Source: Candidatus Shapirobacteria bacterium
GTDB taxonomy: Bacteria > Patescibacteriota > Microgenomatia > UM-FILTER-40-11
Length of the DNA stretch: 64,000 nt
Assembly: GCA_020059745.1 (NCBI GenBank)
Contig: JAGVBK010000004.1
Span: forward strand, 100,797 to 164,796
Direction: 5' to 3'
In this document: positions 1 to 64,000 of the stretch, one piece after another
Position numbering within the stretch: the first letter of the stretch is position 1
How the letters are laid out: each line of letters opens with the position of its first letter
Made by a program: the position numbers and the translations under genes
The notes under the pieces: generated by a model
Told to the model about the DNA's origin: nothing
Database searches by the model: none
The model's input: the letters and a program-made list of their open reading frames with translations, nothing else

Positions 1-7
1 ATATCTC

Positions 8-205
8 ATGCGCCACAAAAACCAAGCTGTCACAAAGGAACAGATCATCAACCATGTATGGGATTACGATGCTGATGTTCTCCCTAATTCAGTTGAAGTT
101 TATATAAAACATTTACGCACGAAGATTGATGATCCATATCCCAATAAACCCTTAATTTATACAATTAAAGGGTTTGGTGGATACAAAATATCGGAAGAAC
201 CGTAA
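8..205 (+). CDS. Response regulator, C-terminal OmpR/PhoB-type winged-helix fragment (N-terminus lies outside the window)
   Basis: VWDYDADV...VEVYIKHLRTKID...IYTIKGFGY matches the OmpR-family DNA-binding domain; the ORF starts at the window edge. Confidence 0.6.
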   Translation: MRHKNQAVTKEQIINHVWDYDADVLPNSVEVYIKHLRTKIDDPYPNKPLIYTIKGFGGYKISEEP

Positions 206-208
206 ACC

Positions 209-1258
209 ATGACTACATTTCATTTCGCCAGATTAAAACTGACAGCCTGGTATCTTATTATAATAATGGCACTTAGCGTGCTGTTTAGCCTTGTAATATA
301 CCGAGTGCTTACGGCTGAAATCGATCGTTTTGAGAGAGCACAGCGATTTTTCATCGAAAGAAGGCTTCAGGAAGGAACTTTGCCACTTCCTCCAGGAAGA
401 AGGCTGTTTTTATTTGGTAATGGAGAACCTCCAAATCCGCAGCTTTTAACAGAAACCAAACAACGAATCTTAACTATGATTATCCTTGCGAATACAGGTA
501 TCTTAGTAATAACAGGAGGGCTTGGCTATTTTCTTGCGGGAAGAACGCTCAAACCTATCAAAGAAATGATGGATGAACAGAACAGATTTATAACCGATGC
601 TTCTCATGAGTTAAAAACCCCGCTTACTTCCCTACGCAGCGAATTTGAAGTAGCAATGCTTAACGATGCGAAAATGACTCTGAAGGAAGCAAAACAGCTT
701 ATCAAAAGCGGCTTTGAAGAAATTGTTGAATTACAAGGTCTTGCTGAAAACTTGATTGAGTTAACACAACAAAGTAAAAAACGAGGACTTATCAAAAGAG
801 AGGAAGTTTCACTTCTTGAAATAGCCGAGGCGGCTTTGAAAAAGGTTGTTCCTCTTGCCAAGCAAAAACACATCACTATAAACAACGATATTGATGATTA
901 TATCCTTGAAGGAGAAAACCAAAGCCTGACAGAGTTGTTTGTAATTCTCTTGGATAATGCAATCAAATATAGTCCCCAGCATTCAAAGATTTCACTTTCC
1001 TCAAAGAAAACCGATCATCATATTCGAATTGAGATAACAGATACTGGAATGGGCATTGATGAAAAAGACCTTCCCCATATCTTCGACAGGTTTTACAGAG
1101 CTGATAAATCCCGTTCAAAAACAACTGGATATGGGCTAGGGTTATCAATTGCTAAGCAAATAGTTGAGACTCATAATGGATCGATTTCTGCAGAAAGCAA
1201 ACCTAACAAGGGATCAAAATTTGTTATAAAGCTACCTCTAACCATATCTCACACATAA
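209..1258 (+). CDS. Sensor histidine kinase
   Basis: N-terminal TM segment, HisKA H-box SHELKTPLTSL, HATPase_c motifs (DNAIKYS, GYGLGLSIAK). It lies immediately downstream of the response regulator. Confidence 0.8.
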   Translation: MTTFHFARLKLTAWYLIIIMALSVLFSLVIYRVLTAEIDRFERAQRFFIERRLQEGTLPLPPGRRLFLFGNGEPPNPQLLTETKQRILTMIILANTGILVITGGLGYFLAGRTLKPIKEMMDEQNRFITDASHELKTPLTSLRSEFEVAMLNDAKMTLKEAKQLIKSGFEEIVELQGLAENLIELTQQSKKRGLIKREEVSLLEIAEAALKKVVPLAKQKHITINNDIDDYILEGENQSLTELFVILLDNAIKYSPQHSKISLSSKKTDHHIRIEITDTGMGIDEKDLPHIFDRFYRADKSRSKTTGYGLGLSIAKQIVETHNGSISAESKPNKGSKFVIKLPLTISHT

Positions 1259-1304
1259 GATTTTTAAGCCACTTTTAAGTTCTGCCATTTAGAATTTTTT
1301 ATAT

Positions 1305-2612
1305 ATGTCTTTATTAAAAGCATTTTTGGCAAAACTCAAAGGCTTTAAGAATTGGTTTGTAAAAGCTTCTCTGATCAAGAAACTGATTATTGTCACCATC
1401 GTTATCGGTATTGGCTGGTTTTCCATAACCCGAATTTTAAGCACGCGAAGCCAACAACCTCAGTACCAAACAGCTCAAGCAGAAAAAGGCACACTTATTA
1501 CCTCTGTTTCTGCTTCAGGAACGATTTCTCAAGGAAGTCAGGTAAGTATTACTACCCAAGCCACGGGAATAGTAAAAGAAGTTTATGTTTCCGACGGAGA
1601 TACAGTTACAGCAGGTCAGAAAATTGCCGAAATTACTCTCGACACCGCCTCGAAACAAAAACAAGCTGCCGCCTGGGCAAGTTATTTATCAGCTAAAAAC
1701 AGTTTAGAATCCGCTAAAACTAGCATCTACACCCTACAGTCTGCTCTGTTCGCAGCCAATCAGAAATTTATTAATGATGCTGTTGCCAGAGAACTACCTG
1801 CCGACGATCCAACTTACATTCAACAGAATGCCGATTGGTTAGCAGCAGAAGCAAAATACAAAAACCAGCAATCTGTAATAGAACAATCTCAGGCATCACT
1901 GAATAGTGCCTGGTTGTCATACACCCAAACTTCCTCAACCATCACCGCGCCAATGGCGGGGACTGTCACAGGCCTAACCCTTACAACTGGTTCATCGGTT
2001 GGTAGTCAAACATCATCCTCAACTTCGAATGGCACAGGAAGTTCCAATCAAAATGTCGGAACTATCCATGCAATTCAAAATATGTTGCAAGCAACAGTAA
2101 ATCTAACAGAAATTGATGTTGTAAAAGTTAAGCCTGGGCAAAAAGTAACGCTCACCCTAGACGCATTTCCAGACAAGACTTTTACTGGCAAGGTGGCAAC
2201 AGTCAACACGAACGGCTCTGTCAGTTCAGGAGTCACGACATATCCAACAACCATAACCTTTGATTCAGCATTAGATAGCATATATCCTAATATGGCTGTA
2301 AATGCGACCATCATTACCAACATTAAAGACAATGCCATTCTAGTGCCTTCAGGGGCAATTCAGACAGTTAATAATCAGTCTATTGTTCGAGTAATGAAAA
2401 ATGATCAGGTAATCTCAGTTCCTGTTGAAATTGGAGACTCGAATGATACACAAACGGAGATCGTTTCAGGAATCGACGAGGGAGACACGGTGATTACGGG
2501 GGGCACTACAACCCAAAATAATACCACCCCACAAGGAACTACCTCTCCGTTTGGGGGAAGTTTTGGAAGTAGAGGCGCGGGGGGAGGGCAAATTTTCATT
2601 CAAAGAAGATAA
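1305..2612 (+). CDS. HlyD/MacA-like periplasmic adaptor subunit
   Basis: N-terminal TM anchor, a biotin-lipoyl-like VSDGDTVTAGQKIAEI, coiled-coil and beta-barrel regions. It directly precedes the ABC ATPase and FtsX-type permease. Confidence 0.6.
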   Translation: MSLLKAFLAKLKGFKNWFVKASLIKKLIIVTIVIGIGWFSITRILSTRSQQPQYQTAQAEKGTLITSVSASGTISQGSQVSITTQATGIVKEVYVSDGDTVTAGQKIAEITLDTASKQKQAAAWASYLSAKNSLESAKTSIYTLQSALFAANQKFINDAVARELPADDPTYIQQNADWLAAEAKYKNQQSVIEQSQASLNSAWLSYTQTSSTITAPMAGTVTGLTLTTGSSVGSQTSSSTSNGTGSSNQNVGTIHAIQNMLQATVNLTEIDVVKVKPGQKVTLTLDAFPDKTFTGKVATVNTNGSVSSGVTTYPTTITFDSALDSIYPNMAVNATIITNIKDNAILVPSGAIQTVNNQSIVRVMKNDQVISVPVEIGDSNDTQTEIVSGIDEGDTVITGGTTTQNNTTPQGTTSPFGGSFGSRGAGGGQIFIQRR

Positions 2613-2631
2613 TATTTTCTAATAAAATGCT

Positions 2632-3357
2632 ATGCCAACAATTATTAGGGCAAGAAATCTATCAAAAGTCTATAAAACGGAAACGGTTGAAACAGTTGCG
2701 CTTAACAATGTTTCTTTTGATATAGAAAAGGGCGAATTTGTGGCTATCATGGGACCATCAGGAAGCGGCAAGTCCACTCTTATGCACATTCTGGGGGCAC
2801 TGGATACTCCAACAAATGGTGAATATATTTTGGACGGAGAAAATGTCAGCAAACTTCAAGATGACGAATTGGCTGAAATCCGAAATAGGAAAATAGGTTT
2901 TGTCTTTCAGGCTTTTAATCTACTTCCCCGAAGAACAGCTTTGCAAAATGTGATGTTGCCTATGACCTACGCAGCTATCTCAAAAGAGCAGCGTCTGGAA
3001 AAAGCTAAAAAGTATCTGAAAATGGTTGGTCTGGAAGATCGCATGGAACACACTTCAAATCAGCTTTCAGGCGGCCAGCAACAAAGAGTGGCAATCGCAC
3101 GCAGTCTTGCTATGAACCCCGCGATCTTACTTGCCGATGAACCAACAGGAAATATCGCCAGTATTCAAGCCGAAGAAATAATGGCCATATTCCAAAATCT
3201 TAATAAAAAAGGACATACCATAGTCATGATTACCCACGAACCTGATATTGCCGAACATGCAAAAAGGATTATTCACATAAAAGACGGCAAGATTGTCAAT
3301 GATGGTAATGGACACAAGCAAAGGAAGGTAAATGGAATACACAGAGATAATAACTGA
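2632..3357 (+). CDS. ABC transporter ATP-binding protein (MacB/LolD-like)
   Basis: Walker A GPSGSGKST, ABC signature LSGGQQQRVAIARSL, Walker B ILLADEPTGN. Confidence 0.9.
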   Translation: MPTIIRARNLSKVYKTETVETVALNNVSFDIEKGEFVAIMGPSGSGKSTLMHILGALDTPTNGEYILDGENVSKLQDDELAEIRNRKIGFVFQAFNLLPRRTALQNVMLPMTYAAISKEQRLEKAKKYLKMVGLEDRMEHTSNQLSGGQQQRVAIARSLAMNPAILLADEPTGNIASIQAEEIMAIFQNLNKKGHTIVMITHEPDIAEHAKRIIHIKDGKIVNDGNGHKQRKVNGIHRDNN

Positions 3358-4555
3358 AGCCATAGGCACCCTCACTGTCAATAAACTAAGAACGGGGCTT
3401 GCTACTCTTGGAATCGTCATCGGTATAGGCAGCGTTATTGCTCTCGTTTCACTCGGCCAAGCGAGCCAAAAGTCGGTCGAGTCACAAATTCAGTCTCTCG
3501 GATCAAATTTGTTAACTGTGTCTCCAGGTGCTGTTAGCCAGGGAGGTGTTCGAGGAGCAACAGGAGGTGGCACCACCCTCACCTTGGAAGATGCTAAAGC
3601 CATTAGCTCTACTTCTCAAATAACCACGATTCAGGCAGTTTCTCCTGAATACCAAAGCAGAGGCCAAGTTACAACAGGTAGAACCAACACTAATACACAA
3701 ATACTAGGCGTAACACCCGTCTACGCCGATATTAGAAAAGTAACAATGGCCCAGGGTAGTTTTATCAGCGAGCAACAAGTTAGCGGTATGGCCAAGGTAG
3801 CTGTAATTGGCCCAACTGTTGTTACCGATCTTTTTGGCGAAGGAGCAAGTCCAGTTGGACAAACTGTGAGGATAAACGGCCAAACATTAACCATTATCGG
3901 AATAACAGAAGCAAAAGGTGGTTCAGGATTTCAAAATCAGGATGATATTGTTTTTGTTCCCCTCTCAACAGCCCAAAAACAACTCTTTGGTGCAGATCAC
4001 TTAACCTCAATCGTCCTTGAGGCAAAATCTGCAGATGTTATGGTAAATGCACAAAATGAGGTAGGCTATTTTCTTTTGGCAAGACATAAGTTAAACGATC
4101 CAGCAAAAGCGGATTTCTCAATAATGAATCAGCAGGACATTTTAAATACTGTAAACCAGGTAACAGGCACCTTTACAACTCTTTTGACTGGAGTTGCCGC
4201 CATTTCTCTTTTGGTTGGAGGCATTGGCATTATGAACATAATGCTTGTTACTGTTACAGAACGAACCAGAGAAATAGGGCTTCGAAAAGCCCTTGGTGCA
4301 AAAAAGAAAGTTATTATCACTCAGTTTTTAATGGAATCTATTATTCTTACGTTCGCTGGAGGGTTAATCGGAATAGGGATTGGAATTTTGGCTTCATTTA
4401 TCATTACCAAACTTAGCAATTCTCCATTTGTTGTGTCTCCGAGCTCAATTCTCTTAGCATTTGTAGTATCCGCAGGGATAGGTATATTGTTTGGCTGGTA
4501 TCCAGCCCAAAAAGCAGCAAATCTACAGCCAATTGAAGCTCTGCGATATGAGTAA
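3332..4555 (+). CDS. ABC transporter permease, FtsX/MacB family
   Basis: N-terminal TM segment, a large periplasmic domain, then a C-terminal three-helix FtsX-like bundle. It overlaps the ATPase gene. Confidence 0.8.
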   Translation: MEYTEIITEAIGTLTVNKLRTGLATLGIVIGIGSVIALVSLGQASQKSVESQIQSLGSNLLTVSPGAVSQGGVRGATGGGTTLTLEDAKAISSTSQITTIQAVSPEYQSRGQVTTGRTNTNTQILGVTPVYADIRKVTMAQGSFISEQQVSGMAKVAVIGPTVVTDLFGEGASPVGQTVRINGQTLTIIGITEAKGGSGFQNQDDIVFVPLSTAQKQLFGADHLTSIVLEAKSADVMVNAQNEVGYFLLARHKLNDPAKADFSIMNQQDILNTVNQVTGTFTTLLTGVAAISLLVGGIGIMNIMLVTVTERTREIGLRKALGAKKKVIITQFLMESIILTFAGGLIGIGIGILASFIITKLSNSPFVVSPSSILLAFVVSAGIGILFGWYPAQKAANLQPIEALRYE

Positions 4556-4582
4556 AAATATGAAAGGAGGTGAAGTTTTTAT

Positions 4583-4996
4583 ATGCAAAAAAATAGTATT
4601 GTCGTCACAATAATCGTTGCGTTAATAGTTGGTGTCGCTGCCTTTTATGGTGGAATGCAGTATCAACAACGCCAAAAAGCCAGTTTTGGTGGTAGGCAAT
4701 TCACGACTGGTGTCCCAAACGGGCAATTCCAGGCCAGGGGCAACCTCCAGGGAATACGCCCCATCAATGGCGAGATCATCAGCCAAGATGAAAATAGCAT
4801 TACCGTCAAAATGCAGGACGGCAGTTCCAAGATCGTAATCCTGTCTGATCAAACCGCAATCAACAAGGCATCTACAGGATCAAAGGACGACTTAAAGACA
4901 GGTGAGCAGGTAGCGGCTTTTGGGACTGAAAACTCAGACGGAAGCATAACTGCTCAGAATATTTCGATTGGAGAAACTTTTAGGGTTAGACAATAA
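4583..4996 (+). CDS. Hypothetical small membrane-anchored protein
   Basis: ORF with an RBS-like aggagg upstream and one N-terminal TM helix. No recognisable motif. Confidence 0.4.
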   Translation: MQKNSIVVTIIVALIVGVAAFYGGMQYQQRQKASFGGRQFTTGVPNGQFQARGNLQGIRPINGEIISQDENSITVKMQDGSSKIVILSDQTAINKASTGSKDDLKTGEQVAAFGTENSDGSITAQNISIGETFRVRQ

Positions 4997-5033
4997 GGTT
5001 CCCAACCCTCACTAACAATGCCTCTAATCAAAT

Positions 5034-5046
5034 TGGTTATATTAAG
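5034..5046. repeat. 13-bp direct repeat TTGGTTATATTAA, copy 1 (copy 2 at 5809-5821)
   Basis: An exact 13-mer found on both sides of ORF 5255-5806. Confidence 0.5.
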
Positions 5047-5254
5047 TACTATTTGGGTTAAGAAAATTCCAGGCTAATTTCTTTTTGCTCGAGGATCGTA
5101 ACGTTAATATAAGCAAAGCTTGTTTCTCATATTCACTCAAAATAACCAGTCAATATGTGCGTATACTCAAAATATTCGAGGATATTATTTTTGTTCAGAA
5201 GCTAAAAATGGAAATGATACAAATACGAAATACATGTTTTATTTAATAAACCTA

Positions 5255-5806
5255 TTAAGTTCTCTTCATATAAAAAGACATACTCGAAACAGTAATTGCC
5301 ATCGGAGATTTGAAGGGTATTGCAACTTTATTCTCATCCTTTATATCCTGTGTCGGCTCATTAGATGTGGATATCACCTGAAAAGCTATATCACCTTCAA
5401 CTTGTTGTACTGCGCTAAAATATACTCGTTTACAACTCTTGGGTGGCAGATACCTGAGCTGTAATAACATAATGCCCTTGTTGTTAGCTTTCCCACTCAG
5501 AATAAATGCTCCAGAATTGACTGACATATTTCCAAATGTTAATTCTGAATCATGATCTTGATCTTCGATATTGGTAATTTTCAATGGTGGAGGCGAGTTT
5601 AAGTTTGTTGGTAACCATGCCACTATTTGAGTGTCGAAAAGCGGAGTTTCTGTTTTATTGTAAACAACAAAATATCCCTCTTTATTCCACGTAGTTTTGG
5701 TTAGATGTATTTTTTTCGGTTTTACATCGATTTTTGGTTGAACAAATTTTACAATCCAACCAATAATATCTTTTGTAAAACCAAGTAATGAAAGAGTATC
5801 AACCAT
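5255..5806 (-). CDS. Hypothetical protein, 183 aa, downstream of the NTase operon
   Basis: Clean ORF with no recognised motif. Flanked by the 13-bp direct repeats. Confidence 0.4.
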   Translation of the reverse strand: MVDTLSLLGFTKDIIGWIVKFVQPKIDVKPKKIHLTKTTWNKEGYFVVYNKTETPLFDTQIVAWLPTNLNSPPPLKITNIEDQDHDSELTFGNMSVNSGAFILSGKANNKGIMLLQLRYLPPKSCKRVYFSAVQQVEGDIAFQVISTSNEPTQDIKDENKVAIPFKSPMAITVSSMSFYMKRT

Positions 5807-5808
5807 AT

Positions 5809-5858
5809 TTGGTTATATTAACTTACCTAAGCTCCGCGGGCCTAAGATTAATATAACC
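5809..5858. promoter_or_regulatory. Perfect 11-bp inverted repeat (GGTTATATTAA ... TTAATATAACC, 26-nt spacer), giving a candidate hairpin terminator after the NTase gene or an operator for ORF 5255-5806
   Basis: Left arm 5811-5821 and right arm 5848-5858 are exact reverse complements. The left arm is also copy 2 of the 13-bp direct repeat (5809-5821). Confidence 0.4.
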
Positions 5859-5950
5859 TTTGACTTCACTCCAATTATACTCGCCTTACAAGATTTGAGG
5901 TACATCGGAGAGATGAGGCAAAGGTGGGAAGAAATTAAAAAAATTAGCAC

Positions 5951-7369
5951 TCATTCATCTTTAATTCCAACATAAAACCTGCCGGTGGCGACACAAACAC
6001 CCTTATTTATGGCATAGCAATCAACCCAATGCATACCTGGGTATTGGGTGTGTTCTTCTTTAAAGTCTGAGTCTCCCTCGCAAAAGTGAAATTCGTTTCC
6101 TCTCCAACCGCCTATGCGTGCCATTTCTAATGCCGGAAGTCCATTATTAACCACTAACCACCTTATTTCATCATATACAAGTCCATTAATATCTGGTGAA
6201 AAATATAAGGAATAGTCCTTGCTAAGATATTCTCCTGAAGTCATTGACCTTGTGCCATTAAGTACCTCAAGTTGAAACTTAGAAAATGGTTTTGGAATAT
6301 TCTTGAAAGAAGGAGGATTTTTAACCTTTTCTGAGCGCTTGACCTTGCAGGAAACGTTAATTTTTGAGGGGTTAGGAGCAAAAGGCCATGGCGGATTAGC
6401 AATGAGACTCTCCCTCAAAGCAGAATATACTTCTTCTCTTTCCTCTTCTGGCATGTTCACAAATTTACTTAATGCTTTGGAGGCAAAATCCACGGCTAAT
6501 TTTCTTTGCACTCCCGTTTTGTCTTCATTCAAATAACTGTCCACAAAAATATTGCTCTCTGCCATATCTGGTATTGCTGGTTTCTCTAGCCATTGCCCCA
6601 TATTTTTAAGGAAATAACAAACTGTATCATAAAAATTAATACCTTTATTCTGGGCAAAGATATTTGTGATAACCAGCTCAAAATGAAAGGATTTCAGCTC
6701 AAACTCGGTTAATCCGGCATTACACGACTTTTTCCAAACTTTAGCAAACTTGACGGATTTTCTATAACTAGGATTTGAATTTAAATTTAAAGCTTGTTTG
6801 ATGTAGCCTTTGGGGTCAGACAAAATCCAGGGAATTTTCCCTCCACTAACGCTATATTTCTTGGCCCAATTGCCCTGGTGCATTTTCTGGATTTCTGGAA
6901 CCAAATAAATATCGTCTCCATGCCTGTTTTTTCTTCCAGATTTTAAAGCGGGAACAACATCTATGGAAAAACCCTTTTCTTTTGGAAAAGCGATGCTAAC
7001 TGAGTGTGTTTGGTCTGCGTCAATTTCTACTTCTTCTCCTATTTTACGATAACCTTCGGCCAAAATTGAAGCTAAGCTTTGTAATGGGTCTTTAACATCA
7101 AAATAGAAGGGTTCACCTTGCTTAGCGCTTGAAAAAAGCTTACTTCCGGTTACTTGAAAAGCTTCAGGTAATATCCATATTATGTCAAGGTCGTGAACGG
7201 GGGTTACTGAAGTTTCTCTAACATATGAACCGCTTTGAAAAATTTCATTCCCCAATATCTCTTGAAGGTCGCTGTAATGTTTTGAAATAACTTCTCTTTC
7301 CTCCGCCGGGGGCGATAAATACTTGCGACAAAACTCCTCTAAGGTGGTATTAACTTCGTCTTGGTTCAT
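5951..7369 (-). CDS. CD-NTase / SMODS-like nucleotidyltransferase (pol-beta superfamily) with an extra C-terminal domain
   Basis: GSYVRETSVTPVHDLD fits the GS...[DE]h[DE] pattern, with a third acidic residue in FSIDVVPAL. A helical C-lobe follows, then ~140 aa of unknown function. Confidence 0.55.
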   Translation of the reverse strand: MNQDEVNTTLEEFCRKYLSPPAEEREVISKHYSDLQEILGNEIFQSGSYVRETSVTPVHDLDIIWILPEAFQVTGSKLFSSAKQGEPFYFDVKDPLQSLASILAEGYRKIGEEVEIDADQTHSVSIAFPKEKGFSIDVVPALKSGRKNRHGDDIYLVPEIQKMHQGNWAKKYSVSGGKIPWILSDPKGYIKQALNLNSNPSYRKSVKFAKVWKKSCNAGLTEFELKSFHFELVITNIFAQNKGINFYDTVCYFLKNMGQWLEKPAIPDMAESNIFVDSYLNEDKTGVQRKLAVDFASKALSKFVNMPEEEREEVYSALRESLIANPPWPFAPNPSKINVSCKVKRSEKVKNPPSFKNIPKPFSKFQLEVLNGTRSMTSGEYLSKDYSLYFSPDINGLVYDEIRWLVVNNGLPALEMARIGGWRGNEFHFCEGDSDFKEEHTQYPGMHWVDCYAINKGVCVATGRFYVGIKDE

Positions 7370-7913
7370 ATCGGTACGAGGACATAATGGAAAAGATATC
7401 GCTCACTAAGCGAAGTGGCATGCTTGATAGAGCATACCATTTGTAATCTTTAATTATTTCTTTATGTTTATCGTCAAGTTGGTAGCCTATTTCAAAGGTA
7501 TAAATAATTAAAGGTTTATCGGCTCGCCTGACCATTTGAAAAAAATCGTCAAAGTCATTCATTCCCCTATGGTATCCCAGTATTATAATGCCAGCTTCAT
7601 CAATATCTTTCTGGTCAATAGCATGGAAATCGGTTACAACTCCTTTAGAGACATTAAAATAGCCTGAACTCTTAAGAACCCCAAGCTCCCGTTCCATGTC
7701 TTTTGTCCCGCCATCATTTCTCTTTCCTCCAGGCGGACAAAAAATAAAAACCTTTTTGCCTAAATTCTTCCCAAGTCTCCAAAAAACTTTGGCCGACCGG
7801 CTGAAAATAACAATGAACCCTACAATAGCCACGAGAAGACCACCAGCGGCTTTTAAAATATCCCAAGCATCTAAAGCAGTGGTAATTTTATTAATATCTA
7901 TATCGGTTTTCAT
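7350..7913 (-). CDS. Single-pass membrane protein with a small alpha/beta (Rossmann-like) domain, translationally coupled to the NTase
   Basis: One TM helix (LLVAIVGFIVIFS), then VFIFCPPGG...GGT...IIILGYHRG. Its stop overlaps the NTase start by 20 nt. Confidence 0.45.
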   Translation of the reverse strand: MKTDIDINKITTALDAWDILKAAGGLLVAIVGFIVIFSRSAKVFWRLGKNLGKKVFIFCPPGGKRNDGGTKDMERELGVLKSSGYFNVSKGVVTDFHAIDQKDIDEAGIIILGYHRGMNDFDDFFQMVRRADKPLIIYTFEIGYQLDDKHKEIIKDYKWYALSSMPLRLVSDIFSIMSSYRYEPRRS

Positions 7914-7973
7914 CTTTTTCTTTCAAAACAAATGCTTGACATTTACTGTAGATATACCATAAACTTATTATAA
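7914..7973. promoter_or_regulatory. Divergent promoter region between the TM-NTase operon and lexA
   Basis: TTGACA at 7936-7941. TACTGTAGATATACCA contains a CTGT half-site reminiscent of an E. coli-type SOS box, but the second half-site is not matched. Confidence 0.25.
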
Positions 7974-8567
7974 ATGCAAGATGTAAAACCGCTTACAGAG
8001 CGGCAAAAACAAGTTCTAGACTTCATAAATTCATTTTTAAGCGAGAAAGGCATTTCCCCTTCGCTCAAGGAAATTGCCAGCTTTTTAAATACAAATAATC
8101 TTAGCTCAGCTCAATATTTCATTAATGAGCTTGAAGATAAGGGGTATCTTCGGAAAAATGCCAATAAAGCAAGAGGAATCATGCCTATCCCAAAAAAATA
8201 CTCAATTCCTTTGCTCGGTTTTATTGCCGCAGGAGAACCAATTGAGCCAATTGAATCTCCGGATGAAATATCCATTCCTCCAAGCATGGAAATAGACATA
8301 AAGTATCCTCACTATGCCCTCCAAGTTAAGGGTGATAGTATGATTGATATGGGGATTTTAGATGGTGATATTGTTATTATTAAACATCAGTTAACTGCTA
8401 GTAGCGGAGAAACGGTCGTTGCCGTTACAGAGAATGGAGCAACCTTGAAAATCTTTAAAAAAGAAAACGACCAAGTATTTTTGGAACCAAGAAATAAGGA
8501 GTATCAGACAATTTATCCGCAAAGGCTAGATATTAGAGGCAAATTTGTTGGCTTAATTAGAAACTAA
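7974..8567 (+). CDS. lexA: LexA repressor (S24 peptidase)
   Basis: N-terminal winged HTH, cleavage-site region LLGFIAAGEPI, catalytic Ser in KGDSM and Lys in TLKIFKK. Confidence 0.85.
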   Translation: MQDVKPLTERQKQVLDFINSFLSEKGISPSLKEIASFLNTNNLSSAQYFINELEDKGYLRKNANKARGIMPIPKKYSIPLLGFIAAGEPIEPIESPDEISIPPSMEIDIKYPHYALQVKGDSMIDMGILDGDIVIIKHQLTASSGETVVAVTENGATLKIFKKENDQVFLEPRNKEYQTIYPQRLDIRGKFVGLIRN

Positions 8568-8569
8568 AC

Positions 8570-9496
8570 ATGTTTTTAGAAATAAACAAAGTCCATCAGG
8601 GTGATGCGAGGAAACTGCTAAAGCAGGTAGAACCAAATTCAGTATCCTTAAGTGTTTGGTCTCCACCTTATTTTGTAGGAAAGGAATACGAAAAATACTT
8701 ATCATATCAAGATTGGGTTGACCTTTTAACCTCGGTAATTTCACTTCATGAACCAATATTAAAGCCGGGTGGTTTCCTTGTAGTTAATATTGCTGATATT
8801 CTCGCCTTTCAAGATAAATCAATCCCTCGTTTTCAAGCGCTTACCCTTACTAGACAAAAGTGTTCGGTTAGTCAGAAAGATGTTCTTGAAGCCAAAAAGA
8901 AGCACCCTGACTACAACCGATATCAACTTGCAGAATTATTGAAGTGTAGTGAGCAAACAATCGATAGAAGACTAAATGGCAATAACATAAGAGGCGGTAA
9001 ATACAACAATCAAACCAGAGTCCATTTAGTCGGAGATATTATTGAAAAACCGGCATATAAAGCAGGCTTATATCTTTATGATAGAAGAATTTGGAAAAAA
9101 GACCCTTGTTGGGAAAATAGCAAGTGGCATTCTTTATCCTACCGCTCTGTTGATGAATTTGAATATTTGTACTTTCTCTGGAAGCCAGGAATAACTACTG
9201 TTGACCGCAAAAGATTAAGCAAGGAAGAATGGAAGGATTGGGGTTCAAGAGGAGTTTGGGAAATACCTTCCGTTAGGACAAATAACGACCACGAAGCGAA
9301 ATTTCCCTTAGAACTCCCCAAAAGAGCAATAAGGCTTCTTACTTCACCAGGAGATGTTGTTTTAGATTGTTTTATGGGAAGTGGAACAACTGCCATTGCA
9401 GCAATTAATGAAGGAAGAAATTTTATCGGTATTGAATTAGAACCAAAATATGTTGATTTATCAAACCGAAAGATAAAAGAGGTGCAATCTAAATAA
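8570..9496 (+). CDS. DNA methyltransferase (beta-class amino-MTase, likely N4-cytosine or N6-adenine) with an inserted HTH-like segment
   Basis: Motif IV SPPY (VWSPPYF) lies N-terminal and motif I DCFMGSGTTAIAA lies C-terminal. The start is 2 nt after the lexA stop. Confidence 0.8.
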   Translation: MFLEINKVHQGDARKLLKQVEPNSVSLSVWSPPYFVGKEYEKYLSYQDWVDLLTSVISLHEPILKPGGFLVVNIADILAFQDKSIPRFQALTLTRQKCSVSQKDVLEAKKKHPDYNRYQLAELLKCSEQTIDRRLNGNNIRGGKYNNQTRVHLVGDIIEKPAYKAGLYLYDRRIWKKDPCWENSKWHSLSYRSVDEFEYLYFLWKPGITTVDRKRLSKEEWKDWGSRGVWEIPSVRTNNDHEAKFPLELPKRAIRLLTSPGDVVLDCFMGSGTTAIAAINEGRNFIGIELEPKYVDLSNRKIKEVQSK

Positions 9497-9515
9497 AAAT
9501 TTATTTATTAGTTTT

Positions 9516-10367
9516 TTATCTAGATTTTTCTTCCCACTTATTTCCGTTTATCCGAACAATTTTTGTACATCGCCAATTTTCAATTGAGGCCAAAGGGTTT
9601 AACCTAATTCTTATCCGCTTTGTATCGTCTGCTCTACTCTTTTCATCCTTACCGCAAATAATTAAACCGGGGGTCTCAGCTAATTTGGGTCCGTCAAACA
9701 TTAGCAAACCATTGGGAACACAGGCTAATTCAAAATATTTTAAGGGTTGAAAACCTATTTTTTCAACTTCATATACCGCCTTCAAAAACATTGTTATACA
9801 AAGAAGCGGCTTGTCGTCAATTAAATAAAAGGGTGGCAGCTTCGGTTGAAAGTTATAGTTGATTTTACCATTCCCTTGATAATGCACAGGCCAAGGTGAA
9901 TTAATAATTCCGTTTTTCCAATCATCACCTCTACCTGAAACTTGATTAGGAGGAACAACCACTTCATTTGGATTATCATTTGGTCCAGTTAACTTAATAT
10001 CTAAATGAACCAATGTCTCTTTATTGGTAAAACGGATATCTCCGCCTGTTGGCAAACCAGGAAACCTAACTTCTGAAAAAGCTTTAATAATTTTTGAAGT
10101 AAGATTATAACTAATTGTTTTCTCTCCTAACTCTAGCCAGGGAACAGAATTCCCTGTTGGTTGTCTTCCTCTCTGCTCTGGAGGATAGTTTGACCAAAAA
10201 GGATATAGCTTCCAAGCGTATTCCGTAAAATCTAAATAGAGGTCGTCGGCAATATCAAGAACTATGCCCTTGATTTTAAGGCAATGCTCTTTTTCTACTT
10301 TCCGAACGGTTTCAAGGTTGTTAACGAAATAATCTCTAACCTTAAAATAACTTTTCGCGTCAGTCAT
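9516..10367 (-). CDS. Hypothetical protein, a candidate restriction endonuclease partner
   Basis: Lies 19 bp from the MTase stop and is convergent with it, a common Type II R-M arrangement. No firm PD-(D/E)xK motif. Confidence 0.3.
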   Translation of the reverse strand: MTDAKSYFKVRDYFVNNLETVRKVEKEHCLKIKGIVLDIADDLYLDFTEYAWKLYPFWSNYPPEQRGRQPTGNSVPWLELGEKTISYNLTSKIIKAFSEVRFPGLPTGGDIRFTNKETLVHLDIKLTGPNDNPNEVVVPPNQVSGRGDDWKNGIINSPWPVHYQGNGKINYNFQPKLPPFYLIDDKPLLCITMFLKAVYEVEKIGFQPLKYFELACVPNGLLMFDGPKLAETPGLIICGKDEKSRADDTKRIRIRLNPLASIENWRCTKIVRINGNKWEEKSR

Positions 10368-10469
10368 AGTCTATGTTTGGGAGAAATCTATCAACGACAG
10401 CTTACCATAAAAGCATTTGAAATGAAATAATCACCCTATTTTTTTTCTTAAGAGACTAGCGATGGAGGT

Positions 10470-10694
10470 GTGGCTAATAATGGCCAAACAAAGAGGTTAC
10501 CAGTAACTTTGTATGGCTATCAGTTCTACGAAGAAAATGACATTGCTCAGGGCACACTTTACTTTGGTGACTGGAGCTACTATGTGATTGGAGACAGACA
10601 GACCATTTCGGTCAGGACAACGACTGAAGGAGGCGACGCTTGGAGGAGAAACGCTATGGAGAGTAATAAAGATACTCTATTTCGTAGAAATTAG
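10470..10694 (+). CDS. Hypothetical small protein
   Basis: ORF only. Confidence 0.3.
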   Translation: MANNGQTKRLPVTLYGYQFYEENDIAQGTLYFGDWSYYVIGDRQTISVRTTTEGGDAWRRNAMESNKDTLFRRN

Positions 10695-10746
10695 TAGAAA
10701 ATACTAGAAAACTTGACATCGCAATTTTTACCATTAATATGGAGGT

Positions 10747-11670
10747 ATGACCACCATATGTGAGGGCTGTACCATTGAATTTGCACCAAAGAGGAATGGC
10801 CAAAAATATCATAGTAGAGACTGTTTTCTGAAAGCCACACTAAAACTTCTTGTTTGTCCCCATTGTGGCCAAAAGTTTCAAAAAAAATTCTCTGGCCAAA
10901 TTTGCTGCTCCCGGAAGTGTTCCTATAAATTTAGGGCAAAGAAGGTTAGCAGGGGCAGTATTGTTTATTGCTCTCTTCCTTCCTGCAGTAAGGCAATATA
11001 CAGGATGCCGTCTAGAATTAAAAAGTATAATTTTTGCTGCTCAGAACATAGGGCTCTCTACCAAAAATCTCCTGAAAATAAGGACTTCGGCAAAGGGTGG
11101 AAACATACTGCCGAAGAAATCGCGAAAATTAGGCAAGCTAACTTAAACAGGGATTATAGTCAGACATTTACGGAGGAAGAAAGAGCTAAGGCTGCTAAAA
11201 GGGCGAGGAACAAGGTATGGACTCCTGAAGCTAGGAAAAATGCCAGCTTATCTCATTTGGGTAAGAAACTCCCAGAAGAGCAAAAACGAAAAATAAGGGA
11301 GAATTCTCCCAAAGGCGAGGAAAATAAACAATGGAAAGATGACGATGCGAGCTATGCGGCAAAGCATAGTTGGGCCAAAAGGCACATGGAAAAACCAAAG
11401 GTTTGTGCCTTCTCCCAAACCGAGGGGCATCTCTGTAAAGGAAGGTTGGAACTAGCCAACAAAAATCACCAGTATGAAAGAAATATTGACGATTGGGCTT
11501 GGATGTGCCGGTACCATCACGATAAATTTGATGTCGAAAACGGCTTGCGCCGCCTGACCCCCAAAACGGTGAAAATTTACGGGAAGTTTATTAACCCGAA
11601 AGTAAAAAATTTAAGCATAAGTGGCATAGTAGATAACCCAACAATTAGTCCTAATTTGAACTATCAATAA
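10747..11670 (+). CDS. HNH endonuclease with NUMOD3-like repeats and a Cys-rich N-terminus (homing-endonuclease-like)
   Basis: N-terminal CxxC clusters. Repeats GWKHTAEEIAKIRQAN and VWTPEARKNASLSHLGKKLPEEQKRKIREN resemble NUMOD3. The C-terminus HLCKG...NHQYERNIDD...CRYHHDKFD is HNH-like. Confidence 0.6.
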   Translation: MTTICEGCTIEFAPKRNGQKYHSRDCFLKATLKLLVCPHCGQKFQKKFSGQICCSRKCSYKFRAKKVSRGSIVYCSLPSCSKAIYRMPSRIKKYNFCCSEHRALYQKSPENKDFGKGWKHTAEEIAKIRQANLNRDYSQTFTEEERAKAAKRARNKVWTPEARKNASLSHLGKKLPEEQKRKIRENSPKGEENKQWKDDDASYAAKHSWAKRHMEKPKVCAFSQTEGHLCKGRLELANKNHQYERNIDDWAWMCRYHHDKFDVENGLRRLTPKTVKIYGKFINPKVKNLSISGIVDNPTISPNLNYQ

Positions 11671-11729
11671 ACTTATCAGAAGGCTACCTCTGGTAGACGA
11701 TAAGAGATAGTTCAAGGGTTGTTTCCCCT

Positions 11730-11948
11730 TTGGAAACGTTAGAGAACCCAGTAAGAGGCGTTTTAAATGCCTTTACTGGGTTCTTTTGGAAAAATATGAA
11801 AGACAAAAATAGCGAAGTTAAAAACGTTGATGAAATAGCAGAACATTGGGCGAGGCTAATTTTGTCGCATATTGAAATTAAAAAAAGAAAAGAAAAATCT
11901 ATGTTAGCAAATAAAAAAGGTCGATTTATGGCGCCAAATAATATATAA
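11730..11948 (+). CDS. Hypothetical small protein upstream of the recombinase (possible directionality factor)
   Basis: ORF only. Confidence 0.3.
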   Translation: METLENPVRGVLNAFTGFFWKNMKDKNSEVKNVDEIAEHWARLILSHIEIKKRKEKSMLANKKGRFMAPNNI

Positions 11949-11971
11949 TTAATTAACTATAGGACAAATTT

Positions 11972-13498
11972 ATGAAGACTTGCTACGCCTACATTAGGGT
12001 TTCTACTGATGAGCAAAAGAATAAAGGTTATTCTCCAGATAATCAAATTAGGCAGGTTAGAGATTATACTGAACTACACGAATATCGCATCAAGAAGATA
12101 TTTGATGATAGTGGAAGAAGCGGGCGGTCAACGGAGCATCGGTATGAACTTCAGAGTTTATTAAGTGCAGTCGACTCTAACCCGGTAGATGCCGTCATAA
12201 TATATAAAATTGACCGCTTTGCCAGAAATGTCGGAGATTTTGACAGGATTTATAAAAATTTTAAGACAAAAGGTATTAAACTTATTTCTGTTACTGAAGG
12301 CGATTTAACAGAGGGAAATAGTTTAATTCCCAATATTTTTGCTTCTGTAGCCCAATGGGAGTCAGAAGCAAATAGTTTGAGAACAAAAGATGCTTTGGCT
12401 CAAAAATTTGAAGAAGGCTGGCAACCAACCCCTCCCCCTATTGGCTACCGAACAGTTGGTGGGGAAAGGGAAAAAAAGACTTGTGAGCCTGACACTTATA
12501 CTGCGCCGATAATAAAAGAGCTTTTTAAAATGTATTCCACTGGAAATTATTCAATTCTTGCTTTGCAGGATTGGCTAAGTCAAAAGAACATTGTTTCTAA
12601 AAATGGAACCGGATTGGGACATAGTGTTATTTGCAATATCCTTAATAATCCTTTTTATTATGGACTAATTCGCTGGCATGGGGAGTCAAAAATCGGCAAG
12701 CACAAACCAATAATAGATAAATCGCTTTACGAGACGTGCCAGTATATTTTAGCTAAACATCGTAGTTTCCTAATTAGGAAGCGGGTACATGATTACTTAT
12801 TGAGAGGTTTCATCTTTTGTCATTATTGTGGCCAAAGGTATACTGCCGAACCTCATCCCAACCATTCAGTTAATAAACCTGGGGTAATCCATTACTATCA
12901 TTGCCCTAAAAGAGAACGAAATGGTTGCCCTTCAAAATACATTGAGGCAGATACTCTTGAGAAACAGATAGAAGAAGAGTTTAAAAAGCTCCAATTTAGC
13001 GAAGAATTCATTGAAGCAGTGATAAGGAAGGCCAAAGAAATCATCGCCCAAAACAGAAGAGAAAAGTCATCAGTAATGCGAGGTATTATTAATCAAAAAA
13101 ATGCTTTGGAAAATAAAAGGAATACCCTTGAAGATGCATTGTTAGATGGCACTATTGATAGAGAAACCTTTAAACGCCGCCATAATGCTTTGCAACAGCA
13201 ATTAATTAACTTAGATAACCAAATAACAGAATTTGACAACCAGGGGAAAATCGATATTGACTTAATTGAGGAAGTGCTTGCTTTTACGAGGGACATTTAT
13301 CAAACATATATTGAAGCCCCCGATTACCTTAAAAGGCATTATCTAAGGTTTTTCTTTGAGAAAGTTATAGTGAAGGATAAGAAAATATATAAAGTAATCC
13401 CGACTCCTATATTCAAAATATTGAAAAATAGGCACGAAATTATAATAAGAAAGAATTGGCTCCCCCGCGTGGATTCGAACCACGAACCTACCGCTTAA
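11972..13498 (+). CDS. Large serine recombinase (integrase)
   Basis: N-terminal resolvase catalytic motif YAYIRVSTDEQ, a recombinase domain, a zinc ribbon CHYCGQ...HCPKRERNGC and a C-terminal coiled coil. The ORF's 3' end reads into tRNA-Asn. Confidence 0.85.
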   Translation: MKTCYAYIRVSTDEQKNKGYSPDNQIRQVRDYTELHEYRIKKIFDDSGRSGRSTEHRYELQSLLSAVDSNPVDAVIIYKIDRFARNVGDFDRIYKNFKTKGIKLISVTEGDLTEGNSLIPNIFASVAQWESEANSLRTKDALAQKFEEGWQPTPPPIGYRTVGGEREKKTCEPDTYTAPIIKELFKMYSTGNYSILALQDWLSQKNIVSKNGTGLGHSVICNILNNPFYYGLIRWHGESKIGKHKPIIDKSLYETCQYILAKHRSFLIRKRVHDYLLRGFIFCHYCGQRYTAEPHPNHSVNKPGVIHYYHCPKRERNGCPSKYIEADTLEKQIEEEFKKLQFSEEFIEAVIRKAKEIIAQNRREKSSVMRGIINQKNALENKRNTLEDALLDGTIDRETFKRRHNALQQQLINLDNQITEFDNQGKIDIDLIEEVLAFTRDIYQTYIEAPDYLKRHYLRFFFEKVIVKDKKIYKVIPTPIFKILKNRHEIIIRKNWLPRVDSNHEPTA

Positions 13499-13531
13499 CA
13501 GGCGGACGCTCTACCGTTGAGCTACAGGGGA
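13457..13531 (-). tRNA. tRNA-Asn(GTT)
   Basis: Reverse-complement cloverleaf: acceptor TCCCCTG, D-arm AGCTCAACGGTAGAGC, anticodon loop CTGTTAA, T-arm GGTTCGAATCC, encoded CCA. Confidence 0.85.
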
Positions 13532-13585
13532 ATATTGCCTGTATGTGGGGCATATTTTAACAATTTTGGGGGTTTCTGACAAGGC

Positions 13586-14719
13586 CTACTCCAAATAATC
13601 CTGAAGCTTTTTCCTTCTTGAAGGATGCTTAAGTTTTCTTAGGGCTTTTGCTTCTATTTGTCTTATTCTTTCCCTGGTTACCCCGAATTTTTTGCCCACT
13701 TCTTCTAAAGTCATAGGCTTGCCGCCTTCAAGACCGAATCTGTAAACTAATACCTTTGCTTCCCTTGGGGTTAGGGTTTCAAGCACTTCTTTAATGTTGT
13801 CCTTTAAAAGCTGCTTTGAAGCAGTGTCGTAAGGAGATGGGGCGGTATCGGCAATAAAATCTCCTAAAAGAGAATCCTCCTCGTCTCCTACCGGTGCTTC
13901 CAAAGAAGTTGTTCCCTGGGCAATTTTTAAAATCTCCCTCACTTTTGCCGGCGGAATTTCCATTTCTTTGCCTACTTCTTCAGGGGTTGGATCTCTTCCC
14001 AGCTCCTGCATCAGCTTTCTTGAAATTCTCATGAGCTTATTAATGGTTTCCACCATGTGAACAGGAACTCTAATAGTCCTTGCCTGGTCAGCAATAGCTC
14101 TAGTAATAGCTTGTCTGATCCACCAGGTGGCATAAGTTGAGAATTTATAACCTCTTCTCCAGTCGTATTTTTCTACTGCCCGAATAAGCCCTTGGTTTCC
14201 TTCCTGAATAAGGTCAAGAAGGGTCAAACCCCGGCCAACATATCTTTTGGCAATGGAAACAACCAACCTTAAGTTTGATTCCGTCAGTTTCCTTTTAGCA
14301 GCCAGGCTGCCTTTTTCAATTTTTTGAGCCAAGTCAACCTCTTCCTCTGCTTTAAGAAGCGGAATTCTGCCAATCTCCCGAAGATACATTCTCACCGGGT
14401 CAGAAACAGCAGGAGATTCCAAAGAAGAAAGAACCTCAATTTCCCGGGCAAAATCCTTAGCCATTTTCTCGCTTTCCCTTATCTCTTCTTCACTTAAGGA
14501 GTCAAAAATATCAATACCTTCATCAATTACTTTGGTGTAAAATTCCTCAAGTTCATTAAGATAGTTTTCTGCAAAAGGAAAAACCTGAAGCACCTCATCC
14601 TGGGTAACAAATCCTTCTTTTTTACCTTTTTCAATCAGCTTTTTAATTGCTTTTTGGTCAATTAAAATTTTGTTTTCTTCTTTTTTCTGGTCTTTGACTG
14701 CAGTTTTCGGCATATGCAT
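13586..14719 (-). CDS. rpoD: RNA polymerase sigma-70 factor RpoD
   Basis: Regions 1.2 through 4, including [14 protein letters not shown] and [20 protein letters not shown]. Confidence 0.95.
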
Positions 14720-14753
14720 ATTTTACCTCATTTGAGCTTGATTTAAAAGGTTT

Positions 14754-16535
14754 TTATATTGTTTTTCCAAGTGTAGCCAGTTTCCTGGTTAAAAGAAGCA
14801 TTTTTTCCCTGGTCTTTTTCTCTTCTTCCTCGCTTTTCTCGCTTTTAATCTGGTCAGTTAACTTTTTAATCTCCTCTCTAATTTTAAGTGTTTCAAGTTG
14901 CTTCTCTGATTCTTCAAGCTCTTTCTCCAACCATTGTTTATCCTCTATTCTGGCCCCAAAGTCAACCAGATAAAGCTTGTCATAAGCATCTCTAAGCTCA
15001 ACCGGCAAAAAATTAAAAAAGAATTGGCTTGAGAATCTTTTGTTTTCTTTAAAAAATTCTTCCAGTTTTTCAATTAGCTTAACATAAACAGGCAAGTTAA
15101 TTAGACTTCTTGTTTTTTCCGAAAGCAGTCTTTTTGCCTCCTTGCCTTGGAAAGCCAGGGCAATAAGATATTCTTCAAGAATTTCCCGCCTTGTCTTTTG
15201 TATAACCGGTTGGCTCTGTTTTGGAGTCACGGGGGCTTTGCTAAAAACCTTTTTTGTCTGCAAAATTATTGATTCCTCGTTTACTTCAAGCTTTTCTGAA
15301 AGCCTTTTTATGTAGATGTCTTTAATGATTTCGTCTTCAATTTTAGCCAGTATGGGAATAAGCTCCTGGCCGATTTTCCTTTTTTCCTCTGCTGTTTTGC
15401 CCCGATATCTCTTAAAAGCAGAACTAATAAAAAAATCATAAATATTCTCCGCGTTATTTATTTGTTCTTTTAGATAGTCAGGCTCTTTTTGGGCAGCCTC
15501 GTCTGGGTCTTTGTACTTTTCCAAAGTAACTACTTTTAGGTTAAAACCGGCTTTGTCTGCAATCTCAATTCCCCGGCGGGAAGCCATGTCTCCGGCTGAA
15601 TCAGAATCTAAAGACAAAACTAAATTCTCACAAAATCTTTTAAGAAGCCTTGCTTGTGCCTCAGTTAAGGCCGAACCTTTAATTGCCACCACATTTTTTA
15701 TTCCCACCTGAAAGCAGGAAATGGCATCAAGTTCGCCTTCTACCACTACAGCCGTATTTTCCTTTTTAATCTCCTCTTTAGTTATTTGCAAAGGGTACAA
15801 AAGCTCGCTTTTGTGGTAAATGGCCGTTTCCGGAGTGTTGACATATTTTGCTTCTTTAGCATTAGCGTCAAGAAGCCGGCCGGAAAACCCGGTTACATTA
15901 CCTCGGTGGTCAAACAAAGGAAACATTACTCTGTCCCTGAAGCGATCATAAAATGAATCTCTTTTTTGGCCTTTAATAACCAAGCCTGCTTTTTCAAGAT
16001 CTAAAACATCATAGCCTTTTTTGCCAACAAGATACTTTTGCAAACCTTCCCACATGGGCGGAGAATAACCAATCTTAAACTTTTCAAGTGAGCCTTTGGT
16101 TATTCCTCTTTGGAGAATGTAACTTAAGGCCTTTTTGCCAATGTTATGGCTTACCAAAAGATAATGAAAGAACTCAGAAGCAAGATGATTCACTTCATAA
16201 AGCTTTTCTTTTTCCGACTCGTTTTTACTGGGCCGGTAGCTTTCAAGTTTAACCCCTGCTTTTTTAGCCAAAATCCGCAAAGCCTCGCCAAACTCGATTC
16301 TTTCCATTTCCATTAAAAAGCCAAAAGCGTCCCCGCCTTTCTGACAGCCAAAGCAGTGCCAAATCTGTCTTTCCGGAGAAACCATAAAAGAAGGGGTTTT
16401 TTCTGAATGAAAAGGGCAAAGCCCCTTAAAATTCCTGCCTGCTTTTGTTAAAACAACTGATTCAGAAATAAGCTGCACTAAGTCAATTTTTGAGCGGATT
16501 TCTTCTATCTGGTCCATGTGGCCTGATTTTAACAC
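14754..16535 (-). CDS. dnaG: DNA primase DnaG
   Basis: Zinc finger CPFHSEKTPSF...CFGC, then TOPRIM VVEGELD...DSDSAG. Confidence 0.9.
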   Translation of the reverse strand: MLKSGHMDQIEEIRSKIDLVQLISESVVLTKAGRNFKGLCPFHSEKTPSFMVSPERQIWHCFGCQKGGDAFGFLMEMERIEFGEALRILAKKAGVKLESYRPSKNESEKEKLYEVNHLASEFFHYLLVSHNIGKKALSYILQRGITKGSLEKFKIGYSPPMWEGLQKYLVGKKGYDVLDLEKAGLVIKGQKRDSFYDRFRDRVMFPLFDHRGNVTGFSGRLLDANAKEAKYVNTPETAIYHKSELLYPLQITKEEIKKENTAVVVEGELDAISCFQVGIKNVVAIKGSALTEAQARLLKRFCENLVLSLDSDSAGDMASRRGIEIADKAGFNLKVVTLEKYKDPDEAAQKEPDYLKEQINNAENIYDFFISSAFKRYRGKTAEEKRKIGQELIPILAKIEDEIIKDIYIKRLSEKLEVNEESIILQTKKVFSKAPVTPKQSQPVIQKTRREILEEYLIALAFQGKEAKRLLSEKTRSLINLPVYVKLIEKLEEFFKENKRFSSQFFFNFLPVELRDAYDKLYLVDFGARIEDKQWLEKELEESEKQLETLKIREEIKKLTDQIKSEKSEEEEKKTREKMLLLTRKLATLGKTI

Positions 16536-16564
16536 AAAGAGGAAGGGAAAAATTAAAGAGCTAT

Positions 16565-16640
16565 GCGGAAGAGGTGGGAATGTGTGCGCTTGCTTCGCAA
16601 TGCTCCGTTAATCCCGTCCTTCCTTGATGCGTTTCTGCGG
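16565..16640. repeat. ~72-bp repeat unit, copy A (a solo copy with no adjacent tRNA)
   Basis: A tRNA-Ser-3'-end-like GCGGAAGAGGTGGGA, then the core ATGTGTGCGCTTGCTTCGCAATGCTCCGTTAATCCCGTCCTTCCTTGA, then TGCGTTTCTGCGG. Confidence 0.5.
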
Positions 16641-16814
16641 TGTCTGTTTGAAAATATCCGAACGGAACTGGCTGGGCTCGGCGGGCGGAATTCCCCCCAC
16701 ACCCCTCTTCCGCCCGCCTCGCCTTGCCTGCCCGACAAATAGGCGGGAACCGGAGCGGAAAGGACGATTTCAAGTTTTTCTTTGGCGGCAAATTCTTTTA
16801 TTTCCTCTTCAGGA

Positions 16815-17744
16815 TTAACTATTTACGATAAATTCGACCAGCGCGTAAATTATCCAAAAGAATAAAAGCATGAATCCTTCTTTTTTCGTTATGGCGCGTC
16901 CTGAACGCATGAATCGTAATAACACGAAGGAGGCAACCACCATAAATGCCCCTGTGATATATATGATTTTTACTGGAAAATAAAATGGGCTTATGAAAGC
17001 AAGTATGCCAATGACAATAGTAGCGTCTGCCAGAACTGAACCTAAAATATCACCTATCGCAAGGCTGTCCTCTTTTTGTTTTATTGCTTTAAGCGAATAT
17101 AAGAATTCCGGCATTGTTGTTCCCAAACTAACAACGAGCATGCCAATAAGAATGGGGGTTATGTTTAATGTTTGAGCCAGCGTGGTTGCCGAAGTTACCG
17201 TAAAATGCGCACCTATGAGCAGCAAAGTCATAGCAAAGAGTAATAGAAATATATTTTTATACTTGCCATCACCGTTACTAAATACTTTTGACGCTTCTGT
17301 GCCATTCTTAAAAACTAAATAGTAGAAAAGAACCCCTGTAATTATCAAAATAGCACCATCAATACGGGAAAAATGTCCATTTAACCCCAAAATGACGGGA
17401 AGTAGCAAGAAGAAGGGGTACAGACTGACATTTTTTAACACCTTACTTTCGATTTTTACTCCGCGACCAGACAATAAAATTAAAAGAGCAAAAATAAGAG
17501 ACAGGTCGGCAATATTTGAACCAAATAATGTGCCGAGGCCAAATTCAGGTACCCCCTGAATTGCAGAATTTATTGAAATAATAGTTTCAGGCAGTATGGA
17601 GATAAAAGCAACCACAACAAAACCAATTACATAACGAGAGATACTAAAATGTTCCGCGAGTTTGGCAGAGTACTTTGTCGCCAAGGTAGCTCCCTTAACA
17701 ACAAGGGCTAACGAAAAGATAAATAGTAGCAAATTTTCGATCAT
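16815..17744 (-). CDS. CaCA-family cation/Ca2+ antiporter (YrbG-like)
   Basis: Two alpha-repeat regions (GSNIADLSLI and GDILGSVLADATIV) and about 10 TM helices. Confidence 0.8.
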   Translation of the reverse strand: MIENLLLFIFSLALVVKGATLATKYSAKLAEHFSISRYVIGFVVVAFISILPETIISINSAIQGVPEFGLGTLFGSNIADLSLIFALLILLSGRGVKIESKVLKNVSLYPFFLLLPVILGLNGHFSRIDGAILIITGVLFYYLVFKNGTEASKVFSNGDGKYKNIFLLLFAMTLLLIGAHFTVTSATTLAQTLNITPILIGMLVVSLGTTMPEFLYSLKAIKQKEDSLAIGDILGSVLADATIVIGILAFISPFYFPVKIIYITGAFMVVASFVLLRFMRSGRAITKKEGFMLLFFWIIYALVEFIVNS

Positions 17745-17746
17745 AA

Positions 17747-17953
17747 TTATTTCAATAAATCTTCAACGGAAACACCGAGCGCTTTAGCAATCTTGGCTAT
17801 CATCTGAACGCCTGGCTTTTTTACAAAATCGCCCTCAATTTTTGCAAGAGTGGAGTATTTGAGCTCGGCTTTTCGCGCCAAGTCGTCTTGGCTCAATTCT
17901 TGCTTCGTTCTCAATCGTTTTATATTTTCACCTATTGTTGCCATACTATCCAA
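17747..17953 (-). CDS. XRE-family HTH transcriptional regulator
   Basis: IGENIKRLRTKQELSQDDLARKAELKYSTLAKIE is a Cro/C1-type HTH. Confidence 0.7.
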   Translation of the reverse strand: MDSMATIGENIKRLRTKQELSQDDLARKAELKYSTLAKIEGDFVKKPGVQMIAKIAKALGVSVEDLLK

Positions 17954-18131
17954 GTTTTGATAACATAAAATTATGTTACAATCTTACTGTAAGATTATGA
18001 TAACGAATTTTCTGATTTTATTCAAGAAAAGCCCGCTTCTGGCCTTACTGAATTCAAAACGGCTTGAAATTTCCCCGAAAAACGGCTGGCGAGCCCGCGT
18101 AGCGGGCGAGCCAATGACTTCATTTCCTAAC

Positions 18132-18219
18132 TGGCGGAGAGAGCGGGATTCGAACCCGCGAGAGCTTTCGCCCTGCGCGCTTTCCAAGCGCGTGCACTCG
18201 ACCACTATGCGACCTCTCC
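18132..18219 (-). tRNA. tRNA-Ser(GGA)
   Basis: Reverse-complement cloverleaf: anticodon loop TTGGAAA, long variable arm, T-arm GGGTTCGAATCCC, encoded CCA. Confidence 0.8.
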
Positions 18220-18261
18220 AATAATTTAATTTTACCTTAGTTAGCTTTAAAAATCGACATT

Positions 18262-18335
18262 GCGCCTCTGGGAGGAATTGAACCTCCGACCCCCAGTTCC
18301 GGAAACTGATGCTCTATCCCCTGAGCTACAGAGGC
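18262..18335 (-). tRNA. tRNA-Arg(CCG)
   Basis: Reverse-complement: acceptor GCCTCTG, D-arm AGCTCAGGGGATAGAGC, anticodon loop TTCCGGA, T-loop TTCAATT. Confidence 0.75.
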
Positions 18336-18418
18336 AAATTACCCTAAAGCGGATTGCGTCCGCTGGGGTCACAGCAAAACATATGAAAGGCGTCGCGTAA
18401 TAATCTCGCCATATCAAG

Positions 18419-18497
18419 GCGGAAAGGGTGGGAGGGTGTGCGCTTGCTTCGCAATGCTCCGTTAATCCCGCCCTTCCTTGAAACTGCGTTTCTGCGG
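18419..18497. repeat. ~72-bp repeat unit, copy B, inserted at the 3' end of tRNA-Ser(CGA)
   Basis: GCGGAAAGGGTGGGA + core GGGTGTGCGC...CCTTCCTTGA + AACTGCGTTTCTGCGG, followed by a duplicated GCGGAAAGGGTGGGA that is the tRNA 3' end. Confidence 0.55.
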
Positions 18498-18579
18498 AAA
18501 GGGTGGGATTCGAACCCACGGTAGCTTGCGCCACACTGGTTTTCGAAACCAGCTCATTCGACCACTCTGACACCTTTCC
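18494..18579 (-). tRNA. tRNA-Ser(CGA)
   Basis: Reverse-complement: acceptor GGAAAGG, anticodon loop TTCGAAA, long variable arm, T-arm GGGTTCGAATCCC. Confidence 0.8.
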
Positions 18580-18581
18580 TG

Positions 18582-18654
18582 GTGCGCCCAGGAGGAATTG
18601 AACCCCCAACCTTTTGGACCGCAACCAAATGTTCTATCCGTTGAACTATGGGCG
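18582..18654 (-). tRNA. tRNA-Arg (anticodon read as GCG)
   Basis: Reverse-complement: acceptor GCGCCCA, D-arm GTTCAACGGATAGAAC, anticodon stem TTTGG/CCAAA with loop TTGCGGT, T-loop TTCAATT. An anticodon of GCG is unusual and should be confirmed. Confidence 0.6.
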
Positions 18655-18704
18655 CATTTAATTTGTAGCTTCTATATTATACCAGAATTCAGCCTTAAAT
18701 AGGC

Positions 18705-19271
18705 TTATTTTGAAGGCTTTTGTGAAGGTGGGCTTTTTTTCTCACTTTCAAGGGGAATTTTCTCAGAAAGCCAGGTTGAGGCATTGTCTAAAAATGTGGG
18801 TTCTGGCTCTTCCTCAAAAGCATATCTTAAAGAAATTTCCCTAATTTTTGCCTCGTCTCCCTCACCAATCATTAAGCTTAAACGAGAGGGGAAACCATAT
18901 TTAAGCTGGTAATTAACCATCTTTTGACCATATTTTTGATTTATCCAAAACTGCTCAACATTCTCCCAAGGATAAGTTTGGCCGGCATAAGCAACCCCCC
19001 GGTTTGTTAATCTATTTTCAATTTCTTCAGGAGGCACAGTAGAAAGAACATAAACTACAAAAACAAAAGCAATAATGGCGGCAATTAAAAAGAAATCTTT
19101 AACAAAGATTAAAATCAGGCTAACCAATAAAACAATAGCCAAAATCGTGCTCCAAAACTCCTTGTCTCTTTTTTTAAAAGGCCTTGTAGGCGCTTTCCAG
19201 GCGTATAAAACTTTTAGCTCTTTTGAGGGAATTACTTCTTGAATGGACTGAGAGGAATCAGACTCTGGCAT
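18705..19271 (-). CDS. Hypothetical membrane protein
   Basis: Two adjacent TM helices and a C-terminal soluble domain. No recognisable motif. Confidence 0.4.
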   Translation of the reverse strand: MPESDSSQSIQEVIPSKELKVLYAWKAPTRPFKKRDKEFWSTILAIVLLVSLILIFVKDFFLIAAIIAFVFVVYVLSTVPPEEIENRLTNRGVAYAGQTYPWENVEQFWINQKYGQKMVNYQLKYGFPSRLSLMIGEGDEAKIREISLRYAFEEEPEPTFLDNASTWLSEKIPLESEKKSPPSQKPSK

Positions 19272-19307
19272 TAAGTTAAGAATAAATCAAACAATCACCA
19301 AAATCAA

Positions 19308-19913
19308 TTATTTGTACATATAAATGGTAAAATCCTGGGGAGAATAGGTGTTTATAAGCTCCACTTTAGGAGTAACTGTCCGGCAAAACTCAGTCACTTC
19401 TTTTGAGTCATAAGCAGCAAAAAGCTCATCATCAATATGCCCTTTGGCATCAAGCATGTTAAAAGCAAGCCCAAGCTTACTTAAAGAAAACATTTTTTTA
19501 ATCATCTCAAAGTATTTTTCCTTGTGATTAGGAACCTTAAAAGACAAAGCTCCGGAAGAAAGGACATAATCAAAGCTTCCAGATTCAAAATTAAAAATAT
19601 CAAAAACCAGAAATTTAGCCTCTGGGTATTTAATTTTAGCTTTTTCTACCAGCTCCGGCACAGCATCAATACCCAGGTAATCAAAATCGCGATAACTTAG
19701 GTTAAGAAAGCGGTAAAGGTCCCCCAAGCCAGAACCAACATCTAAAATACTTTTTTTATCAAAATCCCCTACCCCGGTTAAAGCTTGGAACCTAATAAGC
19801 TGAGACTCTTCCCCTGCCCAATTTAAAGCTTTGGCGCTGTTAATGCCGTAAGTTTTTAATGATTTTATATAGTAATCCCTCAACCTGGTTTTATCTTGAT
19901 CTGAAAATTTCAT
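19308..19913 (-). CDS. Class I SAM-dependent methyltransferase
   Basis: Motif I ILDVGSGLGDL and a Rossmann-fold pattern. Confidence 0.7.
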   Translation of the reverse strand: MKFSDQDKTRLRDYYIKSLKTYGINSAKALNWAGEESQLIRFQALTGVGDFDKKSILDVGSGLGDLYRFLNLSYRDFDYLGIDAVPELVEKAKIKYPEAKFLVFDIFNFESGSFDYVLSSGALSFKVPNHKEKYFEMIKKMFSLSKLGLAFNMLDAKGHIDDELFAAYDSKEVTEFCRTVTPKVELINTYSPQDFTIYMYK

Positions 19914-19940
19914 CTTTGAAACTCTAAAAAATTTGGCAAT

Positions 19941-21164
19941 TTACCCAAACATCAACCATTCGGGTTTAAAAAGAAGCAATAAGCCAATAAAGAACATTAA
20001 AAAGCCGCCAATAAGATGGGAATAGCGAGAATATTTACTTTGCAAGCCTACGGCTTTGAGGGTAATCATGGCAGTGAAAAAAACAACTAAATCATCAATC
20101 ATAAAAATTAAAATATAAAAGAGAAGATAAAGGTAATACTGCCACTTTGGAAGTCCAGAAAGACTTAGAATTTGGGTATAAACAGCAGGCAGCCCCGCCG
20201 AACAAACAAGCTCTACTAAATTTACCGTTATTGCTAAAATGATTATTCCTCCCAGAGCAAGAAAGAATTCTTTTCTTTCGGTAATCGCTCGAATTTTTTG
20301 AAAAATCTTTTGTCTTTTTTTACTTCCCGTAACTGGGCAACTAGCTTCTTTGTTGGTCCAATAATCCCGAAGGTAATATCCTCCCGCGGTTAAAGCCACC
20401 AAACCGATTAAAATTCTAACCCAAATGACAAAACCTAAAAACAAAAATAAATTCAACCAGGCAGAAAGAAAAAGAAAATATACTGCTGCACTGGTAACAA
20501 TAAAAGTTATTCCCAAAATCCACATCCTCTTTCTGTCTTTCATACCTAAAAGCAAACTAATAAGGAATAATAGCGTCCACATGGCGCAGGGGTTAAAACC
20601 GTCTAAAAAGGCCAAAACAAAAGTTACGACCGGCAAGGATAACTGGTAAACATCAACTTCTCCAAAAAGAGGAAGTTTAACAAATTTATCTTTAGAGATA
20701 TTTTCTCCTTTTACTGAATTAGGGTTCGAGGAGGAAACTTCAGGCTTTACCTTTTTGTCCTCTGTCTCTTTAACGATTAAAGCCACTGGGTCTTCACAAG
20801 CGGTTTGAGAACATTCAATTATCTTATTTTCAATTTCTTTGGTGGTAATACCGTCAATAAACCCGAGAAAATGATCCTTTCCTATCACCAAAAAAGGCAC
20901 GCCCCCAACCTCAACATTTAAGTTTTCCGCAGTCTTTTGCAACAAAGCATTATTCTCCCGGTTGTGGTAAATCTCATATTCTTTTACTTTTAACTGTGGG
21001 TGCCTGCCTTCAAGCTCGTTAAGAAATTCCTGCATTTTCCCACAGTGGGGACAACCACGACCATAAAAGAAATAAGCATTAACAACAGGGGCTGCTCTCA
21101 CTTTTCCAAAAGAAGACAAAAAAAGAAACAGAGCTAAAAATAATATTTTTATTTTTTTATACAT
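19941..21164 (-). CDS. Thiol:disulfide interchange protein (thioredoxin-like domain fused to a CcdA/DsbD-type membrane domain)
   Basis: Signal peptide, thioredoxin motif GCPHCGKM, then TM helices with the conserved FNPCAMW. The ORF-track start at 21350 runs through a repeat and tRNA-Ser, so the start was reset to the MYKKIKILF ATG at 21164. Confidence 0.6.
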   Translation of the reverse strand: MYKKIKILFLALFLFLSSFGKVRAAPVVNAYFFYGRGCPHCGKMQEFLNELEGRHPQLKVKEYEIYHNRENNALLQKTAENLNVEVGGVPFLVIGKDHFLGFIDGITTKEIENKIIECSQTACEDPVALIVKETEDKKVKPEVSSSNPNSVKGENISKDKFVKLPLFGEVDVYQLSLPVVTFVLAFLDGFNPCAMWTLLFLISLLLGMKDRKRMWILGITFIVTSAAVYFLFLSAWLNLFLFLGFVIWVRILIGLVALTAGGYYLRDYWTNKEASCPVTGSKKRQKIFQKIRAITERKEFFLALGGIIILAITVNLVELVCSAGLPAVYTQILSLSGLPKWQYYLYLLFYILIFMIDDLVVFFTAMITLKAVGLQSKYSRYSHLIGGFLMFFIGLLLLFKPEWLMFG

Positions 21165-21224
21165 TATTTGTCTTGTGTTTAGTAAAAACCCAGGCCGGCC
21201 TTTCTTCCCCGTTTTCCTTAAAAC

Positions 21225-21320
21225 TGCGTTTTTGCGGAGAGGGTGGGAGGGTGTGCGCTTGCTTTGCAATGCTCCGTTAATCCCGCCCTTCCTTGATGCG
21301 TTTTTGCGGAGAGGGTGGGA
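21225..21320. repeat. ~72-bp repeat unit, copy C, at the 3' end of tRNA-Ser(TGA), with a 24-bp flanking duplication
   Basis: TGCGTTTTTGCGGAGAGGGTGGGA + core GGGTGTGCGCTTGCTTTGCAATGCTCCGTTAATCCCGCCCTTCCTTGA + TGCGTTTTTGCGGAGAGGGTGGGA, followed by TTCGAACCC of the tRNA. Confidence 0.55.
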
Positions 21321-21393
21321 TTCGAACCCACGGAGAACTTGCGTCCTCAATAGTTTTCAAGACTATCGCACTAGACCACTATGCGACCTCTCC
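21307..21393 (-). tRNA. tRNA-Ser(TGA)
   Basis: Reverse-complement: acceptor GGAGAGG, anticodon loop CTTGAAA, long variable arm, T-arm GGGTTCGAATCCC. Confidence 0.8.
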
Positions 21394-21406
21394 TTCTATA
21401 GGATAG

Positions 21407-21490
21407 AAATAAATTAGCGGAGAGTGTGGGAGTCGAACCCACTCGGCGCTTTCGCACCGCAAGTTTAGCAAACTTGTGCCTTACCGTCCG
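21407..21490 (-). tRNA. tRNA-Ser(GCT)
   Basis: Reverse-complement: acceptor GGAGAGT, anticodon loop TTGCTAA, long variable arm, T-arm GGGTTCGACTCCC. Confidence 0.75.
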
Positions 21491-21537
21491 GCCCACTCTC
21501 CAGGATACCCATATTATACCCAAATTCACCTTTAAAT

Positions 21538-22224
21538 TCACCTACAAATGGTCAAACCCCAAATATTTTTAGCGCCAGCTTTTTTTAAAACACCGGCAGC
21601 TTCGGTCATAGTAGCCCCGGTAGTCCAGACATCGTCAACTAAAACAATACTTAATCCCCTTACCGGTTTTTTTAGCTTAAAGATTCCTCTGACATTTTCT
21701 TTTCTTTCCTTTGATCCCAAAGTAGTTTGGGAAACGGTTGGTTTCCTTTTGATCAAAGTATCTTCTTTTAGAGAAAGGCCGGTTTTTTTAGCTAAGGCTT
21801 TGCCGAAAAGAACCGATTGGTTAAATCCCCTGATATTTTCCTTGTGCCAATGAAGCGGTATAGGAACTAAAATCGGCTTTTTTTGATCAATAAATTTATA
21901 CAAAGAAATAAAGGCTTTTTCATTTTCCCATTCCCGAAAAATTACCGAAAAAAGCTCAGGAAAAATATCAGTTAAAAACTCATATTTTATCTGATGAATT
22001 ACCTCTTTCAAAAGACCCTCAAACCTAAAAAAAGAAAAAAGCCCTTCAAGATCACATTTTTCCCGACAAAAAGAGTGCGTTTTGCCGCCCAAAGATGGCT
22101 TTTGGCAAAAAGGGCAAATTGGCGAGGCTTTTAAGAAAGTCTCTTGACAGCTTTTACATAGATAACTTCCTTCTTTTCCACAACCCAAGCATTCTTTGGG
22201 AAAAACAAGGTCTAAAATATTCAT
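21538..22224 (-). CDS. comFC: ComF-family protein (double zinc ribbon plus phosphoribosyltransferase domain)
   Basis: N-terminal CxxC x4, PRTase motif VLVDDVWTTGATM. Confidence 0.75.
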   Translation of the reverse strand: MNILDLVFPKECLGCGKEGSYLCKSCQETFLKASPICPFCQKPSLGGKTHSFCREKCDLEGLFSFFRFEGLLKEVIHQIKYEFLTDIFPELFSVIFREWENEKAFISLYKFIDQKKPILVPIPLHWHKENIRGFNQSVLFGKALAKKTGLSLKEDTLIKRKPTVSQTTLGSKERKENVRGIFKLKKPVRGLSIVLVDDVWTTGATMTEAAGVLKKAGAKNIWGLTICR

Positions 22225-22260
22225 CTCTCTTAGTTTAGCTCGTAATGATACAATATAGCC

Positions 22261-22707
22261 ATGAAAATCGTAAACAAAAAAGCAGGGTTTGATTATGAAA
22301 TCTCAGAGAAGATTGAGGCTGGCGTGGCCTTAACCGGAGCTGAAGTTAAATCGCTTTTTTCCGGCCAGGCAAGCTTGGATGAAGCTTATGTAAAAATAAT
22401 TGACGGAGAGGCTTTCTTAATTAATGCCCATATCCACCCATACCAATACGCCGATACCCGAAAAATTGATCCTAAGCGCACCAGAAAGCTTCTGCTTCAC
22501 AAAAAAGAGCTGCTTTCCCTTATTAATAAAATAAAGCAGAAAAATTTGATCATAATCCCCCTCTCGTGGTATAATATTGGTCACCAAATCAAGCTTGAGA
22601 TAGCCTTAGCCAAAGGTAAGAAAAAATGGCAAAAAAAAGAAGCTATTAAAAAGCGAGACTTGGAGAGGGAAATAGAACAAACAATCGGCAAAAAGATTAA
22701 AAACTAA
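22261..22707 (+). CDS. smpB: SsrA-binding protein SmpB
   Basis: KAGFDYEI...GVALTGAEVKS...LLLHKKE match SmpB. tmRNA lies immediately downstream. Confidence 0.9.
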   Translation: MKIVNKKAGFDYEISEKIEAGVALTGAEVKSLFSGQASLDEAYVKIIDGEAFLINAHIHPYQYADTRKIDPKRTRKLLLHKKELLSLINKIKQKNLIIIPLSWYNIGHQIKLEIALAKGKKKWQKKEAIKKRDLEREIEQTIGKKIKN

Positions 22708-22791
22708 TTTTTGCGGCGATTCAATTGAAGATCGCAAAAATTACCTTGAAGGATGATTTTTTGAAAGAAACCTCGGTTTCTTTCAATGAAA

Positions 22792-23165
22792 AGGGGATGC
22801 ACTGGTTTCGACGGGAAGCGCTCTTTTAAAACTGCAAGCCTCCTTTGAATCACAGGAGTAAAAAAGATTCAAAAAAGAAAAGACAACGATTATTCTGTTG
22901 CCCCTAGCGTTAACTACAACGTTAACTACGCTTTTGCGTAAATAGGCATCTTTAAAATTTCTTGCTTGCCGGAAGCTTAAAGGTGTAAACAAAGACAAGA
23001 CGCAGGCTGCTGGTTTGCCAAACACCAGTTGCCAAAGCCTAAGTTTGGCAACCTCTAGCTTTCCAGGTTAACGGATCAGGCTAGAGGTAAAAAAGTTAAC
23101 CTAAGCTTGTAGAAGTTTTAAATTAGACTTTTCGGATTCCGGTTCAATTCCGGACATCTCCACAC
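22792..23165 (+). ncRNA. ssrA: tmRNA (SsrA)
   Basis: 5' end GGGGATGCACTGGTTTCGACGGG. A tag reading frame ends ...VAPSVNYNVNYAFA with TAA at 22939-22941. A T-arm-like TCCGGTTCAATTCCGGA is followed by the 3' acceptor CATCTCC-A. CCA is not encoded. Confidence 0.75.
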
Positions 23166-23305
23166 TCCGCCCCGCCGAATCGGCGGGGCTTCGCGTGGTA
23201 AACCACACTTCGTCAACCGAAGAAACCTGTTCGATTTGATAAGGAGTGTGCCCCTACTGAAGCTCGAAGAGCGAAAGGGGGCTATGCTCTGGTAAAATTT
23301 TATAT

Positions 23306-23542
23306 GTGTATTATGTTTATATTCTCAAACTTTCTGACAATTCTTTTTATGCTGGTTTCTCTTCCAACTTAAAACAAAGGATTAAAGCTCATAACGATGG
23401 TTGCATCGAATCGACTAAAAACTTACGACCTTTAAAATTAGTATATTATTCTGCTTTTACTTCTAAAGAAAAGGCAACAAAATTTGAAAAATACTTAAAG
23501 CCTAGTTCAGGTTTTGCTTTCAGAAACAAACGGCTTGTTTAA
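23306..23542 (+). CDS. GIY-YIG nuclease-family protein (UPF0213-like), GTG start
   Basis: YYVYILKLSDNSFYAGFSSNLKQRIKAHN is a GIY-YIG motif. Confidence 0.7.
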   Translation: MYYVYILKLSDNSFYAGFSSNLKQRIKAHNDGCIESTKNLRPLKLVYYSAFTSKEKATKFEKYLKPSSGFAFRNKRLV

Positions 23543-23548
23543 TTTGCT

Positions 23549-25471
23549 TTATTTTAAAGCAGCTTCGTAGATTTTGGAGCCTGCTAAGATAAAAAGCCTT
23601 TTTTCAGGTTCAATAGCCACAATGTCGCTTGCTTCCTTAAACTTTTCCGAAACATATAAAGACTTAAAATTGCCTTTTTTGTCAATAACAAAGAGCTTCC
23701 CTGCTTCTTTGTCTAAAACATAAAGGTTTTCCGTTTCCTCAGAGGTAAAGATTTTTGCTGCTGCCTTAAACTCTTCCGGCATTTTTTGCAAAGAAAAAGC
23801 CTCTTCTTTTCCCAGGTTAAACTTGGCAATGCTTTTTTCCTCTAAAACCCAGATGGAACTGTCTATGGCCATGGAAACTGTTTTTGAAAGGTCAGGCGGG
23901 TTACCGATAAACCAGCTCTTTTTAGCACCAAATTCTCCTTCTGAATAAAGATACCTCCAGATAGTAGTATTTTTATCCAAAAGATAGACATTGCCGTTAA
24001 AAGAAGAAATTGCAGCAATTTCTCCCCAACCCGAATCGCTTTCAATCACCAGCTTTGCACTTTCCTCCTCAATCTCAAAAACCCCTTTATCCCCAAAAAC
24101 AAAGGCTTTTCCACCTGAGGCGGTAATCAGGTTTGCTTTTTCATCAAAATCAAGCACGCGGTGTGATTTTTTCTCCGCATCAAGAAAATAAATCTGGGAT
24201 TGACCCTGGTCTAAAATAACTAAATTTTCATTTAGAAGCGCAAAAGCGACTCCTGAGGCGCCATCTTTAATTAAGTTAAGATCCATAAAAACCGAAGGCT
24301 CATTTAGATAATGCTCATCGCCTAAAGATTCTAGGAATTTTTCAACCTGTTCTTTCAAAAAAACTGCCTCTTCATTATCTTTGGAAACACTCATGGCCTC
24401 AGAAACAAGGTTTTGAGCTTGAATACCCAAAACACGGCTTTCATTAGAATCCTGGGAAGAAAGAATTTTCCCCTGATTAAGCTTTTCCTCAGCCTGGCTT
24501 AAAATTTGGCTGGCTTGGGCTTTCTTTTGGCTTTCAATTCTCTTTTTACTGCCAAAAACAATGCTTATGCCTAAAAGGAAAAGAAGGAATAAAGCTGCCA
24601 AAAAGTAAACTTTTTTCTTTTTTTCCAAAGCAGTTTTTTTGACAAAAATCGGTCTTTCCGATAAATCTTCAGTTTTTTTGCTGCCAAATGCTGATCTTCT
24701 TCTTGAAATTTTTCTTTCCAGTAAAAAGTCTTTAATTTTTTTTCTAAGACTTACTTTTTCTTCTTCAGGCATCCCTGCCGCTGAAGACGGAGAAATAATA
24801 GTTTCCTCGGTTTTCTCAGTTTCTCCGGAAAAAACCTGCTGAATTTCTAAAGGTTCATTTTTTTGGGCTAGAGCCAGTATGGCTGCGGCAGCAGCCATGT
24901 CGTTGTGTCCAAGAATAACCGGGGCCAAGGCTTCAACCGCTTCTTCTGCCGAGCCTCCTTCCAGACTGGCCTTTAAAACTCCATCCCCCACCACGTTAAA
25001 AAACTTCTTCGAACCAATAACAACAAGGTCATTTTCTTCTAAAACACCGCTGGCAGTTTGCAAATCCCCATCGCCTTTAAGAATCTGGCTAAACCTGTCC
25101 CCTCTTTTAAGGCAAACTTTCCCTTCTCCATAGATAGCAAGATACAAAACTTTCTCAAACAAAACCGCGGCAATAATTTCAATGTCCTGATTTTCCGAAG
25201 TTATTTTGCTTACAGCTGAAGTTAATCTCTCAAAGGCAGTACCTTCGAGATTACCGTAGTATTCCTCATGCAGCCTTGCCAAAACCTCTCTTCCTGCCGC
25301 CACGGCCTCGATGCCTTCTGGTACCCCCGCCAAAACCAAGACTGCCAGTAAATCACCTCTTTTTTCTTTTTTTTCTTGATCTTCAGGAAAAAAGGTATGA
25401 ACCTGCGACCAAAAGCCGTCGCTTGGGTTACCAACTACCTTTGCAACCTGAAGGACAAACTTTCTTTCCAT
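23549..25471 (-). CDS. Membrane protein with an N-terminal PP2C/SpoIIE-like phosphatase domain (tentative)
   Basis: The N-terminal ~200 aa resemble a PPM-type fold (GDGDLQTASGVLEENDLVVIGSKKFF). A TM helix and a large C-terminal domain follow. Confidence 0.35.
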   Translation of the reverse strand: MERKFVLQVAKVVGNPSDGFWSQVHTFFPEDQEKKEKRGDLLAVLVLAGVPEGIEAVAAGREVLARLHEEYYGNLEGTAFERLTSAVSKITSENQDIEIIAAVLFEKVLYLAIYGEGKVCLKRGDRFSQILKGDGDLQTASGVLEENDLVVIGSKKFFNVVGDGVLKASLEGGSAEEAVEALAPVILGHNDMAAAAAILALAQKNEPLEIQQVFSGETEKTEETIISPSSAAGMPEEEKVSLRKKIKDFLLERKISRRRSAFGSKKTEDLSERPIFVKKTALEKKKKVYFLAALFLLFLLGISIVFGSKKRIESQKKAQASQILSQAEEKLNQGKILSSQDSNESRVLGIQAQNLVSEAMSVSKDNEEAVFLKEQVEKFLESLGDEHYLNEPSVFMDLNLIKDGASGVAFALLNENLVILDQGQSQIYFLDAEKKSHRVLDFDEKANLITASGGKAFVFGDKGVFEIEEESAKLVIESDSGWGEIAAISSFNGNVYLLDKNTTIWRYLYSEGEFGAKKSWFIGNPPDLSKTVSMAIDSSIWVLEEKSIAKFNLGKEEAFSLQKMPEEFKAAAKIFTSEETENLYVLDKEAGKLFVIDKKGNFKSLYVSEKFKEASDIVAIEPEKRLFILAGSKIYEAALK

Positions 25472-25477
25472 GAAAGT

Positions 25478-25705
25478 TTAAAAAAACAGCAGAACAAATA
25501 TAAAAATAAATAATGAAAATAAAAAGAATATCCAAGATATTGCCCTTAGAGAATTGGTCAAAATTCCCGAAACAACCTGAGTCATAAGTTTAACCTGCCT
25601 AACCACCACAAAAGAAAAAATAAGGTAAATAAAAAGGCCGATAAGAACAAAGAACTTGCCAACCTGCCAGATGTCAATGTTAAAAATGGCCCCGATAATA
25701 TCCAT
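25478..25705 (-). CDS. Small membrane protein
   Basis: Two TM helices. ORF only. Confidence 0.3.
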   Translation of the reverse strand: MDIIGAIFNIDIWQVGKFFVLIGLFIYLIFSFVVVRQVKLMTQVVSGILTNSLRAISWIFFLFSLFIFIFVLLFF

Positions 25706-26367
25706 TATCTTATTCTCCCTTCTAAGGCTTCAATTTTTTCTTCCGTCCTTAGCCTTTGCAGAATATTTGCCACACTTGCCGGCTGGGGTACGGCTTCAAA
25801 AACAAACTCAGGCATTTCCGCCGCAGTCTGGACAATTACATCTCCGTAGTTAAAAATGGTTCCAAAAACACCGTTGTTGGTAAAAGTAACATCCTGGATT
25901 TTGTCAAGCTCAGCATCAGAGATTTTTTTAGAGGTCAAATTAATAAAGTCAACATCAATTATCCTCTCATCAGTAATAATAGAGAGGTTAAAAAACCAGC
26001 TTAAGAACTGCTCATAAACAAACATTAAAAGGACAAGATACCAAAAGACAACAAAAATAAACTGGAAACGGGGAGGAAAAGAATCAAGTAAAGGAAAAAA
26101 TGTTAAGACTAAAGGAGCAAAAAACAAAGTGAGACCCAAAAGAAACCAGGGAATGTTTGTCAACCAGTGTTTCCTTAAGATTAAAAGAATCTCTTCCTCT
26201 GGTTCCTGAGTTTCAAAATGGATATTTTTTCTGGGTAAAACCAAAAGTGAGGAAAGAGAGCTTCCTTTATGCCTTGGGATAAATTCTCTTTTTTGTTCTT
26301 TTTTAGCTGGAGCGGCTTTTCTTTCGTCTTCTGAGGTATAAAGTTCAGTCATATAATATGGTAACAT
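25705..26367 (-). CDS. Hypothetical membrane protein (possibly bacterial PH-domain-like)
   Basis: Two TM helices and a C-terminal soluble domain. Confidence 0.35.
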   Translation of the reverse strand: MLPYYMTELYTSEDERKAAPAKKEQKREFIPRHKGSSLSSLLVLPRKNIHFETQEPEEEILLILRKHWLTNIPWFLLGLTLFFAPLVLTFFPLLDSFPPRFQFIFVVFWYLVLLMFVYEQFLSWFFNLSIITDERIIDVDFINLTSKKISDAELDKIQDVTFTNNGVFGTIFNYGDVIVQTAAEMPEFVFEAVPQPASVANILQRLRTEEKIEALEGRIR

Positions 26368-26373
26368 TATAAC

Positions 26374-28086
26374 TTACTTTTGCATTATATTAAAAAGAGC
26401 TGACTTTAAACTGATTGCGCCCGGCGCTCTTAAGTTAAAGACATGCTTAAATTCCTCGCCGGTGAATTCCTTTCTTCCTTTGTCTGTATCAATGTAAACC
26501 TTAGAGGTATAACCATCATTTGAATAGAAAACTTCGACATTATTGATTTTTGCAACCGGGCCGCCGTGTTTTGACGCTTCGGCTGCCATTTTATCCTTGC
26601 TCCAGCCTTCCTGGTCATAAAGACACCGGTCAGTAGGAAAGATGCCGCTCACATCGCCGCCGTTTGAATAAATAAGAGCAGCGTTAACAATGTCAGCAAA
26701 CTCCGTCTCGGTTAGCCAGGGGTGGCTTCTTCCGCATGTCTGGGCCGAGCGTGTTTTGTACCAAGCTTTGTAAAACCAAGGAGACTCTGCCACTTTTTCA
26801 TAAGCCTGGCTGGTCCAACCGCTTCTGCCATTAGACGTATCCCAGAGCCCGGGGGTTGTATGGCCATTGTGGGAATAAGAATAGGTATAACCGCCCGCAG
26901 TTGAGGCATACCAAGCAGAAAAAGGTTTACCGCCGGCAACCAGAACCCAACCCCTGGTGGCATTAACCGCTTCGTCCCATTTGCCGCCTTTATTGGCTGG
27001 TTTGTAAACTTGACAGGATTCAGTCGCACAAATTGAGCCTGCACCATTATTTGTATAGGCCAGGGCATAAGAACGGGCTGCCACTGCCTGGGCCTTAAGA
27101 GCCTCAAATCCACCTTTATCCCCCCACGAAGTAGGCATTTCATAAATTCTTTTAACATAAGTTTCTATATCAACCGTTCCGTAACCCTGAACAGTAATAT
27201 TAATTCCGGTTGAATAATCCTTTTTAAGCTCTACCCCACCATAGTAGGCACGAAGAATCTCTTCTGCTGATTGCCCGGATTTTGCCCGACCGTAAGCGCC
27301 GTACTGGCTCATTCCTTTGCGGTGCGGAGCACCAAAAGAAAAGGCAGCAAAAGCAGGCGAAAAACCAGGGTTATAGTCAGGCCGTGAAGCCGGATCATCA
27401 GCCAAAGGCACATCACCAACAGAAGTAGAAAAACCGCCTTCTTTCATGGCCAAAAGCTCTTTTTGTTTTGCTTTTATCTTGGCAAAAAATCCCTCTGTTT
27501 TTTCAACCTCCCCTTCTAAAAATTCAACTTGTTTGCTTGCCTGTGCTTTAAGCGAAGACAGAGAAGCCTGGTTCTTTTTCAAAGACTCTTTATCGTTTTT
27601 TAAAGTCACCAGTTTTTGGGAAATTGAAGTAATTATCTGCCAATCCTGCTGGGCAGCAGTGCGGCGCAAGGCAAGGCCCTGGCTAAAATCTGAAACAGAT
27701 TTTGAGGAAAGAAGCAAAGTTAAAATATTAAACTCCCTTTCTCTTTTATACATTTCTCTTAGCCTGGCAGATAAAAGTTCTTCCTGGTCTCCCAAGTCTT
27801 CTTCTCTAACTTTAATTTCTTTTTCTGTTTCTTTGAATTGCCTGTCCAGACTTGCCAGTCTGGCATTAAAAGAAGCAAGCTGTTTTTTGTATGTTTCCAG
27901 GTCGGTTTTATTTTTTTCGTGAGCATCTTTTCTGGCATCATACTCACGCTGAAGCTCGGCAACTTGGCAGTCCCAATCAGTTGCCGGACAACCCTGGGCC
28001 TTAACGGAAAAGCTAATAAAGAAAGCGGTTGCCAGTAATCCTAAAAAAAAGAGCAAAAATAACCTTAGCTTATTATGAAGAGACAT
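26374..28086 (-). CDS. SpoIID/LytB-domain protein with an N-terminal coiled coil
   Basis: Signal peptide, a long coiled coil, then the SpoIID/LytB signature GFEALKAQAVAARSYAL. Confidence 0.6.
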   Translation of the reverse strand: MSLHNKLRLFLLFFLGLLATAFFISFSVKAQGCPATDWDCQVAELQREYDARKDAHEKNKTDLETYKKQLASFNARLASLDRQFKETEKEIKVREEDLGDQEELLSARLREMYKREREFNILTLLLSSKSVSDFSQGLALRRTAAQQDWQIITSISQKLVTLKNDKESLKKNQASLSSLKAQASKQVEFLEGEVEKTEGFFAKIKAKQKELLAMKEGGFSTSVGDVPLADDPASRPDYNPGFSPAFAAFSFGAPHRKGMSQYGAYGRAKSGQSAEEILRAYYGGVELKKDYSTGINITVQGYGTVDIETYVKRIYEMPTSWGDKGGFEALKAQAVAARSYALAYTNNGAGSICATESCQVYKPANKGGKWDEAVNATRGWVLVAGGKPFSAWYASTAGGYTYSYSHNGHTTPGLWDTSNGRSGWTSQAYEKVAESPWFYKAWYKTRSAQTCGRSHPWLTETEFADIVNAALIYSNGGDVSGIFPTDRCLYDQEGWSKDKMAAEASKHGGPVAKINNVEVFYSNDGYTSKVYIDTDKGRKEFTGEEFKHVFNLRAPGAISLKSALFNIMQK

Positions 28087-28143
28087 ATTCTAATTTTACC
28101 ATCTTTATATATTTAAGCTTAATTATGGTATCATTAACATGCT

Positions 28144-28539
28144 ATGTTTAGGAAAGCAAAGAAAACATTAATGACCTTAGTTGGTCTTTTTTTCTTTTTT
28201 ACCCAAACAGCAACAACTGCCTTTGCCGGCTGTCAGGATAACGAGGTAAGAACCGCACTTGGCTGTATTCCGGTCGGGTCAGAAGTTGGTAGCCTTAACG
28301 AGTTTGTTGGATGGATAATTGGAAGGGCTATCTTTGTGGGCTCAGGAATCGCTTTCTTACTTATGGTCCTTGGCAGTTTCCAAATTTTAACTTCAGCAGG
28401 AAACCCCGAAAAGGCAAGAGCGGGAAAAGAAGTTTTAACCAGCGCAGTAAGTGGCCTTTTGTTTATAATATTTTCAATATTCTTACTAAGATTAGTCGGC
28501 GTGGACATACTCCACATCCCAGGCCTTGGGGCTAACTAA
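28144..28539 (+). CDS. TrbC/VirB2-like (T4SS_pilin family) pilin paralog 1
   Basis: Signal/TM segment, then a helical hairpin with the shared motif SAGNPEKA...SAVSGLLFIIFSIFLLRLVGVDIL. Confidence 0.55.
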   Translation: MFRKAKKTLMTLVGLFFFFTQTATTAFAGCQDNEVRTALGCIPVGSEVGSLNEFVGWIIGRAIFVGSGIAFLLMVLGSFQILTSAGNPEKARAGKEVLTSAVSGLLFIIFSIFLLRLVGVDILHIPGLGAN

Positions 28540-28888
28540 AAAACTAGTTATGAAAACAGAACTGGCACAAGTTGATTTTGAAGTAATCCAAAACTATATT
28601 CCTGGATTAAAATCAGAATTTGGAATAGATAATAACGAACCTGCTGCCCAAATAGTTTTTAATCTTATTGACAGAATCCTTCCTGTTGTTTTTATTATTG
28701 CAGGACTCCTTCTCTTCTTTTACCTTATTGCCGCAGGGTTTCAGATGATGACCTCGCCCGGCGACGAAAAAGCTGCTGCTTCCGCAAAAGCGAAGATTAC
28801 CAATGCCTTGGCTGGGTTTTTAATTCTTTTTGTTTCTTTTTGGCTAGTGAAGCTTTTGGGGTATATCTTAGGGCTTGATTTAATCTAA
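28526..28888 (+). CDS. TrbC/VirB2-like pilin paralog 2
   Basis: Shared motif MTSPGDEKAAASAKAKITNALAGFLILFVSFWLVKLLGYILGLDL. Confidence 0.55.
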   Translation: MGLTKKLVMKTELAQVDFEVIQNYIPGLKSEFGIDNNEPAAQIVFNLIDRILPVVFIIAGLLLFFYLIAAGFQMMTSPGDEKAAASAKAKITNALAGFLILFVSFWLVKLLGYILGLDLI

Positions 28889-29593
28889 TTACTTGCCAAA
28901 CCTTCTTTGTCTTCTTTGGTATTCCAAAATTGCCCTATCAAGCTCTTTTGGACCAAAGTCCGGCCATAAGGTGTCGGTAAAATAAAGCTCAGAGTAAGAA
29001 AGCTGCCACAAAAGGAAATTTGAAAGCCTAACCTCTCCTCCTGTTCTTATAATTAAGTCGGGGTCGGGCTGGCCGTTGGTGTAAAGGTGTTTAGAAACCA
29101 GCTCCTCATTTACTTTGTCAGCCGGAACGCCTTCTTTGATAATTTCTTTTATTGCTCTCACAATCTCGTCCCTTCCGCCGTAGTTTAAAGCTAAGTTAAC
29201 CTTTATTCTTTCGTTTTTTAAAACAATTTTAAGCATTTCGCTGATTGCCCGGGCTACTCTTCGCGGAAAAGCCTGAAAATTACCTAAAACAAAAAGTTTT
29301 ATCCCTTCTTTTTCATAGTCTTCTTTTTTTTCTTTGACAATTCTTAAAAGCAAGTCAAAAATGCCGGCAACTTCTTTGGTGGTTCTTTTGCGCCAATTTT
29401 CCGTTGACAAGGTGTAAACCGTCAGGTTCTTTACTCCTAATTCTTTGCACCTTTCCACAATTCTATCAAGATTTCTGGCGCCTTCTTCATGACCTTTATT
29501 GGCGTCTAAATCTCTTTTATCCGCCCAGCGCCTGTTCCCGTCCATAATTATGGCAATGTGGTGAGGTATTGCTTTTTTGTCAATTTTTTCCAT
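28889..29593 (-). CDS. uppS: Undecaprenyl diphosphate synthase (isoprenyl transferase)
   Basis: HIAIIMDGNRRWA and the C-terminal RTGGEVRLSNFLLWQ. Confidence 0.9.
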   Translation of the reverse strand: MEKIDKKAIPHHIAIIMDGNRRWADKRDLDANKGHEEGARNLDRIVERCKELGVKNLTVYTLSTENWRKRTTKEVAGIFDLLLRIVKEKKEDYEKEGIKLFVLGNFQAFPRRVARAISEMLKIVLKNERIKVNLALNYGGRDEIVRAIKEIIKEGVPADKVNEELVSKHLYTNGQPDPDLIIRTGGEVRLSNFLLWQLSYSELYFTDTLWPDFGPKELDRAILEYQRRQRRFGK

Positions 29594-29644
29594 TTTTTCC
29601 CTTGCAAGAAAAAAATTTTAACACCAAGCTCTCAAAGCACAACT

Positions 29645-30712
29645 TTAATAATCACGATGAAGAACAAAGTCAACGGCAAGTCTTAAGTTTTTTCTGGCAG
29701 GATTATTTTCTAAAAACAAAAGTTCATTGTCAAAGTATTCTTTTGCTTCTTCGGCGAGGTTTTCAGCAATATTCTGAGCATAACTAAGGCTGCCATAACT
29801 TTTCATCATCTCAATTACCTTTAAAACCTCTTTTTCTGTTTTTTCCTCCTTGTTTTTTTCTAAAATTACTTTGAGCTTTTCTTTATCCTTTTTTTTAGCT
29901 GCCTTTAGCAGGTGCATTAACATTAAAGTTCTTTTGCCTTCAATTATATCGCTTCCTTTTTGCTTTTTAAGACCCTTAAAATCAGAAGTTAGATCAAGAA
30001 GGTCGTCTTTAATCTGAAAACACCGCCCCAAAAGCTGGCCAAAGAAGTAAAGCTTTTTTAGCTCGTTTTTATCTGCATTCCCGATAATGGCTCCAAGCCT
30101 CATTGGTCCGGCAATGGTGTAGTAGGAGGTTTTACCGTCAAGAATTAAAAAAATATCTTCATTCTCTAACTCAGTTTTATTCTCTTTTGCCCATTTTATT
30201 TCCACGGTCTGGCCAAAAGTAGTTCTTTTTAGCATTTGGTAAAACTCACAAGCAACTTCTTCTGCTTTTTTAGGGCCCAAAACTTTGGTGTTATCCCAAA
30301 GCATTTTCCACATTAAAACATGAAGGCTGTCGCCGGCATTAATAGCCAACTCTTTTCCATAAATCCTGTGCAAGGCAGGCGCTCCCCTTCTTTGCAAAGA
30401 ATCATCCTCAAAATCGTCATGGATAAGAATCCAATCTTCAGAGGTCTGCATGGCCGCAGCTGTTTTCAAGGCCGTTTTTTCCTGTGCCCCCATTGCTTCA
30501 GCTGTTAAAAGAAGCAAAGTGGGTCTTATGTATTTTCCTCTTCTTTCGGGATATGCAGAAGTAATTTCCCTATGGAAAGAAAGAAGGTCTTTATATTTTT
30601 CAGCAATTTCTGGGTTTTCTGGAAAGAAATTAAGGTCAGACAAATACTTTTCAATCTCTTTCCAAACAAATTCTTTTTTTTCTTTTAAGACCTCTTCAAA
30701 AGCACTTGGCAT
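29645..30712 (-). CDS. Trans-polyprenyl diphosphate synthase (IspA/IspB family)
   Basis: First DDxxD in LIHDDFEDD, second in FQIKDDLLD. Confidence 0.85.
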   Translation of the reverse strand: MPSAFEEVLKEKKEFVWKEIEKYLSDLNFFPENPEIAEKYKDLLSFHREITSAYPERRGKYIRPTLLLLTAEAMGAQEKTALKTAAAMQTSEDWILIHDDFEDDSLQRRGAPALHRIYGKELAINAGDSLHVLMWKMLWDNTKVLGPKKAEEVACEFYQMLKRTTFGQTVEIKWAKENKTELENEDIFLILDGKTSYYTIAGPMRLGAIIGNADKNELKKLYFFGQLLGRCFQIKDDLLDLTSDFKGLKKQKGSDIIEGKRTLMLMHLLKAAKKKDKEKLKVILEKNKEEKTEKEVLKVIEMMKSYGSLSYAQNIAENLAEEAKEYFDNELLFLENNPARKNLRLAVDFVLHRDY

Positions 30713-30752
30713 AAGTAGCTAATTTTAGCATTTAGTTGCAATCTGTTTTTGC

Positions 30753-31124
30753 TTGTTGTTTAATCAATTAAAAGAGTTTATAAAAATGAAAAAGCTTCTT
30801 TCAGTAAATATCGGTGAACAATGGTTAATAAGTCCGGACAAAACAATAGCCGAGGCTGAACAATTTGATTCCCCAGGTGCCCTTATCTCGATTATTTTAA
30901 AAAATGTCTATACGCTTGCCGGAATTCTTCTTTTGGTTTTATTGATTTTCGGTGGCATTTCCATTATCATAGGCGCAGGTGAAAACGATCCAAAAAGGGC
31001 AGCTCAAGGCAAAAAAACAATCATTACTGCCCTAACCGGATTTTTAGTTATTTTTACCAGTTATTGGATAATACAATTAATTAGTTATATAACCGGAGTT
31101 CAAATTCTAAACCCATTAATTTAA
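30753..31124 (+). CDS. TrbC/VirB2-like pilin paralog 3
   Basis: GAGENDPKRAAQGKKTIITALTGFLVIFTSYWIIQLISYITGVQIL. Confidence 0.55.
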   Translation: MLFNQLKEFIKMKKLLSVNIGEQWLISPDKTIAEAEQFDSPGALISIILKNVYTLAGILLLVLLIFGGISIIIGAGENDPKRAAQGKKTIITALTGFLVIFTSYWIIQLISYITGVQILNPLI

Positions 31125-31127
31125 AAA

Positions 31128-31487
31128 ATGGCATTACTAGAAGAAGGAACAAGTTTTTTTGGCGATATTGCTGCCCCTCCAGGAGTTGATAAACATGGTG
31201 CGGGCTTTGAAAATGGATTAATGGGCTTTGCCAACACTCTCTTAAAACTTGTCATTCTCGGTGCGGGTCTTTATGCTTTTGTTAACATAATTATCGCTGG
31301 CTATACTTTTCTCGGCGCTGGCGGTGATCCTAAAAAGGTAGAGCAAGCTTGGGCGAAAATCTGGCAATCTTTACTCGGTCTGACCTTTGTGGCAGGCTCG
31401 CTTGTTCTGGCAGGGATCTTTGGCTATTTAGTATTTAAAGATCCCACGGCAATAATTAATCCAAAAATCTATGGTCCAGAAAATTAA
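31128..31487 (+). CDS. TrbC/VirB2-like pilin paralog 4
   Basis: GAGGDPKKVEQAWAKIWQSLLGLTFVAGSLVLAGIFGY. Confidence 0.5.
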   Translation: MALLEEGTSFFGDIAAPPGVDKHGAGFENGLMGFANTLLKLVILGAGLYAFVNIIIAGYTFLGAGGDPKKVEQAWAKIWQSLLGLTFVAGSLVLAGIFGYLVFKDPTAIINPKIYGPEN

Positions 31488-31875
31488 CAAAACCTTCTTG
31501 GCAGCAGGTCCAACTGGAAAACCATTGGGTTCTTTTGAAGGAATCGGACCTTTCGGAACAGGGACCTCCGACTGGTCAGAAACATGCGGCGAGGCCGGCC
31601 AGGCTGGTTGTCTTTTTGCCCAGATACTTTCCTTAATCCTTGGCGTTGTTACAATCATCGCCTTTATCTGGTTTATTATCTCTGTTTTTACCGCTGCTTT
31701 CGGGTTCCTAGCCTCAGGAGGAGATAAAGTTAAAACTCAAAATGCTCAAAAACAACTCACTAATGCTCTTATCGGTCTTGTTTTAATTATTTCTTCGCTC
31801 TTTTTTGTCAAACTGGTGGGAGTGGTTTTTGGAGTTGATGTTCTTTCAATTAATGATTTATTAAACGCCCTATGA
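31471..31875 (+). CDS. TrbC/VirB2-like pilin paralog 5
   Basis: ASGGDKVKTQNAQKQLTNALIGLVLIISSLFFVKLVGVVFGVDVL. Confidence 0.55.
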   Translation: MVQKINKTFLAAGPTGKPLGSFEGIGPFGTGTSDWSETCGEAGQAGCLFAQILSLILGVVTIIAFIWFIISVFTAAFGFLASGGDKVKTQNAQKQLTNALIGLVLIISSLFFVKLVGVVFGVDVLSINDLLNAL

Positions 31876-32216
31876 ACTATACAGATACTGCAGGTAATGC
31901 GGGGAAAATTATAAACCCCATTCTCTCCGATGAGTTAAATGAACTCTCTGGCCAAGCATTTTTCCAGCAATTGGTTAGCACTTTAATTGGATTAGGATTT
32001 GTTGTCGGTGTAATTGTCTTTGTTTTTCTTTTAATTGTCGGAGCAATAAGATGGATTACTTCAAGTGGAGACAAGGCAGCAACCGAAGGGGCGAGAAAAC
32101 AAATTACTAATGCCTTTATAGGCCTTGTGCTTCTTTTTTCTGTTTTTGCTATAATCAGATTGGTAGAAACTATCTTTGGTATTAATATTTTAGAGTTAAC
32201 CATACCAACTCTTTAA
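31872..32216 (+). CDS. TrbC/VirB2-like pilin paralog 6
   Basis: SSGDKAATEGARKQITNAFIGLVLLFSVFAIIRLVETIFGINIL. Confidence 0.55.
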   Translation: MNYTDTAGNAGKIINPILSDELNELSGQAFFQQLVSTLIGLGFVVGVIVFVFLLIVGAIRWITSSGDKAATEGARKQITNAFIGLVLLFSVFAIIRLVETIFGINILELTIPTL

Positions 32217-32227
32217 CCTGAAAGGGG

Positions 32228-32659
32228 GTGAACATGAATAAACTTAGCAAAACACTATTAACTGCTTTTTCTTTTGCAGGCTATGCCATGTTGCTACCTG
32301 CTTCAGTCTTTGCCGAAGATATTAATCTTGGTCCAACTGTTCTGCCAGAAGGTTTTGGAGGAGCCGCTGGAATTACTGTTCAATCTTTTGTTTCAGGAGC
32401 TATAAGATTGCTTTTGGTAGTTGCTGCTTTAGCTTTCTTTTTTATGCTTGTTGTTGGCGGCATTCAGTGGATTTTCTCAGGTGGAGATAAAGCAGCCACG
32501 GAATCAGCTAGAAAGAAAATCACTAACGCTTTAATCGGATTGGCGATTGTTTTTGCCGCTTGGGCAATCGCAGCTTTGATAAAAACTCTTTTTGGGGTTG
32601 ACATTTTAACCTTAGACATTCCGACTTTTACTACAACAGCACCAACTCAGTCCCAATAA
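32228..32659 (+). CDS. TrbC/VirB2-like pilin paralog 7
   Basis: SGGDKAATESARKKITNALIGLAIVFAAWAIAALIKTLFGVDIL. Confidence 0.55.
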   Translation: MNMNKLSKTLLTAFSFAGYAMLLPASVFAEDINLGPTVLPEGFGGAAGITVQSFVSGAIRLLLVVAALAFFFMLVVGGIQWIFSGGDKAATESARKKITNALIGLAIVFAAWAIAALIKTLFGVDILTLDIPTFTTTAPTQSQ

Positions 32660-32746
32660 AGAAGTTTCCGTATTTTGAGAATAAAGCACCGGGAAACCGG
32701 TGCTTTTTGTAAGTTTATTCTCTCTCTATTTTGTGCTAAACTTTAG

Positions 32747-33166
32747 TTGATGAAAAAAATTGTGTCTTTTTTACTTGCTCTTGCAGTTCTCTTTTCTTTT
32801 TCAAACTCCCTTTTTTGTGCCCAGGCACAGGGAACCGAAGAGTGGAGCGACATTGACCAAAAATGCGTGGTAACGGCTGATGACGGGACAACGGTTGCTA
32901 CCATTCAGGGACTCGAATGCCTTTTTATAAACATTACCCGCATTTTAACTCCAATTTTTGGGATTGCTCTTTTTTTTATGCTTGTTGTTGGCGCTTTTCA
33001 GATGATTACCTCCGGAGGCGATCCCAAACAGGCTCAAAAAGCAAGGCAGACAATTACCTACGCTATTTTTGGGTTGATTGCTTTTGTCGGCGTTTGGTTT
33101 ATTCTGAAGCTAATTTATTTTGTCACCGGTGTTGATGTCACCAAATTTGAAATTCCTAGCCTTTAG
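32747..33166 (+). CDS. TrbC/VirB2-like pilin paralog 8
   Basis: SGGDPKQAQKARQTITYAIFGLIAFVGVWFILKLIYFVTGVDV. Confidence 0.55.
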   Translation: MMKKIVSFLLALAVLFSFSNSLFCAQAQGTEEWSDIDQKCVVTADDGTTVATIQGLECLFINITRILTPIFGIALFFMLVVGAFQMITSGGDPKQAQKARQTITYAIFGLIAFVGVWFILKLIYFVTGVDVTKFEIPSL

Positions 33167-33184
33167 CCCTAGTCCGTTCACAGG

Positions 33185-36118
33185 ATGAAAAAAATATTTA
33201 TTTTCTTTCTGTTTTTAGCCTTCCTTTCTTTTTTAAAACCTGTTTTTGCCTACAGCCAAAACAAAGCAGGAATAAACATTGCCGCCAACCATCACGAACT
33301 TGAAAAAGCAGCTGAAATTGTTGGACCAGGAGGTTGGGTTGTAATCATGGCCTGCCCAAGTGATGGAGATAAAATTGCCAGCTTCATTGCCAGTCATCCG
33401 CAAATAAATGTAGTTGTAAGAGGCCATTTTGCCGGCAATACCCCTAATGCGGATTTAGCTAAATCATGGGCGGCTACACTAGCAAGCATTCCCTCAACAA
33501 ATAAAATCTATTTTGTTCCCTGGAATGAACCAAACCAGGCAGGTACAGCTGATTATGCAACTCCAGAAGAGGTAGTGGGGTTTGTTAGTGACCTAACTTT
33601 AAACTTTCAACAAACTATGGGCAGTTCGTGGAAGAATAAAGTTATTCTCCTCTCTCCGATGATGAACCAAACACATTACAATTTTTCTGATTATGTTCAC
33701 CAAATAAGAGCAGTAAAATCAAGTTTTTTTGGCCAATTTGACGGTATTGCTTTTAGTCTTTATGATCTTTGTGATACTCCCCTTACCTGTGACAGTAAAT
33801 ATCTTAATCCTTTAAAGATCGAGGAAGTGCTAGGAGAAATGGGAGCAACAGGAAAACCAATCTTTGGAATTGAGGCGGGAACGGCTGGTAACAATTTTTA
33901 CTGGAAGATGGCGCCAAGTGCCGGTTCACCCTTGTTTCAGTTTGTTGACAGTTATCTTGACAGGTCTCCAGGATCAGTGAAGATGTTTGCAATTCCCTCT
34001 TATGACCTAGCTGGTGAAGTTGGTCATTCCTGGAGCCTTTTTGACCCTCCTGATGTTGCAAATCTTTTAAGGAGTGCCCCCGACGGGGGCACAACTTCTG
34101 CTTCGGGGGTTAGTCAAAATATCACCATGAAGAAATGTCCTGGCCGAAACTATACCTTTTACGAAAACAGTGAAAGCGAATGCATTGAGTGCGGCGGGAG
34201 CGGCTATTCACTTTTGTCTTGTTTGCCACTTTCGGGAGAAGAATACGGAGAGGAATATAGTAAAGAAACTTTAAAAATTTCAGAAACAGTTGGTTATCAA
34301 AACGACTGTACAACTGTAAATTTTACCGGAAAACTTTCCGCCTCAAATGTCTCCATTCCTTTTGCCAGAAACCTTAACCTCTTTTTCATTGGTCCTTATA
34401 TGGACAACCTGGCTGCCCGAGTGGCAAAACAAAACCCAAACCCAATAAAAGATTACGGCGTAATCGAAAAGATTGCATCTGTAGAACTTCAAGATGATCT
34501 CAGGCTTAAATTTCTTTCAGAAATAACCAACGGCCACCCCACTCGCTATTCTGGTTTTAATATCCAAGGAGTTGGAGCAAACGAACTGGCTTCAAGATTT
34601 AAGAGCATTGATAAAAAAAGAAAAGAAAGAAGAAGATTAACTGAAAATGAAGAAATATTTCTTAAAAAAATTTGGCCACAGGTTCCTCTTTTTGCCAACG
34701 AAGAAACAGACGGCGAAATCATTTTTGAGGGAAGCGGTATAAGCGGCTCAATTAAAACCTCAATACCGGAAGTTTACCGTCTTGATAAAGTTACCCAGCT
34801 TATTGCCCAAATGTTGGGACTGAAAAATAACCACGTTGCCGGCGAACAGGTAATAAATCCGCAGGTCTTAGCCAAAGATTGTGAGAAAACACCTAATCTT
34901 CCGAAAATTGTTAGCGATAAAGAAACTCTTAGCGGCCCTTCAGACCCTGTCTGTACGGATAATAACCTTCAGGAAAATCCTCAAGAAATAATTGAGGGAG
35001 AAAGAACTTATGACCACTCAGACTTTGATACAAGAAATATGGGAGGTTGTGAAGGTAAACCTCCAAATGGCTGTTGCGGAACCGGAGGAAAATGCTTACC
35101 TAAAGGAGACTTAGCCATTCCCGGAGTTTGTTCAGCCGGAGAGTGTGATTGTAAAAGCTGTGATTCTGAGGATTTTTGCTATTCAGGAAGCCATTATCCG
35201 GGATGTGAAGTGCCAAAGCCAGAAAAGACCTTCGATATTGATATTAGTATTAAAAACAGGGTTCCTTTTTTAAAAAGAATTTCAGAAAACACCGTTGGTC
35301 CAAATGGAATTTTCAGAATTTTTGTTCCTCTAAATGAGGACTCTTCCTCTGCAAATAGAATAATCAGCCACGCCTTTCGCGAAGTTGCCGGTGAATCAAA
35401 AGCAAGCCTTGAAATGGACAATTTTCAGGTTAAATCAGCCGTTGGAGTTGAAATCGATCCAGAAAGTAGTCAGGATTTAATCACCTTGCTTTTTCACAAG
35501 CTTGGAACTGTATTTAACGCTAAAAACTTAGTCGCTGGAATGGAACTTTGGCCCTTTGGGCAAGGAGGAACCGTAGCCAACCCTGACCCATTTAGTCCAG
35601 CAGTCTCGGATATCACTAATTTCGAGACCCTTTTTGAAACCATAGGAAACACAATCGGGGTGCCTCCAAAAATTCTGGCTGCGATCATGCAAATCGAAAG
35701 TCCAAGCACCTACAACCTTACTGCTGAACAAATCAACACCTATTCCCAACCAGAAGTTATTATGCCTGGTTGTGGTCCTAACGAGTGTTCGGCTACCGGA
35801 CCGATGCAAATGACAACGGGGATTGATCGCAACGGAAGCCCTTCTTGCTCAGAATGTTGTTGGAAAGGAAAGTGTCTTACTGAATGCCCAAACCAATGGT
35901 CTGTTTACGGACAAGGAAACCCTTGTAACTTAGCTGATAATATTACTGCTGCAGCAAAAAAATTAAAACATGATAGTGGTGCAACCTCAATGGATTGGAC
36001 AAGAGAGCAAGTTTACGAAGCTGCCTACCACTATTACGGCAATTGCACAGTTGCTTATGAAAGATTGGGAAACAGAACCTATTGTGAATTTGTCTGGTGG
36101 TATTACACGGCAAGATAA
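33185..36118 (+). CDS. Large secreted multidomain cell-wall hydrolase with an N-terminal TIM-barrel glycoside-hydrolase-like domain (NEP motif), a Cys-rich middle and a C-terminal lytic-transglycosylase (SLT)-like domain
   Basis: Signal peptide. FVPWNEPNQ resembles the GH5-type NEP catalytic motif. The C-terminal ILAAIMQIESPSTY...GPMQM matches the SLT ES...Q pattern. Many CxxC clusters. Confidence 0.5.
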   Translation: MKKIFIFFLFLAFLSFLKPVFAYSQNKAGINIAANHHELEKAAEIVGPGGWVVIMACPSDGDKIASFIASHPQINVVVRGHFAGNTPNADLAKSWAATLASIPSTNKIYFVPWNEPNQAGTADYATPEEVVGFVSDLTLNFQQTMGSSWKNKVILLSPMMNQTHYNFSDYVHQIRAVKSSFFGQFDGIAFSLYDLCDTPLTCDSKYLNPLKIEEVLGEMGATGKPIFGIEAGTAGNNFYWKMAPSAGSPLFQFVDSYLDRSPGSVKMFAIPSYDLAGEVGHSWSLFDPPDVANLLRSAPDGGTTSASGVSQNITMKKCPGRNYTFYENSESECIECGGSGYSLLSCLPLSGEEYGEEYSKETLKISETVGYQNDCTTVNFTGKLSASNVSIPFARNLNLFFIGPYMDNLAARVAKQNPNPIKDYGVIEKIASVELQDDLRLKFLSEITNGHPTRYSGFNIQGVGANELASRFKSIDKKRKERRRLTENEEIFLKKIWPQVPLFANEETDGEIIFEGSGISGSIKTSIPEVYRLDKVTQLIAQMLGLKNNHVAGEQVINPQVLAKDCEKTPNLPKIVSDKETLSGPSDPVCTDNNLQENPQEIIEGERTYDHSDFDTRNMGGCEGKPPNGCCGTGGKCLPKGDLAIPGVCSAGECDCKSCDSEDFCYSGSHYPGCEVPKPEKTFDIDISIKNRVPFLKRISENTVGPNGIFRIFVPLNEDSSSANRIISHAFREVAGESKASLEMDNFQVKSAVGVEIDPESSQDLITLLFHKLGTVFNAKNLVAGMELWPFGQGGTVANPDPFSPAVSDITNFETLFETIGNTIGVPPKILAAIMQIESPSTYNLTAEQINTYSQPEVIMPGCGPNECSATGPMQMTTGIDRNGSPSCSECCWKGKCLTECPNQWSVYGQGNPCNLADNITAAAKKLKHDSGATSMDWTREQVYEAAYHYYGNCTVAYERLGNRTYCEFVWWYYTAR

Positions 36119-36119
36119 A

Positions 36120-36524
36120 ATGAAGAAAAAAAGGCTTTATCTTTTTGTTAGTATTGTTCTTTTATTTTCTGCTTTTGTTCTTTTTAACTTTGTTATTCCT
36201 GTAAAAAAAGCTCCGAAGATAAACTTTTTTATTCCTAAAACAAAGGAGCAATCTAGAGAGGATATTCAATTAAAAGAAGAGGTAACCGGCAGTAAAAAAA
36301 CAAAACTTGAAGAATATAACCGCTATAGTTTTAAAGATATAAGCCTCGAATACAGAGCAAATAAGTTGGTTATTGTTTTTTTTAAAAACTCACTTAAAGA
36401 AGCACAAAAACAAGTTAGCGATTTTTTTCAAAACCAAAACTTAGATCCTAATGAATATAACTTCGAGTATATTGACCTTAATAAAAGTGATAAAGAACCG
36501 CCTTCCGGGTTTGGGCAGTCTTGA
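36120..36524 (+). CDS. Hypothetical signal-anchored protein
   Basis: The ORF-track start at 35970 overlaps the upstream gene. The internal ATG at 36120 (MKKKRLYLFVSIVLLF) gives a non-overlapping signal-anchored protein. Confidence 0.4.
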   Translation: MKKKRLYLFVSIVLLFSAFVLFNFVIPVKKAPKINFFIPKTKEQSREDIQLKEEVTGSKKTKLEEYNRYSFKDISLEYRANKLVIVFFKNSLKEAQKQVSDFFQNQNLDPNEYNFEYIDLNKSDKEPPSGFGQS

Positions 36525-36566
36525 TAGACAGGAAAAATTATTTTTGCTATTATCAAGAAAGACAAA

Positions 36567-38141
36567 ATGAAAAAAAATAATTTTTTTAAGCTACTTATCC
36601 CTGCTTTTATATTTTTCTTCTTTTTTGGGACAAATAAAACCTACGCCTCTATCCCAATCGGCACTGGAGAGGATTGCACAACTTCGCAAGACTGTCTTCG
36701 TGAATATGGTATGGGAACTTGTATAAATAGGGTCTGCGTCACTACTCAAAATGATATTCTTGAATTCCAAAGAGAAGTTGAGGCAGGTAAAAACGGAAAC
36801 CCTAATTTATCCTGGTTCTCAAGTGAAGTGTTTGGCAAGGTTGCTGATGCCGGTGTTTCGGAAATTTTTGGCAATATTCCTGAAGGAGAAACTTCCCAAT
36901 CGTACGTCCCCGGAGGAGTTATCGGAAGCCTGGGGAAAATGCTTTCTTCCTTGTATGCCATTCCTCCGGCTTCTGGAGGAGAATACATTGCCTCCATAAA
37001 AAGAGACCTTGGAGTAGTAAGCCCGGCTTATGCCCAAGGCATAGGCTTTGAAGGCTTAAGGCCAGTTCTTGAAATCTGGAAAACATTCAGAAACATCTCT
37101 TACATATTCTTTGCCCTAATTGCCCTTTATATTGGTTTTGCTATCATGTTCAGACTTAAACTTGACCCAAGAACTGTTATCTCCATTCAAAATTCACTTC
37201 CTAAACTAGTAGTTGCTTTTCTTTTGATTACTTTTTCCTATGCCATTGCCGGACTTCTTATTGATTTGTCTTACATCCTCATGTTTATAATCATGAACAC
37301 AGTCGGAGAAATAACCTTTGGAAGACTTGAGTACGATGGCTTTGCTGATTTTACCAATTTTCTTACAGGCAGGACTTACGATAACAACAACTGGTTTTTT
37401 GTTGGCAGATACCTCGCCCAGGTTATTCTTCTTACTGTTGGCTCGCTACCAAAAATTCTTCCTATTTTGCTCTTTCCGGTAGCTAGGTTAATTTTTGGGG
37501 CCATAATAATCTATGTCTTACTTAAAATCTTATACCAAGTGCTGATATCTTACGTTAATATTGTGCTTCTGGTAATTTTTGCCCCTTTCCAGCTTCTTGT
37601 TTCGGCCTTACCAGGCAATAAAGATGGCACTAAGTGGTTTAGAAATTTAATCGCAAACATTGCAGTTGTACCAACAATACTAACGATGTTCCTTTTGGCA
37701 GGTTATTTTTTAAGCTTCGACGCTTTTAACTTTTCTTCAGAAAACGCTCTTGATGTTATTGAGGCAACGTGGGAGTCGATAAGAGGAATCTTTACTGCGG
37801 ATGGAGCTTTTGCCAGCATCCAAAATGTTCTTACCTGGGCAGCCACTCAGTTAATTGGTTTTGGCCTTTTTGTTATGATCCCTAAAGTAACAGACATGGT
37901 TAAGTACACACTGCAAATTAAGGGTTATGACTTCCCGTCTGCAATCGGCGAAACAATGTCTGGAGCTTATGAAAGAAGTTTTGGCAAAGAAGCTTCCAAA
38001 TATGCCCAAGCGCAAAGGCTGTATGAAAGCAATCCTTGGTTGTATCCCGATCCTTCCACTGTGGGTGCCTTTTCTAGATTTAAAGGTGTGAAAGACTGGT
38101 TTGGCAGAATGGGGGCCAAGACTGAAGGCGGAAGAAAATAA
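36567..38141 (+). CDS. Polytopic membrane protein with a Cys-rich secreted N-terminal domain, possibly VirB6/TrbL-like
   Basis: Signal peptide, a Cys-rich region, then at least six TM helices. Sits inside the pilin / VirB4 cluster. Confidence 0.35.
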   Translation: MKKNNFFKLLIPAFIFFFFFGTNKTYASIPIGTGEDCTTSQDCLREYGMGTCINRVCVTTQNDILEFQREVEAGKNGNPNLSWFSSEVFGKVADAGVSEIFGNIPEGETSQSYVPGGVIGSLGKMLSSLYAIPPASGGEYIASIKRDLGVVSPAYAQGIGFEGLRPVLEIWKTFRNISYIFFALIALYIGFAIMFRLKLDPRTVISIQNSLPKLVVAFLLITFSYAIAGLLIDLSYILMFIIMNTVGEITFGRLEYDGFADFTNFLTGRTYDNNNWFFVGRYLAQVILLTVGSLPKILPILLFPVARLIFGAIIIYVLLKILYQVLISYVNIVLLVIFAPFQLLVSALPGNKDGTKWFRNLIANIAVVPTILTMFLLAGYFLSFDAFNFSSENALDVIEATWESIRGIFTADGAFASIQNVLTWAATQLIGFGLFVMIPKVTDMVKYTLQIKGYDFPSAIGETMSGAYERSFGKEASKYAQAQRLYESNPWLYPDPSTVGAFSRFKGVKDWFGRMGAKTEGGRK

Positions 38142-38148
38142 AAAGGTA

Positions 38149-40215
38149 CTACATTCCAAATCTTTTCCTGTTTCTTTTTATCCTTCTTCTAATGATTTCT
38201 CTCCTGCCAAAGTATTTATCCATTCTCATGTGCTTTCCTAAATTATTCGGATTATTTAAATTCACGCCGTTTAAATCTTTAAAAGCTTTTTCTCTTGCTT
38301 TCTTAACAGGCATTTCCATTGTCGCATACAGCCTGTCATCTCCCAAAACCTGGGTAAGTATAAGATCATAATGTTCATAGCTTATATTAAGCAAAATGTC
38401 TGAGGAATAGTTAGCAGGCCCTTGCATCATGCCAATTACCGCCCCTTCAAGAAGTTCAATATCAGAATAAACATCTGAAAGTAATTTAGACCGTCCTGTC
38501 CTTAGCTTTGACAGTGCCGTTGCCAATTCTTGGACTGTCGGGTTTTTAGCTTTACTTTGGATTATGTAATATATTCTTTTTGCCGAATCCATCAAATCGC
38601 CGTAGCCTGGCCAAAGCTCTCCGCTTCCAATTTTACTAAGGCCGACATCTTCAGGATTAACATAATCAAAAAGGCCTGACCCGGGTTCAATTTCTTTTTT
38701 CCTTGAGAGAACCAGGGTTTGAGCTAAGGTAGGAGGAGTTTCTCTTCTTTTTTTGTCTCCTTCCCCAACGTTTGTTAAATCAAACAGGCTAAAAAACATT
38801 CTCTTTGGCATAAAATTAATTTTGCCTTCTTCAAATTTTTTTCTGAATTTTAGATCATGCCTTATTCTCTCTGCGTACCAATCGCCAAGATTCCCCCCCC
38901 AACTTTCATCTGTTCCAAAGTCTTCTTTGCCTGTAAGCCACTTACCACGACCTTTGTCTTGTGGTCTAAAAAAAGCCCTTATCTGTTCTGCGTATACATT
39001 TCCATTTCTTATATGTCTTCCCACATCGCCTGAGTCAGGTGCGTTTCCTACAAAAATTAGATTCCAGGCAACTGAAAAAGCAGCCAAGGCCGATACTTCA
39101 GGCGACGAATCAGGACCTCCCATCGTGTTTTCTGGAGTTAAAAGTTCGGGGTTCTCTTTAAAGTATTTTGTTAATTTATCAACAAACTTTTCTTTATAAT
39201 CGTCAAAGTTAGTTAACTCCTCAAGTCCTTTTTTGTCTACATATAAACTTCCAGTGTTACTTAAGAGAAAAAAATCATTAAACATTGTTGCCATGGCAAT
39301 CCTAAAACCAGGCATGTGGTTCCACATAGTAATTAAGGCTTCTTTATTAACTCTAATATCTCTCCTGTCTGTATAGTCATCAAGGCTTAAGTGGGCAGCT
39401 TCCCTTTTAATATAACTTCCCAAAAGAATTCCCAACCTAGTCCTAATTACATTTTTCCACCTTTCCGGTAAACGATCATACCAAACAGGAGGCTGAGTAT
39501 CAAAAAGTTGAACATTTAAACCTGCCTGAGCCGACTCTGCAGAAACAAGACCGCTATAACCCGTAACCCTAAAAGCTTCATATTGTTCCCTTTGCATCTC
39601 TATTGTTTCAGCCTGAAACTGGTCTTGCCGCGAAAGGCTTCTTTCCTCAATTCTAATTATCTGGTCAAGTTTCTCGGCAAGTTGATTGTCAGGCGAACGA
39701 GAGGTAGGGCTTTCCTCAACAGGGGTTTGTGTGAGACTGTTTCTTAGAAGATTAAGTCTTTCTTCAGCATACCATCTTATAACCCCATAGTGGGGGTCAT
39801 CTTCAGAAAGACCCCATTCCTTGTCTAAATCTCTTGCTTGTCTTCTTTCTTCTCTTATATCCTCTGCGGTAAGACGCCCTTCTCTTTTTTTTGCCTCTAG
39901 ATCTTGGAGTACATCCGTAAAAGGCTTAAAAGCTCCCTCGTCTTGTAAGTCTTGTACAAGACCTTGTATTCTCCCTCTTACTTCACTGATCACATCGTTA
40001 ATCTTTCTTTTTTCTTCCTCTTCAGTTGTTTTTCTCAAACGGGAGAGAAGCCGCTCTCTTTCTTTTAAGGCATCAATAAAAGACAGTTCGCTTACTGGCT
40101 TTTTGCTGGACTCTGGATTAACTGTTTGTCCTAGTTCTGATTTATTCATATTTTCACTTGGTTGACTATCGACACTTTCGGGCATGGTACTAAAATTATA
40201 GCAAAAATCAAGCAA
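38149..40215 (-). CDS. Hypothetical protein, 688 aa, with an acidic/coiled N-terminal third and a basic C-terminal tail
   Basis: Clean long ORF on the opposite strand inside the T4SS-like cluster. No motif recognised. Confidence 0.4.
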   Translation of the reverse strand: MLDFCYNFSTMPESVDSQPSENMNKSELGQTVNPESSKKPVSELSFIDALKERERLLSRLRKTTEEEEKRKINDVISEVRGRIQGLVQDLQDEGAFKPFTDVLQDLEAKKREGRLTAEDIREERRQARDLDKEWGLSEDDPHYGVIRWYAEERLNLLRNSLTQTPVEESPTSRSPDNQLAEKLDQIIRIEERSLSRQDQFQAETIEMQREQYEAFRVTGYSGLVSAESAQAGLNVQLFDTQPPVWYDRLPERWKNVIRTRLGILLGSYIKREAAHLSLDDYTDRRDIRVNKEALITMWNHMPGFRIAMATMFNDFFLLSNTGSLYVDKKGLEELTNFDDYKEKFVDKLTKYFKENPELLTPENTMGGPDSSPEVSALAAFSVAWNLIFVGNAPDSGDVGRHIRNGNVYAEQIRAFFRPQDKGRGKWLTGKEDFGTDESWGGNLGDWYAERIRHDLKFRKKFEEGKINFMPKRMFFSLFDLTNVGEGDKKRRETPPTLAQTLVLSRKKEIEPGSGLFDYVNPEDVGLSKIGSGELWPGYGDLMDSAKRIYYIIQSKAKNPTVQELATALSKLRTGRSKLLSDVYSDIELLEGAVIGMMQGPANYSSDILLNISYEHYDLILTQVLGDDRLYATMEMPVKKAREKAFKDLNGVNLNNPNNLGKHMRMDKYFGRREIIRRRIKRNRKRFGM

Positions 40216-40437
40216 AAATTAAATCTATAAGCTGTTTATTGAAAAATGCAAAAGAATGGCTGATAATACTTTTAGTTAAAGCAGGAAATTCGGAAAGGCA
40301 AGTAAGCCGAAGCTGTGCCGCAACTGTAATCCGAACAAAGTGAGGATTACGCCCTGAGCAATGTCGAAGGGTGTAGTGCAAATTTTGAAAGGTAAGCCAG
40401 AATACTGCATAACTTTTATTTCCCGAGCAGGAAAAAT

Positions 40438-41406
40438 ATGCCTCAAAACAAAGAAAGATTTGCCATTGAAATCTCAGGTTGGCAAGAAAAGCCTCTAGAA
40501 GCACTCCAAGGAGATATTGCCTCGTTTTCAATTGAGGCGGGGAAAGTTCCTTTGGAAAAAAGAATCAACCCCGTTGCTGTTAGTCTTGAAAACTTCAGAA
40601 CCTTGGTTAAAAAAGGCAGCCCGGATTCAGAAGATCAGGCAACGGAAAAAATTTATGATTGGGCAGAAAAAGTGTCTCCTTCAGTTTATCTTTGGCTTGA
40701 TACGGTAAGTGAAGAAGAAGTCCTTCTTGGCATGAAAGGATTCATCAATCTTAATCCGGGCAATGTCGGTGTTTGGATAAGCCCACCTTTTAAGGATCAT
40801 TACAAAGAGTCGAGAATTGCCGTCTACCAAGTAGTTGAAGTAAATAATCGGAAGTATCTTTTTTTTAGGAATTTTTGCGGCAACTTAAGTTCAGAGGAAT
40901 GCTACAGCCTTGCCTTGGGTCTGGAAAAATTCTCTTTAGATAGAAACTTGATCGTAAACGACCCCGAGCTTATTCGCTCCTCTCCTCTTTTTCTTAATAT
41001 TCCGGGAAGTTCTTTTGTTTCCTTTCTTTCAAAAAATATTCCCGATATATCTTCCTGGTCAGAAGTTGAAAAAGGAAAAGATATCGAAGAAAAAATAAAT
41101 GCCTTAAAAGTTGCTTCAGGCATCTTAGACGAAAACACCTATACTGCCATTAATAAAGCAGTAACGCCAGAAGAGCAAATTCTAATTGGAAGGTTAATAG
41201 AAATTAGGTTACAAGAAAAGTTGGGCAAGGCTCTTTCGCCCAGCTCTTGCGGAAATCTTTATTCGGCTTTTAGTAACCCTCTTTTTGTCTCTATAAGAGG
41301 AATACACTCTCAAGAAATAACCACTAGAAGGAAACACTGCGGTAAATGCGGTAAATACGGTTATTTTCTTGATGGTGAAACCTGCCCCTACGATACCAAA
41401 GATTAA
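40438..41406 (+). CDS. Hypothetical protein with a C-terminal zinc ribbon
   Basis: HCGKCGKYGYFLDGETCPYD at the C-terminus. Preceded by a ~220-nt structured leader. Confidence 0.4.
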   Translation: MPQNKERFAIEISGWQEKPLEALQGDIASFSIEAGKVPLEKRINPVAVSLENFRTLVKKGSPDSEDQATEKIYDWAEKVSPSVYLWLDTVSEEEVLLGMKGFINLNPGNVGVWISPPFKDHYKESRIAVYQVVEVNNRKYLFFRNFCGNLSSEECYSLALGLEKFSLDRNLIVNDPELIRSSPLFLNIPGSSFVSFLSKNIPDISSWSEVEKGKDIEEKINALKVASGILDENTYTAINKAVTPEEQILIGRLIEIRLQEKLGKALSPSSCGNLYSAFSNPLFVSIRGIHSQEITTRRKHCGKCGKYGYFLDGETCPYDTKD

Positions 41407-41466
41407 GTTGCCACACTATGTTACCGTTGAAAGAAGTTCGATAAAAAAGTAAGATAAAAAGGTAAA

Positions 41467-42453
41467 ATGCAGCAACATCCGGTTCCTCAACCAATTACCA
41501 GCTACGAGTTTCACTTAGTGGGAGATATGACCTTAAAGCAGTTTGGCAAGCTGGCTGCTGGAGTTGTCTTGGCTTTAATTGTTTATGCTTTTAATCCTCC
41601 TGCTTTGTTTAAATGGCCTCTTGTTTTCATTTTTGTCAGTCTTGGTGCTGGCTCTGCTTTTATCCCTTTTGAAGGCAGGCCAATTGATACTTGGATTTTT
41701 GCGTTTTTTAAAAGAATTTATTCTCCAACCCAATATGTTTGGCGTCAAGGGGGAGCGGTGCAATCAATTCCTTCAATAAATAAAGAGCAGACAAGTCAAA
41801 AAAACACCTTTCAAAGTTCAATTCACCCAGGTATCGGATTTAAGCCTCCCACAATACATATGCCAAATTTAAACATTAAAAACACTGTTTCTCTCTTTAG
41901 TAAAAAAAATGAAGCTAGTCCTGATGAAAAAGAAGCAAACCCGCCAAAAGAAACACAAAAAGAACAAAAAGAAAACCAAAAACCAGCCTCGCAAACAATA
42001 GTCTTAAGTAGAACTCCTGCTTCCCCTCCTGCCGGTCCAACAAAAACTTTTCAAGCTCATACCCAGCAAGCCGTTAGCACAGGAACAATTCTTAAGCCTC
42101 CTTCTCTTCCAAAATTTTCTCCTCCAACTCAAATTATTCAGCCAAAAGTGGAAGCAAAATTTGTGCCCTCAGCCATTATTCCCGCAACGCCAACTATGTC
42201 AAACTTGCTTGTTGGTTTTGTCCATACTCCTGACGGAAAAATCGTTGAAAATGCCATTTTGGAGGTCAGAGACCCCCAGGGAACTCCGGTGCGGGCTTTT
42301 AAAACCAACAAGCTTGGCCAATTCAGAAGCGCTACTCCCCTTCCTAATGGTTCTTATGAGATAGAAACAGAAAAAGAAGGCTTCAGATTTGATATAATCA
42401 AAGTTGAGCTCAAAGGCGAAATTTTATCGCCTATTGAAATCGTCAGCAAATAG
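41467..42453 (+). CDS. Membrane protein with two N-terminal TM helices, a Pro/Lys-rich linker and a C-terminal carboxypeptidase-regulatory-like beta-sandwich (possible VirB3/PrgI-like T4SS component)
   Basis: A TM hairpin (LAAGVVLALIVYAF...LVFIFVSLGAGSAF). The C-terminal GFVHTPDGKIVENAILEVRD...GSYEIETEKEGF looks like a CarboxypepD_reg fold. Confidence 0.35.
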   Translation: MQQHPVPQPITSYEFHLVGDMTLKQFGKLAAGVVLALIVYAFNPPALFKWPLVFIFVSLGAGSAFIPFEGRPIDTWIFAFFKRIYSPTQYVWRQGGAVQSIPSINKEQTSQKNTFQSSIHPGIGFKPPTIHMPNLNIKNTVSLFSKKNEASPDEKEANPPKETQKEQKENQKPASQTIVLSRTPASPPAGPTKTFQAHTQQAVSTGTILKPPSLPKFSPPTQIIQPKVEAKFVPSAIIPATPTMSNLLVGFVHTPDGKIVENAILEVRDPQGTPVRAFKTNKLGQFRSATPLPNGSYEIETEKEGFRFDIIKVELKGEILSPIEIVSK

Positions 42454-42491
42454 CTCCTCTTATTTTAAAATTTGAAATTTAAAATTTAAAA

Positions 42492-43169
42492 TTGGTAAAT
42501 ATGGATCCTGCCCGAATTCCAATAAGAGCCACCACCCAAGAAAGCCTGCCCGTTGAGGACGTTAAAGACAACATTGTAATCTTAAAAGACGGGTCTTGCG
42601 CTTTGGTGCTTTCTGTTTCCTCGGTAAATTTTGATCTCTTGTCAGAAAGAGAGCAAGACGCCATTATTTATGCTTACGGCGCTATGCTTAATTCGCTTAC
42701 CTTTCCTATTCAAATTTTGGTAAGATCTCAGCAAAAAGATATTTCTTCATATCTTGAGCTTTTAGAAAAACAGGAAAAAATGAAAGTAAACTCCAGCCTT
42801 ATTCAGAAAATGATTGCCTCGTACCGAAAGTTCGTCTCTGAAATGGTAAGAAAAAACAATGTTTTGGACAAAAAATTTTATGTGGTAATCCCTTTTTCCG
42901 CATTAGAACTAGGCGTTGCCAGCACCCTAACCTCGGTTTTTAAAAAAAGAACAAACCTCCCTTTTTCAAAAGAATACATACTGACCAAAGCCAAAACCGC
43001 ACTTTTTCCCAAAAGAGATCATTTAATTAAGCTCTTTGCCAGGCTTGGGCTGGTGGCCAGACAAATGGAAACAAAAGAGCTTATCCGGCTTTATTATAAA
43101 ATCTATAACACCGAAGAAGAAGTTAACAAACAAATAAACCAGGAAGTAAAAAGAAATGGAAATCCTTAA
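42492..43169 (+). CDS. Hypothetical protein coupled to the VirB4-like ATPase (possible N-terminal VirB4-domain homolog)
   Basis: Its stop overlaps the next gene's start by 14 nt. No motif recognised. Confidence 0.3.
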   Translation: MVNMDPARIPIRATTQESLPVEDVKDNIVILKDGSCALVLSVSSVNFDLLSEREQDAIIYAYGAMLNSLTFPIQILVRSQQKDISSYLELLEKQEKMKVNSSLIQKMIASYRKFVSEMVRKNNVLDKKFYVVIPFSALELGVASTLTSVFKKRTNLPFSKEYILTKAKTALFPKRDHLIKLFARLGLVARQMETKELIRLYYKIYNTEEEVNKQINQEVKRNGNP

Positions 43170-45156
43170 AAAAATAAAAAATAAAATTCCGGCAAAAAAG
43201 AAAGTAGGTCAGGCGGAAACTAACCAAAGCCAAACCAACTCTCAATCGATTTCACCAAAACCAGTTAGTCTGGACTCCTGTGTCCAGGATGTAATCGCCC
43301 CCTCCGCCATTGAAGTAGATTTTGACTACCTAAAAATAAACAATCATTACACAAGAACCCTTTTTGTTGCCGGCTATCCTCGCTACGTAAGCGCTAACTG
43401 GCTTTCTCCTTTAATAAATTTTGACCATTCTTTGGATATTTCTCTTTTTGTTTACCCTGTTGAAAGCAAATCGGTTTTAGATGATTTGAGAAGAAAAATT
43501 GCAGAAATGGAAGCAGAAATCTCAACAGACATTGAAAGAGGTAAGGTAGTTAACCCTGCCACGCAGGCAAAACTTGAAGATGCAATTACCATGCAAGAGC
43601 AGCTGGTTAAAGGTGCAGAAAGATTTTTTCAGTTTGCAATTTACATCACTATCACCACAGAGACACTCGAAAAGCTAAACCAAGTTTCCAAAGGAGTTGA
43701 ATCAACCCTGGCCGCACTGCTCATTATCCCCAAGCACGCTACCTTACAAATGGAAGAAGGTTTTAAAAGCACCTTGCCTATTTGTGCCGATTATCTAAAC
43801 ATTACCAGAAACATGGATACCACTTCTTTGGCAACTACCTTTCCTTTTACTTCTTCTGAGTTGACTGCCAACGAAGGAATCATGTACGGCATAAACGAGC
43901 ATAACGGTTCTTTAATTGTTTTTGACCGCTTTACCTTAGAAAACTACAACAGTGTTGTTTTTGCTAAAGCCGGTGCCGGTAAAAGCTATATGGTTAAGCT
44001 TGAGGTTTTGCGTTCTTTAATGTTTGATTCTGAAATTATTATCATTGACCCTGAAAACGAATACGAAAGGCTTTGCAGCGCAGTGGGCGGAGAAAATATA
44101 AGCTTTGGCTTTAACTCTAAGGCTAAGGTTAATCCTTTTGATCTTTCCCAGGTTTATGAAGAAGGAGAAAACGAGCTTAATAATAAAATCCTTTCCCTTC
44201 ACTCCCTTTTTAAAGTCATTATGGGAAATCTTTCTGCTACTGAAGAAGCTATCCTTGACAGGGCGCTAATGATGACTTACCAGATGAAAGGAATAACCCA
44301 AGATCCGGAAACCCAGAAAAAAGAGCCGCCGCTTATGGAGGACCTTTTCAAGGCTTTAATCGGCATGGAAGACCCTCAAGCTCGCTCGCTTGCCGACAGA
44401 ATTGAAAAATTTGTTAAAGGCTCTTTTACCGGTATCTTTGACCAGCGCTCAAACATTGATATAAAAAACCCCTTTACTGTTTTTTCTTTAAGAGATCTTG
44501 AATCGACATTAAGGCCTATTGCAATGTTTATAATTTTGGATTTTATCTGGACCAGAGTTAAAAAAGACTTAAGAAAAAGGATATTAGTAGTTGACGAGGC
44601 TTGGTTTATGATGAGAAGCAAAGATTCAGCCGAGTTTCTTAATTCGATCGCCAAAAGGGCCAGAAAATACTATCTTGGCGTCACTACCATTACTCAAGAT
44701 GTTGAAGATTTTCTTAAAGATGATCTTGGTAAGGCAATTGTCACCAATTCCTCAATTCAGGTTCTGATGAAACAACACCCGGCAGCCATTGATAAGGTTG
44801 CTCAGGTTTTTTACCTCTCTGAGGGAGAAAAACAATTTTTGCTTGCCTGTGATGTCGGTGAAGGCCTGTTTTTTGCCGGTGAAAATCATGTTGCGATGCG
44901 GGTTATTGCCTCTTCGGAGGAACACCAGCTTATCACCTCAAAACCGCAAGAAATAATCCAGAGAAAAGCGGCTAATAAAGAAAGCCCTGCAGCAACTGCC
45001 CAAGAAAGTAAAAAAGAAGCGGCTAAGGAAGTTGTTATGGAAAATATAGCGCCCCAAACCAGCCAAAACACTTCTATAAATCAAAGCAATCCTTTGCCTC
45101 CTAAATTCAAAAGTGAGATAATAATGGATAATGCCACAAGAGACAGCAACCAATAG
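43156..45156 (+). CDS. VirB4/TraC/TrbE-like T4SS ATPase
   Basis: Walker A FAKAGAGKSY and Walker B RILVVDEAWFM, with overall VirB4-like spacing and size. Confidence 0.7.
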   Translation: MEILKKIKNKIPAKKKVGQAETNQSQTNSQSISPKPVSLDSCVQDVIAPSAIEVDFDYLKINNHYTRTLFVAGYPRYVSANWLSPLINFDHSLDISLFVYPVESKSVLDDLRRKIAEMEAEISTDIERGKVVNPATQAKLEDAITMQEQLVKGAERFFQFAIYITITTETLEKLNQVSKGVESTLAALLIIPKHATLQMEEGFKSTLPICADYLNITRNMDTTSLATTFPFTSSELTANEGIMYGINEHNGSLIVFDRFTLENYNSVVFAKAGAGKSYMVKLEVLRSLMFDSEIIIIDPENEYERLCSAVGGENISFGFNSKAKVNPFDLSQVYEEGENELNNKILSLHSLFKVIMGNLSATEEAILDRALMMTYQMKGITQDPETQKKEPPLMEDLFKALIGMEDPQARSLADRIEKFVKGSFTGIFDQRSNIDIKNPFTVFSLRDLESTLRPIAMFIILDFIWTRVKKDLRKRILVVDEAWFMMRSKDSAEFLNSIAKRARKYYLGVTTITQDVEDFLKDDLGKAIVTNSSIQVLMKQHPAAIDKVAQVFYLSEGEKQFLLACDVGEGLFFAGENHVAMRVIASSEEHQLITSKPQEIIQRKAANKESPAATAQESKKEAAKEVVMENIAPQTSQNTSINQSNPLPPKFKSEIIMDNATRDSNQ

Positions 45157-48100
45157 GGGTTATAGACAGAATCTTGGTTCATTTATTGTTTATGCTTCTT
45201 CCTTTATTGATGGTGAAAACAGAAAGCAAAGGATTGATAACTCCGAGTCCTTCCAAAAAGTAAACAATCAAGTCAGATTTCTTCTTGTTGGTCTTGGACT
45301 TTCCGATATGGAAACTTTTGAAGATCTTAATTTTGAAGAATCTGTTGATATTCTTAAAAAGTACCTTAGTTCTATCGAAGAAGATCCTTCAGGTGCCAGT
45401 ATTCCAGTAAACTTAAAAGAGCTTGTTGAAAACTTAAACGATAGAGATAATCAAAAAATAGACCAGGAAATCAGTCGGACATTGCAAGATCTAAGAAGAG
45501 TAACAAACCTGAAAACTGTTTTAGCTCAGTCACTAGGGCAAAAAAATTTTTTTACCGATAAAGAAGACGAGGTGGCAAGCTTGGTCCTCGAAAACAGCAG
45601 TGTTGCCAATAAAATTGAGCAAATAGAAAAATCCAGCCTGGAAAAGGACCAAAAAGAAGAAGAAATTAAACAAGTCTGGCAAGAAGCTTGGAATGAAGCA
45701 GTAGAGCAAACAGGTTTAAAAATTACAAAAGACTTACCGGTTGAAAAAATCAGAGAAATTGCCTCAGAAATTAAAAATTATTTAGCGCAAAAAGATGAAG
45801 TCTACCAAATAATCAAAAAACATACTCCAGAAGGTGTTGATATTTTAACGGTTCCAAAAGCAGAAAATACTGCAGAAAAAGCAACTGAAATAGTTGAATC
45901 TATCTTAGCAGATAATGAACTTACGGAAATGGTTAGGGAAATTAAAGATTCTGCTCTCTCTCAACAGGAAAGAACAGAGAGAGTCCGGAAAATTCTACCT
46001 CAAGTTTTTAGAAAAGCAGTTGAAGATACCCAAACACAGACACTTGTCAGAGTAGAACCTACCCCTGAACAAATAGCGAAATTATCAGACCAACTTTTAT
46101 CCCCTGAACCACAAAAAGAAGTCTTAAAAATCTTGACTGAGACAATTATTAGTGAAAAGACTAAAGCCCCACTTCAAACACCTGTTGATCCCAAAGAAGT
46201 GGCTGAAATCTCTTCAGTTATTTTGAATGACAAAAAGCTAAAAAGCGAAATAACAAGAATCCTAGAAGACGAAGAGATTCCAAAGGAAAGTAAACCCAAG
46301 GAAATCGGACAGGCGGTCAAAAATACAATACTAACTATTGAAAAAACTGACCTTTCTCTAGAGCAAGTTCAGAAGGTTAGAAATCTCGAATTTTCTCCCG
46401 AAGAAAGCCAAAAGCTGGCAGAAGAAATTATCAAACCCTCCCCTCAAAGAAGAAATGTTGAAAAAACAGTTGAGTCTCTTATATTTCCGAAGGAAACATC
46501 ACCCTTGATACTGTCACAAGAAACAGAACAAGCACTTCTCCAAAATATCACAAACCTAGTTGTTGATGACAAAAATTTATCTCAACAAATTGAGGAAATT
46601 AATGCCAATCCAAATCTGAGCCTAAAAGAAAAAGACGAAAGAATAAGGAAAGTCTGGAACAGTACTTGGAAAAAAGCACAAGGAATAACCGGGCAAGAAA
46701 CCGCCAAAGAAATTCCCATTTCGCCAGAAGAAATAAATAAAATTGCTAAAGTCTCAAAAGAAAAAAGCAAAAAAAAAGAGAAAATAAAAGATGAAACTGT
46801 TGGAACAATTCCTATTTTTCATCAAAACCTTCTGATTAACCGTGAAGATGTTATTGCTAGAAACATAATTCTTAAAGAAGAAACGCTTCTTTCAATAGAC
46901 AAAACGCTTAACAATCCTCTTCTTTCGGGAAGGGAAAAAATTGAAACTATTGGTAAAATTTGGTCAGATGTCTGGGACAGGGCAATTGATCAATCTGGTT
47001 TAACACCAAAAGAAGCAGTAAAAACTAAAGAGCATGTATTTTCAACCCAAACAGTCAATCATTTCATTAAAGAGTTATCAAAACCCCAGGTCGATACTGG
47101 CATTGTCAGCGGAATAATAAAAGAATCTTTTAAACCTTTAACTAAAAAGCAACAAATTGCTGTCCAACAATTTCTTCTTCCTACTGTCGCTACCAACAGA
47201 GCCTTAGTCTCTGAACTGGGCTGGGAAAATGTATTTTTAATTTCTTTTGCTGAGATTGCACCAATCTTAACTAGCGAGGAATTCAATTTAAACTCTGACC
47301 AAGCACTAAACATAATAAAAAATTATTCACAAGTGGCTGAGAAAATGTCTCCTGCCGAGCAAGTAGGAAAAGAGATGTCTCCACTCACCCCTCAACTTGT
47401 TTTTTGGAAAAGACATTTTACCCCTTTAGTCAACATCAGTAAACCAGAAGGTAATCCTCAAGGAAACGCCTGGCTAGTTAAAGACGAAAGAGGAAGAACA
47501 ATTTTTGAAAATGTTAAGCTTGGAATTAATCTTGGACTAAGTCCAGAGCTTGCATTTCAATTCCAAAAAGAAGCAGGTGAAAGATTGAGTTTGCACTGGA
47601 CAACACAGGGAATTAATCCTCAAGAAATTCAGAAAACAAAAGATATAATTCTAAAATCTCTTGAAGAACTTCATGAATCAAAAAATTACGCCTTAATTAG
47701 CGATAGTGAACTTGTGGAAAACTATTCTAGATTCCAAAAAGAGTTACCGCAAAAGAAAGTAAATACATGGGCAAGCAATCGCATTAAAAGTATTTCAAAC
47801 CTAATAAAAGCCAAACCAACACCTTTCCCTAATAAAATTAAGACAGATATTAAAAAATGGTTTTTAAATACCAAAATAGGAAAACAGATCAAGGGGGTAA
47901 TCAGCACTTTTTCGCAAAATTCACTTCAGAAATTTTTTTCTACCACCCAAATTGGAATAAAAAAAGCAACAACCGCAGCAGTTTTTAAAATTCTTACAAA
48001 ATTAGGATTACAAGCTGTTGCAAATACATTAGCACCTGTTATCGGAACAATCATTGCCTTTGCGGCAGAAAAAATTATTAAAGCGGGAGTTAGGTTGGTC

Positions 48101-48856
48101 CGAAAAGTATTTTCTTCAATCACTTCAGGGTTTGGCCTTGCTGATACACTTCTTGGAAACATTTCAAACCAAAACATAAACAAAAATGACGACAAAGGAA
48201 TTGCCTTCTTACTTATAGGAGTTATCGGCTTTATTGTGTTTTTCCCAATTTTTGTTATCCTTGTGATTTTAGGTGGAGCTTTTATTGGAGAAATGAACTT
48301 TTCAAATGAATATATTGAACAAGCAAGGATAAGCTATGCAACACTTGCCGACTATGAATGTGACAACCCGCGCCATTTTTCCGAGGAAGTAATTTGCAAG
48401 CTTTCCAAAGAAAATTATCCCTGCAACAACAGTTTGATTACTACCCATACCTGGATTAATGTTAGTTCTTGTTTTAGTCAAATTACCCTTAATAATAAAG
48501 AAGCCATAAGTAATAAATTCCTTGACCATATTCAGAGATACGGCAAGCTTCAATGTCTTGGTTTTGCTTTAGTTATCCAGTCTTCACTTGGCCAAAATTT
48601 TGACCTTGGTCACGGAAGCGCAGGAATGTATACCCAATCACCCTACCCGAGTGGCTACACAAAAATTGATGGAAGTGGTGAACCGGCAAGAGGAGATCTT
48701 GCTGTTTGGTCTGGCTCACCAGGCCATATTGCCCTTGTTTTAGGCACAAGTGGTAATATTAAAATTGTTGTTGCCGAAGCTGACGGTACAAGCGGTATGA
48801 TTGCCATAAAAGAAAGAGCAAGGCCTTCAATATTTTTAAGATATGAAAGTGAGTAA
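45131..48856 (+). CDS. Giant (1241-aa) repeat-containing membrane protein with a C-terminal CHAP peptidoglycan-hydrolase domain (PrgK/TcpG-like)
   Basis: Internal repeats (IKQVWQEAWNEAVEQTGL, IRKVWNSTWKKAQGITG, IGKIWSDVWDRAIDQSGL) and TM helices near residue 1000. The CHAP signature has Cys in LQCLGFALV and His in GHIALVLG. Confidence 0.6.
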   Translation: MPQETATNRGYRQNLGSFIVYASSFIDGENRKQRIDNSESFQKVNNQVRFLLVGLGLSDMETFEDLNFEESVDILKKYLSSIEEDPSGASIPVNLKELVENLNDRDNQKIDQEISRTLQDLRRVTNLKTVLAQSLGQKNFFTDKEDEVASLVLENSSVANKIEQIEKSSLEKDQKEEEIKQVWQEAWNEAVEQTGLKITKDLPVEKIREIASEIKNYLAQKDEVYQIIKKHTPEGVDILTVPKAENTAEKATEIVESILADNELTEMVREIKDSALSQQERTERVRKILPQVFRKAVEDTQTQTLVRVEPTPEQIAKLSDQLLSPEPQKEVLKILTETIISEKTKAPLQTPVDPKEVAEISSVILNDKKLKSEITRILEDEEIPKESKPKEIGQAVKNTILTIEKTDLSLEQVQKVRNLEFSPEESQKLAEEIIKPSPQRRNVEKTVESLIFPKETSPLILSQETEQALLQNITNLVVDDKNLSQQIEEINANPNLSLKEKDERIRKVWNSTWKKAQGITGQETAKEIPISPEEINKIAKVSKEKSKKKEKIKDETVGTIPIFHQNLLINREDVIARNIILKEETLLSIDKTLNNPLLSGREKIETIGKIWSDVWDRAIDQSGLTPKEAVKTKEHVFSTQTVNHFIKELSKPQVDTGIVSGIIKESFKPLTKKQQIAVQQFLLPTVATNRALVSELGWENVFLISFAEIAPILTSEEFNLNSDQALNIIKNYSQVAEKMSPAEQVGKEMSPLTPQLVFWKRHFTPLVNISKPEGNPQGNAWLVKDERGRTIFENVKLGINLGLSPELAFQFQKEAGERLSLHWTTQGINPQEIQKTKDIILKSLEELHESKNYALISDSELVENYSRFQKELPQKKVNTWASNRIKSISNLIKAKPTPFPNKIKTDIKKWFLNTKIGKQIKGVISTFSQNSLQKFFSTTQIGIKKATTAAVFKILTKLGLQAVANTLAPVIGTIIAFAAEKIIKAGVRLVRKVFSSITSGFGLADTLLGNISNQNINKNDDKGIAFLLIGVIGFIVFFPIFVILVILGGAFIGEMNFSNEYIEQARISYATLADYECDNPRHFSEEVICKLSKENYPCNNSLITTHTWINVSSCFSQITLNNKEAISNKFLDHIQRYGKLQCLGFALVIQSSLGQNFDLGHGSAGMYTQSPYPSGYTKIDGSGEPARGDLAVWSGSPGHIALVLGTSGNIKIVVAEADGTSGMIAIKERARPSIFLRYESE

Positions 48857-49481
48857 TATGTTTAAAGATAAAAGAATCAAGTTTATAGTTTTTCTTTCCT
48901 TGGTTGCTGGATTACTCTTAGGAATCAAGCTCATTATTCCTAAAGTTAAAAAATTAGAAATAGTTGAAACCTCACCTAAAGACAATCAAGAAGTTTCCAT
49001 TAATTCAAATATTGTCTTTGTCTTTAATCAGGCCGTCAGTTCACAAGATTTTATTGTTTCGACATACCCTGTTTTCAACTACTTAATTGAAAACAAAGAT
49101 CAAAATTCAATTTCCATTAAGCCTACCCTTCTTAAATACAGCACTGAGTATAAAATAGAATTAAAACACGAAAGGATTGAAAATTTTTATGGTGTTTTAA
49201 CTTTTACAACCACTAAAGCTCCAAAAACACCTGAATATGACGAAAAACAAACAGAAAAATTCTATGAACAACTTGAGAAAGAGACCTATGAAGACTATCC
49301 CCTATTTGACCATATTCCTTATTATGGAAAAGATTTCTCAATTGACTATTTAAAACCCTTAACTCTCGAGGTTGTTCTTAAAAAAGAAACCCAGGAAACA
49401 AGAGAAGAAGCCTTGGAGTGGATAAGGTCAAAAGGGATTGATCCCTCTACTCATAAAATTGAGTGGAAATACCAGCCTTAA
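48843..49481 (+). CDS. Hypothetical signal-anchored protein
   Basis: N-terminal TM segment. ORF only. Confidence 0.35.
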   Translation: MKVSNMFKDKRIKFIVFLSLVAGLLLGIKLIIPKVKKLEIVETSPKDNQEVSINSNIVFVFNQAVSSQDFIVSTYPVFNYLIENKDQNSISIKPTLLKYSTEYKIELKHERIENFYGVLTFTTTKAPKTPEYDEKQTEKFYEQLEKETYEDYPLFDHIPYYGKDFSIDYLKPLTLEVVLKKETQETREEALEWIRSKGIDPSTHKIEWKYQP

Positions 49482-50606
49482 TTATTCTGTCTGCAGTCTT
49501 ACTGGCATGATAACATGAAGAAAGCTTTCGTCCTGGGCAATCTTAAAAACACCAGGATTTAAAGAGCCGGTCATGCTAAAAGAAATATCTTTTCCGGTAA
49601 CCGCTCCTAAAAACCCTTGCAAAAATCTGTAGTTAAAGGCAATCTCTCCTCCTTCTCCTTCAATACTGACCTCAATTTGGTTTTTGTTTTCACCGACTTG
49701 GGGGGAATTGGCACTCATCTCAAGAAAGCTGTCTTTAAAATTCATCTTAACAATGTTTGCAGATTCCCTGGCAAAAATGGAAACAAGCTTCACTGCCCGC
49801 GCCAAAGATTCCTTATCAAGAATAACTTTTGTTTCCGAGTTTTCCGGAATTATTTTTTCATAATCAGGAAACTCTCCCTCAATCACTCTGGAAAAAAGCT
49901 CCATTTCCGGAAAAACAAAAACAACCTGGTTTTGTTCTTTTGTAAAGCCCATTTGCAAGGTTAAGCCCTTTTCGGCTTTTTCTTCGGAAATGATTTTAGA
50001 AACCTCCATTAAAGTTCTTGCCGGAAGAAGAAGCTTAACTTCTTCTTTTACCGGACTATCCAGTTCAATGGTCTTTAAAGACAGCCTGTAACCGTCTGTA
50101 GCTACCATGGAAAGGGTTTTTCCTTGGATTTTGAACAGTACACCGGTTAAAACAGGACGGCCATCGTCAGAAGCGGCTGCAAAAGCCACCTGATTAATTG
50201 CCTCAGAAAGCTTTTCTGCCGGTAAAACAAACAAAGATTCAGGGGAATATACCGGTAGTTTAGGAAACTCAGAAGCGGAAATACCATTAATGTTGGCACT
50301 AAAACCTTCGCAGGAAATCTTTAAAGAATTCTCATTAACTAAAAGATCTATTTTTTCTGCGGGCAAAGAGGAAACTATTTCTGTTAAAATCCTTGCCGGA
50401 ACAGTAATTTCTCCCTCTTCTTCAACTTTTCCGCCCAACCATAAAGAAACTCCCGTTTCCAGATTGGTAGCTGATATTTTTAACCTGTTTTGGTCGGTTT
50501 TAATCAAAACATTGGCAAGAATCGGCAATTGGACCTTAGAAGAAATTGACCTTGAAGCAACCCCTAGGCCTTTATTAAGATTTTCTTGAAGTATTTGGAT
50601 TTTCAT
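49482..50606 (-). CDS. dnaN: DNA polymerase III beta subunit (sliding clamp)
   Basis: MKIQILQENLNKGL...three-domain clamp pattern. Directly downstream of dnaA. Confidence 0.9.
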   Translation of the reverse strand: MKIQILQENLNKGLGVASRSISSKVQLPILANVLIKTDQNRLKISATNLETGVSLWLGGKVEEEGEITVPARILTEIVSSLPAEKIDLLVNENSLKISCEGFSANINGISASEFPKLPVYSPESLFVLPAEKLSEAINQVAFAAASDDGRPVLTGVLFKIQGKTLSMVATDGYRLSLKTIELDSPVKEEVKLLLPARTLMEVSKIISEEKAEKGLTLQMGFTKEQNQVVFVFPEMELFSRVIEGEFPDYEKIIPENSETKVILDKESLARAVKLVSIFARESANIVKMNFKDSFLEMSANSPQVGENKNQIEVSIEGEGGEIAFNYRFLQGFLGAVTGKDISFSMTGSLNPGVFKIAQDESFLHVIMPVRLQTE

Positions 50607-50819
50607 TTTCCTCCTTAATTGCTATTTTAAAGTTTTTTTCCTTTTAAGTAAATTCGTTTATTTAATTTTAGTAGTAATAGTAGTAGATATCTGTGTATAA
50701 GTTAATATTTTGAAAATTTAAATTTGGTTTTCGGGTTATCTTTTTGTTTATAAACTACTTAAAATCTTGTGAATGAAATTGTTGATAACTTAGGCTCTTT
50801 TTGTTGATAAGTGCAAAAC
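50607..50819. other. Candidate oriC: AT-rich unwinding region plus DnaA-box-like 9-mers between dnaA and dnaN
   Basis: TTATACACA (reverse complement of 50692-50700) and two TTATCAACA-like boxes near 50775-50815. A very AT-rich stretch lies at 50610-50720. Confidence 0.5.
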
Positions 50820-52172
50820 TTATCCGGTTTTCAACGAAAGCCTTTGTTTTATCCCGGAAATATCCACTCTTAAATCCTCGTTTTCGCGAAGCTTTTGGGA
50901 AATTTTTTCCACACCATGCATTATGGTGGTATGGTCCCTGCCTCCAAGCAGTTTGCCTACCTCAGCAAGAGGCAGGTTTAGCTCTGCCCTGAGAAGGTAC
51001 ATTAGAACCTGCCTAGGAAGAACAATTTCTTTTATTCTTGTTTTCCCTTTAAGCTGGTGAACTTTAAGGTGATAATAGTCAGCTACAACATCAACCACGT
51101 TTTTAGGTTTTATTAAATTGTTGTTTAATTCTTTTTCTGCCAAAGTTTTTCCCAGTAAAGTATTAACCAATTCAGTTGATAAAGGAATGTCTTTTGCTTC
51201 CATTTCAGTTATTATTCTGGTTAAAAAACCTTCCATTTTTCTAGTAGATTCAATATTGGCGGCAACAAGCTGGGCAATATCCATGGGCAGATCAATTTTT
51301 CTTTGCCTTGCTTTTATTAAAAGGATAGCGGTCCTTAGTTCAAAATCAGGAGTGGGAATATCAACAATAAGCCCGGCTTCAAACCGTGATTTTAGCCTTT
51401 CCTCAAGCTTAGCAATTTCTTCCGGCGGCCGGTCGCTGGTTAAAACCACTTGCCCACCCTCTCTTTGAATGGCGTTAAAGGTATGAAAAAATTCTTCCTG
51501 GACCGTAACTTTCCCGGCAATAAACTGGACATCGTCTAAAAGAAGCACTTTTATACTTCTATACTTTTTCTTAAACTGATCTGTGGTTTTATTCCTGATA
51601 GCATTAATAATTTCGTTGGTAAATTCTTCACCTGGACAGAAAAGCACCTTTGCAGAAGGACTATTTTTTAAAATTTCATGCCCTACGGCTTGCATTAAAT
51701 GGGTTTTTCCTACCCCTACCCCGCCCCAGATAAAAAGAGGATTATAAGCACTGCCAGGGTTCTTTGCTACTGCCGTGGCAGCGGCAAAGGGAAGTTGATT
51801 AGAAGAAGAAACCGCAAAGTTTTCAAAAGTAAAGTCGGCCCGCAGCCGGTGGTCATCGCTTCTTCCTTCTTTTTTAAATGGTTGGGTTTGTGAAAAAAGA
51901 GGCCCGCTTTCAAAAGACGAAGAGGTAACAGGCTTAATTGAAAAAACCAAACTGTTGTTGGCTTTTGTGTGGCGATCGAGAATATCTTTAATTAAACTGT
52001 AGTATCTTGCCTCAATTAGATTCTGAATGTAGGCCGAGGGGCAGCCGATGTTGGCAATGTTGTTTTCAAGGGAAACAAGTTGTGTATTTTGGAAAAGCGT
52101 CTGAAAAATAGCTTTAGAAACGGAAATTTTAAGCTCTTCCTGAAGGTTTTTCCAAATAGTTTCTTTGTTCAT
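50820..52172 (-). CDS. dnaA: Chromosomal replication initiator DnaA
   Basis: AAA+ Walker A GGVGVGKTHL, Walker B LLLDDVQF, and the C-terminal DNA-binding region GGRDHTTIMHG. Confidence 0.95.
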   Translation of the reverse strand: MNKETIWKNLQEELKISVSKAIFQTLFQNTQLVSLENNIANIGCPSAYIQNLIEARYYSLIKDILDRHTKANNSLVFSIKPVTSSSFESGPLFSQTQPFKKEGRSDDHRLRADFTFENFAVSSSNQLPFAAATAVAKNPGSAYNPLFIWGGVGVGKTHLMQAVGHEILKNSPSAKVLFCPGEEFTNEIINAIRNKTTDQFKKKYRSIKVLLLDDVQFIAGKVTVQEEFFHTFNAIQREGGQVVLTSDRPPEEIAKLEERLKSRFEAGLIVDIPTPDFELRTAILLIKARQRKIDLPMDIAQLVAANIESTRKMEGFLTRIITEMEAKDIPLSTELVNTLLGKTLAEKELNNNLIKPKNVVDVVADYYHLKVHQLKGKTRIKEIVLPRQVLMYLLRAELNLPLAEVGKLLGGRDHTTIMHGVEKISQKLRENEDLRVDISGIKQRLSLKTG

Positions 52173-52262
52173 TTTTCTTAAAGCGGCAGGAGCAAGTTAA
52201 TAAGCATCACGGACAGGCAGTTTGAAGAGGGATCCGTGCTTGGTAAAAATTATCTTAAAGAG

Positions 52263-52271
52263 TTATCCACA
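52263..52271 (+). promoter_or_regulatory. Perfect DnaA box TTATCCACA upstream of dnaA
   Basis: Exact consensus 9-mer in the dnaA/rpmH intergenic region. Confidence 0.6.
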
Positions 52272-52365
52272 ATTTGTCAACAAGAAAAATACCCTTAAGA
52301 CAGGTTTTAAAGAAACTTTACCAGTTTCTGTTTTTAAGATATAATAAAATCGTAACGGAGGAAAT

Positions 52366-52503
52366 ATGCCAAAAAGAACATACCAACCCAAAAAAATAAA
52401 AAGAGTAAGAAAACATGGCTTCAGAGCCAGGATGAAGGCAGTGGGTGGCAGAAAGGTCGTTAAAAGAAGAATGGCCAAGGGAAGAAAAGAGTTAACTGTA
52501 TAA
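52366..52503 (+). CDS. rpmH: 50S ribosomal protein L34 (not in the ORF track because it is under 60 aa)
   Basis: [45 protein letters not shown], with an RBS GGAGG 7 nt upstream. Confidence 0.85.
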
Positions 52504-52520
52504 AGGGCATTTTCAATTAA

Positions 52521-52847
52521 GTGCTTTCAGGTAAAAACCGACTAGATAAAAAAGAAATTAGCAAGTTAAGAGAAGAAAAACTTCCCGTTCTTCAAGGCAG
52601 ATATTTAGGCTTGATTTACAAACCAGCCAACGAAAAAAAATTTTCCTTGATTGTTTCTTCGAAAATTTCCAGAAAGGCAGTGGAAAGAAACAGGATTAAA
52701 AGGCTTTTTTACAACACACTTAAGGAAAGTTTTTTTGATTTAAGCGGCTTTTTTCTTTTTTTAGCCAAGAAAAATATTATTGCTGCCAAAAAAGAAGACT
52801 TGACCCTGGACTTAGAGGGGTTTAAAACAAAAGTAAGACAAAGATGA
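52521..52847 (+). CDS. rnpA: RNase P protein component
   Basis: Conserved RNR motif [15 protein letters not shown]. Position between rpmH and yidD. Confidence 0.8.
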
Positions 52848-53080
52848 AAAGATTTCTATTATCATTAATAATCTTTTATCAAAAACACCTTTCTTTTGAC
52901 GCAGGTGTTTTAAAAGCACTTTTTTTAACAGAAAAATCTTGCCGCTTTGAACCCAGCTGTTCGCAATACACATATGAGGCAATTAATAAATATGGTATAA
53001 TTTCCGGAGGCTGGAAAGGAATAAAAAGGATTGTTAAGTGTAATCCTTTTAACAGAGGAGGATACGATCCCCTTAAATAA
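52844..53080 (+). CDS. yidD: Membrane protein insertion efficiency factor YidD
   Basis: [19 protein letters not shown]...[21 protein letters not shown]. Confidence 0.85.
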
Positions 53081-53097
53081 CTTCTTGCCGATTTTAT

Positions 53098-53886
53098 ATG
53101 AATACAATTTGGAATACATTACTTTTTCAACCGATTTTAAATATTTTAATTCTGTTTTATAACCTACTTTTTTCAAATCTGGGTTTGGCAATTATTTTCT
53201 TAACTCTGATTATCCGCCTGATTTTAATTCCTCTAACAAATCCACAACTTAAAGCCTCAAAGAAAATGCAGGAGCTAATGCCTGAGCTTGAGAAGCTTAA
53301 GAAAAAGTACAAAGACGACAAGCAAAAACTAATGCAGGCGCAAATGGAGCTTTATAAAAGAAACAACATAAATCCAGCGGCTGGCTGTTTACCTTGGATT
53401 GTCCAGCTCATTCTTTTAATTACTCTGTTTCAGGTTTTTAATCAGGTAATTCGTTCAGGAACAGAAACAATTGCCGTTTTAAACGAAAAACTCTACCCTT
53501 TCCTTAGATTTTCTGAAGGAGCAAGCCTAAACCTTAATTTTTTACATCTTAATCTTGCCAAACCTGATTTAATTCAAATTCCCGGTTTTGTAGCTATACC
53601 GGGAATCTTTGTTATTCTGGCAACAGTTTTTCAGTTCCTTTCTTCTAAACTAATGGTACCAAGTGTTAAAGTTGAGGAAAAGGAAGCTAAGGCTACAGAA
53701 CAAAAGACTGACGATATGGCAGTTTCCATGCAAAAGCAAATGCTTTATCTTTTTCCATTAATGACCTTGGTTTTTGGTTACACCATGCCTTCAGGCGTGA
53801 TTCTTTACTGGTTTGTTTTTTCTTTATTTTCTTATATTCAGCAGCTCATCATTAATAAAAACAAAAAAGCGGAGGTAAAAGCATGA
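53098..53886 (+). CDS. yidC: Membrane protein insertase YidC (short form)
   Basis: Conserved region KMQELMPELEKLKKKYKDDKQKLMQAQMELYKRNNINPAAGCLP and multiple TM helices. Confidence 0.8.
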   Translation: MNTIWNTLLFQPILNILILFYNLLFSNLGLAIIFLTLIIRLILIPLTNPQLKASKKMQELMPELEKLKKKYKDDKQKLMQAQMELYKRNNINPAAGCLPWIVQLILLITLFQVFNQVIRSGTETIAVLNEKLYPFLRFSEGASLNLNFLHLNLAKPDLIQIPGFVAIPGIFVILATVFQFLSSKLMVPSVKVEEKEAKATEQKTDDMAVSMQKQMLYLFPLMTLVFGYTMPSGVILYWFVFSLFSYIQQLIINKNKKAEVKA

Positions 53887-54344
53887 ATGAAGAGACATTT
53901 GGTCTTTTAAACTCAGAAATTAAAGCCTTAGTTAACGATATTGGATTAACAACTGAGGTTAAGTCCCAAGCGGATGAAGAAATAAAAGCTTTTAATATTG
54001 ATCTTGATTCCCCTGAAGCAGCTTTGCTGATTGGCTTCCATGGTGAAACCTTACAGTCTTTACAGCTTATCTTTTCTTTTTTGGTTCACAAATTGACTGG
54101 CGAGTGGTACAAAGTGAGTGTTGATGTTGGTGACTACAAACAAAAAAGAGAAGAACAACTGAGAAATTTGGCTCTCAACCTGGCGGCTAAAGCAAAAATT
54201 TCAGGAGAAGCGCAGACAATCCCAAATTTAAACGCTAACGAAAGAAGGCTGATTCACCTTGCCCTGTCTGACAATCCTGATGTTGTTTCCGAGTCTGAAG
54301 GAGAAGGAAGACAAAGAGTTTTAGTTATCAAGCCAAAAAAATAA
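53883..54344 (+). CDS. Jag/KhpB RNA-binding protein (KH plus R3H)
   Basis: The R3H motif NANERRLIHLAL and position downstream of yidC. Confidence 0.75.
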   Translation: MNEETFGLLNSEIKALVNDIGLTTEVKSQADEEIKAFNIDLDSPEAALLIGFHGETLQSLQLIFSFLVHKLTGEWYKVSVDVGDYKQKREEQLRNLALNLAAKAKISGEAQTIPNLNANERRLIHLALSDNPDVVSESEGEGRQRVLVIKPKK

Positions 54345-54349
54345 TTCAA

Positions 54350-64000: not shown

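Follow-up and report, generated by a model that had tools for sequence, protein, structure and literature searches.

Why would a bacterial genome hold eight related membrane-protein genes in a split array beside a T4SS, and do their products act together or in place of one another? The window analysed here is a stretch of 64,000 nucleotides of Candidatus Shapirobacteria bacterium (assembly GCA_020059745.1, contig JAGVBK010000004.1, positions 100,797 to 164,796), identical to 'Candidatus Microgenomates bacterium' MAG GCA_003599075.1. A first-pass annotation had listed eight small membrane-protein ORFs in it, and all eight were found where it had placed them on the plus strand, two at 28144-28888 and six at 30786-33166. 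The search with the T4SS_pilin profile that it had proposed showed that every one of them matches Pfam family PF18895 (E 6.8e-10 to 3.6e-4). Six reach the gathering score of 26.6 bits, and pil1 (23.6 bits) and pil4 (21.0 bits) fall below it. Among homologs, 120 of 121 match PF18895, and an HMM built from the eight pilins, run against all 636 six-frame ORFs of 40 aa or longer from the whole window, detected no further match. Together these data confirm that the eight genes belong to the T4SS_pilin family arrayed near the chromosomal T4SS in ultrasmall Patescibacteria. Such pilin arrays in Patescibacteria are already published (PMC12102498); what is added here, as judged by sequence comparison, is that all eight are old paralogs held at fixed positions.

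The gene-caller and NCBI starts are shorter in four genes (pil2 28550, pil3 30786, pil7 32234, pil8 32750), giving proteins of 112-141 aa in place of the 114-143 aa first reported. pil1 (p1 type, 28144..28539, 131 aa, PF18895 E 5.3e-5) is identical to C4578_00165 and encodes a Sec-type signal peptide ending ..TAFA before GC, followed by a short N-domain that has a Cys pair and the motif TALGCIP, ahead of the hairpin; p1 orthologs in other loci always have the signal peptide, and in four of five they carry a Cys-rich insert of up to ~140 aa. pil2 (p2 type, 28550..28888, 112 aa, PF18895 29.6 bits, NF045849 E 1.5e-7) has an acidic N-tail and no signal peptide, and its stop codon directly abuts that of uppS. 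The six-gene block opens with pil3 (p3 type, 30786..31124, 112 aa, 31.2 bits), which has a short MKKLL.. N-terminus and is 45-61% identical to orthologs that mostly start with M-x-x-LLAQ. It is followed by pil4 (p4 type, 31128..31487, 119 aa, E 3.6e-4), the most divergent paralog within the array (13-29% identity to the other seven) and a member of the most conserved orthogroup (mean ortholog identity 59%), with an N-terminal FFGxIxPPxGV and a C-terminal NPKIYGP as signature motifs; of the 184 p4-type protein clusters, those that are named come from Microgenomates or Shapirobacteria. pil5 (p5 type, 31471..31875, 134 aa, 26.6 bits) carries the conserved N-motif FEG(I/L)GP(F/L)G. The closest paralog of pil6 (p6 type, 31872..32216, 114 aa, 29.3 bits) is pil7, at 47% identity, and the p6 orthogroup is not cleanly separated from p7. 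Signal peptides are again present in pil7 (p7 type, 32234..32659, 141 aa, 32.2 bits; ..VFA before ED), which alone among the pilin genes has a strong Shine-Dalgarno sequence (aaagggggtg), and in pil8 (p8 type, 32750..33166, 138 aa, 39.3 bits; ..AQA before QG), which has a conserved Cys pair ahead of helix 1. The overlapping or abutting frames first described hold for pil4/pil5 (17 nt) and pil5/pil6 (4 nt, ATGA), but the pil1/pil2 overlap disappears because of the shorter start of pil2.

Between the two groups, on the minus strand, lie uppS, encoding undecaprenyl diphosphate synthase (28889..29593, PF01255 E 3.4e-81), and a polyprenyl (trans-prenyl) diphosphate synthase gene (29645..30712, PF00348 E 1.2e-53) divergent from pil3. 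The pair is convergent, as first described, with pil1-pil2 but divergent from pil3-pil8. Upstream, a minus-strand gene divergent from pil1 encodes a cell-wall protein with a SpoIID domain and a PcsB-like coiled coil (26374..28086, PF08486 E 8.2e-16, PF24568). Most related loci that extend far enough have the SpoIID gene beside p1, and the convergent uppS next to p2-p1 is kept in 12 related loci. The polyprenyl synthase occupies the same place in some of them only, the block between the pilin groups ranging in relatives from uppS alone up to the full mevalonate pathway.

Both helices of the hairpin are long and strongly hydrophobic in all eight proteins (Kyte-Doolittle mean at least 1.9, 13-residue window), and the AlphaFold2 model of pil8 predicts a helix-loop-helix (residues 55-88 and 93-127 in the numbering of the 139-aa ORF starting at 32747; pLDDT 83-90). 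The fold searches themselves do not discriminate for a helical hairpin. Of the common signal/TM segment first proposed, the two-helix hydrophobic hairpin is general, but a classical N-terminal signal peptide is found only in pil1, pil7 and pil8; pil2 to pil6 have a hydrophilic, net-acidic N-tail in its place. A long cleaved leader, as VirB2, TrbC and TraA typically have, is missing in five of the eight and in about 115 of the 120 homologs listed. The loop carries a charge of +3 or +4, and the tails are net-acidic or neutral. The loop motif is recovered as a consensus, S/T-G-G-D-P-K..A..K.ITNAL.GL, but no more than two glycines are invariant across the eight, and the C-terminal G(V/I/L)x(I/V)L is present in seven and absent from pil4. 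Conserved Cys pairs in the p1 and p8 N-domains fit an extracytoplasmic location. Natural single-chain fusions of 2-17 hairpins per polypeptide also occur, for example a p1-type unit joined to p2-like units and a 6-hairpin gene inside a pilin array. Co-expression and co-assembly are in line with these multi-hairpin fusions and with the overlapping or abutting frames.

Comparison with related loci showed the array to be conserved. Each of the five complete related contigs has exactly eight pilin ORFs in the 2+6 layout; one more contig, truncated at one end, has 1+6. Best hits between genomes fell at the same array position in 304 of 330 cases, mean identity was 38-59% within an orthogroup versus about 29% between paralogs of one genome, and UPGMA clusters follow position except for two merges (p2 with p3, and most p6 with p7). 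No recent duplicates were detected in the array, the only exception being p6 and p7, which are close in part. For the neighbouring genes, identity across genomes is 65-78% in five loci and 40% in locus L011 for uppS, and 38-74% for SpoIID. The p1-p2 pair is separated from the six-gene block in Shapirobacteria-like genomes, and at least one of these also has it at a distance from the T4SS genes, so p1 and p2 do not necessarily work with the remaining six. Conserved orthogroups at the eight positions argue against antigenic variation by recent expansion, which the first-pass annotation had suggested, and for its other suggestions, functional specialisation or heteromeric assembly. The main text of PMC12102498 makes no mention of a fixed 2+6 layout with eight position-specific orthogroups, of a conserved p1-p2/uppS/SpoIID unit or of multi-hairpin fusion proteins. 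All three features speak for subunits that co-assemble and are not redundant, rather than for antigenic variation.

The genes of the T4SS follow 3.4-16 kb downstream of the array, all on the plus strand. Directly 3' of pil8 is a gene for a 977-aa secreted protein with a signal peptide (33185..36118), for which no sequence match was found in Pfam, NCBIfam or PDB. All related loci have a large unannotated protein at this position, with similarity detectable only to that of locus L008 (23%); the protein evolves fast. The next protein (36567..38141, 524 aa) is polytopic, with ~7 hydrophobic segments, and is VirB6-like by position and topology; it has no Pfam or NCBIfam match and is 29-43% identical to the same-position protein in six related loci. 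Further downstream are a PrgI/VirB3-like protein with two TM segments (41467..42453, PF12666 E 1.9e-5, 25.6 bits against a cut-off of 27) and a CarboxypepD_reg-like C-terminal domain (PF13620), a TrsD/TraD-like protein resembling the VirB4 N-terminal domain (42492..43169, NF041427 E 6.5e-10, NF045975 E 2.1e-8) and a VirB4 ATPase of the monoderm CD1110 type (43156..45156, NF045971 401.8 bits against a cut-off of 325; PF19044 E 1.9e-27, PF12846). The protein encoded at 45131..48856 (1241 aa, two TM segments) has a CHAP peptidoglycan hydrolase domain at its C-terminus (PF05257 E 1.1e-5) and is predicted to take the VirB1/PrgK role. The locus adjoins dnaN and dnaA (49482..52172, minus strand; PF00712, PF02767, PF02768 and PF00308, PF08299), and so lies beside the replication origin. 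Neither a relaxase nor a coupling protein (T4CP) was detected when the large ORFs of the window were scanned with Pfam.

We favour, with a probability of roughly 0.6, the reading that the eight are distinct, anciently diverged PF18895 subunits that co-assemble in an origin-proximal, chromosomal, monoderm-type (MPF-FATA-like) T4SS of Microgenomates (Patescibacteria). Insertion of each pilin into the cytoplasmic membrane would leave its two termini outside and its loop inside; it would proceed via Sec for pil1, pil7 and pil8 and independently of a signal peptide, possibly by YidC, for the other five. The VirB4-driven machinery would then extract the subunits and build one heteromeric extracellular pilus or conduit touching the host cell. 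The subunits may be specialised: a tip or adhesive role is conceivable for p1, given its signal peptide and variable Cys-rich N-domain, and pil7, whose ribosome-binding site is the only strong one, might serve as an abundant structural subunit. By analogy with Southlakia epibionticum, the system probably serves a host-dependent lifestyle rather than conjugation.

A possible but unlikely alternative is that the proteins stay in the membrane, their hairpins forming part of a translocation channel or stalk like Gram-positive two-TM conjugation proteins, with no extracellular pilus. VirB2/TrbC homology is undetectable, the nearest curated family comes from the ICEs of Mycoplasma, a monoderm, and VirB4 is likewise of monoderm type; in addition, most members lack a signal peptide. 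The chains of 2-17 fused hairpins resemble polytopic membrane proteins, yet they are compatible with a filament as well, because both termini would face outward. The Cys pairs of the N-domains and the variable Cys-rich inserts of p1 suggest surface exposure and interaction, and at least eight different small channel subunits would, to our knowledge, be unprecedented.

It is still less probable that the array is a repertoire of interchangeable variants, generated by duplication and recombination, from which one major pilin is used at a time. Such use has been raised for Patescibacteria (PMC12102498) and suggested for Bartonella and Anaplasma with their tandem VirB2 paralogs, and the strong divergence of the paralogs (13-47% pairwise identity) would suit it. 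However, the number, order and identity of the eight are kept across genomes, the array holds no recent duplicates beyond the p6/p7 closeness, and over 1.7-1.9 kb including pil1 and pil2, two further assemblies from the same population show differences of 0 and 1 nt. The overlapping frames point to co-translation and the fused multi-hairpin proteins to simultaneous use.

That the proteins are Sec-secreted soluble T4SS effectors, an early reading of the equivalent six-gene array of Nanosynbacter lyticus TM7x, whose transcriptome preprint names 'six putative effector genes' (10.1101/2022.03.25.485537), is highly improbable: three of the eight do have signal peptides, but five do not, and every member has the two strongly hydrophobic helices of a predicted membrane hairpin and matches the pilin family profile. 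Barely credible is a chance location near the T4SS of unrelated small membrane proteins such as holins or bacteriocin/immunity peptides, the outcome that the first-pass annotation had named as its refutation, since small two-TM proteins with a noise-level Pfam match (e.g. Lysis_col, E 0.27) stand against consistent PF18895 matches in all eight, conserved synteny with the T4SS, no phage context and no holin or bacteriocin match in Pfam or PHROGs.

The TrbC/VirB2-like label first given to the array is apt as to the T4SS_pilin family and the T4SS downstream, but similarity to TrbC/VirB2 is not demonstrable by sequence. The TrbC profile PF04956 matched only pil7 of the eight (E 0.12) and only 4 of 121 family members at E < 0.1. 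An hhalign comparison with seven genuine VirB2/TrbC proteins paired helix 1, loop and helix 2 in register, at P 0.098, which does not surpass reversed-sequence controls, and no pilin was found by searching PDB sequences with a profile. The likeness to VirB2/TrbC/TraA (PF04956; A. tumefaciens VirB2) is one of design, with ~70-90 mature residues, two hydrophobic helices, a short loop, termini predicted outside and loop inside, and genes beside VirB3- and VirB4-type genes. Here, in contrast, the loop is longer with a conserved GGDPK..K, most members lack a long cleaved leader, and in place of one major pilin of a diderm there are eight obligate paralogs of a monoderm.

The only NCBIfam model matched by all eight is NF045849, the Mbov_0395 family 'pilin-like conjugal transfer protein' of Mycoplasma ICEs (E 1.5e-7 to 0.026, over most of the 80-position profile); the scores of 14-31 bits do not reach the curated cut-off of 40 bits, which places the eight outside that equivalog. 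Both sets are small hairpin proteins of monoderm MPF-FATA-type systems, and the Mycoplasma ICE ATPase model NF045975 is matched by the 225-aa TrsD-like protein and by VirB4. In the ICEs, however, the protein serves conjugation and a relaxase is present, whereas here the gene is eightfold and a relaxase is missing. Pilus production is not known for monoderm T4SSs, which counts against the favoured reading.

Type IV pili and type II secretion systems use sets of major and minor (pseudo)pilins with a single N-terminal helix, a globular domain and a prepilin peptidase. They offer a functional analogy, being distinct, co-encoded, low-identity subunits that share one hydrophobic assembly module, some with extra extracellular domains (compare the Cys-rich insert of p1), but their fold and assembly machinery are unrelated to those of the pilins here and no homology is implied. 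The tandem VirB2 paralogs of Bartonella, Anaplasma and Rickettsia, cited as an analogy in PMC12102498, are likewise divergent pilin genes in a row in or near the T4SS of a host-dependent bacterium. They differ in pilin family and cell envelope type, and are thought to serve antigenic or host-surface variation, whereas number, order and orthology are conserved here.

The closest counterparts are the T4SS arrays of other Patescibacteria. VirB2-like pilin arrays of 2-11 members are common in Microgenomatia, with T4SS loci near dnaA (PMC12102498), and the published paralogs have a mean identity of 25% and a maximum of 54% (Quinonero-Coronel et al. 2025, PMC12102498). The pilin series of Southlakia epibionticum (SEML1_0006-0019), with six members versus eight here, is essential together with its T4SS (Wang et al. 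2023, PMC10633639). A pilus acting as a conduit has been proposed (PMC12857230); in the literature surveyed, no pilus of these proteins has been observed in any Patescibacterium (PMC10633639, PMC12857230). These arrays share with ours PF18895, divergent paralogs in tandem or split by non-pilin genes, and a chromosomal MPF-FATA-like T4SS that has VirB4, TrsD, PrgI and a VirB6-like protein, near dnaA and without a relaxase. Nothing in the present locus differs from them in kind, and its host class, Microgenomatia, is named as array-rich.

The region 28144–33166 contains eight plus-strand ORFs of 112–143 amino acids (here denoted pil1 to pil8), two at 28144–28888 and six at 30753–33166, with gene-caller starts at 28550 for pil2, 30786 for pil3, 32234 for pil7 and 32750 for pil8. 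All eight match the Pfam family PF18895, T4SS_pilin ("Type IV secretion system pilin"), with E-values of 6.8e-10 to 3.6e-4, and the matches extend from about position 6–17 to position 68–71 of the 71-position model. The gathering score of 26.6 bits was reached by six (pil2 29.6, pil3 31.2, pil5 26.6, pil6 29.3, pil7 32.2 and pil8 39.3 bits); pil1 (23.6 bits, E 5.3e-5) and pil4 (21.0 bits, E 3.6e-4) were significant yet below this cut-off. We count these two with the other six on the basis of their orthologs and of an HMM built from pil1–pil8, which recovered exactly these eight among the 636 six-frame ORFs of at least 40 amino acids in the window. PF18895 was also matched by 120 of 121 homologs. 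Counts made at the Pfam threshold overlook members such as those of the first and fourth array positions, and published array sizes may therefore be underestimates. The first-pass annotation had described eight paralogous small ORFs in two groups and suggested a search with the T4SS_pilin profile; both the count and the family are borne out, and our confidence in the identity of the genes is high. Its shared loop motif holds as a consensus spanning the loop and the beginning of helix 2, whereas the only invariant residues in the alignment of the eight are two glycines. Pairwise identity is 13–47%, pil6 and pil7 being the closest pair. In NCBI assembly GCA_003599075.1 ("Candidatus Microgenomates bacterium"), which is 100% identical to the window over 20.4 kb, the eight are annotated as hypothetical proteins (locus tags C4578_00165 onward).

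To the label TrbC/VirB2-like, also given in the first-pass annotation, the data lend partial support: the T4SS_pilin family is matched, but similarity to TrbC or VirB2 is not significant. Among the eight, PF04956 (TrbC) matched only pil7 (E 0.12), at the level of unrelated membrane families, and at E < 0.1 it matched 4 of 121 members of the T4SS_pilin family. Comparison by hhalign of the family alignment with seven genuine VirB2/TrbC proteins, which are plasmid-encoded and form a narrow, alphaproteobacterial alignment of limited sensitivity, gave Prob 0.6% and P 0.098, no improvement on reversed-sequence controls (P 0.022–0.45); the two helices and the loop aligned in the corresponding register in this non-significant match. 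A search of all PDB sequences with the family alignment profile retrieved no pilin, the best hit being the TM segment of a viral glycoprotein (E 0.009). VirB2 likeness could not be shown by sequence or fold, and the name "VirB2-like" derives from membership of the Pfam family together with topology and T4SS context; we assign the proteins to PF18895 and the Patescibacteria arrays, not to TrbC/VirB2 proper. Their nearest curated relatives are pilin-like proteins of Mycoplasma ICEs. NF045849 (Mbov_0395 family pilin-like conjugal transfer protein) matched all eight, with E-values of 1.5e-7 to 0.026, and none reached its curated 40-bit cut-off (best, pil2 with 31.0 and pil6 with 30.1 bits), so that they are relatives of this equivalog and not members. 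This relationship suggests that the hairpin is native to monoderm MPF-FATA-type systems.

Each of the eight proteins contains a pair of strongly hydrophobic segments, between which lies a loop of ~14 residues carrying three or four K/R; the N- and C-terminal tails are net-acidic or neutral. By the positive-inside rule, this charge pattern predicts that both termini lie outside and that the loop is cytoplasmic. The N-domains of p1 and p8 (p1 to p8 denoting the corresponding positions across related loci) each contain a conserved Cys pair, which fits an extracytoplasmic location. AlphaFold2 modeled pil8, from a 121-sequence alignment, as a signal-peptide helix, a disordered stretch and a helix (55–88)-loop-helix (93–127) with pLDDT 83–90. 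TrbC/VirB2 pilins have a long leader or signal peptide at the N-terminus, which signal peptidase removes. Classical signal peptides with AxA-type sites of predicted cleavage are present in pil1, pil7 and pil8 and in none of pil2 to pil6; among the 120 family homologs listed, a hydrophobic N-terminus was seen in 5 and a short M-x-x-LLAQ start in 28. Many p3- to p6-type pilins (30786–32216 in the window; P0010, P0025, P0044, P0047 and other homologs) begin with M-x-x-L-L-A-Q in place of a signal peptide, a motif resembling the AxA/Q end of a signal peptide without its hydrophobic core. We also noticed that, of the eight pilin genes, pil7 alone has a strong Shine-Dalgarno sequence before its start codon (aaagggggtgaac-ATG, 32214–32233), which may mark the most highly translated subunit. 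A promoter and terminator scan of 27.9–33.4 kb gave no enrichment over shuffled sequences (14 sites versus 9.1 ± 3.3; 3 terminators versus 6.7) and yielded no operon boundaries.

Downstream of pil8 are genes encoding, in this order, a 977-aa secreted protein, a 134-aa single-TM protein, a 524-aa VirB6-like protein with about 7 TM segments (named from position and topology), a 688-aa minus-strand protein, a 322-aa protein, a PrgI/VirB3-like protein (PrgI, E 1.9e-5), a TrsD-like protein (NF041427, E 6.5e-10), a VirB4 of the CD1110 monoderm type (NF045971, 401.8 bits versus a cut-off of 325), a 1241-aa CHAP-domain protein and a Big_5 (bacterial Ig-like) protein, followed by dnaN and dnaA. A search of the window's large ORFs with Pfam profiles found no relaxase or VirD4-type coupling protein family; the array is linked to a T4SS without conjugation-specific genes. 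Two proteins of this cluster have no family match, the secreted one directly after the last pilin (33185–36118) and the minus-strand one of about 700 amino acids (38149–40215). Both positions are occupied in all related loci, with almost no detectable similarity between genomes (the sole case being 23% between the 977-aa protein and that of locus L008), and their products are fast-evolving candidates for host-specific factors. GH-A-like "NEP" and SLT-like "ES..GPMQ..AYHYYG" motifs seen by eye in the 977-aa protein were dropped, as no Pfam, NCBIfam or PDB sequence match was found.

Elsewhere in the window, 5255–13531 is a possible defence or mobile island adjoining tRNA-Asn (13457–13531). It encodes a SMODS and AGS_C nucleotidyltransferase (5951–7369, minus strand) with an ORF of unknown function on either side, a LexA-like S24 repressor (7974–8567), an N6/N4 DNA methylase (8570–9496), a BglI-like restriction endonuclease (9516–10367, minus strand) and a large serine recombinase (11972–13498). 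Two tRNA clusters, Ser-GGA, Arg-CCG, Ser-CGA, Arg-GCG (18132–18655) and Ser-TGA, Ser-GCT (21306–21501), contain ~165-nt segments of 85% mutual identity, and tmRNA (22793–23163) adjoins smpB (22261–22707). An O-antigen ligase-like and polysaccharide-export gene pair (54350–57050) lies beside genes for an RNase H/RVT_3 protein (57077–57499) and, after it, a 998-aa DUF4012 protein (57547–60543).

We compared the array with related loci on contigs carrying homologs (L004, L006/L007, L008, L009, L010 and L011). The complete loci each contain exactly eight pilin ORFs in the same arrangement of two plus six; L009, one end of which is cut, has one plus six. In 304 of 330 inter-locus comparisons the best BLASTP hit lay at the same array position, the exceptions being mostly p6 hitting p7. 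Over 87 aligned columns, mean identity was 38–59% within a position across genomes versus 29% between paralogs of the same genome, and UPGMA clustered the proteins by position, except that p2 merged with p3 and most p6 with p7. Several positions carry signatures of their own: a signal peptide and a TALGCIP motif in p1, with a variable Cys-rich insert in four of five related loci; FFGxIxPPxGV and a C-terminal NPKIYGP in p4; FEGxGPxG in p5; and the Cys pair in p8. The paralog least like the others, p4, has 184 ortholog clusters of about 46–77% identity, and those with a name are from Microgenomates or Shapirobacteria, except one labelled "Clostridia bacterium". The compared genomes are not close, judging by identities to the window of 65–78% for uppS in five loci (40% in L011), 38–74% for the SpoIID-domain cell-wall protein encoded divergently from pil1, about 74% for VirB4 and 29–43% for the VirB6-like protein. 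Pilin orthologs are 33–72% identical at the protein level, implying saturated synonymous sites, and the only near-identical copies are those 0–1 nt apart. The eight paralogs are conserved and non-redundant.

The family is large, with 75,992 cluster representatives matching its profile at E ≤1e-3 and 12,325 at ≤1e-10, and many of the top matches are single polypeptides of 2–17 hairpin units (for example P0121, P0123, P0135, P0140, P0145, P0245 and 1777–3435 of locus L068, all outside the window). Examples are one of 1775 amino acids with 17 units and one of 1147 with 11 units. One fusion consists of a signal peptide followed by six hairpins, one of eleven hairpins with a Cys pair before each, and one of a p1-type unit and two p2-like units. 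The contig confirms the six-hairpin gene as real and places it within an array of single-hairpin pilins. Such fusions are not mentioned in the main text of PMC12102498. Head-to-tail fusion of hairpins requires, on topological grounds, that both termini face the same side of the membrane and, by Rosetta-stone logic, implies that different hairpins act within a single assembly.

We propose that the pilins would insert into the membrane, be extracted in a VirB4-dependent manner and co-assemble into a heteromeric pilus or conduit for host interaction. To this scheme as a whole we give a probability of about 0.6, and our confidence in the heteromeric filament is lower than in the identity of the genes. 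Functional diversification or heteropolymeric assembly, as offered in the first-pass annotation, is supported by the eight conserved orthogroups and the multi-hairpin fusions. The main rival, in which the hairpins would remain in the membrane as channel components, we regard as unlikely. An antigenic or host-range repertoire, the other option of that annotation, is distinctly improbable, since a rapidly turning-over repertoire would not be expected to give the position-specific orthogroups and same-position best hits seen here, a pattern to be expected of non-redundant subunits; the overlapping reading frames of pil4/5 and pil5/6 point in the same direction, as do two other assemblies of the same population, which are nearly identical (0 and 1 nt differences). 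Soluble effectors are essentially excluded, as are unrelated small membrane proteins, given that all eight match PF18895 and that a search for the holin or bacteriocin families named at first pass found no holin match in PHROGs and neither kind of family in Pfam, on which grounds a phage identity was also rejected. With the fixed orthogroups and natural fusions, the question becomes less one of antigenic variation than of how a heteromeric assembly is built, in which p1, with its Cys-rich N-domain, and pil7, with its strong ribosome-binding site, are candidates for distinct roles.

Two isoprenoid genes on the minus strand, uppS (PF01255, E 3.4e-81) and a polyprenyl synthase (PF00348, E 1.2e-53), lie between the two pilin groups, as noted at first pass. 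Every related locus has a minus-strand block at this place that always includes uppS, a recurrence that argues against a random insertion; at its smallest (L006, L010) the block consists only of uppS, and at its largest (L009) it comprises a complete mevalonate pathway with an ECF sigma factor. An uppS-anchored scan of species-representative genomes yielded six further Shapirobacteria-like loci (L013–L018), in which p2 and p1 immediately follow uppS in tail-to-tail orientation. In all six SpoIID is close by (directly adjoining p1 in four), and no six-gene pilin block lies within 10 kb. The stable unit is thus SpoIID / p1 p2 / uppS, which in the window's lineage happens to adjoin the six-gene block and the T4SS. 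The pil2 and uppS stop codons lie directly against each other (28886–28891), leaving no room for a terminator; the convergent p2/uppS junction is kept in 12 related loci (including L006, L010 and L013–L018), with a gap of 0–10 nt in most, and persists even where the six-gene block is elsewhere in the genome. The linkage to uppS may be either functional or mere inherited synteny. TrbC/VirB2 pilins form an extracellular pilus by polymerising with lipid in stoichiometric amounts, and those of the P/T type are also cyclised head to tail; VirB2- and TraA-type pili contain phospholipid. In the most far-reaching form of our proposal, a monoderm T4SS would build a single heteromeric extracellular conduit of which all eight hairpins are obligate, stoichiometric components, and the conserved tail-to-tail arrangement of uppS and p1-p2, together with the variable mevalonate/polyprenyl block between the groups, would reflect functional coupling, a polyprenyl-phosphate lipid replacing phospholipid in pilin extraction or pilus packing in organisms unable to make their own phospholipids. 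This form we consider very improbable.

Quinonero-Coronel et al. 2025 (PMC12102498) described an MPF-FATA-related T4SS, often adjoining dnaA and in most cases lacking a relaxase, in most Patescibacteria classes. Their pilin arrays, with a mean identity between members of 25% and a maximum of 54%, are linked to monoderm-type VirB4, TrsD, PrgI/VirB3 and VirB6, usually without relaxase or T4CP (PMC12102498). Equivalent genes had been taken as six putative effectors in an earlier TM7x transcriptome preprint (10.1101/2022.03.25.485537). For an epibiont this T4SS, pilin array included, is essential, and it may be the first T4SS of a monoderm to form a pilus (PMC10633639, PMC12857230); a 2025 review treats it as the one exception to the absence of VirB2 from Gram-positive systems and raises, as speculation, the idea of the pilus as a conduit to the host (PMC12857230). 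Within the T4SS superfamily, such systems now count among the most intriguing. The window's assembly is not among the entries in the text supplements of PMC12102498, and its locus agrees with the published arrays in having several pilin genes (here eight, arranged two plus six with two genes between the groups), a Microgenomates source, low identity (mean 29% and maximum 52% over seven loci) and VirB4, TrsD-like, PrgI and VirB6-like proteins, with no relaxase or VirD4 families found by Pfam. It is therefore a published kind of locus, correctly recognised at first pass, and the array itself would not surprise a specialist. What we add are useful, testable refinements, namely the fixed structure of eight orthogroups, the p1-p2/uppS unit and the multi-hairpin fusions, which lend testable structure to the question of why there are so many pilins; compared with the known systems, the window represents no new kind but a clean Microgenomates example.

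Follow-up and report, generated by a model that had tools for sequence, protein, structure and literature searches.

A predicted two-headed envelope glycanase encoded behind the VirB2-like pilin genes of a Patescibacteria T4SS locus

The Patescibacteria T4SS is widespread and origin-proximal, and the only species in which this was tested cannot grow epibiotically without it, yet its role has been called "completely unknown" (PMC11665869). The locus analyzed here, a 64,000-nucleotide stretch of a Candidatus Shapirobacteria genome (the window), raises the more specific question of what a large cysteine-rich protein does directly behind an array of pilin genes. The protein (977 aa, ATG start, 33185..36118, + strand) is deposited as GenBank RJR26051.1 from a Candidatus Microgenomates MAG, where it is labelled "hypothetical protein". 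The original prediction read it as two enzymes on one polypeptide, and this view holds at the level of fold and clan, while membership in the GH5 and SLT families is not borne out by sequence models. Most likely, the protein is a secreted two-headed envelope glycanase for the T4SS pilus with a VirB1-like function; as a fuller statement, we favor, with some confidence, a Sec-exported, disulfide-rich accessory enzyme whose two catalytic heads serve a monoderm-type T4SS/VirB2 pilus.

The prediction of a genuine secreted protein of 977 residues was upheld, as the open reading frame was confirmed and a signal sequence is present at its N-terminus:

33185..33250, + strand: signal peptide, residues 1-22 (MKKIFIFFLFLAFLSFLKPVFA), the only hydrophobic segment of the protein

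The hydrophobic segment itself covers residues 4-22 and is followed by YSQ, which fits a Sec signal peptide that would be cleaved after export. The start is conserved in all homologues, where it continues as A-[QE]-N-K-x-G-[IV]-N. Searches with the full protein gave no meaningful match in Pfam and NCBIfam and no credible match among PDB sequences, and no peptidase domain was detected with the Pfam/NCBIfam models. The only NCBIfam match (NrdG-like, E 0.02) was judged to be noise, and the only match returned by phmmer against the PDB (superoxide dismutase, E 0.017) was judged spurious.

The genes that surround the 977-aa gene are, in order:

30753..33166, + strand: array of six VirB2-like pilin genes, all six matching PF18895 T4SS_pilin
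36129..36524, + strand: p131, a small membrane-anchored protein that accompanies the C-terminal "type A" domain described below
36567..38141, + strand: 524-aa polytopic membrane protein (TM524) with about 5-6 hydrophobic helices (residues 177-439), a candidate VirB6/PrgH analogue
41467-42453, + strand: PrgI/VirB3-like protein (Pfam/NCBIfam match)
42492-43169, + strand: TrsD/TraC-like protein (Pfam/NCBIfam match)
43156-45156, + strand: VirB4 ATPase (Pfam/NCBIfam match)
45131-48856, + strand: 1241-aa protein with a C-terminal CHAP domain (Pfam/NCBIfam match)

The 977-aa gene thus sits between the pilin array and TM524, starting 18 bp past the last of six consecutive pilin ORFs and lying 7 kb upstream of VirB4; as for VirB1, a gene inside the T4SS cluster encodes a product with an N-terminal signal sequence. 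The intergenic gaps of 18, 10 and 42 bp around it suggest that it is transcribed together with the pilin genes and TM524, and scans for promoters and terminators at the locus gave results no better than chance. A pilin array also lies upstream of homologues in other genomes and, although TM524 itself has no Pfam match, its homologues come after the barrel protein in most loci. P0006, P0013 and P0001 retain this gene order, as do at least 10 of the 18 species-representative loci from GTDB, even where identity is as low as 22-36%. The predicted T4SS/pilus context is therefore both real and conserved; against a role for the pilus, no pilins were detected near the barrel gene in three of the 18 GTDB loci.

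The N-terminal part of the protein carries the first predicted head:

33251..34084, + strand: residues 23-300, modelled by AlphaFold as a clan GH-A type (beta/alpha)8 barrel and representing a new sequence family
33521..33535, + strand: WNEPN motif, residues 113-117, invariant and located behind strand 4, with E115 as predicted acid/base
33872..33874, + strand: E230, the predicted nucleophile, on strand 7 in the context G-[IV]-E-[AS]-G-T and invariant in all alignments

The AlphaFold model of residues 23-795 (pLDDT 87.8) begins with eight beta/alpha units, with E115 directly behind model strand 86-89 (protein residues 108-111; strand 4) and E230 within model strand 204-211 (strand 7), so that the model shows the (beta/alpha)8 fold, the N-E-P glutamate at strand 4 and the glutamate at strand 7 that are expected of clan GH-A. 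The claims that WNEPN marks the acid/base strand of a GH-A glycosidase and that structure prediction would reveal a TIM barrel with a conserved glutamate pair both withstood this analysis. WNEPN is invariant among 22 close homologues; R79, N114, E115, P116, Y193 and E230 vary little or not at all in distant family alignments (identity down to about 20%), and W283 is nearly invariant in relatives at the same distance. Together the invariance of R79, N114, E115, Y193 and E230 and the near-invariance of W283 mirror the GH-A signature. We therefore predict, from the model and these residues, a clan GH-A type barrel that is a putative retaining beta-glycosidase.

The designation "GH5-like" holds for the clan and not for the family. 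The query matched no GH sequence model at E <= 1 and gave no significant match to the Pfam Cellulase model PF00150; in the PDB, the barrel profile hits GH5 enzymes only, below threshold and with alignment at the NEP and E-T-G nucleophile motifs, while GH26, GH39, GH1 and GH128 structures score above GH5 and no single GH family stands out. The GH128 model (Pfam PF11790, Glyco_hydro_cc), which leaves the query itself unmatched, is matched by the relative P0183 (23.4 bits against a cut-off of 21) and by another member of the barrel family (1.4e-7). The family comprises hundreds of representative clusters, so far from CPR bacteria only, and its barrel always forms the N-terminal end of T4SS-locus proteins. 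Its structural neighbours are xylanases, glucanases and mannanases, and Patescibacteria are thought to live on the products of many glycoside hydrolases (PMC11665869), both of which would suit a nutritional enzyme that releases fermentable sugars while its lysozyme-like domain harvests peptidoglycan fragments. We consider this highly improbable given the conserved synteny with T4SS genes, the fusion to a lysozyme fold, the large scaffold and the conserved disulfide clusters; moreover, Pfam/NCBIfam annotation revealed neither a carbohydrate-binding module nor sugar-uptake genes nearby.

Between the barrel and the C-terminal domain lies a scaffold with two of the three cysteine clusters:

34136..34309, + strand: first cysteine cluster (C318, C333, C336, C346, C375), just past the barrel, all five invariant in 22 sequences
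34172..35569, + strand: middle scaffold, residues about 330-795, with long beta-hairpins, helical bundles and a Cys-rich insert (AlphaFold model)
34880..35206, + strand: second cysteine cluster, 12 Cys in residues 566-674, most of them conserved in 17-22 of 22 sequences

The protein has 30 Cys in all, clustered at residues 318-375 (5), 566-674 (12) and 863-967 (10), and is Cys-rich as predicted, but the description of numerous CxxC/CxC motifs was overstated: CxxC occurs only at 333-336 and 888-891, CxC only at 654-656 and CC pairs twice, with no repeated CxxC modules. The region of the second cluster shows little regular secondary structure in the model. When the full-family profile (A1) was compared with the PDB, the middle region found no match; the only match from this profile, to a dynein complex, was rejected as spurious.

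The last sixth of the protein forms the second predicted head:

35621..36115, + strand: lysozyme-fold (GH23/SLT-like) domain, "type A", residues 813-977, with 10 Cys (AlphaFold model)
35696..35698, + strand: E838, the predicted catalytic glutamate, invariant in 19 sequences and sitting at the very end of helix 39-49 of the domain model
35798..35809, + strand: G-P-M-Q, residues 872-875, the counterpart of the SLT G-L-M-Q, with G, M and Q invariant

In the AlphaFold model of residues 790-977 (pLDDT 89.6) this region adopts an alpha-helical, lysozyme-like fold in which the predicted catalytic glutamate ends a helix, as in GH23, and its best fold matches are family-1 lytic transglycosylases; the lysozyme-like C-terminus that had been anticipated is thus present in the model. 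The segments ILAAIMQIES (830-839) and GPMQMTTG (872-879) contain the putative active site, with E838 and the pattern C-S-A-x-G-x-M-Q-x-T-x-G-x-D invariant in the 19 sequences and G-[PL]-M-Q and Y-x-G conserved. At the same time, the query matched none of the Pfam SLT, SLT_2 and SLT_3 models, the type-A profile (A2) found nothing among PDB sequences at E <= 10, and divergent type-A domains fall below the SLT_3 threshold. The serine of the SLT "E-S" motif, present in only nine of the 19 sequences, counts against the preferred reading, and the full set that defines family-1 lytic transglycosylases by sequence (E-S, G-L-M-Q, A-Y-N-x-G and a family model match) was not found. Of the SLT/VirB1-type active site originally proposed, the fold, E838 and G-x-M-Q stand, whereas the match to SLT sequence models and the conserved serine do not. 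We predict that type A is a highly diverged GH23/SLT-type lysozyme fold and a putative peptidoglycan cutter.

The poorly conserved serine, the large scaffold and the fact that GH128 includes a non-catalytic oligosaccharide-binding subgroup (6ubc, among the structural matches of the barrel) could also be taken to mean that both heads are lectin-like pseudo-enzymes that bind glycans in a pilus-tip adhesin or wall anchor. Both barrel glutamates, the supporting Asn, Arg and Tyr, and E838 are, however, invariant over very large distances, which is unexpected for pseudo-enzymes, and we regard a purely structural role as very doubtful. Type-A domains also occur as stand-alone proteins adjoining clpB, groEL and other housekeeping genes, so that the domain is not T4SS-specific in itself, a point that weighs against the preferred reading and would agree with a general autolysin or wall-remodelling enzyme (growth, division, turnover) whose place beside the pilins is a frozen accident of an origin-proximal cluster. 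The cluster does adjoin dnaN/dnaA, and its wider neighbourhood holds other wall genes, for a SpoIID/PcsB-like protein and an undecaprenyl-diphosphate synthase. Nevertheless, even very distant genomes keep the gene in the slot between the pilin array and TM524 while the remainder of the protein varies, and the short intergenic gaps point to co-transcription with the genes on either side; a general autolysin is thus unlikely.

Module exchange bears on the preferred reading of a pilus-serving glycanase in both directions. The relatives range from 600 to 1800 aa, with heads and tails swapped. In favor of that reading, the fusion of barrel and type A was found in at least 18 representative clusters with differing linkers, and Pfam SLT_3 in two of 35 distant family members. 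Most relatives, however, end in an unrelated module (type B), and three (P0012, P0017 and P0019) have no C-terminal enzyme domain at all, both of which argue against a fixed two-headed enzyme. Type B was considered as a diverged type A and rejected, as hhalign gave no similarity; its only PDB sequence match, for its N-terminal part, is a weak one to a ryanodine-receptor repeat (E 2.4e-4). Again in favor, the other end is exchanged in the positional orthologue P0132, where a canonical GH5 domain (PF00150, E 1e-8) replaces the barrel in the same slot behind a pilin array. This GH5 domain and that of P0133 have no detectable homology to the barrel family past the NEP stretch. Homologues of p131 follow type-A genes, fused or stand-alone, directly on the 3' side in five of eight loci examined, and were found in none of the three type-B loci with a readable downstream gene.

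How the two heads might work together can be proposed as follows. In head 1 (residues 23-300), E115 as acid/base and E230 as nucleophile would carry out the retaining hydrolysis of beta-glycosidic bonds. We know of no clan GH-A enzyme that cuts peptidoglycan, so the substrate of the barrel is a guess: it may be a beta-linked non-peptidoglycan polysaccharide, with secondary wall polymers, capsules, exopolysaccharides and surface-layer glycans as examples. In head 2 (residues 813-977), E838 would cleave peptidoglycan between MurNAc and GlcNAc, in the manner of either a lytic transglycosylase or a muramidase. The scaffold of about 470 residues that joins them probably docks both to the wall or the pilus, and by their joint action the pilus or channel would gain a local passage through a cell envelope.

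Whose envelope is opened, the producer's own or that of a host, we consider about evenly balanced. In monoderm T4SSs the wall hydrolase is usually encoded right after VirB4. Here the CHAP protein already fills that slot, and one more enzyme to perforate the producer's own wall may be superfluous, which tells against the own-wall form of our explanation and favors a host-directed "can-opener" carried on the pilus or released along it. In this sub-case, the barrel would depolymerise host capsule, exopolysaccharide or wall glycan and the lysozyme-like head would cut host peptidoglycan, while the CHAP protein serves the producer's own wall; we offer it tentatively. A glycanase head for a polymer other than peptidoglycan is easier to understand if a foreign surface is the target, and p131 accompanies the type-A domain as immunity genes do. 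The extreme variability in architecture, together with variable pilin arrays, is typical of host-interaction proteins, and conjugation components are missing from the T4SSs of Patescibacteria, which Saccharibacteria cannot do without for epibiotic growth (PMC12102498); lytic transglycosylases have also been proposed to compromise host envelopes (PMC11665869). On the other side, the lineage has no known host, the protein bears a Sec signal but no obvious signal for attachment to the pilus or secretion by the T4SS, the wall hydrolases encoded by T4SSs and characterised to date are all known to target the producer's wall, p131 is missing from three of the eight type-A loci, and stand-alone type-A genes lie amid housekeeping genes. 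By analogy with phage tail-spike depolymerases, the protein, on the pilus or released along it, could conceivably be a host-range determinant of an epibiotic CPR bacterium, in which the GH-A head (exchangeable for canonical GH5) strips host surface polysaccharide, the lysozyme-like head (exchangeable for type B) breaches host peptidoglycan, p131 is a membrane-anchored immunity protein or inhibitor and module shuffling tracks host switches; each of these elements is a possibility on the weaker side. If true, it would supply a concrete host-envelope penetration step for the Patescibacteria T4SS, and the domain swaps may be readable as host-specificity markers.

The closest known systems include VirB1, EtgA and IpgF, the GH23/SLT specialised lytic transglycosylases of T4SS and T3SS. 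In contrast to these, the 977-aa protein gave no SLT or VirB1 match in the Pfam and PDB sequence searches; its type-A domain has about 40 extra residues in Cys-rich insertions with four conserved Cys pairs and shares its polypeptide with a GH-A barrel, in a monoderm CPR bacterium. A recent survey with the VirB1, TrsG and CD419 profiles that define the family reported no VirB1 in most of the Patescibacteria that have VirB2 arrays and concluded that the pilus seemingly forms without a VirB1 homologue (PMC12102498), which fits with a VirB1-like function of the 977-aa protein having been overlooked by standard profiles. Microgenomatia-type loci do have a cryptic protein with a predicted lysozyme fold right after the pilin genes that is invisible to sequence profiles, and three new families are defined: the barrel family, a divergent GH23-like domain that also stands alone, and the partner p131. 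The barrel of the 977-aa protein differs from GH128, GH5, GH26 and GH39 of clan GH-A in matching none of their sequence models at E <= 1, and from PslG-type polysaccharide-system glycosidases (GH39-like; PDB 4zn2) in that PslG belongs to an exopolysaccharide synthesis system rather than a secretion pilus and has no lysozyme-like partner domain. The fusion of the predicted glycosidase barrel to type A points to a second, non-peptidoglycan polysaccharide barrier for the T4SS. The bifunctional hydrolases of Gram-positive T4SSs, PrgK (pCF10), TraG (pIP501), CwlT (ICEBs1) and TgaA, are membrane-anchored and join a peptidase of the CHAP, NlpC/P60 or LytM type to an SLT or muramidase glycosidase, a combination not detected in the 977-aa protein; it carries instead two predicted glycan-cleaving domains, with CHAP on the separate protein at 45131..48856 and its own gene after the pilin array rather than after VirB4. 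What it has in common with them is a large multidomain architecture, a monoderm MPF-FATA-like T4SS locus and two catalytic domains, here predicted ones, on a single polypeptide (background from PMC12102498).

The ORF at 33185..36118 (+) encodes a protein of 977 aa, the position and length expected of it, and corresponds to GenBank RJR26051.1 ("hypothetical protein C4578_00215") from a 371-kb contig of a Candidatus Microgenomates MAG. Its sole hydrophobic segment, residues 4-22, fits a Sec signal peptide as judged from sequence. The 30 cysteines fall into three clusters (318-375, 566-674 and 863-967), which bears out the description of the protein as Cys-rich but not as built of repeated CxxC modules; "numerous CxxC/CxC clusters" was an overstatement, since there are just two CxxC, one CxC and two CC pairs. 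Searches of Pfam (E <= 0.1), NCBIfam and, by phmmer, all PDB sequences gave no meaningful match, and a description of the family was not found in full-text literature searches. Among 5.8 billion proteins, a word-indexed search picked out 35 homologues; all are unannotated, and the few with a source name are from CPR/Patescibacteria MAGs. Across 22 near-full-length relatives, W113, N114, E115, P116, N117, E230 and many cysteines are invariant.

An AlphaFold2 model of residues 23-795 (36 sequences; pLDDT 87.8) folds residues 23-300 into eight alternating strand-helix units, with E115 directly following strand 4 and E230 on strand 7, the "4/7" arrangement of clan GH-A. The reading of WNEPN (residues 113-117) as the GH-A acid/base-strand motif is upheld by its invariance and by this placement of E115, and the anticipated barrel with its Glu pair is present in the model. 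Thin apparent sequence bridges lead from the barrel to known GH families: Pfam Glyco_hydro_cc (GH128) was touched by 4 of the 22 close relatives (best E 0.004) and matched by one distant family member at 1.4e-7, and relative P0183 scored above its curated cut-off (23.4 vs 21 bits). When a profile of 27 diverse barrels was compared with the PDB, GH5 enzymes were the sole matches (E 0.08-0.86), the barrel N-E-P lying over the GH5 NEP and v-E-t-G over the GH5 ETG nucleophile motif. R79, N114, E115, Y193 and E230 are invariant among these barrels, and W283 is nearly so in a 35-sequence alignment of distant full-length members; we take this set to be the GH-A catalytic signature. Foldseek returned TIM-barrel matches that were weak and generic. 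Taken together, these results support a clan GH-A glycosidase, whereas assignment to the GH5 family is not supported, the "GH5-like" of the original prediction holding at clan level only.

After approximately residue 790, the near-full-length relatives show two unrelated C-termini. Type A (IMQIES...CSATGPMQMTTG...YYGNC) is common to the 977-aa protein and five others, type B (WIEESGASG...DLGCL...SQLDCLF) is found in most of the remainder, and three have no C-terminal module. In an alignment of 19 type-A sequences, E838, C-S-A-x-G-x-M-Q-x-T-x-G-x-D, Y-x-G-x-C and eight cysteines are invariant, with the Ser of the E-S motif in only 9 (ILAAIMQIES spans residues 830-839 and GPMQMTTG 872-879). The corresponding profile found no match among PDB sequences even at E <= 10; the AlphaFold2 model from the same alignment is confident (pLDDT 89.6, pTM 0.85). 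In this model a helix ends in E838, the position at which SLT enzymes have their catalytic Glu, and G-P-M-Q is the counterpart of the SLT G-L-M-Q. The model, the helix-end E838 and G-P-M-Q thus support a predicted SLT/GH23 fold and active-site logic, so that the SLT-like C-terminus proposed originally stands in its fold and its invariant E838 and G-x-M-Q, but not as a member of the Pfam SLT families. Type A is predicted to act either as a lytic transglycosylase or as a muramidase of the hydrolytic kind. When residues 800-977 were searched alone, type A was also recovered as stand-alone proteins of 250-300 aa without Pfam annotation. Such stand-alone genes lie among housekeeping genes, which favors the view that the producer's own wall may be the target of the 977-aa protein; to our knowledge every characterised T4SS hydrolase acts on the producer's own wall, and by analogy the same may apply here.

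Type B (~145 aa, WNPAFVxALWIEESGASG...DLGCL...SQLDCLF...FMCxYSEG) is absent from the 977-aa protein and ends most family members, as seen in C-termini from relatives in the series P0004-P0021. Its profile does not resemble that of type A. The module is found by itself as well, or joined to Peptidase_M23, one protein having two type-B copies plus Peptidase_M23, and its N-terminal part weakly resembles ryanodine-receptor repeat domains in the PDB (E 2.4e-4).

In the AlphaFold2 model, which is confident here, residues ~330-795 make up a middle scaffold that combines helical segments and long beta-hairpins with an insert rich in Cys and dominated by loops; sequence and profile searches gave no match for it, and barrel matches took up the fold-search lists. 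An exhaustive search of 1.84 billion representatives with an HMM of residues 23-795 yielded 559 clusters with E <= 0.001, of which 138 had E <= 1e-30. A set of 187 collected proteins was then mapped with separate local HMMs for each of the two end modules, the barrel and the middle region. This placed the barrel N-terminally in >130 proteins, which range from 600 to 1800 aa; type A terminates at least 18 barrel proteins and type B at least 30, with the scaffold present or absent, and each of these end modules is also seen by itself or in other combinations. Pfam SLT_3 was found in 2 of 35 distant barrel proteins. Relatives P0132 and P0133 have the scaffold and a type-B end with a GH5 domain in place of the barrel (PF00150, E 1e-8 and 1e-7), this domain showing no HMM homology to the barrel family; the P0132 gene likewise follows a pilin array, in the corresponding position of its locus. 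The two (P0132 at 2272-5217 of locus L029) are positional orthologues bearing a canonical Pfam GH5 (Cellulase) on the same scaffold. This extensive shuffling of heads and tails, and a barrel that points to a non-peptidoglycan substrate, favor a host envelope as the possible target.

Genes of the locus in the window
5' of the 977-aa gene: six consecutive pilin genes with Pfam T4SS_pilin (PF18895) matches
33185..36118 (+): the 977-aa protein, after the pilins
36129..36524 (+): p131, a small protein, directly after the 977-aa gene
36567..38141 (+): TM524, a 524-aa polytopic membrane protein
38149..40215 (-): convergent gene for a 688-aa protein
Between the 688-aa gene and the PrgI/VirB3-like gene: 322-aa ORF
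Following in order: PrgI/VirB3-like gene, TrsD/TraC-like gene, VirB4 ATPase
45131..48856 (+): 1241-aa protein with a CHAP domain, after VirB4
Between the 1241-aa gene and dnaN: 212-aa Big_5-domain ORF
49482..52172 (-): dnaN and dnaA, right after the T4SS cluster

The position noted for it, immediately 3' of the pilin array, proved correct, the start lying 18 bp past the last of the six T4SS_pilin ORFs. Gaps of 18, 10 and 42 bp between pilins, the 977-aa gene, p131 and TM524 suggest one operon; promoter and terminator scans were uninformative. Because dnaN and dnaA follow immediately, the whole T4SS locus is origin-proximal, as has been published for T4SSs of Patescibacteria. A 2025 survey (PMC12102498) describes these systems as related to monoderm conjugation machinery, near the origin, without conjugation components and accompanied by VirB2 arrays, with VirB6 scarcely detectable in Microgenomatia; it also reports VirB1 to be missing from most Patescibacteria that have such arrays.

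The gene order of the window recurs around relatives P0006, P0013 and P0001. We compared 18 loci in GTDB species-representative genomes, all CPR MAGs (labeled Microgenomates, Woesebacteria, Gottesmanbacteria, Roizmanbacteria or Pacebacteria, with a few bins evidently mislabelled); in at least 10 the gene is preceded immediately by a pilin array and has a TM524 homologue on its downstream side, 4 are truncated upstream, and pilins were not detected in 3. This order is kept even at 22-36% barrel identity with entirely different tails. Several GTDB or NCBI MAGs with the CPR-specific locus (L006, L007, L013, L014, L019) are titled Gammaproteobacteria, Clostridia or Pseudomonadales, one isolate name containing "PATE", and are likely mislabelled or contaminated bins.

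p131 consists of an N-terminal TM helix and a ~70-aa domain ending EPPxGF. Of 8 loci examined, 5 have it directly 3' of a gene for type A, be the module fused or stand-alone (phmmer E 2e-5 to 5e-20): the window, L024 (7329-7745), L028 (5899-6333), L004 (8525-8959) and L005 (3224-3646). It is absent from all three type-B loci with a readable downstream gene. Type A and p131 look like a two-gene cassette, in which p131 could anchor the type-A enzyme, inhibit it or confer immunity to it, and a small membrane-anchored gene traveling with type A again favors a host target. TM524, which in most loci is conserved directly 3' of the gene for the barrel protein, has a ~150-aa Cys-containing N-terminal domain and ~5-6 TM helices, without a Pfam match. 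It may be the VirB6/PrgH component that is reported to be scarcely detectable in Microgenomatia. The 688-aa protein, with no TM segment or family match, is a conserved member of the locus; in L007, L024, L026 and L029, the gene after the membrane protein is of similar length and runs in the same direction.

Additionally, the 1241-aa protein, directly after VirB4, has two TM segments (~960-1046) and, at its C-terminus, a CHAP domain (residues 1137-1216); its L002 counterpart is much shorter, at 296 aa. The 1241-aa protein probably represents the canonical wall peptidase of monoderm T4SSs, extended at its N-terminus by a large additional region, and its occupancy of the canonical post-VirB4 hydrolase slot likewise favors a host target for the 977-aa protein. 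A 570-aa protein at 26374..28086 (-) is another predicted peptidoglycan-active enzyme, given its PcsB-type coiled coil and SpoIID domain; its gene adjoins polyprenyl and undecaprenyl-diphosphate synthase genes (28889..30712) and is kept upstream of the locus in L001 and L002, where extra pilin-like genes adjoin it.

The role of the Saccharibacteria T4SS has been called "completely unknown" in a 2024 perspective, which notes a proposal that lytic transglycosylases compromise host envelopes (PMC11665869). The best-supported reading of the 977-aa protein is a Sec-exported, disulfide-stabilised, two-headed enzyme with an accessory role in the T4SS/pilus locus; it is less likely to be a general autolysin, a nutritional glycanase or a non-catalytic adhesin. 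One head would be a retaining beta-glycosidase (E115/E230) acting on a non-peptidoglycan beta-glycan and the other a GH23-like enzyme (E838) acting on peptidoglycan, and together they would provide a VirB1-like function in envelope opening. This two-headed enzyme is argued from structure prediction and synteny; with the predicted folds, conserved residues, synteny and domain swaps in hand, we infer its activities, substrates and functional coupling to the pilus. The pairing of two predicted glycanase heads is new, as are two sequence families missed by current profile libraries, and the protein supplies a part that had seemed to be missing from an important but enigmatic machine. The protein belongs with the T4SS-associated wall hydrolases but differs from them in pairing two predicted glycan-cleaving heads.

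What the first reader, a model, noticed from the sequence alone, without database searches (positions are those of the whole stretch)
36567..48856. Gram-positive-type minimal T4SS-like module: VirB6-like polytopic protein, VirB3-like protein, VirB4-like ATPase and a 1241-aa CHAP-domain repeat protein
The VirB4-like ATPase has Walker A AKAGAGKS and Walker B LVVDEAW, and it is translationally coupled to the upstream 225-aa protein. A polytopic Cys-rich membrane protein (36567-38141), a 2-TM plus beta-sandwich protein (41467-42453) and a giant protein ending in a CHAP domain (Cys in QCLGFA, His in GHIALV) accompany it. The CHAP domain parallels the PrgK/TcpG cell-wall hydrolases of conjugative T4SSs.

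No relaxase or coupling protein (VirD4) is seen in the window. The apparatus may therefore serve DNA uptake or host-cell attachment rather than conjugation.

The giant protein also has three copies of a (K/R)(V/I)W-x3-W-x2-A-x3-(T/S)G repeat of unknown function.

A 688-aa unknown ORF (38149-40215) sits on the opposite strand in the middle of the cluster.
Basis: partly seen in the sequence, partly recalled or inferred. Interest (0 to 1): 0.6.

Follow-up and report, generated by a model that had tools for sequence, protein, structure and literature searches.

The report
Patescibacteria chromosomal type IV secretion locus
This is the chromosomal, origin-proximal type IV secretion gene cluster that ultrasmall Patescibacteria (here a Microgenomatia member) are already known to carry. 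It is a real machine whose function is still unknown, and the finding largely repeats work published in 2023-2025.

Summary
The ATPase is a true VirB4 of the Gram-positive CD1110 family, with the stated Walker motifs. A CHAP hydrolase follows it, and no relaxase, coupling protein or integrase lies in the 64 kb.

Three corrections are needed:
- The 225-aa protein is not VirB3. It is a TrsD-like homologue of the VirB4 N-terminal domain. The VirB3/PrgI homologue is the N-terminus of the 328-aa protein.
- The cluster is larger than reported. It starts at 30753 with six tandem VirB2-like pilins, a 977-aa secreted hydrolase with a lysozyme-like C-terminus, and a small bitopic protein.

The locus sits between housekeeping genes next to dnaN/dnaA. 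Its order is conserved in 80 species-level Microgenomatia relatives, so it is not a mobile element.

This matches the Patescibacteria T4SS already described by Wang 2023 and Quinonero-Coronel 2025. That system is essential in Southlakia and its function is unknown.

One new detail: almost every relative has a large, soluble, hypervariable, divergently transcribed gene at the position of the 688-aa ORF. That ORF has a confident model with no PDB fold match and a strongly basic C-terminal tail, so it is a candidate substrate.

The parts
30753..33166 (+). Array of six tandem VirB2-like pilin paralogues (ORFs 30753-31124, 31128-31487, 31471-31875, 31872-32216, 32228-32659, 32747-33166). Each has two hydrophobic helices flanking a conserved G-G-D-(P/K) loop.
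   Evidence: All six match Pfam T4SS_pilin PF18895. Five reach or exceed the gathering score of 26.6 (E 6.8e-10 to 6.4e-06); the second (31128-31487) scores 21.0 bits, below it. Identity to the first paralogue is 24-30%. TM segments. Similar arrays occur upstream of virB4 in relatives. Six essential pilins are known in S. epibionticum (PMC10633639).
33185..36118 (+). 977-aa secreted multidomain hydrolase in a VirB1-like role. It has a signal peptide, an N-terminal region with WNEPN/GIEAG motifs, a Cys-rich middle (30 Cys in the whole protein) and a C-terminal lysozyme-like domain (QIES Glu838, GPMQM).
   Evidence: The window protein has no Pfam hit. Among family members, SLT_3 hits 1 of 12, Cellulase 1 of 12 and GDSL 3 of 12. 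E838 is nearly invariant. The positional analogue in complete genome AP024680.1 carries SLT_3. The GH-A-like N-terminal reading is inferred from motifs only.
36120..36524 (+). Small bitopic membrane protein of about 134 aa counted from the internal ATG (the mechanical ORF begins at 35970, inside the previous gene). Role unknown. It is a possible VirB8-position protein.
   Evidence: Single TM at aa 58-76 of the long ORF; internal start MKKKRLYL at nt 36120. No homologue was found in the loci. A 175-aa gene occupies the same position in AP024680.1. Its fold was not tested.
36567..38141 (+). 524-aa polytopic membrane protein, VirB6-like by fold. It has a signal/anchor, a small 4-Cys ectodomain and at least 5 long TM helices.
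38149..40215 (-). 688-aa soluble protein on the opposite strand. It has an N-terminal coiled-coil region, a confidently modelled C-terminal domain without a known fold match, and a very basic C-terminal tail.
40438..41406 (+). 322-aa soluble protein of unknown function with a C-terminal CxxC...C zinc-ribbon-like end. It is the first gene of the virB4 operon-like run.
   Evidence: No Pfam, NCBIfam or PDB hits. Homologues occur in only 5 loci. No TM segment.
41467..42453 (+). 328-aa VirB3/PrgI-like protein. The N-terminus has two TM helices and the C-terminus has a CarboxypepD_reg-like beta-sandwich.
   Evidence: Pfam PrgI covers aa 5-90 at E 1.9e-05, 25.6 bits (below the cut-off of 27). CarboxypepD_reg covers aa 249-307 at 27.3 bits (below 32.3). 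TMs at 29-47 and 48-66. Homologues occur in 72 of 80 relative loci, directly upstream of TrsD-VirB4.
42492..43169 (+). 225-aa TrsD-like protein, a stand-alone homologue of the VirB4 N-terminal domain. It is not VirB3.
   Evidence: NCBIfam TrsD/TraD at 6.5e-10. It aligns to positions 103-287 of VirB4_plasma and 2-127 of CD1110 VirB4. Pfam TraC-like is recorded for the identical gene. No TM segment. Present in 75 of 80 loci. It overlaps virB4 by 14 nt.
43156..45156 (+). 666-aa VirB4 ATPase, with Walker A at aa 270-277 and Walker B at aa 477-483.
   Evidence: NCBIfam CD1110-family VirB4 at 5.7e-120, 401.8 bits against a cut-off of 325. Pfam P-loop_TraG and AAA_10. PDB 4ag5 VirB4 at 1.5e-43. pCF10 PrgJ at 1.2e-46. 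Motifs.
45131..48856 (+). 1241-aa membrane-anchored cell-wall hydrolase. It has no signal peptide, an N-terminal ~950 aa rich in E/K with five ~105-aa repeats, a hydrophobic anchor at aa ~960-1050, and a C-terminal CHAP domain (Cys1142, His1199).
   Evidence: Pfam CHAP covers aa 1137-1216 at 26.3 bits against 26. C1142 and H1199 are >=90% conserved in 53 positional homologues. Those homologues carry M23 (21), CHAP (15) or other peptidoglycan hydrolase domains. Repeats; TMs. The topology (N-in, CHAP outside) is inferred.
48843..49481 (+). 212-aa bitopic protein with an extracellular Ig-like (Big_5) domain. It is the last gene of the cluster and abuts dnaN.
   Evidence: Pfam Big_5 at 1.1e-05, 26.5 bits against 23.6. 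TM at 14-32. Homologues occur in 32 loci at the same position. The positional analogue in S. epibionticum, SEML1_0005, is an essential exported PEGA/Ig-like protein.
49482..52172 (-). dnaN (49482-50606) and dnaA (50820-52172). These are the conserved origin-proximal housekeeping neighbours that anchor the locus in the chromosome.
   Evidence: Pfam hits. dnaN lies within 8 kb downstream of virB4 in 49 of 57 relative loci that have enough sequence.

Best explanation
The region 30753-49481 is the chromosomally fixed, origin-proximal type IV secretion system characteristic of Patescibacteria (CPR), here in a Microgenomatia genome. It derives from the monoderm (MPF-FATA) conjugation machinery.

Shown components:
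- A VirB4 ATPase, with its N-terminal domain homologue encoded separately (TrsD-like).
- A PrgI/VirB3-like membrane partner.
- A VirB6-fold polytopic channel protein.
- Six divergent VirB2-like pilins.
- Two wall-degrading enzymes: a secreted protein ending in a lysozyme-like domain, and a membrane-anchored CHAP protein.
- Two small bitopic proteins.

Inferred mechanism:
- The hydrolases open the cell wall locally.
- VirB3, TrsD, VirB4 and VirB6 form the membrane translocon.
- VirB4 energises assembly of a pilin-based filament or conduit that reaches the host cell.
- With no relaxase and no coupling protein nearby, the machine most likely moves proteins or other molecules between epibiont and host rather than conjugating DNA.
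For: -
- Relatives of VirB4 at 62-79% identity are Shapiro-, Curtiss-, Ames-, Woese- and Chisholmbacteria, all Microgenomatia.
- The gene order is conserved: pilins, hydrolase, VirB6-like, minus-strand gene, PrgI, TrsD, VirB4, hydrolase, Ig-like, dnaN, dnaA, yidC.
- The flanks are housekeeping genes: uppS, polyprenyl synthase, dnaN, dnaA, yidC, rpoD and dnaG.
- GC content is even across the region. There are no flanking direct repeats and no adjacent tRNA.
- VirB4 is the only T4SS-type P-loop protein in the 64 kb.
- No homologue of pCF10 or pCW3 coupling proteins or relaxases occurs in the window or in 80 related loci, while the PrgJ control hits VirB4.
- The literature describes the same composition, the same dnaA/dnaN proximity and the same lack of relaxase (PMC12102498). 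It also shows essentiality in S. epibionticum, whose cluster has the same order (PMC10633639).
Against: - Function is not shown for any Microgenomatia member. All functional data come from one Saccharibacteria species.
- The PrgI and CarboxypepD_reg hits are below Pfam gathering scores, and CHAP is barely above its score.
- A VirB8-like component was not identified.
- A coupling protein or relaxase could lie elsewhere in the genome. The paper reports many distant VirD4 homologues in Patescibacteria.
- The promoter and terminator scan was no better than chance, so the operon structure is inferred from overlaps only.
Confidence: 0.9

Rival explanations
1. The cluster is part of an ordinary integrative conjugative element. 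Its relaxase, coupling protein and integrase would lie outside the inspected stretch.
For: - VirB4 belongs to the family used by Gram-positive conjugative elements.
- The gene order VirB6-like, PrgI, VirB4, hydrolase, small membrane protein mirrors pCF10 prgH-prgL.
- A serine recombinase sits at 11972-13498.
Against: - The recombinase is 17 kb away, separated from the cluster by rpoD, dnaG, tRNAs and tmRNA. It belongs to a separate defence island at tRNA-Asn.
- The cluster is bounded by housekeeping genes and sits next to dnaN/dnaA in 49 of 57 related species.
- There are no att-like repeats.
- No T4CP or relaxase was found in the window or within +/-10 kb of virB4 in 80 relatives.
- GC content is uniform.
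Confidence: 0.03
2. The apparatus is a DNA-uptake (competence-type) T4SS, like Helicobacter ComB or the archaeal Ced system. It would import host DNA as a nucleotide source.
For: - There is no relaxase or T4CP.
- VirB4 has a weak match to CedB (3.1e-12, far below its cut-off).
- A comFC-like gene lies at 21538-22224.
Against: - In S. epibionticum the T4SS is essential while comEC deletion abolishes competence without affecting viability. T4SS essentiality is therefore not explained by ComEC-dependent uptake (PMC12857230).
- comFC here is 9 kb away, behind unrelated genes.
- Competence in Saccharibacteria is attributed to type IV pili plus ComEC.
Confidence: 0.1
3. The ATPase is a HerA/FtsK-type translocase, and the neighbouring genes are unrelated envelope proteins, so there is no T4SS.
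For: There is a Pfam DUF87 (HerA central domain) hit at 5e-08.
Against: - VirB4-specific models score far higher: CD1110 at 401.8 bits, above its cut-off, and P-loop_TraG at 96 bits.
- The best solved relative is a VirB4.
- Co-conserved PrgI, TrsD, T4SS_pilin and VirB6-fold genes accompany it.
Confidence: 0.01

Closest known systems
T4SS of Candidatus Southlakia epibionticum ML1 (SEML1_0005-0019; Wang et al. 2023, PMC10633639) and the 'Patescibacteria clade' T4SS surveyed by Quinonero-Coronel et al. 2025 (PMC12102498)
   Same: - The component set is the same: VirB4, TrsD-like, PrgI/VirB3, VirB6-like, six divergent VirB2-like pilins, wall hydrolases directly after virB4 and an exported Ig-like protein.
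- The gene order is the same.
- The position next to dnaA/dnaN is the same.
- Neither has a relaxase or T4CP in the cluster.
   Different: - The class is different (Microgenomatia, not Saccharimonadia).
- VirB6-like is 524 aa and undetectable by sequence profiles, against 1088 aa in Se.
- The hydrolase is CHAP rather than lysozyme/peptidase.
- The gene between VirB6 and PrgI is on the opposite strand and unrelated in sequence to SEML1_0011.
- No NTF2/VirB8-like gene was recognised.
- Essentiality is untested here.
Enterococcus faecalis pCF10 Prg/Pcf conjugative T4SS (MPF-FATA prototype)
   Same: - VirB4 is of the same NCBIfam family. PrgJ matches the window protein at 1.2e-46.
- The local order is the same: prgH (VirB6-like), prgI, prgJ, prgK (large wall hydrolase with CHAP), prgL (small bitopic protein).
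   Different: - pCF10 has the PcfC coupling protein, the PcfG relaxase and adhesins, and no pilins. The window has none of the first three and six pilins.
- PrgH, PrgI, PrgK and PrgL give no direct sequence hit in the window.
- pCF10 is plasmid-borne, whereas this locus is fixed in the chromosome.
Staphylococcal pGO1/pSK41 Trs system (source of the TrsD family)
   Same: A separate TrsD protein related to the VirB4 N-terminal domain is encoded next to the VirB4-like ATPase (PMC12102498).
   Different: The Trs system is conjugative, with a relaxase and T4CP, and has no VirB2-like pilins.
VirB6-family channel proteins: TrwI of R388 and DotA of the Legionella Dot/Icm system
   Same: These are the best and only strong structural matches of the 524-aa protein's helical membrane core.
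   Different: - Sequence identity is 8-13%.
- There is no Pfam TrbL hit for the window protein.
- Those proteins work in diderm systems with an outer-membrane core complex, which is absent here.

Membership tests
Type IV secretion system (defined by VirB4) | A VirB4-family ATPase with intact Walker A and Walker B motifs | tested here: met
   NCBIfam CD1110 VirB4 scores 401.8 bits against a cut-off of 325. PDB 4ag5 matches at 1.5e-43. Motifs are at aa 270 and 477.
Patescibacteria-clade T4SS (PMC12102498, PMC10633639) | A TrsD-like and a PrgI/VirB3-like gene adjacent to virB4 | tested here: met
   TrsD at 6.5e-10. PrgI at E 1.9e-05, though 25.6 bits is below the gathering score of 27. Both are conserved next to virB4 in 75 and 72 of 80 relatives.
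Patescibacteria-clade T4SS (PMC12102498, PMC10633639) | An array of divergent VirB2-like pilins (PF18895) in the cluster | tested here: met
   Six tandem ORFs match PF18895 (five at or above the gathering score, one at 21.0 bits), with 24-30% identity to the first paralogue.
Patescibacteria-clade T4SS (PMC12102498, PMC10633639) | Chromosomal location near dnaA/dnaN, in a Patescibacteria genome | tested here: met
   dnaN abuts the last gene of the cluster. The nearest VirB4 relatives are Microgenomatia MAGs. The same synteny occurs in complete genome AP024680.1.
Patescibacteria-clade T4SS (PMC12102498, PMC10633639) | No relaxase or coupling protein associated with the cluster | tested here: met
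   There are no such Pfam hits among the window ORFs of >=150 aa that were scanned; four of the 44 (18705-19271, 19308-19913, 49617-49964 and 53883-54344) were not scanned. Only three P-loop ORFs exist in the window. phmmer with PcfC, TcpA, PcfG and TcpM finds nothing. The rest of the genome could not be tested.
Patescibacteria-clade T4SS (PMC12102498, PMC10633639) | Required for epibiotic growth on a host bacterium | not testable with these tools
   This is shown only for S. epibionticum, by Tn-seq.
Conjugative MPF-FATA T4SS / ICE | A relaxase plus a type IV coupling protein, with element boundaries (integrase, att repeats) | tested here: not met
   The flanks are housekeeping genes, and the locus is conserved at the same chromosomal site across species.
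VirB6/TrbL family (524-aa protein) | A sequence match to TrbL/VirB6 or PrgH profiles | tested here: not met
   There is no Pfam hit for the window protein or for 30 relatives. The family profile finds no PrgH, TcpH or Tn916 orf15. One distant homologue, P0073, passes PF04610 at 26.4 bits against 25.9.
VirB6/TrbL family (524-aa protein) | A polytopic inner-membrane protein with at least 5 TM helices and a VirB6-type helical fold, encoded in a T4SS cluster | tested here: met
VirB3 (as a label for the 225-aa protein) | A small inner-membrane protein with one or two TM helices, homologous to VirB3/PrgI/TraL | tested here: not met
   It has no TM segment. It matches TrsD and the N-terminal region of VirB4 instead.
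CHAP domain hydrolase (1241-aa protein) | A Pfam CHAP match with a conserved catalytic Cys and His | tested here: met
   The match scores 26.3 bits against a cut-off of 26, which is marginal. C1142 and H1199 are >=90% conserved in 53 positional homologues, and 15 of those homologues hit CHAP. There is no PDB sequence hit. Activity is untested.
VirB8 / PrgL (NTF2-like bitopic protein) | A bitopic membrane protein with an NTF2-like ectodomain in the cluster | not tested
   The candidates are the ~134-aa (36120-36524) and 212-aa (48843-49481) bitopic proteins. The latter hits Big_5, which is not NTF2.

The most novel reading that the evidence does not exclude
The large, soluble, divergently transcribed gene between the VirB6-like and PrgI genes may be the dedicated cargo (effector) of this T4SS, or a lineage-specific stand-in for the missing coupling protein. 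It would evolve fast under host-specific selection.

Supporting observations:
- Here it is the 688-aa ORF at 38149-40215.
- In relatives the slot holds a 569-1385-aa, almost always TM-free, sequence-hypervariable ORF, found in 29 of the 31 loci that have both flanking genes.
- The 688-aa protein has a confidently modelled C-terminal domain with no match among solved structures.
- Its C-terminal tail carries a net charge of +11. The family mean is +5.0, against +0.5 for background ORFs. This resembles the positively charged C-terminal translocation signals of VirB/VirD4 substrates.
Probability: 0.2. Interest if true: 0.65.

Novelty: already known. Interest (0 to 1): 0.3.

Why it matters
Patescibacteria make up a large share of uncultured bacterial diversity and live attached to other microbes. 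Their T4SS is the first T4SS shown to be essential for its bearer, and what it transports is unknown.

This window adds no new kind of system. It does offer a clean Microgenomatia example with two small increments:
- The 'missing' VirB6 of Microgenomatia is most likely the 524-aa family, which is recognisable only by fold.
- A positionally conserved, hypervariable soluble protein with a basic C-terminal tail sits in the middle of the locus. It is a concrete candidate for the long-sought substrate.

Tried and rejected
- Sequence-level VirB6 tests failed. These were Pfam on the protein and on 30 relatives, a profile against PDB sequences, and a profile against pCF10 and pCW3 ORFs. The label therefore rests on fold.
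- A second word-indexed search with the 688-aa alignment returned only the same three proteins.
- The afdb50 fold library was unavailable, so neither model could be compared with AlphaFold DB.
- PDB sequence searches gave nothing for the CHAP region, the 977-aa protein, the 322-aa protein or the 688-aa family.
- BLAST self-comparison of the 1241-aa protein found no internal HSPs. The repeats are visible only by motif register.
- The promoter and terminator scan was not above shuffled expectation, so it was not used.
- The ICE reading was rejected on flanks and synteny. The FtsK/HerA reading was rejected on family scores.
- I considered whether the serine recombinase at 11972 marks the element. 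It belongs to a separate tRNA-Asn island.


Full report
**What is there**

Pfam and NCBIfam scans give the following.
- The 666-aa protein (43156-45156) is a VirB4 ATPase of the Gram-positive 'CD1110' family, at 5.7e-120 and 401.8 bits against a cut-off of 325. It also hits P-loop_TraG and AAA_10.
- Its closest solved relative is the Thermoanaerobacter VirB4 C-terminal domain, 4ag5, at 1.5e-43. pCF10 PrgJ matches it at 1.2e-46.
- Walker A AKAGAGKS sits at aa 270 and Walker B LVVDEAW at aa 477.
It is VirB4.

**Corrections to the parts list**

- The 225-aa ORF (42492-43169) overlaps virB4 by 14 nt and has no transmembrane segment.
- It matches NCBIfam TrsD/TraD at 6.5e-10, and the N-terminal regions of full-length VirB4 models: positions 103-287 of VirB4_plasma and 2-127 of CD1110. 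It is a stand-alone homologue of the VirB4 N-terminal domain, not VirB3.
- The VirB3 homologue is the N-terminus of the 328-aa protein (41467-42453). PrgI covers aa 5-90 at E 1.9e-05, with two TM helices. A CarboxypepD_reg-like beta-sandwich covers aa 249-307. Both hits are below the Pfam gathering scores.
- The 524-aa protein has only four cysteines, all in its N-terminal ectodomain, so 'Cys-rich' is wrong.
- The system starts 6 kb upstream of the stated coordinates.
  - Six tandem small two-helix proteins (30753-33166) all match Pfam T4SS_pilin PF18895. Five reach the gathering score of 26.6 and the second copy scores 21.0 bits. They share 24-30% identity with the first paralogue.
  - A 977-aa secreted protein follows. 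Its C-terminus carries a lysozyme-like QIES...GPMQM motif with a nearly invariant Glu838. Its relatives hit SLT_3, Cellulase and GDSL families.
  - A small bitopic protein comes next.
- A 212-aa bitopic Big_5 protein closes the cluster and abuts dnaN.

**Is the 524-aa protein VirB6?**

- By sequence, no.
  - There is no Pfam hit for it or for 30 relatives.
  - There is no PDB sequence hit.
  - The family profile finds no PrgH, TcpH or Tn916 orf15.
  - Only one distant homologue, P0073, passes TrbL/VirB6, at 26.4 bits against 25.9.
- By fold, yes, moderately.
  - An AlphaFold2 model from 65 sequences has pLDDT 74.7, with the membrane helices above 90.
  - The five best Foldseek PDB matches are all TrwI/VirB6 chains of R388, but at E 0.12-0.5.
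- This fits the published remark that VirB6 is 'scarce' in Microgenomatia, 'suggesting extreme sequence divergence'.

**The CHAP protein**

- Pfam CHAP is marginal, at 26.3 bits against 26.
- 21 of the 53 proteins carry Peptidase_M23 and 15 carry CHAP. Others carry C39-like, YkuD, VanY or amidase domains.
- The slot after virB4 is therefore a wall hydrolase with an exchangeable catalytic module. This is analogous to PrgK in pCF10, which occupies the same position.
- The protein has no signal peptide. About 950 N-terminal residues are rich in E and K, and a hydrophobic anchor lies around aa 960-1050.
The core motif occurs three times, against none in 20,000 shuffles.

**Context: not a mobile element**

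- The window is ordinary chromosome. It holds rpoD, dnaG, tRNAs, tmRNA, uppS, a polyprenyl synthase, dnaN, dnaA, yidC, L25 and a class I tRNA synthetase.
- GC content is even across it.
- There are no att-like repeats and no tRNA next to the cluster.
- Among ORFs of at least 150 aa, only an ABC ATPase, VirB4 and DnaA carry a P-loop.
- phmmer with the pCF10 and pCW3 coupling proteins and relaxases finds nothing in the window, or within about 10 kb of virB4 in 80 related genomes.
- The one recombinase (11972-13498) belongs to a separate defence island at tRNA-Asn, 17 kb away.

**Relatives**

- A scan of species-representative genomes returned 80 loci with VirB4 at 62-79% identity. Those with sensible names are Shapiro-, Curtiss-, Ames-, Woese- and Chisholmbacteria, that is, Microgenomatia.
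- TrsD-like is found in 75 of the 80 loci and PrgI-like in 72.
- dnaN lies within 8 kb downstream of virB4 in 49 of 57 loci with enough sequence.
- The complete 786-kb genome AP024680.1 shows the whole arrangement: eight pilins, an SLT_3 protein, a 175-aa protein, a 540-aa protein, an opposite-strand gene, PrgI-like, TraC-like, VirB4, an M23 protein, a 336-aa protein, dnaN and dnaA.

**Comparison with the literature**

- Wang et al. 2023 showed by Tn-seq that the T4SS cluster of S. epibionticum (SEML1_0006-0019, next to dnaA) is essential. It resembles Gram-positive conjugative systems, has an essential array of pilins, and lacks a coupling protein and relaxase.
- Their tables show the same gene order as here.
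- Quinonero-Coronel et al. 2025 surveyed the phylum. They found a distinct VirB4 clade related to MPF-FATA, with TrsD as the most frequent partner, plus PrgI/VirB3, VirB6 and VirB2 arrays that are especially common in Microgenomatia and Saccharimonadia. They found almost no relaxases, and proximity to dnaA/dnaN in Microgenomatia and Paceibacteria.
- A 2025 review notes that comEC deletion does not affect viability, so essentiality is not explained by ComEC-dependent DNA uptake.
- The finding is thus an instance of an already described system. No functional advance was found in papers up to mid-2026.

**The opposite-strand ORF**

- The 688-aa ORF has no family or PDB sequence match.
- It has only three homologues in the word-indexed search, and 160 cluster representatives in the exhaustive search.
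- It is nevertheless a real, well-folded protein, with AF2 pLDDT 87.7. The ten-residue block means over residues 220-688 are mostly above 95, with short dips at about 420-440 and 660-670.
- In 29 of the 31 relative loci that hold both the VirB6-like and PrgI genes, the gap holds a 569-1385-aa minus-strand ORF. 28 of these 29 ORFs have no predicted TM segment.
- These ORFs have no Pfam hits. They are so divergent that only 6 of 30 are reachable with the family profile.
- The last 30 residues of the window protein carry a net charge of +11. The family mean is +5.0, against +0.49 for other long ORFs in the same loci. Family members are related, so the statistic overstates independence.
- From my own knowledge, positively charged C-terminal tails are translocation signals of VirB/VirD4 substrates. 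This makes the gene a candidate cargo or accessory, but nothing here tests that.

**Verdict**

- The VirB3 label, the boundaries and 'Cys-rich' need correction.
- The system is already known.
- Its function remains inferred: a non-conjugative, pilus-forming secretion or exchange device at the epibiont-host interface.

Noticed in passing
window 5255-13531: A separate integrated defence or mobile island. It holds a SMODS+AGS_C (CBASS-like) cyclase (5951-7369), a LexA-like S24 repressor (7974-8567), an N6/N4 DNA methylase (8570-9496), a BglI-like restriction endonuclease (9516-10367) and a large serine recombinase (11972-13498). The 3' end of the recombinase overlaps tRNA-Asn (13457-13531).
   Followed up: partly
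window 38149-40215 and the equivalent slot in loci L009-L079: A large, soluble, hypervariable minus-strand gene is conserved in position but hardly in sequence between the VirB6-like and PrgI genes of Microgenomatia T4SS loci. Family members have a basic C-terminal tail.
   Followed up: yes
loci L004, L006-L013, L010, L014, L063 and others: Many public MAG records that carry this Patescibacteria locus are titled 'uncultured Gammaproteobacteria', 'Clostridia bacterium', 'Bathyarchaeia archaeon', 'Nevskiaceae' or 'Methanoperedens'. They are evidently mislabelled or mis-binned.
   Followed up: no
window 22793-23165: A tmRNA is present (Rfam 128 bits). ARAGORN's predicted tag peptide, VNKDKTQAAGLPNTSCQSLSLATSSFPG, is long and does not end in the usual hydrophobic -LAA-type tail. 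The resume codon may be mis-set, or the tag may be unusual.
   Followed up: no
window 23549-28086, compared with L025 and L082: A SpoIID-domain protein with a PcsB-like coiled coil (26374-28086), a bPH_2 membrane protein (25705-26367) and a 640-aa membrane protein (23549-25471) lie upstream of the pilin array. SpoIID and bPH_2 neighbour the T4SS in AP024680.1, and SpoIID and the 640-aa protein do so in L025, so the conserved neighbourhood may extend further.
   Followed up: partly
window 33185-36118: The 977-aa secreted protein contains 30 cysteines, concentrated in a CxxC- and CC-rich middle segment (aa ~320-670). Its relatives swap N-terminal catalytic modules (GDSL esterase, GH5-like) in front of the conserved lysozyme-like C-terminus.
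   Followed up: partly
window 53098-61310: Downstream of dnaA lie yidC, a Wzy_C O-antigen-ligase-like protein, a polysaccharide flippase-like protein and a 998-aa DUF4012 protein. Together they look like a surface-polysaccharide cluster.
   Followed up: no
window 18132-18655 and 21306-21501: There are two clusters of tRNA genes, comprising four tRNA-Ser and two tRNA-Arg. A comFC-like gene (21538-22224) lies next to the second cluster.
   Followed up: no
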